Shown here: piece after piece, positions 1 through 37,506 of the stretch | How the letters are laid out: each line of letters begins with the position of its first letter | Numbering within the stretch: position 1 is the stretch's first letter | Origin: an uncultured euryarchaeote | GTDB lineage: Archaea > Nanohalarchaeota > Nanosalinia > Nanosalinales > Nanosalinaceae | DNA length: 37,506 nucleotides | Assembly: GCA_937132175.1 (NCBI GenBank) | Contig: CAKZNU010000049.1 | Location: 1 to 37,506, forward strand | Reading direction: 5' to 3' | Position numbers and translations under genes: made by a program | The notes under the pieces: model-generated | Told to the model about the DNA's origin: nothing | The model's input: the letters and a program-made list of their open reading frames with translations, nothing else | The model's database searches: none

Positions 1-464
1 CTTTCAAAAATCTCGAGGGTGTGGAGGAAGCGGTACCGGGCTATGCCGGTGGACAGACGGAGAACCCCCCTTACAGGGAGGTATGTAGTGAAAAGACAGG
101 ACACGCCGAGGTCGTCAAGATAACCTATGATGAAGAAGTGATCTCGACTCGTGAACTGCTTGAGTTTTTCTTCCGGATACATGATCCTACGACGGAAGAT
201 AGGGAAGGTCCGGACGTCGGCAGCCAGTACCGATCAATCATCCTCTACAGAGACGAAGAACAGAAGGAGAAAGTCGAGGAGTTTATCGAGGAACAGATGG
301 ACCGCTACAACGGAGAAGTAGTCACCGAGGTAGAGCAGCTTGAGCACTTTTACAGGGCGGAGGAGAAACATCAGGACTACTTCGAGAAAAACCCTAACGA
401 TGCCTACTGCACCATGCATGCAAAGCCAAAGGTAGAAAAGGCAAGAAACTACAGTGCCGAGTAA
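1..464 (+). CDS. msrA: Peptide methionine sulfoxide reductase MsrA (5'-truncated by the window edge)
   Basis: Motifs GYAGG, TGHAEVV, HDPT, GPDVGSQYRS and FYRAEEKHQDYF. The frame is open back to the window edge (FKNLEGV...), so the GCFW motif lies upstream. Confidence 0.95.
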   Translation, partial: FKNLEGVEEAVPGYAGGQTENPPYREVCSEKTGHAEVVKITYDEEVISTRELLEFFFRIHDPTTEDREGPDVGSQYRSIILYRDEEQKEKVEEFIEEQMDRYNGEVVTEVEQLEHFYRAEEKHQDYFEKNPNDAYCTMHAKPKVEKARNYSAE

Positions 465-1132
465 TGATCCCCGACTCCTGGATCCAGCCGGGTTGCAATC
501 CTCCTGAAGGGCTGACAGTTTACTCTCAAAGGAGCCTCCTCTGTGCCGGCCAGAAGACTCTCCGCCATCCATCTTCTGGCGTCCCTCGGAGATGAGTACT
601 CTTTGACTGATGCGGGATCCCCGGTATCAAGATAGACAATCTGGTCTTCCAGAAAGCCGAAGTTCTGTGGCTTAAGGTCAAGTGCAATGTTCTCTGAAGC
701 TGTGGACTTCGCAGCATCGTAAAGTTTTTCAGTCTCCTGGGTTATCCGTCCCCAGAAGCCTGAGTCAAGGGCGCTTTCCGCCCTTCTCTGTTCCAGTACT
801 GTATAACTCTCTCCGTTGATCTCTTCCTGCCAGTAAACTCCTGAAGGGTACGAAACTCCTGCATCGTCTAGAAGCTCATGTTTGCTCTCTAAAACTCCGG
901 TTGTGAGCTCAGCAAAAGCTTTTACAACGTATTCCTCGTCTGCAAACGCCGGGCCGTCATGTCGAGTCCGGATCTCGTTCTGCTTACCGTATGGATCGGA
1001 TTCAATGATGTCTTCCAGCTCGGACTCCATGCCCGTGACTTCCGTGAAAAAATCTCTTTCCGGAGCCTGCTCGAGTTCAGTGATCATCCACTCTACCTGA
1101 TGTGTTAAGTAAAATACTTGTAAGTTCTGCAT
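449..1132 (-). CDS. Hypothetical protein with protein-kinase-like motifs
   Basis: Acidic ORF with YVVK (beta3 Lys-like), LDLKPQNFG (catalytic-loop-like) and VYLDTG (DFG-like). The true start may be the ATG at 1087. Confidence 0.6.
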   Translation of the reverse strand: MQNLQVFYLTHQVEWMITELEQAPERDFFTEVTGMESELEDIIESDPYGKQNEIRTRHDGPAFADEEYVVKAFAELTTGVLESKHELLDDAGVSYPSGVYWQEEINGESYTVLEQRRAESALDSGFWGRITQETEKLYDAAKSTASENIALDLKPQNFGFLEDQIVYLDTGDPASVKEYSSPRDARRWMAESLLAGTEEAPLRVNCQPFRRIATRLDPGVGDHYSAL

Positions 1133-1368
1133 ACCCGTAGAGACTTCGACGACATTATCCTGTGGCGTTCACTCCGGATTTTTCAGCCGAGTTCTAAAAA
1201 ATCGGACAAGCTGGCCTGTTTAGGTAGAATTCAGAGAATCTGTGTAAGATTTTGACATCAGGTTTCCGGCTTCGCTTCCGCTGGTTAATTAACTTTCTGG
1301 ATAAAGGTGTGTAGTTTCTCGAAAGCCGCCGGAGGCGGTTTAACATGATCAAACTCTGTAGGTGAGTT

Positions 1369-1509
1369 TGGGCCAGACGGGATTTGAACCCGCGACCACT
1401 TGGTTTCTCTCCGAAGATCATGAGGATCTTCCTGAACTCCAGAACCCTGGAGTTTGGTTCTGGGTTTCCGTTAAGAGCCAAGCGCTCTGCCAGACTGAGC
1501 TACCGGCCC
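1369..1509 (-). tRNA. tRNA-Lys(CUU) with a 67-nt intron at the canonical 37/38 position (intron 1405-1471); CCA not encoded
   Basis: Reverse complement reads GGGCCGGTAGCTCAGTCTGGCAGAGCG-CTTGG-CTCTTA[intron]A-CCAAG-TGGTC-GCGGGTTCAAATCCCGT-CTGGCCC-A. Acceptor, D, anticodon and T stems pair. A bulge-helix-bulge is present (CTCT/AGAG helix, TAA and AAA bulges). Confidence 0.95.
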
Positions 1510-1589
1510 GTCAATATGTTTTTACGGGTAGGCAAGTTTTTTAGGTAGAGTATCTTCCGCCCGTATCTTAGATGTGGATAGTAAGAATT

Positions 1590-1609
1590 CTGGAGAGATT
1601 TCTCTCCAG
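1590..1609. terminator. Perfect hairpin just downstream of rps3ae, probable terminator or processing site
   Basis: CTGGAGAG-ATTT-CTCTCCAG, an 8-bp stem a few nt after the rps3ae stop. Confidence 0.5.
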
Positions 1610-1617
1610 GCCTTTTT

Positions 1618-2172
1618 TTACTCCAGTAGCTCGGTCTTCCTGATCTCGAGCTGTCGGAACGGGTAGATCTTTTCTACCTCGTCTCTTATCTGTTCCTGGA
1701 TCTTGTCGGTGAAGATGTTTTCCATGAGCTCTTCGTAGCTCTGGTTTTCTGCCTTTTCCTCCATTGTTTCCGCTATCTTTCTGCGGGTGGCGGTGAGTTT
1801 CTCCGAGGAGGTTCTTCTCAGTGTTGCGCCGACGAACTTTACCCGTACGTTTTTGCCATCTCTGGTTTCGAGGTCGTGTACGTAGTCGAACCTGTCGCTT
1901 CCTTCCTTGATCATTCTGGAGACGAACTCGGATGAGACCGTCATTTCGTCGATCTCTGTGAAGGCTTTGTTTCCCTCTACATCTGTAACCTTCAGGGAGA
2001 CGTCTGCGTAGTACTTGTCTGTTGCCTCCATGAGGTCGTTGAGTGATTCCTTTACCGTTCTTCCGATTACTTCTGTGTCGGAGTCTGCCGGTGTCTCTCC
2101 TACTTCGTCTTCGTCAAATATTTCCGGTGCCTGGATATTGTACCAGCTTTTCTGCAGTACCGCTTTAGCCAT
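1618..2172 (-). CDS. rps3ae: 30S ribosomal protein S3Ae (eS1)
   Basis: KSWYNIQAPEIF, GETPA, IGRTV and KIYPFRQLEIRKTE; conserved position after recJ. Confidence 0.95.
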   Translation of the reverse strand: MAKAVLQKSWYNIQAPEIFDEDEVGETPADSDTEVIGRTVKESLNDLMEATDKYYADVSLKVTDVEGNKAFTEIDEMTVSSEFVSRMIKEGSDRFDYVHDLETRDGKNVRVKFVGATLRRTSSEKLTATRRKIAETMEEKAENQSYEELMENIFTDKIQEQIRDEVEKIYPFRQLEIRKTELLE

Positions 2173-2194
2173 GTCTCAAGTATCAGGTAGAATC

Positions 2195-2202
2195 TTTATA
2201 AA
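2195..2202 (-). promoter_or_regulatory. Probable TATA box of a leaderless rps3ae transcript
   Basis: TTTATAAA lies 22 nt upstream of the ATG, the spacing expected for leaderless archaeal mRNAs. Confidence 0.5.
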
Positions 2203-2240
2203 CCGATATACTCTGTCCGGAGGTGTTTCCGTCTCCTTCT

Positions 2241-3677
2241 TCAGGCAGTCTGTTCCGATACCATGGAGTTAAGCTTCTGGATGAACTCTTCTTTGTTTAC
2301 CTGTGGTATCTTTGCGCCTGCGGCTACGTTGTGTCCTCCTCCTTCTCCGTCCAGTTCCCCGCAGATTTCATCTATGATCTCTCCGAGGTTTAATCCGTCT
2401 TCGACGGCTTCTTTGTCTGCACGGGAGGAGACCTTTACCTTGTCTTTCTCCGCGTCTGCGACACCCATCACTACAGGGGCATCGAAGAATCCGTTGCTCA
2501 TGGTTATCGTTGTGACGGTTCCTATGAAGTCTTCGTCTACCTCGGATTTTCCGTCGATAACCCCTATTTCTTCCTCGTATATGACGTCTTCGTCTTCCTT
2601 GTGGTCTTCAACGTATCTGAGGGATGAAGAGATTCTGCGGCCGTACTTCCGTGAGATCTTTTCCGCCAGTTCAAGGTCTTGTTCCAGCAGGATCTTTACG
2701 CCTTTTCTGGGGCTTCCCAGTCTTCCACATGCGTTGATGATGGTGGAGAATTCGTCTATCTCGTAGCCGTTTTCCAGGGTGTAGATTCTGTTCAGGAGTC
2801 TTTCGACGTCGAACCCTCTTTTGATCATGTTTCTGATAAGTTTCTGTTCCTCTTCCTCGGTGAGGTCTGCGAGGGTGCGGAACTCTCCGTCTTTCCTGAT
2901 ATCTACGCCGGCGGATTTTACAAGTTCTATTGCACCGGATTCGTCGTTGCTTACATCCTTCAGGTAAGGGTCTGTGTTATACATCAGGGACTTCTGTAGA
3001 GGCTTGGTGGTACGTCCGTAGAGGTCGAGGCCTTTCCTTCTTTCTACGGCGCCGGACTCTACCGCTAACGATTCGAGGTCCTGGTTTAAACCGAGGAACT
3101 CTCCTTCCTGTTTCTGTACATCCCCTGTTGCTCCGATAAGAGCCATATGCACTAGATCCCTGTTTTCTTCATCCATTTCTTCTGCCAGAAGATACGTCAT
3201 GCCTGCGGCCGATATAGCCTCTCCGCCGTCGTACCCGAGGTGGTGTGGGTTGAGATGTATCAGGTTCTCGAGGTTACCGGACTCTTCTTCATCTAGAGCC
3301 GGGTCGTGGTGGTCTGATACTATGACCTGTTTATCCGTCTCCTGCAGTATATGCTCCTTCAGTAGATCTGACTGGCCTGAGCCGATGTCCACGAAGACGA
3401 GTAGGTCTTCGTCTTCCTCTGCGATTCTCTCTACGTCTTCCTCGTACAGCTGTTTCAGAATCTCGTAGCTGAAGTTCTTTCCCTGTCTTTCAAGGGCTCT
3501 GTGGGCGATGGCGGTTGCGGAGATGCCGTCTGCGTCGTACTGCCCGATCAGCCTTATCTCTCCGTCGTGTCGGGCTATTTTTTCGGCTGCCGGCCTGCAT
3601 ATCTCCCTTATCTCTTCTACGATACGTGGTTCACTCCGGTGTCTCGTACTCCCAGTCCTGCGGAATGTTTGATTCAT
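2241..3677 (-). CDS. recJ: RecJ/Cdc45-like DHH-DHHA1 nuclease (GAN-type by synteny); start uncertain (ATG 3677 inside rps15, or ATC 3623)
   Basis: Motifs YDADG, FVDIGSG, SDHH, GATGD and GGGHNVAAG; located between rps15 and rps3ae as in other archaea. Confidence 0.9.
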   Translation of the reverse strand: MNQTFRRTGSTRHRSEPRIVEEIREICRPAAEKIARHDGEIRLIGQYDADGISATAIAHRALERQGKNFSYEILKQLYEEDVERIAEEDEDLLVFVDIGSGQSDLLKEHILQETDKQVIVSDHHDPALDEEESGNLENLIHLNPHHLGYDGGEAISAAGMTYLLAEEMDEENRDLVHMALIGATGDVQKQEGEFLGLNQDLESLAVESGAVERRKGLDLYGRTTKPLQKSLMYNTDPYLKDVSNDESGAIELVKSAGVDIRKDGEFRTLADLTEEEEQKLIRNMIKRGFDVERLLNRIYTLENGYEIDEFSTIINACGRLGSPRKGVKILLEQDLELAEKISRKYGRRISSSLRYVEDHKEDEDVIYEEEIGVIDGKSEVDEDFIGTVTTITMSNGFFDAPVVMGVADAEKDKVKVSSRADKEAVEDGLNLGEIIDEICGELDGEGGGHNVAAGAKIPQVNKEEFIQKLNSMVSEQTA

Positions 3678-4068
3678 CTCTGTGGTGCTGTGCAACCTTT
3701 CTGATCTTGTCCTTCGTTAGTTCGAGGCGTCTCTTCGCCTCCTCGTCGGCAGGGTTTTCATCTATGTGTTCCCTTATGGACTCCGATTTCTCGACAAGGT
3801 TCTTGAGGTCCTCAGGTATCTCAAGGCTCATGCCTTCCTCGTCCAGAATCTCTGTTATACTTTTCTCCGTGGCGGCCTTTACTGATGGGATTCCGTACTG
3901 GTCTCTGAGCTTCATGCCGATCTCTGAAGGCTCCAGGCCGTCTCTTCTGAGCTTGACAACGAGGTCTACAATCTCTTCCTCGTCGTAGTCTACCCAGTCA
4001 GGGTTTTCTTTGGTTACAGGTTTGTTGCTTCCTGAGCTTCCTCTTCCGTCTGAATGCATTCTTGACAT
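3631..4068 (-). CDS. rps15: 30S ribosomal protein S15 (uS15, archaeal S15P/S13e)
   Basis: MSRMHSDGRGSSGS, IGMKLRDQYGIPSVK, IPEDL and C-terminal IPQDWEY; start set at ATG 4068. Confidence 0.96.
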   Translation of the reverse strand: MSRMHSDGRGSSGSNKPVTKENPDWVDYDEEEIVDLVVKLRRDGLEPSEIGMKLRDQYGIPSVKAATEKSITEILDEEGMSLEIPEDLKNLVEKSESIREHIDENPADEEAKRRLELTKDKIRKVAQHHRDESNIPQDWEYETPE

Positions 4069-4162
4069 ATCGATCACTTGGGATACGGCCGGGTCCGTAC
4101 CTGACCGCTCTTATTTCAGGAAGTCGGTCAATTCTTTTAAGCTCGTTAACGAAAAACTGGAT

Positions 4163-4642
4163 ATGGAGAGTTTCAGCATAAAGAAAGGGGAAGCTGCTCT
4201 CGGTGAGGAATCTATCGTACTGAGGGAGTCTGTCACCGGTTACTTTTCGAACCTTGTGGATGCCTTTCACGGGTTCGATGGACTCCGGAAGATCGGTGCG
4301 GTGTTTTTCGGTGCTGGGATGATGACAGGAGCAGTATCTGCCCTGGTGCTTTTCATCTCGATGCCGTCTTACCTACAGCTTGTGCTGGCTCTGAGCCTTC
4401 CGTTATCTACACTTACCTCGAGACTGTATCACAAGCTCAGAGGCTTCAGGAAGGACACCCGGATAATGTACAGCTCGATAGAGGGGATAGAGTTCTCTCC
4501 GGGTACTCCAGGGATCACCTGCCCGCACATGATACTTGACCTCGGCGATACGAGGAGACTTGTGGTACTTCCAAACGAGGCTCTTGAGATAGGCTCTGAT
4601 CCCGAGGAGTTCAGAGACAGGCTCAGGGAGAAAACCGGCTAG
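4163..4642 (+). CDS. Hypothetical membrane protein (about 2 TM helices)
   Basis: Fills the gap between rps15 and the nuclease gene and has two hydrophobic segments. Start set at ATG 4163 because the longer ORF overlaps rps15. Confidence 0.65.
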   Translation: MESFSIKKGEAALGEESIVLRESVTGYFSNLVDAFHGFDGLRKIGAVFFGAGMMTGAVSALVLFISMPSYLQLVLALSLPLSTLTSRLYHKLRGFRKDTRIMYSSIEGIEFSPGTPGITCPHMILDLGDTRRLVVLPNEALEIGSDPEEFRDRLREKTG

Positions 4643-5172
4643 CAGCTCCAGAGTCCAAGTTTCTGTTCCTTTGCGTTTTTCTCGGCTTCGAGGAATATTT
4701 CACGCCTTGAGAACCGTGTGTCGTAGAGTCTTGCGTATCCCTTCTCCAGCAGCTTCCTGTTGATGCTGGTGTTTTCTCCCGTGTACATGTACGTGAGCAG
4801 TCTCCCATACGTGCCTCTTTCGTCGGCCAGAGGGTCAGTCCTCATCCTGATCTCTCGAACATCTTCTCTTCGTGTCTTCTCTTTTACGAACCCCGTTGCT
4901 TTCCTGCCGTACCTCTTCAGGCATCTTCTGTCGGTGTAGGTATCCTCCAGTCCGAACTCCAGAGGGTTTGATTCTCCGTATGTTTCCGGTGTGTCTATGC
5001 CGAGAAGGCGGTAGGTCTCGTTACCGGTTTCTACCGTATCCCCGTCTACCACCTCTACCTGCTCGAGACTTTCCTCCATGGTGTCGGCAGGGTTTTCTGA
5101 TGCCGTCTGGTAAAGTGCTGTTATAGAGATGATTACAGCAACGGCTGTAAGAATCTTACTTGTATCTGCCAC
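4639..5172 (-). CDS. Thermonuclease (SNase) family protein with an N-terminal signal/anchor
   Basis: VVDGDT, RLLGIDTPE, YGRLL, LLEKGYAR and AKEQKLGLW; hydrophobic N-terminus. Confidence 0.92.
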   Translation of the reverse strand: MADTSKILTAVAVIISITALYQTASENPADTMEESLEQVEVVDGDTVETGNETYRLLGIDTPETYGESNPLEFGLEDTYTDRRCLKRYGRKATGFVKEKTRREDVREIRMRTDPLADERGTYGRLLTYMYTGENTSINRKLLEKGYARLYDTRFSRREIFLEAEKNAKEQKLGLWSC

Positions 5173-5725
5173 GTCTCTTTACTTCCTCCATCGTCTCGAG
5201 GACTTCTTCACTGTCATCGAAATCTCTGTAACCCTGCTTGAATCCTTCCCAGAGCTCTGTGCTTTGTTCGGGGTGTGAGGTTTCCAGGGTTTTTTTCAGG
5301 AGGTATATGTCTACGGCCTGGTCCTCGGTTCTTTCAGTAGTTTCCGAGAGCCCGAGGTCTATCAGCCAGATTTCCCCGTCGTACATTATGTTGCTTGTGG
5401 TGAGGTCCCCGTGTACAAGCCCGGTGCCGTGTAAAAGGCCGATGTTTTTTCCGACTTCCTCCATGAGTTCCGGTTCGGACGGCAGAATCTTTTTCAGGGG
5501 TTTGCCCTTGACTCTGTCCTGTTTCATCGAGGTCTTCCCCGTTTTTTCCGTCTCGGGGATGTTTACGCCGTGTTTCCGGGCTTTCTCTATGTTTTTGACC
5601 TCCTCTGAGGTTCTTTCCTCTCTTATCCGGGTATCAAGCTTTTCGTGTCTGTATTTTTTCTCGGGTCTTTCCTTGAGAACTTCTTCACCCTGTATAGTTA
5701 TCTCGGCCTCTGCACCCTGTATCAT
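5156..5725 (-). CDS. bud32: KEOPS complex kinase/ATPase Bud32
   Basis: QGAEAEI, KERPEKKYRH, HGDLTTSN, LIDLGLS, EDQAVD and RRGRY; stand-alone, not fused to Kae1. Confidence 0.95.
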   Translation of the reverse strand: MIQGAEAEITIQGEEVLKERPEKKYRHEKLDTRIREERTSEEVKNIEKARKHGVNIPETEKTGKTSMKQDRVKGKPLKKILPSEPELMEEVGKNIGLLHGTGLVHGDLTTSNIMYDGEIWLIDLGLSETTERTEDQAVDIYLLKKTLETSHPEQSTELWEGFKQGYRDFDDSEEVLETMEEVKRRGRYK

Positions 5726-5749
5726 GTTCTGTACCAGGAGGCTCAATCT

Positions 5750-7384
5750 TTATCCTTCTGTGTCCTGTATAAATCTTCGAAGCTCCAGCATGCTTTTTCT
5801 TCTCAGGTCCTCTCTGTAGCTTCGGTTTTCCATGATTCCTTCTATGTGATCCGTAAGGAGCTCGGAGCTCAGTATCTCGGGGACGCTGACGTAGGTTGCT
5901 CCTTTATCCATAAGTCTCTGTGCCTCTTTTACATCTTCTGCACGTAGTATGGTGTCTGCGTCTGTCTCAAGCTCCAGAACAGTGTCTGATACCTTCGTTA
6001 TAGGGGCTGTTGATATGATCAGCTCTGCCTTGCGGTATCCTGCGTTCTCCCATGTTTCGTGATCCAGTACGTCCCCGTATACAAAGTTTTCTTCCTTTTC
6101 CTCGAGGTCTGTGATCTTTTCGGGATCGTTGTCTATCACCACGAAGTCTTCGTTTTCATCCTTCAGCTTCTGGACGATTCTTTCTCCCTGGGTGTCGTAT
6201 CCCAGCACGATGACATGATCACTCGGCCTTTCCTGCCTGAGTTTTTCCGAGATCTTCTGCGGGAAAGACGGTATATGGTCATACGGAGAAAGCAGGTTGT
6301 AGATCCTGTTTCCATGCTTTGCCGTGTACGAAGAGATCATCATTGAAACCGTTGCAGTAATGATAGTCGCTTGGAAAACCGCATCACCGATCAGATTGGA
6401 GAGATAGGCCTGGATTGTAATTATTAACGCGAACTCAGAAACCTGGTCGATGCTGAAACCGGTCAGGTATGCAGTCCTCTTGTTCTGGCCCAGAGCCACC
6501 AGAGACGTGATAACTGCGAAAGGCTTCATTAGAACTGTCAGCAGAAGCATCAACCCGGAAAGAACTAGAACACGTGGTGAAGGAAGGCTTAGTAAGGCTC
6601 CGAGAGACACGAAGAATACGGCGGAGAAGAAATCCTTCAGGGAGCCTGTAGTGTCCAGTATCTCCATGTTATGTGGGTACTTGGAAACTGCCAGACCTGC
6701 CGAAAAGCTTCCGATAGCCAGAGAGATACGAAAGTATTCGGTCAGGCTCAGGAAACCGATTAATACCGTTATAGAGACCAGCATAAGAAGTTCACGCGAG
6801 TTCTCAGTAACTCCGGCCATGTAGCCAAGCAGGTACTTCCTGAAGAGCAAGGCCAAAGCTAGGAGTCCGAAACCGTGTGCAAGACTTACTGAGACTGCCT
6901 CTAGAGTGTAACTGGATGCACCAAGAAGCATAAGGGAGACTACAGCTATCAAGTCCTGACTTAGGTGTAGAGATTCAGCTAGACGGCCGTGAGCAAGCCT
7001 TAGATCCACCTCCTTCTCCAGCAGATCTAATCCAACGAGTGTAGAGCTTAGAGCGGTTACGAGCACGAAGACCAGAGACTCAAAGCCATTTAATCCCAGG
7101 AGTAAAGATAGCCCAAGCGATAGTGCTGAAACAGATGTGATCTGTATCAAGGCTGTCCTTAAGCCATCCCCTGCTACTGTCCTGAGCCTCTCAGGATCCA
7201 TTTTAACTCCGAATACGAATACAAGGAAGGATAACCCGATCCGGGTGAAGCTTATCATTTCTTCTGCCGGGAAGAAGTTTCCAACGACCACTCCAGCAAC
7301 TATGTAGGCTGGAAGCGCAGGATGTGAGAACCTGTTAAACAGGAACAGGATCACTGAGGATGCTGTGAAGACCATAGTCAACAC
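5750..7384 (-). CDS. Kef-type (CPA2) cation:proton antiporter with C-terminal KTN/RCK domain (possible ATC start at 7402)
   Basis: Many TM helices, LSQDL, DFFSAVFFVSLG, QVSEFALI and a C-terminal HVIVLGYD...VVIDNDP...VYGD domain. Confidence 0.9.
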   Translation of the reverse strand: MLTMVFTASSVILFLFNRFSHPALPAYIVAGVVVGNFFPAEEMISFTRIGLSFLVFVFGVKMDPERLRTVAGDGLRTALIQITSVSALSLGLSLLLGLNGFESLVFVLVTALSSTLVGLDLLEKEVDLRLAHGRLAESLHLSQDLIAVVSLMLLGASSYTLEAVSVSLAHGFGLLALALLFRKYLLGYMAGVTENSRELLMLVSITVLIGFLSLTEYFRISLAIGSFSAGLAVSKYPHNMEILDTTGSLKDFFSAVFFVSLGALLSLPSPRVLVLSGLMLLLTVLMKPFAVITSLVALGQNKRTAYLTGFSIDQVSEFALIITIQAYLSNLIGDAVFQATIITATVSMMISSYTAKHGNRIYNLLSPYDHIPSFPQKISEKLRQERPSDHVIVLGYDTQGERIVQKLKDENEDFVVIDNDPEKITDLEEKEENFVYGDVLDHETWENAGYRKAELIISTAPITKVSDTVLELETDADTILRAEDVKEAQRLMDKGATYVSVPEILSSELLTDHIEGIMENRSYREDLRRKSMLELRRFIQDTEG

Positions 7385-7389
7385 GTTGA

Positions 7390-9039
7390 TCAGCTCTGAG
7401 ATTCTTCATCACCTCTTATTTTATCCAGCTCGGAATCTACCTCCTCAGTGAACAGTCCATGGTCCTCTAGATAAAGCTCTATGTACTCTGCGATCCTATC
7501 CGCTGCCAGTATGTTTTCCATTATTACGTAGTCCGCTCCAACATCATAGAGTTCTGTTGCGTCCTCAAGTGACTGTGCTTTGACCATCCTCACAGCCTCT
7601 TCAGCCTCCTCTAACAGCTTGAGATTCAGGCTTTTTTCATCCGACAGGCTGATTACGAAAGCAGCTTCCTGCAGGTTTGCTCCTTCCCTGATTTCACCGT
7701 GCTTGAAATCGCCATAGATATATTCGTACGGTGATTCTCCCAGTAACTCTGTATTTTCAGGATCCTTGTCTATCACAAGCACATCGTATTCCCTGTGAAG
7801 TTTCTCACAGATTTTCTCCGCTATCCTGTCGTATCCGATGACTACTGCATGGTTTTCAAGTCGGTTGATCTCTATGTCTTTCTTTTCCTCTGACTCCAGC
7901 CACTGAAGGAGATGCTCGACTTTTTGGTAAATTTCCTTGTTGTAGTTGATTAGGTAGGTTGATAGGCCTATCGTCAGCAGAGCCATCAGGCTGATGTATC
8001 CCAGTATGTCGTTCCCGACATAACCTTGCTGGACTGCTAGAGCACCTACAACCAGTGAAAACTCGCTGACCTGTGTCATGTTGATGCTTGCTATGAAGGA
8101 TGTACGTGGGGTGAACTTCATCCTGTCGATAAGGTAGAACATGATCAGGAAGTTTCCAATCATCAGTATACCGGATGCCATAACTGCCTCAACCCAGTAA
8201 GCCTGTAAGTTGTCTATGGAAAGCGTTAGGCCAAGCGTTGAGAAAAATATTACCATGAAGAAATCTGTTAGCGGCCGGATACGTTCCTTCAACTCTTCTC
8301 TATAAGGTATCTGGCCTAGCCCAAGTCCTGCTAGGAAAGCCCCTACCTCGACCGAAAGACCGAGATACCGTGCTAGAGAGATGAAAAGGAACGCCCATGC
8401 GATACCGTGAACAAAAAATGCGTGTTTGCTGTCTGCAACTTTTCCGAATACTTCTTCGAGGACGTAGCGTGATGAGAGAAGGGACAAAGCCGCAACCAGG
8501 GCTATGAGCCCGATTATCTTGATTAAAGTTCCGGGAATCTGGTTTGGCTGGGTCAATGTACCTGATCCTATGAGTGCCACTATCAGGATTAGATAGATGT
8601 CCTGTAAGACGAGCACTCCGACATCCAGTTTTCCTGGTAGCGTCTTCAATTCATCTTTTTCGGTCAGAATCTTTACTATAACAGGGGTAGCACCGAAAAC
8701 TGTACACAGCGCTATTATGCTGGTTTCAAAGAGTTCAAATCCAAGAACATAAGGTACTACAAACGCGAGCCCGGTCTGTAAGACTGTCTGACCGACAGCT
8801 ACTATGGATATAGGCTTTAAAATCTCTTTAATATCCTCTAAGTTCATTTCAATTCCTACAAGGAATAAAAGAAACCCCAGACCTAGCTCAGACATCAAAG
8901 TAAGGGTCTGGGTCTCTCCGACTATATCAAGGAGTGTTGGTCCGAGAACGAGACCTGTTATGAGATAGGCCAAGAGCACAGGTTGCTTTAACTTCCTCGC
9001 TATGACAGCCAAGATGGTAGCTGTCACAATTATCAGCAT
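7390..9039 (-). CDS. Kef-type (CPA2) cation:proton antiporter with C-terminal KTN/RCK domain (possible ATC start at 9072)
   Basis: ARKLKQP, SELGLGFLLFLVGIE, VLVLQD, GAFLAG, QVSEFSLV and HAVVIGYD...GADYVI. Confidence 0.92.
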   Translation of the reverse strand: MLIIVTATILAVIARKLKQPVLLAYLITGLVLGPTLLDIVGETQTLTLMSELGLGFLLFLVGIEMNLEDIKEILKPISIVAVGQTVLQTGLAFVVPYVLGFELFETSIIALCTVFGATPVIVKILTEKDELKTLPGKLDVGVLVLQDIYLILIVALIGSGTLTQPNQIPGTLIKIIGLIALVAALSLLSSRYVLEEVFGKVADSKHAFFVHGIAWAFLFISLARYLGLSVEVGAFLAGLGLGQIPYREELKERIRPLTDFFMVIFFSTLGLTLSIDNLQAYWVEAVMASGILMIGNFLIMFYLIDRMKFTPRTSFIASINMTQVSEFSLVVGALAVQQGYVGNDILGYISLMALLTIGLSTYLINYNKEIYQKVEHLLQWLESEEKKDIEINRLENHAVVIGYDRIAEKICEKLHREYDVLVIDKDPENTELLGESPYEYIYGDFKHGEIREGANLQEAAFVISLSDEKSLNLKLLEEAEEAVRMVKAQSLEDATELYDVGADYVIMENILAADRIAEYIELYLEDHGLFTEEVDSELDKIRGDEESQS

Positions 9040-9156
9040 GAACTGAAGTGGAAGTATATTTTCTGCTAAGATCCGTGTATCACCCTGGAGTATGTCTCAG
9101 ACTATGATACTGAACATTTACACTTCTGTTCAAAAATCCGTGGTCAGTCGCCATCT

Positions 9157-9735
9157 CTACAGTAGTTTTTCTAACTCCTGCTTCTTAATAGGTCCCTCTC
9201 GGTGTATGACCACCTCGTCGGAATCGACCTCTGCGATCGTGGAGGTGGGTGAGGGATCAAGCTTTCCGGCATCGATCACATGATCGACTTTTTCCAGGAG
9301 TTCCTCTGAGATATCTTTTACCGAATAAGATGTTTCTTGTCCGGAGATGTTTGCACTTGTAGCGGTGATAGGACCTTCCGAGGCCAGTTCGGAGGAAACC
9401 TCTGAAGGCGAGATCCTGAATGCGAAGTCCTCGTTTAGGTTTTCAGGAACCTTCTCCGTCTTTTCAGTTACGAGCGTAAGAGGGCCTGGCATGAGCTCCT
9501 CGATTATCTTTTCCTCTTTCTCCGTGATCTCTGCGTACTTCTTCGCGGTCTCGAGAGAGTCGACTATCGTGGTCAAACCCTTGCTGTAGGGTCTGTGCTT
9601 TGCTTTATAGACTTTCTCTACTGCTTTGGGGTCTGTTGCGTCCGCGGCTATGCCGTATGCCGTCTCTGTTGTGAAGATGACGATACCGCCTTCCCCGATT
9701 TTTTCCCTGGCTTCCTTGACGTCCTGGTCTACCAT
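9157..9735 (-). CDS. sua5: Threonylcarbamoyl-AMP synthase (Sua5/YrdC/TsaC, YrdC domain only)
   Basis: TETAYGI, KHRP, PGPLTLV, TATSANISG and PTSTI; overlaps the kae1 stop with a GAGGTGA SD. Confidence 0.93.
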   Translation of the reverse strand: MVDQDVKEAREKIGEGGIVIFTTETAYGIAADATDPKAVEKVYKAKHRPYSKGLTTIVDSLETAKKYAEITEKEEKIIEELMPGPLTLVTEKTEKVPENLNEDFAFRISPSEVSSELASEGPITATSANISGQETSYSVKDISEELLEKVDHVIDAGKLDPSPTSTIAEVDSDEVVIHREGPIKKQELEKLL

Positions 9736-10700
9736 GCTGTTTTCACCTCGTCTGGCCTCCAGTCAGGCCTTACCCCGGATTCGGTAATAGCGAGTTTCTC
9801 TCCGTTCTGGAGTCTCAACATCCCCTGGTGTGCGATCATCGCCCCGTTGTCCATGCAGTATTCCTGTGGCGGGAAGTACGCATCTTCGTTTCTCTGTTCA
9901 CACATCTTCTCCACCATCTCTCTCAGACGTGAGTTCATTGCAACCCCTCCGGTCAGCAAGGCATTTCCTGTTTTCTCCTGGCTCATCGCTCTCTCCAGGG
10001 CTTCTACTGCTGCAGCGTATCCGTGTTCCTGGAAGGAGTTTGCAATGACTTTCTCGGATACTTCTTCATGCATGCGTCTTGCCTCGGTTGTGAGCCCGGA
10101 GTAGGATAGGTCCATGCCCTTGATCGGGTAACTCATCTCCTTGATCTCGTCTGTTTCGGAGGCAAGTCTCTCTATTTCAGGGCCGCCGGGATGTGGATGA
10201 CCCATCTCTCTGGCCAGCTTGTCCAAGGCGTTTCCCAGTGCTATGTCCTGTGTCTCGCCCATTATCCTGTATCTGCCGGATCTGAACGAGAGTATCTGTG
10301 TGTTTCCTCCCGAGACGTACAGTGTTGTGGGTTTCTCTGCTTCTGTGGTTCTTTCCCCGATCGAGATATGTGCCAGGCAGTGGTTTGCTCCTGTCAGGTC
10401 CAGGCCGTGTTTCACTGACAGTGCTCTTGCTGTCACTGCACCTACCTCGAGACACTGCGGTATTCCTGGTCCCCGGGAGAAGGCTATTCCGTCGAGTTGG
10501 CCCGGCTCCAGTCCTGCCTCAGCCAGTGCGTTTTTTACCTGTGTCCTTGCCTGCTGGTAGTGATGCTCAGCAGCCTCCCTTGGGTGAATACCTCCTTCCT
10601 CAGGCTCAAACATATCCTTCTGGTTTGCAAGAACCTTTTCTTCGTCAACTATTCCCGCCCCGAAGGTGTGTGCGGTTGATTCTATACCGAGAACCTTCAT
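9729..10700 (-). CDS. kae1: KEOPS tRNA N6-threonylcarbamoyltransferase Kae1
   Basis: LGIESTAHT, GIHPREAAEHH, NHCLAH, YVSGGNTQ, GETQDIALGN, GGVAMN and DNGAMIA. Confidence 0.97.
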   Translation of the reverse strand: MKVLGIESTAHTFGAGIVDEEKVLANQKDMFEPEEGGIHPREAAEHHYQQARTQVKNALAEAGLEPGQLDGIAFSRGPGIPQCLEVGAVTARALSVKHGLDLTGANHCLAHISIGERTTEAEKPTTLYVSGGNTQILSFRSGRYRIMGETQDIALGNALDKLAREMGHPHPGGPEIERLASETDEIKEMSYPIKGMDLSYSGLTTEARRMHEEVSEKVIANSFQEHGYAAAVEALERAMSQEKTGNALLTGGVAMNSRLREMVEKMCEQRNEDAYFPPQEYCMDNGAMIAHQGMLRLQNGEKLAITESGVRPDWRPDEVKTAW

Positions 10701-10739
10701 CGGGTCAGGAAGAGAAAAGATGTAGAGATGAGGGGTTTT

Positions 10740-10886
10740 TCAGTGCTGTGTGTATCCGCACTTGCCACAGCTTGTTCTGTCGTCGTGTTCCGCGAGAAAG
10801 CTTCCACAGACAGGGCATTTCTCCCCGTCGAAGCTGCCGTCCTCATTGTACTTTTCGTACATCTTCACTGATTCATTCTTTGACAT
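10740..10886 (-). CDS. rps27ae: 30S ribosomal protein S27ae (eS31), 48 aa, absent from the ORF track
   Basis: Manual translation [48 protein letters not shown]; CPxCG...CGKCGYT zinc ribbon in the conserved position between rps24e and kae1. Confidence 0.95.
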
Positions 10887-10892
10887 CTTGTA

Positions 10893-11324
10893 TCACTGCT
10901 CCTCAAGCCAGTCGATGAAGGTTGTCCTTGATTTGTTCTCCTGTTCGGCCTTCTTCAAGGCGTCGTAATCCGGGTCCTCCAGCTCGGAGATCTCGTTCTT
11001 TGCGTCGGTAATCGTTCCCGAGACTATGTCTCTGTATTTTTCCGGTACCTGTACAGGAGCTGTCCCGTCGGTTTCTTCTTCGAGATCCTCTCTGTACTCG
11101 AAGTCTTCATGGACCTGAATGTCTACCTGGGAGACGTTTCTTCCGTATCCTGTGTGTATTTTTCCCACGTTTACGTTTTCTGTATCCACGTTGTTTTCTG
11201 CCGAGAACCTGTCTCTGATGTCTTCTCTTGAGGGTGTAGAGTCTCCGTCGTGTTCTACCTGTGCTGTGATTTTTCTTCTGTCCATCAAAGGGTTCTCTCT
11301 CACCGATTCCATCTGTATTTCCAT
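10893..11324 (-). CDS. rps24e: 30S ribosomal protein S24e (eS24) with a C-terminal extension
   Basis: ENPLMDRR, TPSREDIR and TGYG; conserved position. Confidence 0.9.
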   Translation of the reverse strand: MEIQMESVRENPLMDRRKITAQVEHDGDSTPSREDIRDRFSAENNVDTENVNVGKIHTGYGRNVSQVDIQVHEDFEYREDLEEETDGTAPVQVPEKYRDIVSGTITDAKNEISELEDPDYDALKKAEQENKSRTTFIDWLEEQ

Positions 11325-11327
11325 AGT

Positions 11328-11516
11328 CTATCTTACCTTTATTGCGTATCTTCCTGGTGTCGTGATTTCAAGTCTGTCCGCTATCTCCGAGTCCTCTACA
11401 TCGTAAACTACTGCTATACCGCTCCAGTTCGATCTTAGATCGTTGTTCTTGTCTATAGGACATTCCTGTGCGTCCTCTACCAACCTGTGACATTCAGAGC
11501 ATGCTTTCTCTGTCAT
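11328..11516 (-). CDS. spt4: Transcription elongation factor Spt4 (RpoE'')
   Basis: MTEKACSECHRLV...CP...NWSG...SEIADRL...PGRYAIKVR; the ATG overlaps the rpoE' stop (ATGA). Confidence 0.93.
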   Translation of the reverse strand: MTEKACSECHRLVEDAQECPIDKNNDLRSNWSGIAVVYDVEDSEIADRLEITTPGRYAIKVR

Positions 11517-12085
11517 TCTTCTTCCTCCTCCTGTTCTTCTTCCATTTCCTCCTCGTACTGTTCTATCCAGCATCTCTTTCCGAGGCCTGGCTGCCTTGTC
11601 GTCAGGTTTACCTTGTTGGAGTCATCGTTTCCGAGGCTTACAGCTATCATCCTGGAAGTGACTACGTCCCCTATCTCAAGCGCTTTGTCCCCTTCCTCGG
11701 ATACAAGCATGTCGTTTTCCTCATCTAGGTTAACGTATTCATCCATAACCTGTGAGACGTGACAGAGTGCGTCCAGAGGACCTATACGTATGAAGGCTCC
11801 GAAGCTGGTGATATCGACTACCTCCCCCTTCACCACTTCCTGGAGCTCAGGCTCGTAGACGATTGCGGAAAACTCTACGTCGTAATGTATTCCTGCATCC
11901 TCTGGCTGTATCTCTCCGCCTTCTATGCTTTTTACTTCTTCGACAGCCAGGATTACTCCCATGTCCTCAACTATCTCTCCTTCAACGTTGAGGGTGAGAG
12001 AGGACATTACACTTTCCTCGACCTCTCCTCCGAGATCCTCCGGCTGTACTCTTATCGAGTCTTCCATCTGGAGCCTTTTGTACAT
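11513..12085 (-). CDS. rpoE1: DNA-directed RNA polymerase subunit E' (Rpo7)
   Basis: PELQEVVKGEV, FGAFIRIGPLDALCHVSQVMD and LTTRQPGLGK; Glu-rich tail. Confidence 0.96.
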   Translation of the reverse strand: MYKRLQMEDSIRVQPEDLGGEVEESVMSSLTLNVEGEIVEDMGVILAVEEVKSIEGGEIQPEDAGIHYDVEFSAIVYEPELQEVVKGEVVDITSFGAFIRIGPLDALCHVSQVMDEYVNLDEENDMLVSEEGDKALEIGDVVTSRMIAVSLGNDDSNKVNLTTRQPGLGKRCWIEQYEEEMEEEQEEEEE

Positions 12086-12161
12086 TTTTAATTCTACCTC
12101 TACGGAACAGTAACGGAACCCGGTCTAATTTTTAAAAACAGGAAGGCGGTACCGGTATGTT

Positions 12162-12542
12162 TCAGTGTCTCAGGCTGTCCCTGTTTCTGACCTCTAGATG
12201 GTTTCCTCCACGCACTATTATGACCTCTGCGTCTTCATCCAGTAGTCTCTCCTTGAGCTCTCTGTCGTTGGTTCCTACCACGAACTCATCACATATCTCT
12301 ACCAGAAGGTCGTCTACCTCTCCTTCTCCCTCGGTCTCCAGAACCTCTATGTTTTTCGTCTCCAGAAGCTTCTCGACGAGATCAACGTATCTCCCCTCCT
12401 CTATGCTTTTGGCCTCCTGAACTGCATCCTCCAGGGTGTAGACCTTGCTTTCCGGGTAGAGACGTTCTATCTCCTCGAAGATGTCGAAGCCCAGCTGGAA
12501 CGGAGCCACCAGGAAATTAGTATCCAACATTATCTTATCCAT
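12162..12542 (-). CDS. PIN-domain protein (Fcf1/Utp24-like)
   Basis: IMLDTNFL, VDDLL and VGTNDRELKERL; conserved position upstream of rpoE'. Confidence 0.88.
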   Translation of the reverse strand: MDKIMLDTNFLVAPFQLGFDIFEEIERLYPESKVYTLEDAVQEAKSIEEGRYVDLVEKLLETKNIEVLETEGEGEVDDLLVEICDEFVVGTNDRELKERLLDEDAEVIIVRGGNHLEVRNRDSLRH

Positions 12543-12594
12543 CGTCCTTGATCTACGTTAAAATGTATTAAAGCCTTCCTTATGATCTGGAGAC

Positions 12595-13620
12595 ATGGAG
12601 TTTGATTACAGGGCTTCCAGCCTCAAGAAAGTGGAAATTGATGAAGACACAGAGATAGTATACAGCGGCCACAAGCCCCAGGTAGGTGATGTCGTTGCGG
12701 TAAGAATTACTCACGTCAATGAGGATTACAGCGAGCTTGATCTCGAGGGCGGAGAGCTTGTCCAACTCCAGCAAGGCGATGTAGTCCTCGGGGTCCTGGG
12801 AAACCGTTCCGGAGTCAAAGGTTACATAGGAGAGGTTCCTGATTCTCTGGATAAAGGTGGCTCCATAGAGTTTCTGGGGTCTGGAGGCATCTTCGGAAGA
12901 TATATTTCAGGGGCTAGAGAGCTCGATCAGCCCTGTGAGGCAGAGCTTCTGGGATACGTAAGTCACAACAGCACTATTCTTAATACACGTGACTTTGGAA
13001 CCGATCACGCCAGAGAGGTTGAGGCCGACGCAGACCTTGTAGCAGTGGTTGCCTCAAGGATGGATGCCGGCAAGACCACTCTCGCAAGTAAACTGATCGA
13101 GGGTCTCAGCCAGCAGTACGATATTGCGTCACTGAAGCTTACAGGCTCTGCACGTGAGAGGGATCGTCTCCAGATGCTTGAAGCTGGCTCGAAGAGATCC
13201 TATGACTTTGTGGATGCCGGTCTGCCGTCCACGGTACACGACACGGATCTGGTGGTATCCGCTGCGAGAGGACTTGTCAATGAGGTTTGGGACGATGACC
13301 TGGACTTTGTTGTCGTTGAGTTTGGTGCGGGTCTAGTGTCTAATTACGGCGTTAAAGAGGCTCTCAGAAACCTTGACATAAGAGATCAGATATTCGGCGT
13401 CTCCGTGGTCTCACTCGATGTTATGGGTGCTCACGGACTGAAAGATGTACTGAATGATATGGATTATGAGGTTGATTTTGTCTCCGGCCCGATAACAGAT
13501 ACTACGGTTGGCAGGGAAACCGTCGAGAACCAGGTTGGAGTTCCGGCTCTGAATGCATTTCAGGAGGAACACGTTGATGAAGCCGTAGAAATTATTTCCC
13601 GAAGCTTTGAGGAAGACTGA
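12595..13620 (+). CDS. DUF1611-like P-loop NTPase domain protein
   Basis: N-terminal GDVV...LGNR...GGIFG region, P-loop VASRMDAGKTT, KLTG, DFVDAGLPST and VVVEFGAGL. Family assignment is from motif recall. Confidence 0.7.
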   Translation: MEFDYRASSLKKVEIDEDTEIVYSGHKPQVGDVVAVRITHVNEDYSELDLEGGELVQLQQGDVVLGVLGNRSGVKGYIGEVPDSLDKGGSIEFLGSGGIFGRYISGARELDQPCEAELLGYVSHNSTILNTRDFGTDHAREVEADADLVAVVASRMDAGKTTLASKLIEGLSQQYDIASLKLTGSARERDRLQMLEAGSKRSYDFVDAGLPSTVHDTDLVVSAARGLVNEVWDDDLDFVVVEFGAGLVSNYGVKEALRNLDIRDQIFGVSVVSLDVMGAHGLKDVLNDMDYEVDFVSGPITDTTVGRETVENQVGVPALNAFQEEHVDEAVEIISRSFEED

Positions 13621-13624
13621 AACC

Positions 13625-14515
13625 CTAGTTTGACATCTCGTCCAGGGCTCTGGCCTTCATGTACTCCATAAATCTCTCCGCCATGTTACGTTCCAGAACC
13701 TCTTCGGTTCCCTCCACTCCGGGACATGCATTGATCTCTCCGATGTAGAAGCCTTCTTCCTCACTTTCGTCCTCGATAATATCTATTCCTGCGATCTCAA
13801 GACCGGAAAGTCTAGCCGCACCTACAGCAGCCTCTTTCATTTCCTCTGATGGATCCACTCTCTGGCGGTTTCCGCCTGTTGAGATATTGGATCTAAACTC
13901 CTCCTCGTTTCCACCTATCCTCTTGTATGAGTACGTCTCGTCTCCGACCACGATTACCCGGATATCCTCTCCAGGATTCTCTATGAACTCCTGCAGACAT
14001 ATATCCTGCTCGAAGAGTGTAAGAGTATCTGTGATAGGTCCAATATCGGACTTCGAGTCTGCCTTCATAACTCCTTTGCCTCCGTAGCCCGATATAATCT
14101 TTATCACTGCCGGATATCCCAGCATCTCTCCAGCTCTCTCTGTCTCTGAGGTCGAGAGTGTATAGGTTGAACGTGGAACAGGTACGCCTCCTTCCGCAAG
14201 CACCTTCATCATATGGAACTTGTTTGATGCGATCGCAAGCGAATCCGACTCCATCTGTGTGTAGACGTCGTTGTCCTTCAGGACTCCGGGTATATGTTCT
14301 CCGTACATGAGATCGCTTCCCAGTAGACGCAGATAGACTGCGTCGAACTCCGTGAGATCTGTGTTTGAGTACATCAGCTTCGTTCCCTCTTCGGTATATA
14401 CGGTTCTTACACCTTCAAGGGGCACTCCAAGCACTTTATCGAAGTGTTCTTTGCCTTTCTCGATAAAGTGATGGTGCTGTGCTGATTTCTTGCCGTAGAT
14501 AACCGCACATTTCAT
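13625..14515 (-). CDS. RimK/LysX-family ATP-grasp ligase, catalytically intact
   Basis: NK...VPVP, YPAVIKIISGYGGKGV, QEFI, DIRVIVVG, FRSNISTGG, GIDII and EINACPG; start set at MKCAVIYG. Confidence 0.92.
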   Translation of the reverse strand: MKCAVIYGKKSAQHHHFIEKGKEHFDKVLGVPLEGVRTVYTEEGTKLMYSNTDLTEFDAVYLRLLGSDLMYGEHIPGVLKDNDVYTQMESDSLAIASNKFHMMKVLAEGGVPVPRSTYTLSTSETERAGEMLGYPAVIKIISGYGGKGVMKADSKSDIGPITDTLTLFEQDICLQEFIENPGEDIRVIVVGDETYSYKRIGGNEEEFRSNISTGGNRQRVDPSEEMKEAAVGAARLSGLEIAGIDIIEDESEEEGFYIGEINACPGVEGTEEVLERNMAERFMEYMKARALDEMSN

Positions 14516-14553
14516 CTGAAGCCACCTTTCTGATCTCTGTATTTTCTTATCAC
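14512..14553 (-). CDS. Putative 13-aa mini-ORF (MIRKYRDQKGGFR) bridging the two ATP-grasp genes
   Basis: The GTG overlaps the upstream stop (GTGA), the TGA overlaps the downstream start (ATGA), and a GGTGA SD lies 6 nt before the GTG. Confidence 0.4.
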   Translation of the reverse strand: MIRKYRDQKGGFR

Positions 14554-15383
14554 AGGTCTTCACCGTCCTTGAGGTATCCGGCTACCCGCCCGTACACGTT
14601 TTTTCCACTCTCCTGTTCAAACATGTCCAGACGCGGATCTGTGTCCATATCGATGATTCTGTCTCCCTGCAGTCTTACACGGCAGATGCTGGTTCCTATT
14701 GATTCAACAGCTTTCTGAACCGTCTGTTTCTGGGTGTCTGATACCCCGTAGTATGAGAATCCTGTTTCTCCGCTTTCTTTCCATGGAGGGTTATCCGCCT
14801 TCAGGCTTATTATCTTTCCATCTATGTACAGAAGCTCGAAGACTTCTTTTTCTTCATCATGTTCTTGGATCATCAGGAAGTCTTTCCCGTGCTCAGTTAC
14901 CTCTGCGAAGCTTTTGAGCTCGTCGAACCCATCAAAAATCTTGGTCTCCACCAGCTGGAGGTCGGAGTACTTCCTGGCCAGTACAGGAAACTCTATGTTT
15001 TTCTGTAGCTCTGTCATACCTTTCTCCGTTGAGATACTTGCCTGTGGCGGTATTGTACATCCTTTGTCTGCCAGCACCTTCGCCAGGTAAGGCTTCTTTG
15101 TCAGTATAAATATAGAGGATGTATCTATGTTGCATCTCACGTCCTTAACGCTGAGTACCTCCAGTAGAACCCGGGTGTAGTTGAAGGCTTTGGGCTCGGG
15201 CTTCAGGTAGACTGCGTCCCAGTTTTCGATTTTCTTCCCGTTCACCAGAACCTCTGAGATATCTCCTGTTTCTGCGTCTATCATGACATCTGCCAGGGAA
15301 CTTGAGTCTACCTCGTCGAAGTATTCCCTGAAGCTTTCAGCCTCTTTCTCGTAGTCACTGGCCAGTATCAGAAGTTTGCTCAT
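14550..15383 (-). CDS. Degenerate RimK-like ATP-grasp protein
   Basis: Colinear with its neighbour (DAVYL, K..L...L...G..IP, FPVL, MIQE) but lacks the Gly-rich loop, FRSN and ExN motifs. Start at MSKLL behind a GGTGAT SD. Confidence 0.75.
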   Translation of the reverse strand: MSKLLILASDYEKEAESFREYFDEVDSSSLADVMIDAETGDISEVLVNGKKIENWDAVYLKPEPKAFNYTRVLLEVLSVKDVRCNIDTSSIFILTKKPYLAKVLADKGCTIPPQASISTEKGMTELQKNIEFPVLARKYSDLQLVETKIFDGFDELKSFAEVTEHGKDFLMIQEHDEEKEVFELLYIDGKIISLKADNPPWKESGETGFSYYGVSDTQKQTVQKAVESIGTSICRVRLQGDRIIDMDTDPRLDMFEQESGKNVYGRVAGYLKDGEDL

Positions 15384-16932
15384 CTTTTTTATCACCTTCT
15401 TGTTCTCGCTCGCTCTCTGGTTTCCAGAGTCTCTCGACGTTTTCCTCACGCTTCCATCTGTCCAGGTAGTCCTGTAGCTGGTCCGGAAGCACATTCTTCA
15501 GTATTCGGCCCTGCCGCAGGATTCTACGTAGCTGTAGCTCCATGTTCTTGTTCAACTGGTCGTAGAAAGTTTCGTCTGCATAGAGCAGGCCTTTGCTGAT
15601 TCTCCAGTAAGCGGTCGTATCTTCTGGAGCCAGCACAAGGTATCCCCGGGTTCTTCCCTCGAACTCTCTCATCGCCTCGAGCATCTCTCCGCTGTCCGCG
15701 TAGTAAACCCCTCCTGACACCGTATCTGCGGACGGATCGACTATGAGTAACTCGTCGCCCTCTACCCCTACACACAGGCTGTAGTGGGCTGTATCCGCCT
15801 GCGGGAACAGAACAGGCTTCGCAAAGTTAGGTATTATGAGTGCTCCATCATTAAACCATACCTTGAACTCGTCCGCCAGGTCTGTGATCTTGTCGTACTC
15901 TACGTACTCTGCATGTACCTCTCCGTCCGTAAGTCCCTCTATGGCTCCGATCAGGTCATCCGGCATCGTACCTTGGCCGACCTCGGTGCCGCATATCTCT
16001 CCTATCTCGTCCTGTCCGTACCTGTATCCGAAGATGCTGAGAGCCATCTCCGCTGAGGCTGGTCCACAGTACGAAGGATCCTGTGCTATGAAGTACTCCT
16101 TCATGTCTTCCAGAGTCTCCACGTCGTTCTGTGTTTTCTTGAACTTCAGATCTGCGTTCATGACATCGGAGTTCTTTGTTATCATCGTGTAGCCTCCGTC
16201 CGTCTCTATCTCGGTGGAAAAGAGGTCTATACCTCTTATCTCTCCGCTTTCATCCTCCAGGTACACCTTCTCTCCAGGTCTTACGAGCCTGGTGTTTTTC
16301 AGATAGAAGCCTGCAGCAAGGTTCTTGAAAATATCTTTGAATCCCCAGAAGATTAATGCCGCTCCAAGCCCTACAACTGCGTATGAGGAAGCCGTGATAG
16401 CCTTAGAGATGAAGGTGTTTCCTACTCCGAGACTGTCGAGTACTATCTGTATGACCAGCAGGTAGAGGAATCCCTGTGCGCCGATTCTGAGCCCGTTGGT
16501 GGCATTTTTGGATATTCCCGCATCTCTGAGGTAGTCTCTTACGCCAAGTCCCTTCAGCACCTTTCCTCCAACCTTTGCAGTCAGGTTTACAAGTATAAGC
16601 CCTAGTAGCCCTACCAGCACGGCCGAGGCAATCCTTGGTATGCTCTGGGCCAGCGTAGACGTTAGCGTTGCGGTCAAACCTGTATTCAGGTATACAAGTC
16701 CTGCAAGTATTACTACAGAGTCTAAAGCGTACTTGAGGTATCTTACGGTGTCGTAACGCCTCTCTAGCTCTTTCTTCGTCAGGTCGTCTCCCCTTATCCA
16801 GATCTTTCTCACACTGAAGGAAGTTATCTTGGCTGCTGCGTGACCCGCTACAAGCATTACAATAGTTATGAAGGTTCTCAGGAGTGCATCCTGTTCAGCA
16901 AGCAGGCTGGATAGAAGAGTGTCAGTTGTCAT
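15355..16932 (-). CDS. MscS-family channel fused to a C39/phytochelatin-synthase-like cysteine peptidase domain
   Basis: Multiple TM helices, KDIFKNLAAG and the MscS beta-domain (PGEKV...GEIRGIDLFSTEI...KNS), followed by QDPSYCGPAS, AHYSLCVG and LLIVDP. Confidence 0.85.
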   Translation of the reverse strand: MTTDTLLSSLLAEQDALLRTFITIVMLVAGHAAAKITSFSVRKIWIRGDDLTKKELERRYDTVRYLKYALDSVVILAGLVYLNTGLTATLTSTLAQSIPRIASAVLVGLLGLILVNLTAKVGGKVLKGLGVRDYLRDAGISKNATNGLRIGAQGFLYLLVIQIVLDSLGVGNTFISKAITASSYAVVGLGAALIFWGFKDIFKNLAAGFYLKNTRLVRPGEKVYLEDESGEIRGIDLFSTEIETDGGYTMITKNSDVMNADLKFKKTQNDVETLEDMKEYFIAQDPSYCGPASAEMALSIFGYRYGQDEIGEICGTEVGQGTMPDDLIGAIEGLTDGEVHAEYVEYDKITDLADEFKVWFNDGALIIPNFAKPVLFPQADTAHYSLCVGVEGDELLIVDPSADTVSGGVYYADSGEMLEAMREFEGRTRGYLVLAPEDTTAYWRISKGLLYADETFYDQLNKNMELQLRRILRQGRILKNVLPDQLQDYLDRWKREENVERLWKPESEREQEGDKKDEQTSDTGQ

Positions 16933-16978
16933 AGATTGTTATACTGAATGTCGCTTTTGCTGGTTAAAAACCTTGTAT

Positions 16979-18166
16979 CTATTTAATTGAGGTTATTTTT
17001 CCATGACCTATCAGTCTCCAGCGTGAACCTATCTGCCGCGATATGGCAAGCCTATCGCCTTCTTCGGCACAGACAGGTATCTTGAGATCAAGCTCTACCG
17101 TGTCTCCTGCCTGGGTTACTACGCCGGCTGACTTTCCGGTTCCGATGTTTACCATCAGGGGTTCATGTTCCTTGATGTTCTCTATCTCTTTCTCGTCTTC
17201 CGCCCCTACCAGCCTATCCATAAGCTCTACGTCAACCTGTAACCTCTCTGAGTTCTCTGGAAGAGTACCTTCATGCCCGATTACGTTTCCCGCAAGCCCA
17301 TCACTCTTCGCCATTGCGGGATCAAGGCTTGTCTCCAGACCTAGAAGCCCTCCTGGCCCTGCTTCATCGACAGTTTCGTCCCCGTGGATGATAGATCTTA
17401 CCTTGGTGCCGACGGTCTCCCACTTGTCCTCCCCGATCTTTCTTCCCGGCTTGATCTCTATCTCGTCTCCAGGTTCTAATGTCCCTTTCACGAGGCTTCC
17501 TCCGATTACCCCGCCGTTTATGTTCTGGGGCTCTGTTCCTGGCCGGTTTATATCGAAGGATCTGGCGGCCAGCATCTTCGGCTTCGAGTCCTCGTCTCTC
17601 TCCGGTGTAGGTACTTCCTGATCTATCGCCTCCAGTAAAGCATCTATGTTTACTTCGTGCTGTGCGGAGACCGGTATCACAGGTGCATCCTCTGCAACCG
17701 TTCCCTCGACAAACTCCTTAATCTGTTCATGGTTTCTCTTGACCTGTTCCTTCTCGACCAGGTCTATCTTGTTCTGTACAATTACTATGTTTTCTATACC
17801 TGTTATATCAAGTGCTGCAAGATGTTCACGTGTCTGTGGCTGAGGACATTTCTCGTCTGCCGCCACCATCAGGATTGCTCCGTCCATGATTGCTGCGCCG
17901 GAGAGTACGTTTGCCATCAGGGTTTCGTGTCCGGGTGCATCCACGAGAGAAACTGATCTCTCCGGTTCGCCTTCGCCATCCACACTGAAACCATCTTCGT
18001 CCCGGTAGTAAGAGATGTCTGCGTAACCCAGCTTTATCGTTATACCTTTTTTTAGCTCTTCGGAGTGTTCATCCGTCCATTTTCCGGAAAGTGCCTTGGT
18101 CAGAGTAGTCTTTCCGTGGTCAACGTGTCCTACCAGACCTATGTTTGCCTCAGGTGTTTCACTCAT
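16979..18166 (-). CDS. eif2g: Translation initiation factor aIF-2 gamma subunit
   Basis: GHVDHGKTT, GITIKLGY, DAPGHE, QPQTREH, NKID, RSFDINRPG and RWRLIG. Confidence 0.98.
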   Translation of the reverse strand: MSETPEANIGLVGHVDHGKTTLTKALSGKWTDEHSEELKKGITIKLGYADISYYRDEDGFSVDGEGEPERSVSLVDAPGHETLMANVLSGAAIMDGAILMVAADEKCPQPQTREHLAALDITGIENIVIVQNKIDLVEKEQVKRNHEQIKEFVEGTVAEDAPVIPVSAQHEVNIDALLEAIDQEVPTPERDEDSKPKMLAARSFDINRPGTEPQNINGGVIGGSLVKGTLEPGDEIEIKPGRKIGEDKWETVGTKVRSIIHGDETVDEAGPGGLLGLETSLDPAMAKSDGLAGNVIGHEGTLPENSERLQVDVELMDRLVGAEDEKEIENIKEHEPLMVNIGTGKSAGVVTQAGDTVELDLKIPVCAEEGDRLAISRQIGSRWRLIGHGKITSIK

Positions 18167-18531
18167 GATTGACTCTCCAGAAGCTCATCTACTTCATCTT
18201 CGCCCTGTTCAACAACCTTTGTGTTAAGCTGTTCCGTCTGGTTTGAGACAGTGTTTCCTCTCACAGACTTTCTCTCACGTATGCCGTTTTCCTTTTCCTT
18301 CACACCGGTACCGGTCTTCAGCAGTTTTTTCTGTCTCTCCGTGCCTTCGATGCTTTCTCTCATCGGGAATCCCTGTCTGTCCGATCCCCCGGTTATCCTC
18401 AGCGTGTATCCCTCTAGCCCTATAATATCTCCGCTGAACTCGTCTCCTATCTTCTTGCCGGTAAGCTGTGGGATTTCCTGTTTCTCCGTCTGTACTGTTT
18501 CGCCATCCTGTTTTCCTATAGTTATTTTCAA
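18163..18531 (-). CDS. rps6e: 30S ribosomal protein S6e (eS6), TTG start
   Basis: GKKIGD, GYTLRITGGSDRQGFPM, RKSVRGN and QLN; AGGTGA SD 6 nt before the TTG. Confidence 0.95.
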   Translation of the reverse strand: MKITIGKQDGETVQTEKQEIPQLTGKKIGDEFSGDIIGLEGYTLRITGGSDRQGFPMRESIEGTERQKKLLKTGTGVKEKENGIRERKSVRGNTVSNQTEQLNTKVVEQGEDEVDELLESQS

Positions 18532-18596
18532 GATTGTTCACCTGCTCAGTCGTTTTGGTTCCGAGCATTCCAGTTATCGCTGACGAATCTTTTAAT

Positions 18597-18613
18597 ACAG
18601 GGCCCGGCCCTGT
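18597..18613. promoter_or_regulatory. Inverted repeat between the divergent rps6e and trkH promoters
   Basis: ACAGGGC-CCG-GCCCTGT, flanked by AT-rich TATA-like stretches on both sides. Confidence 0.35.
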
Positions 18614-18654
18614 TATGCGGTGTCTATTTATTTCCGTCCTGCCTTTGTATTGAT

Positions 18655-20049
18655 GTGAGATTTGCCGTAGTAACCGGAATCCTGGGCAGACTGCTCCAGA
18701 TACTTTCAGGCCTGTTGCTGGTTCCTGTTCCTCTTGCTCTAGCCTATGGAGGCGGTTCCGGCGGTTCAGCCGTTTTTCTCAGTACAGCTTTACTGTCCCT
18801 GGCTGCAGGTACGTTGCTTCAGAGAGCCGGAAAGATAGATGAGCCGTCTCTGTCTGAGTCCGTCTATATCACCGTACTGTCATGGATTCTGGTATCCTCT
18901 CTAGCAGCTATACCTCTCTCCACGGGTCTTTCTCCGGGCAAGGCTCTCTTTGAGGCAGTCTCCGGTCTTACAACTACCGGTATATCTGCGGCCGCTGACC
19001 CCGCTCTTTTCTCTCCTGCGGTACTTTTCTGGAGGTCTCTGATCCAGTGGATCGGAGGTCTTGGCATACTTACCTTTTTCGTAGCTGTCGTAAGAGAGTC
19101 CGGGGCCGTATCCAGAAAGCTCTTTTCCGCCGAGGCACACAAGACTGATCCCGGCAGCATCAGACCCTCCCTGCTCAACTCCGTAAAGTCTCTCTGGAAG
19201 GTCTATGGTTTTTTGACGTCCGTTCTGATCGGGGCTTACGTTGTTGCCGGAATGGGCGTTTTCGATGCGGTTTTGCACTCTCTCACCACTCTCTCCACAG
19301 GAGGGTTCTCAACCGGTTCGATGAGTCTTGGAGCTTACGGTGCCCCGGTTCAGGCAGTCTCCGCCTTCTTTATGCTTCTTGGAGGGATTAACTTCGTGAT
19401 TCTCTACAGGCTTCTCAGGGCTGATACAAGGACGCTTGGCTCAGAGTTCAGGATGTACGTACTTGTATTTGCAGGCGTTTCTGCGCTGGGAGCTCTTTCC
19501 TCCGGCTCTGTCTTGGACTCGATCTTCACCTCCGCTTCCCTGGTGTCTTCGACAGGGTATGCGACGGTCGGGATCGAATCCTTCTCTGCATTCATGCAGC
19601 TTCTTTTCCTCGGTGTTCTGTTCGTTGGAGGTTCAGTGGGCTCGACGGCTGGAGGCCTCAAGATATTCCGTGTCAGGGTGCTTCTGGAGTTACTCCGTAG
19701 CAGGGTCAGGTCCTTCAGTCTCCCAGACTCGGCTCTCAACAAGCCGGTGGTGGACGGCAAGATCGTTGAGTCATCTACACTGAGAACGGTTGCTGCCTTG
19801 CTCTTTTCCTGGCTCGCGGTCTGTTTCGGTACTGCAGCAGTTGTTCTCTCACAGGAGCCTGTGAGTATCCAGCAGGCGCTGTCTCTGGCAGTTTCCTCTG
19901 TCGGGAATATGGGTCCAAGCCTGGCGTCCTCAGAGGCCGTCCTGTCCCTGAGCCCGGTTTCACGCTTCTTCCTGGCGGTAGGAATGATCGCCGGCAGACT
20001 GGAGATGATACCGGTACTGGCAATCTTTAATAGAAAGCTGCTGGAATAA
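18655..20049 (+). CDS. trkH: Trk-type K+ uptake membrane protein TrkH
   Basis: Four pore-loop motifs (SGLTTTG, LSTGGFS, SSTGY, GNMGP) plus QWIGGLGI, GSTAGGLK and GRLE. Confidence 0.95.
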   Translation: MRFAVVTGILGRLLQILSGLLLVPVPLALAYGGGSGGSAVFLSTALLSLAAGTLLQRAGKIDEPSLSESVYITVLSWILVSSLAAIPLSTGLSPGKALFEAVSGLTTTGISAAADPALFSPAVLFWRSLIQWIGGLGILTFFVAVVRESGAVSRKLFSAEAHKTDPGSIRPSLLNSVKSLWKVYGFLTSVLIGAYVVAGMGVFDAVLHSLTTLSTGGFSTGSMSLGAYGAPVQAVSAFFMLLGGINFVILYRLLRADTRTLGSEFRMYVLVFAGVSALGALSSGSVLDSIFTSASLVSSTGYATVGIESFSAFMQLLFLGVLFVGGSVGSTAGGLKIFRVRVLLELLRSRVRSFSLPDSALNKPVVDGKIVESSTLRTVAALLFSWLAVCFGTAAVVLSQEPVSIQQALSLAVSSVGNMGPSLASSEAVLSLSPVSRFFLAVGMIAGRLEMIPVLAIFNRKLLE

Positions 20050-20055
20050 TAGGTT

Positions 20056-20697
20056 ATGTACGTTATCATAGCAGGTATTAACTCGACGTCAGAGAGACTT
20101 GTCCAGAGGCTGGAAAACAGTCATGACGTGGTTGTGATAGATCCTGATGAGGATGAATGCGACAGGCTTTACTCATCCAGCGGAGCTACCGTCATAAACC
20201 GTTCTCCGTCCACTATTGCAGCTTTACAGGATGCAGGAGTGTCTCAGGCTGATATAATTATTGCTGCCGGACGTAACGATAATGAAAACATGGTGGTATG
20301 CAGTCTTGAACGCAAGTTCGGCGTCCCGAAGATAGTTTCACGCGTGGAGGATAACGAATACGTCGAGGCATTTGATCTTATAGATGCTGAAACTGTAAGC
20401 CACAACGATGTGCTTGTGTCCCAGTTTCTCTCTGCCGTCGAGCATCCGTCTGTCATAAAGCTCTCAGATCTGGAAGGCGGTCTAGAGGCTGTGAAGGTAA
20501 AAGTGGGTGAAAAATCCGGACAGAAGGTCTCTTCCCTCGAGGACAGCTCCGGTTTTCCTGACGGTTTTCAGGTGAGTACTGTGCTCCGTGGAGATCAGCA
20601 GATGGGTCGCGAAGCACATCTTCAGAAAGGTGACAGGCTTCTGATGGTTGGGCCTCAGGAGGAGAAGCCTAAGCTCGATAGTTTCTTTTCCTCCTGA
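20056..20697 (+). CDS. trkA: TrkA-family K+ uptake regulatory protein (RCK_N plus RCK_C)
   Basis: YVIIAG, HDVVVID, AGVSQADIIIAA...DNEN and LQKGD; directly follows trkH. Confidence 0.9.
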   Translation: MYVIIAGINSTSERLVQRLENSHDVVVIDPDEDECDRLYSSSGATVINRSPSTIAALQDAGVSQADIIIAAGRNDNENMVVCSLERKFGVPKIVSRVEDNEYVEAFDLIDAETVSHNDVLVSQFLSAVEHPSVIKLSDLEGGLEAVKVKVGEKSGQKVSSLEDSSGFPDGFQVSTVLRGDQQMGREAHLQKGDRLLMVGPQEEKPKLDSFFSS

Positions 20698-20726
20698 ATA
20701 AAAATGTTGGGCGGAAATTAGGATAT

Positions 20727-22145
20727 GTGACAGCGATAGTACCTGTCAGGCGGGCGATGAGAGAACACGACAATACTGCTCTCGTCGAGGCATCTAGGAA
20801 CCATGAGGAAGTCGTACCTGTACATATAGTCGATGAAAGTTTCTTCTCCGAGCATACGCTTGGATACCCGAGAGTGAGGTTCTGGAGTGAGAGCCTGAAG
20901 AAACTGAAGAAAGGCATGGGAGATGGCAAGGATCTTGTTGTTCGGAGAGGAGAGCCTCTGGAGGAGCTCCAAAGACTTGTCGACGAGGTTGAGGCAGATA
21001 AGCTTTATTACAACAGGGAGTATACACCGTACGCCAAGAAAAGGGACTCACGGATAGAGGAGTCTCTGGATATTTCTGTGGAAAGCTTCAAGGACTCTGT
21101 TATGTTTGAGAAGAAAGAGATTCTCACAAACTCCGGAACCCCGTACAAAGTCTATACATACTACAAGAAGAAATGGTTTAAAAACACCAAGAGAAAGCCA
21201 CAGGAGGTCGAGGACTACAAGACCCCGGAGCTTGAATCGGTTGAGATCCCTGGCCCGGAGGAGATGGGATTCGAGATGCCGGATGAGATGGAATGGGTCT
21301 GGGACGCCTCCAGAGATGCCGGTCTTGAAAGAATGGAGGAGTTCAAGGATCTGATACTGGACTATGATCGTGACCGGGACTACGCTTGGAAGGACGCGAC
21401 CTCAAGGCTTTCCCCTCACCTGAAGTTTGGTACCGTATCTCCGAGAGAGGTCTTCTGGGAGGCGGAAAGGGTTAAGGCAAGGAACCAGGACTCGGATATC
21501 TCCGGTATCGAGACCTGGCAGGAGGAACTGGCCTGGAGGGATTATTACTTCCAGATTCTCTGGAACTATCCGCACGAAGTGGAGGAGCCGTTTATGGACA
21601 AGTACCGTGGAAACGAACCTGACTGGGACTCCAGAGACCAGACACCGGAGAAGTGGAACGCCTGGGTTGAGGGGAAGACAGGTTACCCGTTCGTCGATGC
21701 CGGGATGCGTCAGCTCAAAGAGACCGGCTGGATGCACAACAGACTCCGAATGGTGGTAACAAACTTCTCCTGCAAGGATCTCTGGCTAGAGTGGCGTGAC
21801 GTTCACGAGTACTTCTCAAAGATGTTTGTGGACGCAGAGATCTCGGCGATGGTAGGGGGAATACAGTGGAGTTACTCGATAGGTACCGATGCACAGCCGT
21901 ACTTCAGGGTATTTAATCCGACCTCACAGGCAGAAGACTATGATCCAGATGGAAACTATATCAGGAAATGGGTCCCGGAGCTGGAGGATGTTCCCGACAA
22001 GTACATTCATGAGCCGTGGAAGATGCCGGAAGAGGTCCAGAGAAACTGTGGTGTGGAAATCGGGAAGGACTATCCGGACAGGATAGTTAACTATGATGAG
22101 GAAAGGAAGAGATCTGTCGAAAGGTTCGAGAAGATAGAAAACTAG
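20727..22145 (+). CDS. phr: Deoxyribodipyrimidine photolyase
   Basis: R..DNTAL, TSRLSPHLKFG, ELAWRDYY, GKTGYPFVDAGMRQL, GWMHNRLRM, DAQPYFRVFNP and YIRKWVPEL. Confidence 0.96.
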   Translation: MTAIVPVRRAMREHDNTALVEASRNHEEVVPVHIVDESFFSEHTLGYPRVRFWSESLKKLKKGMGDGKDLVVRRGEPLEELQRLVDEVEADKLYYNREYTPYAKKRDSRIEESLDISVESFKDSVMFEKKEILTNSGTPYKVYTYYKKKWFKNTKRKPQEVEDYKTPELESVEIPGPEEMGFEMPDEMEWVWDASRDAGLERMEEFKDLILDYDRDRDYAWKDATSRLSPHLKFGTVSPREVFWEAERVKARNQDSDISGIETWQEELAWRDYYFQILWNYPHEVEEPFMDKYRGNEPDWDSRDQTPEKWNAWVEGKTGYPFVDAGMRQLKETGWMHNRLRMVVTNFSCKDLWLEWRDVHEYFSKMFVDAEISAMVGGIQWSYSIGTDAQPYFRVFNPTSQAEDYDPDGNYIRKWVPELEDVPDKYIHEPWKMPEEVQRNCGVEIGKDYPDRIVNYDEERKRSVERFEKIEN

Positions 22146-22200
22146 TTTCTGAAAGCTATCACACCTGTAATACTTAAACATCAGACTCTCTTGTGTAGAT

Positions 22201-24297
22201 ATGTCGACAACAATGAAAGGGAAGTCTCTGTTACTGATAGCCTTTCTGGGAGTCGCCCTTCAGCCTGGCCTGGCGCTGGAGTTTCAGTCACCTTCAGATC
22301 AGAAGGTTGCTGACCCGTTCGAGGTAAATGTTACAGGCTCTGATGAGAATCAGGTGAGTGTAACTCTTGAAGGTGAGGATGTTGATTTTTCCTCCACGAG
22401 CGAGGTTGATACCCCGGATGGCTACGGAACCACGGAGTTCGATGTCGGCGGAACTGACAGCGGCGACTACAGCTTAACTGCAGAGGCTGTCAACGACTCA
22501 GGAGATGTAAAGTCCTCTATCGAGAAACAGATATTTGTAGATGCGGAAAAGCCCTCGGTCGAGAGATCGGACGAGTACAGGTACGTGAACGAGGGATCAG
22601 AGATTCAGATGACGGTCTCTGATGACCAGTCAGCTGTCACCGACCTCGAGGCAGAGAGCTTTAGCGTGGATCTTGAGGACGGCACCAGAGACAATGTCTG
22701 TGGGCCTGGAGGCGTCTGTACGGTATCCTTTGATTTTGACAGGGGTGATGCTGCTCAGGGAGACCAGTTTACTGTAAGCGTCGAGTCCTCTGACTTCGTG
22801 GGAAACACCTACTCCGGGGACATATCCTACGTGTATGACTTGGAGTTCGAAGCGGATAAGCCGGAGTTTACAGTTGAAGACGCAGAGGATGGTATCGTAC
22901 AGCTTGACTCCGATGTCGAGGTAGATGTAGAGGTTCAGGACGTTGAGGATGAACAGAGCGATATCAAGGTGAGGTGCCTGGTTGACGGTGAAGAGGTAGA
23001 TACCTCGGGATGGGACGATGAAGAAAGCTTCTCGTGCAGTATTCCGGAGGACGAGGTAAACGATGAAGCCGCTGACATATCGGTTGAGGCCGTAGACAGA
23101 GCAGGAAACACCGTGGAGTCAGATGAGAGGTCAATAAGCTTTGACTCATCGGAACCGGATGTGGAGGAGTTCGAGCTGGTACAGGAGTACAACACGTTTA
23201 GAAGAGATTTTGAAGCAAGATTCGAGGCCGATGATTCTCTTACAGGTATAGATAGGGCCGAGTACTTCTTCGATATAGACACTGATGAGGGAGATGGATA
23301 CGAGGTTCAGGAGGAAGGGGAGTTCAAGGTAGATACCTCCGATATCTCTGGGAACGGCTCCGAGACCGTCTACCTGAGGGTGCAGGATGGCTCCGGAAGG
23401 TGGAGTGAGTATGAGTCAGTCGAGTTCAGATACTTTCCCGAGTCCTCAGAGACCCTGAGAATATCTACACCGCAGGACTTCGAGCTTAGAGCCGGCTCAT
23501 CCACAGATTATAACATTGAGGTAGAGAACACGGGTGAGTTACTCGTCGAGTCTGTTGTGGTTACTGTGTCTTCGAGACTCTTCGAGAAGTCCGTAACTCT
23601 TGAGGAACTGGAAGGTGGAAACTCTGAGACCGTCTCTGTAAGCCTTTCTCCGAATGAATCTCAGACAGGACGCTACGAAGTCTCTGTATCTTCGCAAAGT
23701 CCCGATGAAGAAGTTACCGGTGAGTTAACTGTGAGAGCATCCGAGGATCAACGCAGTCGTGTACGGGAACTGCTGGAGAACCTTTCCAGTGCAAACGCCA
23801 GCATCTCTGGGAACCTCTCTGATATTTCCCGGAAAGCCTCCGAGGAGGAGCTGGAGAGGACCTCCTCCGCAGTCCAGACGTTCCAGTCCGAGATCAGGAG
23901 GATAGAGGCTGCGGTCGAGAACGGATCGTACTACGAAGCTTTGCCTGCGCTTGAGACTGCGGAACAGAGGAAGCAAGAGGCTCTGGAATCTCTTCGGGAC
24001 GTGGAAAACAGTGTTGAGGCCAGAGAGACTAAATCAACCATACTTAAGGTGCTTCTCGCAGGGGTACTGATAACCGCAGTAATCCTGTATGCTCACAGGA
24101 GGGACCAGAAATCGGGAATTCCTGACTTAGATGAAGTCAGGAACAGACTTCAGGATACTGATTCAGCCTCTGTTTCCGAGAGGGTTCGGTCCCTTGATAT
24201 GCCGGATGTATCTTTACCTGACTCCCTGCCGGAAATCTCTTTGCCTGACTTCAAGCGTAGCAAAGACGACGAGGATGAGTTCCAGGGACTCAAGTAG
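22201..24297 (+). CDS. Secreted, membrane-anchored acidic surface protein with Ig-like repeats
   Basis: Signal peptide; repeated D.(A/V)GN...D...P beta-sandwich units; a CARDB/NEW3-like VENTGE segment; helical stalk; C-terminal TM helix and cytoplasmic tail; several NxS/T sequons. Confidence 0.8.
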   Translation: MSTTMKGKSLLLIAFLGVALQPGLALEFQSPSDQKVADPFEVNVTGSDENQVSVTLEGEDVDFSSTSEVDTPDGYGTTEFDVGGTDSGDYSLTAEAVNDSGDVKSSIEKQIFVDAEKPSVERSDEYRYVNEGSEIQMTVSDDQSAVTDLEAESFSVDLEDGTRDNVCGPGGVCTVSFDFDRGDAAQGDQFTVSVESSDFVGNTYSGDISYVYDLEFEADKPEFTVEDAEDGIVQLDSDVEVDVEVQDVEDEQSDIKVRCLVDGEEVDTSGWDDEESFSCSIPEDEVNDEAADISVEAVDRAGNTVESDERSISFDSSEPDVEEFELVQEYNTFRRDFEARFEADDSLTGIDRAEYFFDIDTDEGDGYEVQEEGEFKVDTSDISGNGSETVYLRVQDGSGRWSEYESVEFRYFPESSETLRISTPQDFELRAGSSTDYNIEVENTGELLVESVVVTVSSRLFEKSVTLEELEGGNSETVSVSLSPNESQTGRYEVSVSSQSPDEEVTGELTVRASEDQRSRVRELLENLSSANASISGNLSDISRKASEEELERTSSAVQTFQSEIRRIEAAVENGSYYEALPALETAEQRKQEALESLRDVENSVEARETKSTILKVLLAGVLITAVILYAHRRDQKSGIPDLDEVRNRLQDTDSASVSERVRSLDMPDVSLPDSLPEISLPDFKRSKDDEDEFQGLK

Positions 24298-24642
24298 TTA
24301 CAGGATCTTTTCGGTACTGGAGTCAAGCTCTTGGATGACGCCCCGATCTCTCATGGCGGATACTATCTTCGATATTTCGTCGGAGTAGTTTTGTTCCTTT
24401 GCGGCCCTCGAGGTTGCCTCCTCTACAAGTACCTCGATTTGGGGATCTTGCTCTATCTCGTTGATGACCTCCATTGTGCCACGGCCTTCTCTAAGATAGT
24501 TTGAAACCGTCGGCTGCGTAAGGTTCATTGCCCGGGCTATTTCCACCTGGCTGAGGCCGTAGTCCTCGTACAGTCCCTGTGCTATAAGGCGCCTTACCGC
24601 AGGCAGAACCTGTTCACATACGACTTCGACCTCGAACTTCAT
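24298..24642 (-). CDS. Archaeal HTH transcriptional regulator (COG2522-like)
   Basis: EVV...LPAVRRLIA...GLSQVEIARAMNLTQPTVSNYL..RG. Confidence 0.85.
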   Translation of the reverse strand: MKFEVEVVCEQVLPAVRRLIAQGLYEDYGLSQVEIARAMNLTQPTVSNYLREGRGTMEVINEIEQDPQIEVLVEEATSRAAKEQNYSDEISKIVSAMRDRGVIQELDSSTEKIL

Positions 24643-24690
24643 GTAGAGTATCCTGGGAAAATCTCTGGAGCAACTTGGTTTTGATGAGGC

Positions 24691-24705
24691 GGGGCTTGTA
24701 GCCCC
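24691..24705. terminator. GC-rich hairpin downstream of the histone-fold gene
   Basis: GGGGCT-TGT-AGCCCC, 6 nt after the stop codon. Confidence 0.4.
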
Positions 24706-24711
24706 TCTGTC

Positions 24712-25053
24712 CTACATATCAGACTGCTCTACGTCTCTCGAAAGCTTCTCTATGTCCGCTGCGAGAGCATCAAGCTTTCTTGAGACACGTTCCTTTTCCT
24801 GTATGATGTTTTCAACCTTTTCGTACTTCCGGGCTGCTCTGTCGAGGTCGTGTTTCTCAACGTATGCTGCCTCTGTGTCCATCATTCTCTCTATTACTTC
24901 GTCGGCAATCTCGCCCAGAAGGAGGTTCAGTCCATAGTAGACGTTCGAGCGTACATACTGGCCCTCCGATGCCTCCTCACGTATCATTCTCTTTACTCTT
25001 GCATGTGTGAACGGGAGATCGCTTACCTCTGTGTCTTCGGGTACCTTTACCAT
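24712..25053 (-). CDS. Histone-fold protein with a C-terminal coiled coil
   Basis: alpha1 LPFTHARVKRMIRE, loop VRSN, a long alpha2 and alpha3 YVEKHDLDRA, followed by a heptad-pattern helix. Confidence 0.7.
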   Translation of the reverse strand: MVKVPEDTEVSDLPFTHARVKRMIREEASEGQYVRSNVYYGLNLLLGEIADEVIERMMDTEAAYVEKHDLDRAARKYEKVENIIQEKERVSRKLDALAADIEKLSRDVEQSDM

Positions 25054-25167
25054 TTTATCACAGGCTAAAAATCCTTATGAAGCCTTTTAATGGTTTGTAA
25101 AATCCGGCTGTATCTTGATGGTTTACCTCCCGGAAGGTTTATTTTATCTTTCAAGCAGTATCTACAT

Positions 25168-25395
25168 ATGAATGATCTGCTTGAAGCAGCCAGGTCCTCA
25201 GAAGGTGAAGACGAGGAAGATCCGTCCAAGAACCGGTTCAACAGCATGAAGAGGGAAAAGGCTGGTCTTGATGACAGGAGTCCCTCGGAGAAAAGATACG
25301 ATGAGCTCAAGGAGGATGCGAAGGAGGAGTTGCTTGAGGACGCCGAGGAGGATGAAGGCGGCGAAGAAGAGTCTTCAGGCTTCGTCACACATTAG
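25168..25395 (+). CDS. Small, highly acidic hypothetical protein (75 aa)
   Basis: ATG at 25168 lies about 25 nt after TTTATTTTA; Glu/Asp-rich with typical codon style; abuts the MFS gene. Confidence 0.65.
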   Translation: MNDLLEAARSSEGEDEEDPSKNRFNSMKREKAGLDDRSPSEKRYDELKEDAKEELLEDAEEDEGGEEESSGFVTH

Positions 25396-25406
25396 CATTG
25401 GTTACG

Positions 25407-26585
25407 ATGAGAATTGATAGAGTTCCGGACGTGGCAAAGTATCTTTCTGCGGTTTTTCTGGTTGCCTGGTTCGGTAGAAACACAGTCTGGAACTTTCTTC
25501 CTCTGTACCTCGAAAGGCACATGAGTATATTCCTTGTTGGGTTAGCTACTTCCTTGCCTCCTGCGGTCACGGTACTTATGGATCTGCCTGTGGGAAGTAT
25601 TGTTCAGAGGTCGGGCGGCAGGATAGTTACCTTTGTTGGTATATCTCTGATATTTGCCTCTCCGGTGCTGTATCTGTTTACGGCGCCGGTAATGTTGATT
25701 CTTGGGAAAGCCTTCGAGGGGCTTTCGAAGGTGTTTATGTGGAACGGTGGCTGGAGCCTGTCTCTTGGAAGCTCCGATCAGGAGGTTGAATCCGAGACCG
25801 CTTCCGTCCTGCTTCTTGGGCCAAACATCGCTTATATACTTGCTCCTGTGATCGGAGGCCTGCTGATAGCTTCCAGAGGATTTGAGATCACGTTTGTTTT
25901 CTGGGCCCTCAGCTCTCTGGTAGCTATCCTCCTGTATCTCAGGTATATCGGTATAGAGACAGGTGAAAGCCTTCATGAGTCGGTCTCCGGCGTTCTCAGT
26001 AGGGATACGTATGCAGGTGAGCTCGATGATCTGAGGATGAACTGGAACGATCTGAAGCTTCCTCTGGTGCTTGTTCTTCTTTACTATGTTATCTTCTCTT
26101 TTTACTGGGTGGCTGTACCTCTTTTACTTGAGTCCGTTGCATCCGGGAGGTACGTTGTTATGGGTGCTGTCTTCGGCCTGGCCGCTTTACCCAAGCTCTT
26201 TCAGTATCTCTTTGGCGACCTGGCAGACCGTTTCGGTGAGTACAGAACGGTACTTGCTCTCGGTCTGTGCCTGATACCGGTACTGTTTCTCATGAGTACT
26301 CTCTCAGGCCCTCTTGCCGTAGGTGCGGTATTTCTTCTGGCAAGGGTTTTTTCAGCAGGTATGTCTCCTGCACTCCACGGTATGTTTAACTCTGCGGTCC
26401 CGGACAGACAGGAAGGTGAGATGGTGGGCTTCCTGGAGCTTTTCAAGCATCTTGGTCAGGCCATAGGTCCTGCTCTTGCAGGCGCTGTGGCCGCAGCATA
26501 CGGCGTGAGCGCATCCTTCATAGCTGCAGCCCTCATATCTACGGGCATAGTGTTTGTATCAGCTCTAGGTCTTAGAACTCAGTGA
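25407..26585 (+). CDS. MFS transporter
   Basis: About 12 TM helices; motif A-like GDLADRFG and PVIGG; start set at ATG 25407. Confidence 0.9.
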   Translation: MRIDRVPDVAKYLSAVFLVAWFGRNTVWNFLPLYLERHMSIFLVGLATSLPPAVTVLMDLPVGSIVQRSGGRIVTFVGISLIFASPVLYLFTAPVMLILGKAFEGLSKVFMWNGGWSLSLGSSDQEVESETASVLLLGPNIAYILAPVIGGLLIASRGFEITFVFWALSSLVAILLYLRYIGIETGESLHESVSGVLSRDTYAGELDDLRMNWNDLKLPLVLVLLYYVIFSFYWVAVPLLLESVASGRYVVMGAVFGLAALPKLFQYLFGDLADRFGEYRTVLALGLCLIPVLFLMSTLSGPLAVGAVFLLARVFSAGMSPALHGMFNSAVPDRQEGEMVGFLELFKHLGQAIGPALAGAVAAAYGVSASFIAAALISTGIVFVSALGLRTQ

Positions 26586-27313
26586 ATCTCCCTGAGCTCC
26601 GGGAAGCTGAAGTTTCCGGCCTCCCGGGAGATCGCTACCGCCTTCATACTCCTGAAACTTATGCTGTTGCGTAGAACCGGGGAGAGAAGCTCGGACTTCG
26701 GTGTTTCGTTTACGCGTGTGCCGTTCGAGATCTTGGAAAAGGCTGGCAGAACGATTACGCCGGTTCCATTATCGGCCTCTCCGTACAGAAGACAGTCCAC
26801 CCTCTCCACCACCCCTATCTCGTCCTCAAGGCTCAATGAGGGATGCTCATGGCCGATTACCACCGTCTCAAACTCTCCTATGTCCTCTATCTCTCTGTGT
26901 CCATGTGTAAAAAGTACTTCCCCGGTCTCGAATCTTTCCATAAGTCTCAGTCCCTGTTTCTCCACGGTCTCCTCTATGAAGTTATCATGGTTGCCCTGGA
27001 CGACGATTACGTCGTTGTATGTGTCCTGGAGAGCCTCCAGCAGGTCTCTGACCTCCTGTTTCTCTGAGTACGAGCTTCTGTTGAACTCGTTTTTCAGGTC
27101 CCCGTTGAGAAGTATCTTTTCTGCATCGGTTTCTTCCTGTATATCTCTGAGTTCGTCTATTACTTCCTCCAGCTGGAACTGTGGCACGTAGCTCCCTTTG
27201 GAGGTCATAGATTTTTCCAGACCGAGGTGTAGATCGGACACTGCGACCAGGTTGAGTTCCGGGTGGTATATGGCAGGATAGCACTCTATCGTCTGAAAGC
27301 CGAATATATCCAT
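26579..27313 (-). CDS. ICC-like metallophosphoesterase (COG1407 type)
   Basis: SDLHLG, NGDLK, GNHD, THGH, GHEHP and LPAFS. Confidence 0.92.
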   Translation of the reverse strand: MDIFGFQTIECYPAIYHPELNLVAVSDLHLGLEKSMTSKGSYVPQFQLEEVIDELRDIQEETDAEKILLNGDLKNEFNRSSYSEKQEVRDLLEALQDTYNDVIVVQGNHDNFIEETVEKQGLRLMERFETGEVLFTHGHREIEDIGEFETVVIGHEHPSLSLEDEIGVVERVDCLLYGEADNGTGVIVLPAFSKISNGTRVNETPKSELLSPVLRNSISFRSMKAVAISREAGNFSFPELREIH

Positions 27314-27314
27314 A

Positions 27315-28172
27315 TTACTCGTTGATCTTGCTCCAGATTTTTAACAGGGTCTTGAATACGTCTTCTCCTGTCGAGACCTTTACGAACTCGGCTCCGTTTT
27401 TGCGGGATACCTCTCTGATGTTTTCGACGTGTTCATGGATCCTGTCCTGGTAGCTTCTGCGTGTGCGTTTTGAGAGGAAGGTTCTTATCTTGCTGCTGGA
27501 TTCCGGGTCCTTCAGTATCTTGTCTCCGGAAAACTGTGGATCGAGCTCTGTTTCATCCAGTACGTTGACGATTACAGGTTCTGTGTGTTTCAGCTTTCCT
27601 ATACCTTCACGTATCTTCTCCGAGTCCACGAGAAAGTCCGAAAGTATGACTACCACGGACTCGTTCTGGATTCTCTGGCTGTACTCTCCCAGGCAGTGTT
27701 GAACCCGGCTTTCGGGGGTCATCCGTGTTTCGTTGATTATATCCAGGAGCTCGGATATGTTTGAGCCTCTGCGTCCCCGGGATATATCGGTTACGGTCTC
27801 TGAGAAAACGGAGAAGCTGTACTTGTCGTTCGTGTTGAGGCTCATCTTTGCGATCCCGAGCCCAAGCTTTGCAGCGAACTCGTACTTGTTTGTGTTGCCG
27901 TAATCCATTGAAGAGCTTCTGTCTACAAGTATATGGATGTTCAGGCGGCGCTGTTCCTCGAACCTCTTGACGAAGTAGTCCTTTGTGCGGGCGTATGCCT
28001 TCCAGTCTATCTTTCTGATGTCGTCGCCCGGCATGTACTCCTTGTGGTCCTTGAAGATCATTCCCTGACCGGTACTGGGACTTTTGTGTTCTCCCTGCTG
28101 AACTGTTGAGGCGTTTTTCTTCAGTGCAAGCTGGAACCTCTCAAGCTCCTCTATGTACTCCGGCTGAATCAT
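27315..28172 (-). CDS. DUF58 family protein (vWA-like)
   Basis: F.DHKEYMPGDDIRKIDWKAYART, VDRSSSM and ILSDF. Confidence 0.92.
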   Translation of the reverse strand: MIQPEYIEELERFQLALKKNASTVQQGEHKSPSTGQGMIFKDHKEYMPGDDIRKIDWKAYARTKDYFVKRFEEQRRLNIHILVDRSSSMDYGNTNKYEFAAKLGLGIAKMSLNTNDKYSFSVFSETVTDISRGRRGSNISELLDIINETRMTPESRVQHCLGEYSQRIQNESVVVILSDFLVDSEKIREGIGKLKHTEPVIVNVLDETELDPQFSGDKILKDPESSSKIRTFLSKRTRRSYQDRIHEHVENIREVSRKNGAEFVKVSTGEDVFKTLLKIWSKINE

Positions 28173-29134
28173 ACGGTCTCCGTTATCTCCTCGATTATGT
28201 CCTCTACCTGTTTTCCCTCCTTCTCTGCCTGAAAGCTTAAGCCGATCCTGTGTCTCAGTATGGGTTCTGCCATCTCGTTGACGTCAGAGTTTGAGACATG
28301 GTTTCTTCCCTGTATCAGTGCCCTGGCTTTTGCACCGAGGATTATCTGTATCGAGGCCCGTGGTGAGGCACCGTGGTCAAGATCCTCGTGGTTCCGGGTA
28401 TTCTTCACTATGGTTATAGCCCTGTTTCTGATGTCCTCTGCTATAGGTACTTCACGTGTGAACTCCTGCATCTTCACCAGTGAAGGCTTTGATATCACCT
28501 GGTTTAACTCGGGGGAAAACTCAAGTTCCGACGTGAATCTTTCAACAATCTCTCTTTCTTCGTCGGTTCCCGGATAATCCAGCTTCACCTTCATCATGAA
28601 CCTGTCTTGCTGTGCCTCCGGCAGAGGATATGTTCCTTCCTGTTCCAGAGGGTTCTGTGTCGCCATCAGGAAGAAAGGATTGTCCAGACTGTAGCTCTGG
28701 TTTCCAACCGTTACCTGTTTCTCCTGCATCGCCTCCAGCAGGGCAGACTGTGTCTTAGGTGTCGCACGGTTTATCTCGTCTACCAGGACCATGTTTGCAA
28801 ATATAGGGCCTTTCTGGAAGACGAAGTCTGTCGAGGTCTCAGTCTCCTCTATGATGTGTGTGCCGGTGATGTCTGAAGGCATCAGATCCGGGGTGGCCTG
28901 TATACGTGAAAAGTCCAGGCCGATGACCTCTGAGATCGTATGTATCATCTTTGTCTTGCCCATGCCAGGGTTTGACTCCAGAAGTATGTTTCCATCACAC
29001 AGTATTGAGGCGATTACACGTTCGACAACGTCTTCCTGGCCGACGATTACCTTGCTTACCTCGTCCTTGATGTCGTCGATCTTGTCGTTGAGTTTCCTGT
29101 ACTTTTCGGCGTTGTCGACGCTGCCAACTATCAT
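28169..29134 (-). CDS. moxR: MoxR-family AAA+ ATPase
   Basis: PGMGKT, TPDLMPSDITG, DEINRATPKTQSALLEAMQE, ATQNPLEQEGTYPLPEAQQDRF and GASPR. Confidence 0.96.
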   Translation of the reverse strand: MIVGSVDNAEKYRKLNDKIDDIKDEVSKVIVGQEDVVERVIASILCDGNILLESNPGMGKTKMIHTISEVIGLDFSRIQATPDLMPSDITGTHIIEETETSTDFVFQKGPIFANMVLVDEINRATPKTQSALLEAMQEKQVTVGNQSYSLDNPFFLMATQNPLEQEGTYPLPEAQQDRFMMKVKLDYPGTDEEREIVERFTSELEFSPELNQVISKPSLVKMQEFTREVPIAEDIRNRAITIVKNTRNHEDLDHGASPRASIQIILGAKARALIQGRNHVSNSDVNEMAEPILRHRIGLSFQAEKEGKQVEDIIEEITETV

Positions 29135-29170
29135 AACGTCATAAAGGTGTTTTCAGGTTTAAATCCCTGC

Positions 29171-29917
29171 CTACATATCCTTGATGGCGAGACTGTACTC
29201 CTCCGCCAGCCTTCTGTTTTCCTGAATCCTGTCTCCCGATGACTCAAGGCTGAGCTCTCCGGTCTCACCTGAGAAGGTGAAGCTTCTCTCCGTGCTTTCT
29301 CCGGATCCCTGTATATCGAAGTTGAGCTCTCTTGCCTCTGCCTGTATCCGTGTAGGTTCCCCGGTTATGCTTGATGCGTTTTTCAGCTGGTAGTCCCTGT
29401 CCTGTACTGTTTTCTTTTCCTCGCCGCCTATCTCCGGTATTATCTGGGCTGTCTGTTCAGGAACCCTGAGATTCATGAAGCCGGAGAAAACTGTTACGAG
29501 TGAGAGTGCTCCGACCAGTCCGACCTTGCGTATGATCTCTCTGTCCGGAATTATGGAGTCGGCGGATACTTGGCCTGCTCTTTCCTCCAGGTCGTTGAAA
29601 AGTGCCTGTGAAGCTATGCTGTTTCTGTCCTGGTTGTCTCTTGCAGTCCTGAGTATCTCATCCAGCTCCGGGTTTTCCTCCTCGTAAATCTCTACGTTGT
29701 AGGTTCTGGCTCTTGCCACCAGATCGATCAGGAAGGCTGCGGTCGCTACCGTTGCAGATACCATGAGGTTTGAGGCTCCTGCAGCGGCCTTGATGTTCAA
29801 CAGAAAGAATGTCAGGTTTATGGACAGGAACAGAATAATTGAGTCAAGGCTGGCCTGTATCAGGTTCACCTTGAGAAACTCCAGCTTGAGCCTCTTCAGA
29901 ATTCTATCCAGCTTCAT
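29171..29917 (-). CDS. MoxR-operon membrane protein of unknown function
   Basis: Three hydrophobic segments and an E..NPEL.E.LRTARD motif of the kind seen in archaeal moxR-linked proteins. Confidence 0.75.
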   Translation of the reverse strand: MKLDRILKRLKLEFLKVNLIQASLDSIILFLSINLTFFLLNIKAAAGASNLMVSATVATAAFLIDLVARARTYNVEIYEEENPELDEILRTARDNQDRNSIASQALFNDLEERAGQVSADSIIPDREIIRKVGLVGALSLVTVFSGFMNLRVPEQTAQIIPEIGGEEKKTVQDRDYQLKNASSITGEPTRIQAEARELNFDIQGSGESTERSFTFSGETGELSLESSGDRIQENRRLAEEYSLAIKDM

Positions 29918-30420
29918 CAGTCAAATCCCTCACACTCATCAGGAACAGTGCCGTTTACCTCCTCGTACTTCTCACATACCGTGTCTATCCGGACACCTAA
30001 CAGCTGGATCTCCGACTCAAGGCTGTCTATCCTTGTAGTCAGGTTCTCTACCCTTTCCTTTCTGTCCTCGAGGTCATTTTCCAGGGATGAGATACGTGTG
30101 TCCTTCTCCGAGATATCTGATTCCAGGCTGTCTATCCGGGAGTTTTTCTCCTCTCTGACCGAGGTAAGTTCGGCACTAAGATTGTCCACTCTCTCCGAAA
30201 GGTCTTTGTTCTGTGTCTCAAGCTTTGTGATGTTTTCCTCTGCATTTCTCAGTTCCCTCTCCGTGGTACTGAGTTCGGTACTCAGGTTCTGTTTTTCGGA
30301 TACAAGGTTGCTTGACTGGCTCTGGTAAAGTACGGACATACCTGCTAGTACCGTCAGAACCAGCACCGTTGTCAACAGTAGAAAGGGGTTGAGCTTGCGT
30401 TTCAACAGGTTTTCCTTCAT
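29917..30420 (-). CDS. Membrane-anchored coiled-coil protein
   Basis: N-terminal TM helix, a long heptad repeat, NxS/T sequons and a C-terminal Cys pair; start set at MKENLL. Confidence 0.8.
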   Translation of the reverse strand: MKENLLKRKLNPFLLLTTVLVLTVLAGMSVLYQSQSSNLVSEKQNLSTELSTTERELRNAEENITKLETQNKDLSERVDNLSAELTSVREEKNSRIDSLESDISEKDTRISSLENDLEDRKERVENLTTRIDSLESEIQLLGVRIDTVCEKYEEVNGTVPDECEGFD

Positions 30421-30506
30421 AAGGTAGGATGGCGGCGTGTTGTTTATGTTGGTTGGGTTCACTTGTTTTCGACAGGCTTAAGTATCTCTTCAGGTTATAC
30501 AAGGGT

Positions 30507-32114
30507 GTGAGCTCTGACGATGGACCTATGTTCGGGCATGTCTTCGAGACTCCTAACGGTTCACCGTTTCAGAGCCAGCTGGAGTCCGGAGAGATAAGTA
30601 CCCTGAAGGAGGTTCGTGAAGAAGCCGGTTCCCTGAAGGCTCTGATGGGCGAGGAATGGCGCTCGTTGAAGGTGAAGTCCGGTGACCGGGGAGGTGCGCC
30701 TTACGGACTGGCGATAGAGGCTCCGGACAAGTTCGATGATGATCTTGATTATACGGTTGAGAAGATACAGGAAAACGTCTATGTCTCACCTCAGAGCCAG
30801 CTTCACAGCCAGCTTATGCAGCAGAAACAGCAGGCTGAACAGAGGGTCAAGGAGACGAAACGCAATCTCTCGGAGCTACTTAAACAGAAACATATGCTTG
30901 AACATGATATCAGGAAGCTCAGGTCCCGTGTGGAGGATATTCAGGAGGGAAACGAGACACGTCTGAAGGCAGACTTTGTTGAACTGGTTGACGGTGCTGG
31001 AGCCTCCGGGCAGGGAGGCGGAGACCGTGCTGCATTGAAGTTTCTGCGAGACCAAAACATCTATCCTTCCATCGTGGCAGACTTCAACCAGATAGACTCT
31101 CTTGAGGACCTGAAGTCGGAGGAGGAAGGAGGCACCGGCAAGCTGGCTTACCTGCCGGAGAACGTGAAGGCAATCCTGAGAAAGAAGTATGCGATGTACG
31201 AGAAATGGCTGGATATGTTCGGCAGCGAGGTACAGAGGAAGCTTGACGAGCTGAAAGGAGAGCTGAAAGGTGTCGAGCGCGCTATTGAGGAGACGGAGCA
31301 GTACCTGGAGCCGTACGTTAGGGATATGGAGATGCTGAACAACAAGTCCAGAGAGGAGCTTGTAGATGATCTGCAGAGACATATACAGCTCAGGAACTAC
31401 TCCTCGATGTTTACTGACCGGCGTTACATAATCTACAGAGGCCTGAAGAACACGAGAGACGATATAGTGGTTACCGATGATGAGGATGAGATAACCCATT
31501 ACCGGCTTGTACTGTGTCATACCGTCCATGCAAACCTGGCGAGCAGCGAGGAGCCTACACAGTCAACAGGTCCGTCAGTACTCAAGGTCTTCTGGCATCC
31601 GGCCATAGTCGATAAGTTCCTGTTCGAGAACATCTTCAAAAAGAGAATTGACGAGATGCAGGAAGACTTTGAGAGAAAGGTTATGGAGTATACGGGAAAC
31701 ATCGATACCGAGAAAGGAAAGGACCTCCAGAATGCCAGGACGAAACAGGGTATGTCAGTCGCAGATCTCCGTGAAGGCATGGAGGAGGAACTGGATGAAA
31801 ACCTCCCGCTCGAGGTCTCAGCCCGCATAAGAAAGGTGGAGGACGGACTTGAAGAGCTTGAAGACCAGTTTACCGAGGAACAGATCAGGGCGATGGAAGA
31901 GGTCCTGGATGAATCCCTGATGGATCACGGCGACGGCGGAGAGGAGTTTGTCACAGGGCTGGATAAAAAGCTGAAGAAGTTTACAGGACAGACCGATAGA
32001 TACTACCTGGATAAAGACATGAGAAAGACTGCCTGGGGGGATATGCATCATGAGATGACCTTCAGGTACTACTACGATCTCAAGATCGGTCTAGGTCTGT
32101 ACACGATGAAGTGA
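30507..32114 (+). CDS. Large helical/coiled-coil hypothetical protein (start GTG 30507 or ATG 30528)
   Basis: Long acidic ORF with coiled-coil segments; 4 nt from the next gene. Confidence 0.8.
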   Translation: MSSDDGPMFGHVFETPNGSPFQSQLESGEISTLKEVREEAGSLKALMGEEWRSLKVKSGDRGGAPYGLAIEAPDKFDDDLDYTVEKIQENVYVSPQSQLHSQLMQQKQQAEQRVKETKRNLSELLKQKHMLEHDIRKLRSRVEDIQEGNETRLKADFVELVDGAGASGQGGGDRAALKFLRDQNIYPSIVADFNQIDSLEDLKSEEEGGTGKLAYLPENVKAILRKKYAMYEKWLDMFGSEVQRKLDELKGELKGVERAIEETEQYLEPYVRDMEMLNNKSREELVDDLQRHIQLRNYSSMFTDRRYIIYRGLKNTRDDIVVTDDEDEITHYRLVLCHTVHANLASSEEPTQSTGPSVLKVFWHPAIVDKFLFENIFKKRIDEMQEDFERKVMEYTGNIDTEKGKDLQNARTKQGMSVADLREGMEEELDENLPLEVSARIRKVEDGLEELEDQFTEEQIRAMEEVLDESLMDHGDGGEEFVTGLDKKLKKFTGQTDRYYLDKDMRKTAWGDMHHEMTFRYYYDLKIGLGLYTMK

Positions 32115-32118
32115 TATT

Positions 32119-34626
32119 ATGTCTATTCTACCCAGCTTCCTGACCTCGAATGAGAACGAAGAAGACCAGGAAGAGGCCGAGGGTTTCCTGGATATGCAGT
32201 ACGTTGTCGGTAACACCACAGGCCTTGATGTTGGCCAGGAGCCGGGACCCCTACCACAGAGAATAGGAAGCACCGCACAGAAGGGTGGGGAGGTACTGGA
32301 GATCCTGTTGCAGAACCCAGCCACCTTCCAGGTTGATAGACAGGAGATGACGAACGTGATAGGGCAGCTGGGCGTAGATACTACATGGCACGGGGATCCT
32401 AATCTAGGCTTCTGCGCCGGATATGCAACAAGAGCACAGGGGGTGGAAGCAGGTTACAACGTGCTTCATCGATACTTTACGAGATACCTCAAACAGTTTG
32501 CCTCGTACAAGATGGAGATCGAGAATCATCCGCAGTACGACTTTGATGTAGGCTATCTCAACATGCATATTTCAACGGAGCCTATTCCGCCTTTGGCTGA
32601 GCAGATCGCGTCCGACAAGACTCTAGATCCTTTCGGTGAACCTGTAGGAGAGGTAAAGGAGAACAAGGAGCCGAATATCTACAGGAACAAGGAGTTCATG
32701 AAGCTTCTCTTCGATTACATGGTTCTGGAGTACGTGGAGCCTTTACAGCTTTATAACCTTTTCGGAGAGTACAGCGACTGGTTTCAGGAGGAGTGGAGAG
32801 ACGCAAGAGAAGACGTTACAGACCAGCTTTATTACGACGAGATCGATGATCTGCGTGGCAAAGCATCTATAATAGAGACAGCTTCGGGCGTCGACCAGGG
32901 AATTAACATCATCTACCGTGAAAAGTTCGATGAGAAGGAGCTTGATGAGCCTATCATTCTACAGTCCAGAGAAGAGGTCAGGAAAGTTCTGGAACAGAAT
33001 GCTGAAGATGATGAATCAATCGATGAAAAACAGGTTGAACAAGCATACCAGGATCAGAAGATTGAGAGTCTCCAGAAAGCAAACTCCCTTCCAGACCAGC
33101 TCAGTCCTGACAATTCCGAATCTTTCCGTCTAAAGGACGTCAGAAGAATTGCCACGGCAGTATATCAGATTAATAACTCCGAAATATTCGGAGATGATGG
33201 ACCCTTATCTGAGGGAGATAGGGAGATAATTTTGGATGCTGTTGAGGATATACTTGAGGATATCTGGACCGGGAATGGCGAAGACAAAGGGCTTTCCTTT
33301 CAGGCGAAGGCAAGTGCTTTGACTAACCGTCTGGATATTCAGGAAAGAGATATTGCGGATGAAGCGGATACTGAAGAGGTCCGTGACAAGGGCAGGAGAG
33401 TGTTCGCAGGTTTCGAGAATGCTTACGAGAGCACTACCGATCAAAATGGAGAGGAAAAGTATCTTGATCTTTTTGACAAGATCATTCAGAGAACCAGGCT
33501 TGGAAGAGAAATAGACAAGGAGTCCACAGTGTTCTACAACCTGCTCCCTGCATGGCTCACGGTATCGGAAAAAACTTACGAGAACCATCCGGGCTTCGAA
33601 TCACCAAAGTTCATATGGGAAAGTATAGTGGAAGACAAGTATCCTGAAATAGATTTCACGGATTATTCCCAAGTAAAGGAAAAGCTACAGTCAGAAAGGG
33701 AGTTCAGACTGGATGTCACAGCTGCGGTAGCATCAACGTATGTCTGGGGACACTTTACACAAAAGAAAGATAACTTCAGCGCAGAAAACGAAGAGAACAT
33801 TCAGGGGATGAATGGAGTAACTTGGATCAGGTGGATGAACAGATACGACTTGAAGGTTAACATGGAGGCGATGAACGGCGATCCCGGAAACCTCCTGAGA
33901 CTTTGGAGGCCCAAAGACATGGTTGTTGCGTGCCGGGCTGTCAATCGTACAGCACGGAGGAAGTCCGAGGAGTGGCCTACAGAATGGCGTGGAGATCCCA
34001 TGAAGTTCACTGTCGACCTTGAACACACCGCGAGCTTCGGTGTTGACCCCGAGGAGGAGATGCAGACTCTGATAGAGCAGGAAAAGCGTCTGGCGGAGGA
34101 AGGCAGGATTGAGGCCGATCCGGAGAAGCCACTTAGCTCGATTCTCAAGACCTATCACCTGACGAAGCCGGGCTTCGAGCAGAGAGGTCAGCACAGGCAC
34201 GGACCTTTCATGCGGGGGGACACGGTTCTTTACAGGTATCTGTACAACATGATCGATGCTGGTTTCTGCAGGGGCGATGAGGAAGGCATCGTCATGTTCG
34301 AGATCGGGGGAGAGTACGCGGAGACTCTTTTCACAACCAGAACAGCCATGAAGCTGATAGAGATGGGTGTGGAACCGGAGGAGCTTGACCCCGTCGAGGT
34401 CTCACAGGATGGGGACTACGATACCCAGAGAGAAGAGCTTATGGCGAAGTTCTTCGGCATAGATGAAAGCAGCACCTCGATGGAGTGGAAAAAGATCGAG
34501 GAACATGCCTTTGACCCTCTTGAAGGTCTCTTGGAGGCTGAAGAGTTCGACTACACTTTTTCGTCCGCAGCAGCGATAAGAAACGATGTGAGTCCGAGAG
34601 ACTACCCGGACGAAAGGTACAGATGA
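32119..34626 (+). CDS. Endonuclease IV/xylose-isomerase-like TIM-barrel protein with a large insertion
   Basis: Ordered motifs WH91G, NMH150, ME583A, D633LEH636, YH680L, H692RH694GP and FE728IG. Confidence 0.7.
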   Translation: MSILPSFLTSNENEEDQEEAEGFLDMQYVVGNTTGLDVGQEPGPLPQRIGSTAQKGGEVLEILLQNPATFQVDRQEMTNVIGQLGVDTTWHGDPNLGFCAGYATRAQGVEAGYNVLHRYFTRYLKQFASYKMEIENHPQYDFDVGYLNMHISTEPIPPLAEQIASDKTLDPFGEPVGEVKENKEPNIYRNKEFMKLLFDYMVLEYVEPLQLYNLFGEYSDWFQEEWRDAREDVTDQLYYDEIDDLRGKASIIETASGVDQGINIIYREKFDEKELDEPIILQSREEVRKVLEQNAEDDESIDEKQVEQAYQDQKIESLQKANSLPDQLSPDNSESFRLKDVRRIATAVYQINNSEIFGDDGPLSEGDREIILDAVEDILEDIWTGNGEDKGLSFQAKASALTNRLDIQERDIADEADTEEVRDKGRRVFAGFENAYESTTDQNGEEKYLDLFDKIIQRTRLGREIDKESTVFYNLLPAWLTVSEKTYENHPGFESPKFIWESIVEDKYPEIDFTDYSQVKEKLQSEREFRLDVTAAVASTYVWGHFTQKKDNFSAENEENIQGMNGVTWIRWMNRYDLKVNMEAMNGDPGNLLRLWRPKDMVVACRAVNRTARRKSEEWPTEWRGDPMKFTVDLEHTASFGVDPEEEMQTLIEQEKRLAEEGRIEADPEKPLSSILKTYHLTKPGFEQRGQHRHGPFMRGDTVLYRYLYNMIDAGFCRGDEEGIVMFEIGGEYAETLFTTRTAMKLIEMGVEPEELDPVEVSQDGDYDTQREELMAKFFGIDESSTSMEWKKIEEHAFDPLEGLLEAEEFDYTFSSAAAIRNDVSPRDYPDERYR

Positions 34627-34629
34627 TCT

Positions 34630-35202
34630 CTATGTCCAGAGGTTCTTAATTTCGTTAAGTTCAGCCAGAGTCTGTGTTGCCGGAACCGACTGTCCAACAA
34701 ACGGAATCTCCCTGGATGCTATCCTGTGATCCGATGAGTCTGCTCCTAGCACCAGGTGTTCGCCTTCAGTTATCTCCCTGTAAAGTGAGTCTACTCTTTC
34801 CATGTGGTAGTCGCTGGTGACTGCTACCGTTGTGCCGTCGTGCCCTTCGCCCACCGACATCTCGATGTCGTCTCTCGTGTCCTCTGGATTAAATGTTTTG
34901 ACCTTGTCTTCATGGATCCTGTCTGAGTTTTCAGCTCGGTAAAGCTGGTCCTCAGGAACGTAAAGATCAACATCCGAGTTCCCGTTTGAGTAAAGAAGAT
35001 GTGTAACCTCCTCAAGAAGCTCGAACCGTGCATCGTCTTCTTCCTCTGATGGCCCACCGTGGTATACCAGGGAATCAGTCTGTGCAAAACCATATCTGCG
35101 GAACAGGTCATCCACGATCTCGAGTGATTCCTCTTCGTCAAACCGGTCTTTATCGGAGTGGTATGGTGTTACGGCATTGGCCAGATCCTGTGTATCTACC
35201 AT
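34630..35202 (-). CDS. Divergent YdcF/DUF218-like protein
   Basis: DT.DDI followed by AVTSDYHMER, matching the VTSxYHMxR signature. Confidence 0.6.
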   Translation of the reverse strand: MVDTQDLANAVTPYHSDKDRFDEEESLEIVDDLFRRYGFAQTDSLVYHGGPSEEEDDARFELLEEVTHLLYSNGNSDVDLYVPEDQLYRAENSDRIHEDKVKTFNPEDTRDDIEMSVGEGHDGTTVAVTSDYHMERVDSLYREITEGEHLVLGADSSDHRIASREIPFVGQSVPATQTLAELNEIKNLWT

Positions 35203-35264
35203 TTAATCACAAAATTCTTGGCAAGGTATAAAAGTCTCTGGCACAAAATTGAGATTGTGAGATT

Positions 35265-36512
35265 ATGAGCTCCAAGGATAAGATGAAGGAGATGCGTGAA
35301 AAGTCCCAGGAAAGAAGGATGGAGTCCGTACAGGAGTTTTCGGACAAGCTAAATGAAAAGCTCGGTGACAAGGTGAAGGTTGTAGCCGTCTGGGGAAGTG
35401 TTTCACAGGCGGAACACAGCGTAGACTCTGACATCGACACTCTGGTTATACTGGACGATACAAAACTGAAGGGAGACGTACCAAAAGACGCGAAGAAAAA
35501 GATCAGAAAGAAGGTTACTTCGCTGGCGAATGATACCGATGAAAGAATTACTATACAGTACTTCCCGTTCCTGACGGAGTTCTGGGACTCCCTTCGGAAA
35601 GGAGAGCCACTGGCCATCGAGGCCGTAAGAAACGGGGAGAAGGTTTATGACACCGGTATTTTCATGCCGGCGAAGCGTCTGCTTGAAAGGGGAAAGATCT
35701 CCGGTACACGTGAATCCGTCAAGAAGAGACTGAAACTTGGTGCCCAGGGATACAAGAAAGCGGAGAAAAACATGAGGTCGTCTATACCCCATAAGCTTGA
35801 GCAGGCGATGGCCAACGCCGGTCAGGCCCCGATCATGCTTGCGGGAAAGACTCCACCAGGAAAGGAAAAGGTTCCGGACACCCTGGAGGAGATGTTTGTG
35901 GATGAGGGAATGCTTGAGGAAGAGTTCGTGGAGAAGGCAAGAAAGATCTACGAGTTCGGTGACAGAGGAGAGAAAGAGCCCCAGTCCGTGACCGGAGAGG
36001 AGCTGGAGGAAAACATGCAGAGAACCGATGAGTTCGTCAAGAGGATGCATCAGCTTGTCTCACAGCTTGGCTCCAAGAAGAAGGCGAAGGGCGTCGTAGA
36101 GGACTACAAGAAGTTCCTGAAGGCAAATGTTGCCGCGCTCAAGTCCAAGGGCATAGAGCCTCCTGAGGACAAGGAGGATCTTCCCCAGGTCGTCGGTGAA
36201 AACCTGGATGTCGACGAAGAACACGTTGAGATGTTTGATAGGTGGGAGGATATCATCTCCAGTATACGGGAAGAATCCATGGATGAAGTCGACGAGAAGG
36301 AACTTTACGAGCTGAAGTCCGAAACCAAGGAGTTCGTCTCCGAGGTCGGGAAAGACCTTCAGGAGATGAAGTCAGGAGAACAACAGGAGGATATAAATCC
36401 GGGTATAGATCCTGAGGCAGCTGCTAAGAGGAGCTCCGATGAACAGATAGTTCCTAACCTACAGCAGGAAGCGGAGAAAGAGATAGAGGAATCAGAGGAG
36501 GAAAAAGAGTAG
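35265..36512 (+). CDS. Minimal nucleotidyltransferase (Pol beta fold) fused to a HEPN-like helical domain and an acidic tail
   Basis: VWGSV...DSDIDTLVILDD (GS...DxD), followed by all-helical segments. Confidence 0.8.
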   Translation: MSSKDKMKEMREKSQERRMESVQEFSDKLNEKLGDKVKVVAVWGSVSQAEHSVDSDIDTLVILDDTKLKGDVPKDAKKKIRKKVTSLANDTDERITIQYFPFLTEFWDSLRKGEPLAIEAVRNGEKVYDTGIFMPAKRLLERGKISGTRESVKKRLKLGAQGYKKAEKNMRSSIPHKLEQAMANAGQAPIMLAGKTPPGKEKVPDTLEEMFVDEGMLEEEFVEKARKIYEFGDRGEKEPQSVTGEELEENMQRTDEFVKRMHQLVSQLGSKKKAKGVVEDYKKFLKANVAALKSKGIEPPEDKEDLPQVVGENLDVDEEHVEMFDRWEDIISSIREESMDEVDEKELYELKSETKEFVSEVGKDLQEMKSGEQQEDINPGIDPEAAAKRSSDEQIVPNLQQEAEKEIEESEEEKE

Positions 36513-36513
36513 C

Positions 36514-36969
36514 TCAGTCCCCGTACTCGTCCGGGAAAAGATACTGGCGTACATGGGAGTGTTCAAGGCGCCAGGTAATATCTTCAACCTCTTCTCTCTT
36601 GGTGAAGACCGGTCTTCCCTCCCAGGAACCGTTTCGTTCACCTTCTTCGACTTTTCCTTCAAAAAAGACTTCAGGACCGCCGCTTCCGTTCTCTCCTATA
36701 TCCAGTATATCACCTATCTCCACGAAAAACCCTGTCTCTTCCTCAACCTCCCTTCTTGCTGCCTCCCGAAGACCTTCCCCTCTCTTTATGAATCCTCCCG
36801 GCAGATGGTGCTTTCCGTTTAGCTCGAGGGTCAGTATATCATCGTTTTCTCCATAAGCCAGAACTGCGACAGTCGTAGGCGGCCAAAGCAGTCTGGAGAT
36901 TATGCGTCCAGCGATTCTTTCCGGATACTTCTTTACGAGCTCGGATAGCCTGTGAGTAATCCTTCGCAC
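36514..36969 (-). CDS. NUDIX hydrolase
   Basis: Complete Nudix box GGFIKRGEGLREAARREVEEETG; start set at GTG 36969 (the track gives 37008). Confidence 0.9.
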   Translation of the reverse strand: MRRITHRLSELVKKYPERIAGRIISRLLWPPTTVAVLAYGENDDILTLELNGKHHLPGGFIKRGEGLREAARREVEEETGFFVEIGDILDIGENGSGGPEVFFEGKVEEGERNGSWEGRPVFTKREEVEDITWRLEHSHVRQYLFPDEYGD

Positions 36970-37057
36970 GATTATTATCTTGTCGCGTCTCATAAAAAAG
37001 AGTTGCATCTCCAGTATCTACTTTCGAGTAAAAAATCTTGTGGATCAAATCCTACCT

Positions 37058-37506
37058 ATGAAGATTCTTGAAAACCTGTTTGAGTATGATACCTCCGACC
37101 TTGAGGCTGTAGGCGGGGATTACTGGACTGATGCCTCTCCTGAAGAGGTGGATGCGGTTCTAGCCCCTAGGTTCGGCGCCTCGGAGGAAGGATACAACAG
37201 CGTTCTTGCGGAGGGTATAGAGGCCGCAGCCGAGTACTTTGATGACGTAGATCTCTACGCTCAGGGAGAGGTCTATGAGCTCCTGGATGGGGCTGGGGTT
37301 GAGGCCACGAAGCTGGGCGGAGGGTCCTCTGGCAAGATAGCATCCGAATACACCACGGAGGATATCCTTGAGGAGGCACGGGCTCAGGTAGAAGGAGAGG
37401 TTGCTTACGTGGCTCATCCCGCACACGCTGAAAGAGTTGCTGCCATCGGCTCTGACATGGGGATGGGTGAGAAACTGTTTGTTCCGGACGAGGTTAAGTG
37501 GCCCTC
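37058..37506 (+). CDS. Hypothetical acidic protein, possibly DUF218/HUP-like (3'-truncated; absent from the ORF track)
   Basis: Manual translation MKILENLFEY...YNSVLAE...YAQGEV...YTTEDIL...YVAHPAHAERV..., open to the window end. Confidence 0.75.
   Translation, partial: MKILENLFEYDTSDLEAVGGDYWTDASPEEVDAVLAPRFGASEEGYNSVLAEGIEAAAEYFDDVDLYAQGEVYELLDGAGVEATKLGGGSSGKIASEYTTEDILEEARAQVEGEVAYVAHPAHAERVAAIGSDMGMGEKLFVPDEVKWP

What the first reader, a model, noticed from the sequence alone, without database searches (positions are those of the whole stretch)
12595..16932. Candidate new system: peptide ligase pair plus channel-tethered peptidase plus DUF1611-like NTPase
Seen: an overlapping operon MscS-peptidase > degenerate ATP-grasp > 13-aa ORF > intact ATP-grasp, met tail-to-tail (4-nt gap) by a DUF1611-like gene. 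No LysW carrier, F420 or methanopterin genes are nearby. Established: RimK-family enzymes add Glu to proteins or make poly-alpha-Glu; papain-fold C39/phytochelatin-synthase domains cleave or transpeptidate peptides; an MscS homologue (MscCG) exports glutamate; one DUF1611 branch (DgcN) acts in D-glutamate catabolism. Inference: a write-erase-release module that builds a glutamyl peptide, polymer or protein tag and processes it at the mouth of a tension-gated pore, for osmotic buffering or host interaction. I do not know a description of this combination, but I could not search.
Basis: partly seen in the sequence, partly recalled or inferred. Interest (0 to 1): 0.85.

Follow-up and report, generated by a model that had tools for sequence, protein, structure and literature searches.

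The report
Channel-anchored glutamate ligase machine
Nearly all tiny salt-loving symbiotic archaea of this group carry the same three genes, a pressure-valve-type membrane protein fused to a cysteine peptidase plus a likely dead and an intact glutamate-ligase copy, which are predicted to dock into one membrane machine that likely builds and trims short glutamate peptides, in this genome probably from a capped glutamate made by the fourth gene.

Summary
The window is nanohaloarchaeal. The core is a trio: an MscS-like/papain-fold fusion, a RimK paralogue lacking catalytic residues, and an intact RimK-family ligase. It is adjacent in 51 of 56 same-order genomes and recurs in a minority of Aenigmatarchaeota and Iainarchaeota. 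Corrections: the 13-aa ORF is an unconserved spacer relay, and the DUF1611-like gene is one occupant (16 of 57 genomes) of a variable slot otherwise holding GCS2, TTL-like or second RimK ligases and MATCAP or AstE hydrolases. New here: (1) a complex prediction docks the fusion's conserved tail helix on both ligase chains (0.89, best control 0.02); (2) the peptidase Cys-His pair is intact in 23 of 23 loci with DUF or GCS2 and in 0 of 23 without, but only 2-4 independent events support this (p 0.5) and one further locus breaks it; (3) the DUF is nearest to an arg-operon family that a preprint predicts to make N-acyl-glutamate. Best reading: a membrane-tethered glutamyl-peptide ligase/peptidase machine; product and osmotic role untested. 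Not found in print in my searches; this scan noted the module twice before in other genomes.

The parts
15355..16932 (-). MscS-like/papain-fold fusion, 525 aa: about five membrane helices (to residue ~213), MscS beta domain (~215-265), papain-fold domain with Cys289-His383-Asp399 in place of the usual MscS C-terminal domain, then a conserved tail with a predicted ligase-docking helix (459-479)
   Evidence: Pfam; AlphaFold model pLDDT 87.7; Foldseek top hits Nostoc phytochelatin synthase Alr0975 E 3e-7 and PeiR E 3.5e-7, then MscS and C39 domains; conservation; complex
14550..15383 (-). RimK-like ATP-grasp paralogue, 277 aa, likely catalytically dead; predicted structural partner of the active ligase and of the fusion tail
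   Evidence: HH alignment to the intact ligase 99.9%; best PDB hits Pseudomonas RimK; glycine loop and the counterparts of D184, R186, R208-S209-N210, D245, N262 not kept in 51 homologues; invariant G230 lies in the predicted interface
14512..14553 (-). 13-codon ORF bridging the two ligase genes; likely a translational relay, not a conserved peptide
   Evidence: only 5 of 51 loci have a spacer of 18-52 nt; each holds a bridging mini-ORF of unrelated sequence, 9-18 codons
13625..14515 (-). Intact RimK-family ATP-grasp ligase (RimK1), 296 aa
   Evidence: TIGR00768 over cut-off; best PDB hits E. coli and Pseudomonas RimK, E 2e-43; R63, K99, K139, glycine loop, D184, R186, R208, S209, N210, D245, E260, N262 invariant in 49 of 49
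12595..13620 (+). DUF1611/DgcN/BioD-like two-domain P-loop protein, 341 aa; accessory-slot occupant, likely an N-acyl-glutamate-forming enzyme
   Evidence: model pLDDT 95.8; VIA Z 18.0 TM0796, 16.8 BioD, 16.0 DgcN for the C-terminal domain; GKT, K181, G184, D190, E242 invariant in 55; convergent on RimK1 in 16 of 16 genomes that have it; nearest bacterial clade lies in arg operons
16979..18166 (-). eIF2-gamma gene, left flank: the trio follows it 46 nt downstream on the same strand
   Evidence: Pfam; same neighbour in the relatives' maps
12162..12542 (-). PIN-domain gene, right flank of the insertion; eIF2-gamma and PIN are neighbours in two same-order genomes lacking the module

Best explanation
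The three co-transcribed genes are a conserved unit whose products are predicted to assemble at the inner face of the membrane, where the intact RimK-family ligase likely adds glutamate to an N-capped starter that the convergent P-loop enzyme likely supplies, and the channel-fused papain-fold domain likely trims or transfers the product. Shown: gene order, conservation, residues kept and lost, slot contents. Predicted: the fusion's tail helix (459-479) binds a pair of the active and the dead ligase. Inferred: RimK1 uses ATP to join glutamate to a free carboxyl; the dead copy is a docking or regulatory subunit; the slot holds interchangeable starter-makers (P-loop N-acyl-glutamate synthase here, GCS2 gamma-glutamyl ligase elsewhere) and hydrolases (AstE/AspA, MATCAP, M20, formylglutamate amidohydrolase); the Cys-His pair decays once the starter-maker is lost. 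Least certain: the product is a short N-capped oligo-glutamate used as a K+ counter-ion or store, and its turnover or release is tied to membrane tension. Odds by step: membrane-tethered glutamyl ligase complex about 0.8; small-molecule N-capped product about 0.45; osmotic role about 0.3.
For: Trio adjacent in 51 of 56 same-order relatives and present with the same order in Aenigmatarchaeota and Iainarchaeota loci at other chromosomal sites. Overlapping or relay-bridged junctions. Complex score 0.89 (runs 0.89, 0.87, 0.89), best of 3 controls 0.02, 0.00 when RimK1 was replaced; runs share at least 95% of contacts, partner pLDDT at least 79; the mark was reached by 116 of 157 solved and 2 of 215 mismatched pairs, counts that hold only roughly for this three-chain job. 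Interface residues K462, R473, G475 (53 of 53) and G230 (51 of 51) are invariant, and helix conservation is the same with or without the catalytic pair (0.79 vs 0.77) while the papain domain drops (0.75 vs 0.60). RimK1 keeps counterparts of R64, R189, N262, which contact poly-glutamate in Pseudomonas RimK (PMC10092738 section 3.3; alignment). The named slot genes are amide ligases or N-acyl-amino-acid/glutamyl hydrolases. Cys-His intact in 23 of 23 loci with DUF or GCS2, 0 of 23 without; DUF and GCS2 never share a slot. 18 of 80 metagenome loci of the DUF family lie in arg operons and 50 of 80 next to a glutamate-carboxypeptidase-like M20 gene; a preprint predicts N-succinylglutamate synthase for what appears to be the arg-operon family (10.1101/2024.10.14.618325 Appendix 2).
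Against: No activity, product or expression was measured. The Cys-His/slot pattern rests on 4 changes on the tree and 2 independent well-supported pairs, p 0.5 (42 of 46 loci); locus L101 keeps the pair with only a TTL-like gene, and neither DUF nor this GCS2 type was found in its genome or in two Iainarchaeota-type genomes with an intact pair. RimK1 has invariant Y7, G8, H14 where Pseudomonas RimK has S7, R8, S14 (matched by numbering only), so the acceptor, and possibly the donor, may differ from glutamate chains. The N-acyl-glutamate role is itself an untested prediction, and the archaeal protein is only about 31% identical to the arg-operon clade. In 9 of 201 Nanobdellota genomes the fusion occurs with no dead ligase beside it. 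The trio occurs in AR10 (a groundwater organism, recalled), which is against a purely high-salt role.
Confidence: 0.45

Rival explanations
1. Same membrane complex, but it tags proteins: RimK1 (and the TTL-like or second RimK ligases) add glutamate tails to protein C-termini, and the papain domain, MATCAP and AstE remove them, as RimK/RimB do for RpsF.
For: RimK modifies a protein tail and RimB removes it (PMC11957791 abstract). The flanking eS6 ends in Glu-Glu in 25 of 38 relatives and RpoE' in 22 of 38, against 11 of 472 long ORFs in this genome. TTL-like and MATCAP families act on tubulin tails in eukaryotes (Pfam names; function recalled).
Against: eS6 of this genome and of AR10 (trio present) does not end in Glu, while G045, which lacks the module, keeps an acidic tail. 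Outside Nanohaloarchaeota the trio is not beside these genes. GCS2, the DUF, AstE, M20 and formylglutamate amidohydrolase are small-molecule enzyme families.
Confidence: 0.25
2. The membrane part is no longer a solute channel but an anchor or tension sensor that switches the docked ligase and peptidase; the product is a signal or envelope component, as may be the case for RloABC.
For: The MscS C-terminal domain is replaced; the helix before the beta domain carries bulky Tyr/Trp/Phe at several positions; the genome has a separate 280-aa MscS; the fusion is kept after loss of the catalytic pair. RloB is an inactive transglutaminase membrane protein acting with an ATP-grasp in hypo-osmotic tolerance (PMC12239564).
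Against: The last membrane helices and beta domain are about as conserved as the papain domain (0.60-0.63) and match E. coli MscS (E 6e-11). This rival is compatible with the best reading on chemistry.
Confidence: 0.15
3. A glutathione/phytochelatin-like thiol pathway: GCS2 makes gamma-Glu-Cys, the ATP-grasp extends it and the phytochelatin-synthase-like domain polymerises or trims it.
For: Top fold match is Nostoc phytochelatin synthase; GCS2 fills the slot in 9 of 56 relatives, always with an intact Cys-His pair.
Against: No GCS2 found in this genome or its complete congener G001; the fold match is tied with PeiR and close to C39 domains; RimK1 scores far better as RimK than as glutathione synthetase.
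Confidence: 0.07
4. The P-loop gene is a passenger with no link to the trio.
For: Opposite strand; found in only 16 of 57 genomes; not part of the complex test.
Against: Convergent on RimK1 in 16 of 16 nanohaloarchaeal genomes and in the same cluster in Aenigmatarchaeota loci at another chromosomal site; the archaeal copies form one clade (SH-aLRT 95); never found with a decayed Cys-His pair.
Confidence: 0.08

Closest known systems
RimK-RimB (rimABK) of Pseudomonas; E. coli RimK (PMC11957791, PMC10092738)
   Same: RimK-family glutamate ligase with the same catalytic residues, paired with a peptidase; RimK also makes free poly-alpha-glutamate
   Different: RimK is a soluble homotetramer acting on RpsF with a retropepsin partner; here an active/dead pair is predicted to dock on a membrane protein, the peptidase is papain-fold, and archaea have no RpsF (recalled)
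RloABC operon of Pseudomonas aeruginosa (PMC12239564)
   Same: membrane protein with an inactive cysteine-enzyme domain, cytoplasmic ATP-grasp and glutamate-peptide peptidase in one operon, tied to hypo-osmotic tolerance
   Different: RloA is a secreted retropepsin, RloB is a transglutaminase-domain protein and not MscS-like; no dead ligase copy or swappable slot is described in the parts I read
[quoted passage not shown]
   Same: DgcN-like P-loop fold; the nearest bacterial relatives of the window's protein sit in arg operons as that paper describes
   Different: here no arginine pathway (argC over cut-off in 0 of 5 genomes); the gene faces a RimK-like ligase; identity with the paper's family inferred from context, not aligned
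MscS family (E. coli MscS; MscCG recalled)
   Same: pore-side helices and beta domain
   Different: C-terminal alpha/beta domain replaced by a papain-fold domain and a docking helix; no such fusion among solved structures searched
Prokaryotic phytochelatin synthase Alr0975 and C39 peptidases
   Same: papain fold with Cys-His-Asp
   Different: membrane-fused, about 20% identity, catalytic pair lost in half of the nanohaloarchaeal loci
ATP-grasp plus peptidase 'peptide tagging' operons (Iyer et al. 2009) and N-acyl-dipeptide synthesis such as NAAG or NAGGN (all recalled; the 2009 paper was not held)
   Same: ligase and hydrolase genes clustered; N-capped amino acid extended by an ATP-grasp ligase
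   Different: I could not check whether the 2009 paper or its supplement lists this archaeal cluster; most DPANN genomes postdate it

Membership tests
RimK family alpha-L-glutamate ligase (RimK1) | TIGR00768 score over cut-off | tested here: met
   145.4 vs 143.4
RimK family alpha-L-glutamate ligase (RimK1) | ATP, metal and terminal-glutamate residues | tested here: met
   invariant in 49 of 49; aligned to RimK structures; roles from PMC10092738 and partly recalled
RimK family alpha-L-glutamate ligase (RimK1) | poly-glutamate acceptor groove (S7, R8, S14, S68) | tested here: inconclusive
   Y7, G8, H14, D/E68 here; N-terminal match by numbering only
RimK family alpha-L-glutamate ligase (RimK1) | glutamate ligase activity | not testable with these tools
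   needs an assay
RimK-RimB system | retropepsin RimB partner in the operon | tested here: not met
   no such gene among the recurrent clusters of the fetched loci; not searched genome-wide
LysX/ArgX | LysW carrier and pathway; equivalog score | tested here: not met
   LysW 0 of 5, argC over cut-off 0 of 5; 111 vs 275.6 bits
CofF / MptN | F420 pathway; equivalog scores | tested here: not met
   CofE 0 of 5; 58 vs 300 and 134 vs 350 bits; methanopterin genes not searched separately
MscS | TM helices and beta domain | tested here: met
   PF05552 and PF00924 over stretch or whole cut-off at low scores; PDB MscS E 6e-11
MscS | C-terminal alpha/beta domain closing the cage | tested here: not met
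   papain-fold domain follows the beta domain directly
MscS | heptamer and tension gating | not testable with these tools
   oligomer not modelled
Phytochelatin synthase / C39 | papain fold with Cys-His-Asp | tested here: met
   C289, H383, D399 in the window; pair lost in 23 of 46 relatives
Phytochelatin synthase / C39 | assignment to phytochelatin synthase rather than C39 or PeiR | tested here: inconclusive
   Foldseek E 3.2e-7 vs 3.5e-7 vs 1.6e-5; Pfam gives C39_2, not PF05023, for the window protein
DUF1611 / DgcN | Pfam PF07755 hit | tested here: not met
   only MobB E 0.002; relatives at about 30% identity carry PF07755
DUF1611 / DgcN | DUF1611-type P-loop fold | tested here: met
   Z 18.0 (TM0796, rmsd 2.7, 179 aligned), 16.2 (2obn), 16.0 (DgcN), BioD 16.8; N-terminal domain barely tested
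Arg-operon N-acylglutamate synthase (predicted family) | sequence kinship to arg-operon members | tested here: met
   HH 100%, 32% over 330 columns to L177; tree
Arg-operon N-acylglutamate synthase (predicted family) | residence in an arg operon; activity | tested here: not met
   no arg genes at the locus, argC not found over cut-off; activity untested for the whole family
RloABC | secreted retropepsin and transglutaminase-domain membrane protein | tested here: not met
   different domains
RiPP / graspetide cluster | conserved precursor peptide | tested here: not met
   mini-ORF in 5 of 51 loci, unrelated sequences

The most novel reading that the evidence does not exclude
A mechanosensitive enzyme complex: the MscS-type membrane ring carries a peptidase and docks an active/dead ligase pair, so that membrane tension directly switches between making, cutting and releasing an N-capped oligo-glutamate, a solute or messenger so far unknown in DPANN symbionts and kept as a core function in genomes of about 1 Mb.
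Probability: 0.15. Interest if true: 0.9.

Novelty: new variant of a known kind. Interest (0 to 1): 0.64.

Why it matters
Nanohaloarchaea have shed most biosynthesis, yet 51 of 56 sampled relatives keep this trio inside a translation gene string, so it likely does something central. If the model holds, it is the first MscS-family protein acting as a scaffold for enzymes, the first active/dead RimK pair, and a route to a new glutamate metabolite in DPANN archaea. It also gives a second, arginine-independent context for an untested P-loop N-acyl-glutamate synthase family, with specific residues to mutate.

Tried and rejected
13-aa ORF as precursor or carrier peptide: rejected. LysW, F420, methanopterin ligase roles: rejected. 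GTG start at 14563: not supported by homologues. Self-glutamylation of the module's own tails: ends not conserved. A strict two-way rule between the Cys-His pair and DUF/GCS2: broken by L101 and by Iainarchaeota-type genomes; only the one-way form stands, and it is not statistically supported. Promoter and terminator scan: no excess over shuffles, and the scan is bacterial. Sequencing runs: no RNA holder listed, which says nothing on expression. Single-sequence PDB search of the P-loop protein gave nothing. Taxonomy of the roughly 45 full-length 50%-identity representatives could not be looked up, so a bacterial copy of the fusion is not excluded; the Atlas cluster is 100% Archaea among recorded members. 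Whether arg-operon contigs lack argA/argJ could not be checked here. Literature: searches listed no paper whose title or abstract start describes this locus (0 papers for Nanohaloarchaeota+RimK and for MscS+fused+C39 peptidase+archaea); subscription papers and supplements were not seen.
Full report
Source and observation. The window is contig C49 of a 0.79-Mb, 86% complete genome whose proteins match Nanohaloarchaeota records. The block lies between eIF2-gamma and the PIN/RpoE' genes. In G040 and G045, same-order genomes without the module, eIF2-gamma and PIN are neighbours.

The core is a trio. Of 56 same-order relatives, 51 have a strong match to the fusion and 52 to each ligase; none of 4 genomes from outside the order has a full match. 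The three genes are adjacent and in the same order in 51 of 56; G051 has both ligases at a contig end; G030, G037, G040 and G045 have none. A scan of species genomes gave 74 loci, titled as Nanohaloarchaeota, Aenigmatarchaeota, Iainarchaeota, Woesearchaeota or unnamed archaea, plus two with other titles. By phylum sample the full fusion was found in 4 of 121 genomes of the Aenigmatarchaeota group, 9 of 101 of the AR10 group and 9 of 201 of the Woesearchaeota group. In the AR10 group all 9 have the dead ligase next to the fusion and 8 also RimK1 (the ninth ends at a contig edge); in the Woesearchaeota group none of the 9 has the dead ligase beside it and one faces a RimK-like gene. Outside Nanohaloarchaeota the trio lies at other chromosomal sites, so its linkage is not just inherited synteny.

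The fourth gene is a slot occupant. The P-loop gene was found in 16 of 57 genomes with a single query and with a profile, each time convergent on RimK1. In other genomes the same slot holds a GCS2 ligase (9 of 56, never with the P-loop gene), one to three TTL/YheCD-like ATP-grasps (25 loci), a second RimK-like gene, MATCAP-family peptidases and AstE/AspA hydrolases. Aenigmatarchaeota loci carry TTL-like plus P-loop genes; AR10-group loci carry a second RimK-like gene, M20, M29, formylglutamate amidohydrolase or GCS2-like genes. The 13-aa ORF is not a part: 46 of 51 junctions are -20 to +6 nt, and the five longer spacers each hold a bridging mini-ORF of unrelated sequence, four of them in one genus. 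It most likely keeps translation coupled.

The proteins. RimK1 passes the RimK-family cut-off, fails the LysX, CofF and MptN cut-offs, and keeps all catalytic positions in 49 of 49 homologues. It keeps counterparts of R64, R189 and N262, which contact the glutamate chain in Pseudomonas RimK, but by numbering has Y7, G8 and H14 for S7, R8 and S14 (PMC10092738, sections 3.2 and 3.3 read): the acceptor probably differs. The paralogue aligns over 273 columns (99.9%) but lacks the glycine loop and most catalytic residues. The fusion model (pLDDT 87.7, pTM 0.58) has about five membrane helices, the MscS beta domain and, in place of the MscS C-terminal domain, a papain fold closest to Nostoc phytochelatin synthase and PeiR (tied), then C39 domains. 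The P-loop model (pLDDT 95.8) matches DUF1611 proteins, BioD and DgcN in its C-terminal domain.

A predicted complex. RimK1, the dead ligase and fusion residues 265-508 were folded together with alignments. The fusion part scored 0.89 (0.89, 0.87, 0.89) against a best control of 0.02, and 0.00 when RimK1 was replaced; runs shared at least 95% of contacts and partner pLDDT was at least 79. The mark was reached by 116 of 157 solved complexes and 2 of 215 mismatched pairs, counts that hold only roughly for a three-chain job with my own alignments. The contact is helix 459-479 on residues 75-103 and 227-231 of the dead ligase and 89-111 and 228-238 of RimK1. K462, R473, G475 and G230 were invariant in alignments made before the prediction. 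RimK homo-oligomers are solved, but only the fusion part was scored, and my PDB searches showed no solved relative of this tail. This supports binding; it does not show it.

The catalytic pair tracks the slot. Cys289 and His383 are both kept in 23 of 46 nanohaloarchaeal loci with a full domain; all 23 have the P-loop gene (14) or GCS2 (9), and none of the other 23 has either. On a tree of 42 of these (four lacked eIF2-gamma in the fetched stretch) each trait changes 4 times; 2 independent pairs on well-supported branches agree, p 0.5. Of ten further nanohaloarchaeal loci with a visible slot, seven have the pair with P-loop or GCS2, two lack the pair and both genes, and one (L101) keeps the pair with a TTL-like gene only. 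AR10-group genomes keep the pair without these genes. So the pair is ancestral, and its loss was seen only where both genes are missing: a lead, not a result. The docking helix is equally conserved in both groups, which explains why a dead fusion is kept.

What the P-loop protein may do. Of 80 metagenome loci of the family, 18 lie in arginine operons, mostly between argG and argC, and 50 follow an M20 gene resembling glutamate carboxypeptidase; plasmid copies lie in other small-molecule clusters. The archaeal copies form one clade, nearer to the arg-operon clade by score and by midpoint-rooted tree (52 rows, a third of the non-arg loci sampled). GapMind 2026 (passages and Appendix 2 read) predicts N-succinylglutamate synthase for an arg-operon DgcN-like family, untested; I infer from context that it is this family. 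Nanohaloarchaea showed no argC over cut-off (0 of 5), so N-acyl-glutamate would serve another end; a capped starter for the facing ligase is the simplest, and GCS2 would supply a gamma-glutamyl starter instead. AstE/AspA, M20 and formylglutamate amidohydrolase in the slot fit N-acyl-glutamate chemistry.

Mechanism and rivals. Most likely (0.45 for the whole chain, about 0.8 for a membrane-tethered glutamyl ligase complex): starter made by the slot enzyme, extended by RimK1 in the docked pair, trimmed or transferred by the papain domain or by slot hydrolases, giving a short capped oligo-glutamate. An osmotic use is plausible (about 0.3) by analogy with RloABC (PMC12239564, abstract and discussion read) but is unshown. 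Protein-tail glutamylation is the main rival (0.25): eS6 and RpoE' often end in Glu-Glu, but not eS6 of this genome or of AR10. A non-conducting anchor or sensor (0.15), a thiol pathway (0.07) and a passenger P-loop gene (0.08) follow.

Novelty. Ligase-plus-peptidase glutamate systems are known (RimK-RimB, PMC11957791 abstract; RloABC; Iyer et al. 2009, recalled, not held). Ten literature searches listed nothing on this locus or on an MscS-papain fusion; PMC4431377 and PMC12363236 were seen as passages only, PMC10375531 as a listing; supplements were not seen. Two earlier notes of this scan describe the same module in other genomes; my counts were made independently before that look-up. I class it as a new variant of a known kind, interest 0.64.

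Noticed in passing
window 18655-20697 (+) and 5750-9039 (-): TrkH/TrkA potassium uptake genes and two Kef-type (cation/H+ exchanger plus TrkA_N) genes flank the ribosomal gene string that holds the module; similar genes flank many relatives, and a Kef-type gene lies near two AR10-group loci (L146, L151). Fits K+/glutamate balance but may be synteny only.
   Followed up: no
G000 contigs C129 (1112 nt) and C161 (1100 nt): Two TTL-like ATP-grasp ORFs very like those of G010/G026, and a MATCAP gene, on tiny contigs; possibly bin contamination.
   Followed up: partly
L177-L196: The P-loop family sits in arginine operons, mostly between argG and argC, in 18 of 80 metagenome loci; a role is already predicted in a preprint.
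   Followed up: yes
L197-L253: A second bacterial clade of the P-loop family follows an unnamed 217-aa gene and an M20 peptidase (50 of 80 loci); function unexplained.
   Followed up: partly
window 18163-18531 and 11513-12085; relatives L031-L084: eS6 ends in Glu-Glu in 25 of 38 and RpoE' in 22 of 38 relatives, against 11 of 472 long ORFs in this genome.
   Followed up: partly
L063, L065, L066, L069, L071, L079: A second, stand-alone MscS gene lies divergently just upstream of eS6 in six loci of families f3 and f4.
   Followed up: no
L066 (G042) and L078 (G054): An extra close copy of RimK1 lies beside MATCAP and AstE genes; a coiled-coil protein also occupies the slot in G042 and G054.
   Followed up: no
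L139, L145, L167: In three loci without the ligase pair the fusion converges on an archaeal D-aminoacyl-tRNA deacylase gene; L145 also has a LysX/ArgX-type cluster 7 kb away.
   Followed up: no
L126, L139: Record titles (Colwellia, Methanosarcinales) disagree with the gene content, which looks DPANN; probably mislabelled bins.
   Followed up: no
window 22201-24297, 30429-34626, 26579-29917: Ig-like surface protein, two long proteins without Pfam match, and a MoxR AAA / DUF58 / DUF7502 cluster.
   Followed up: no
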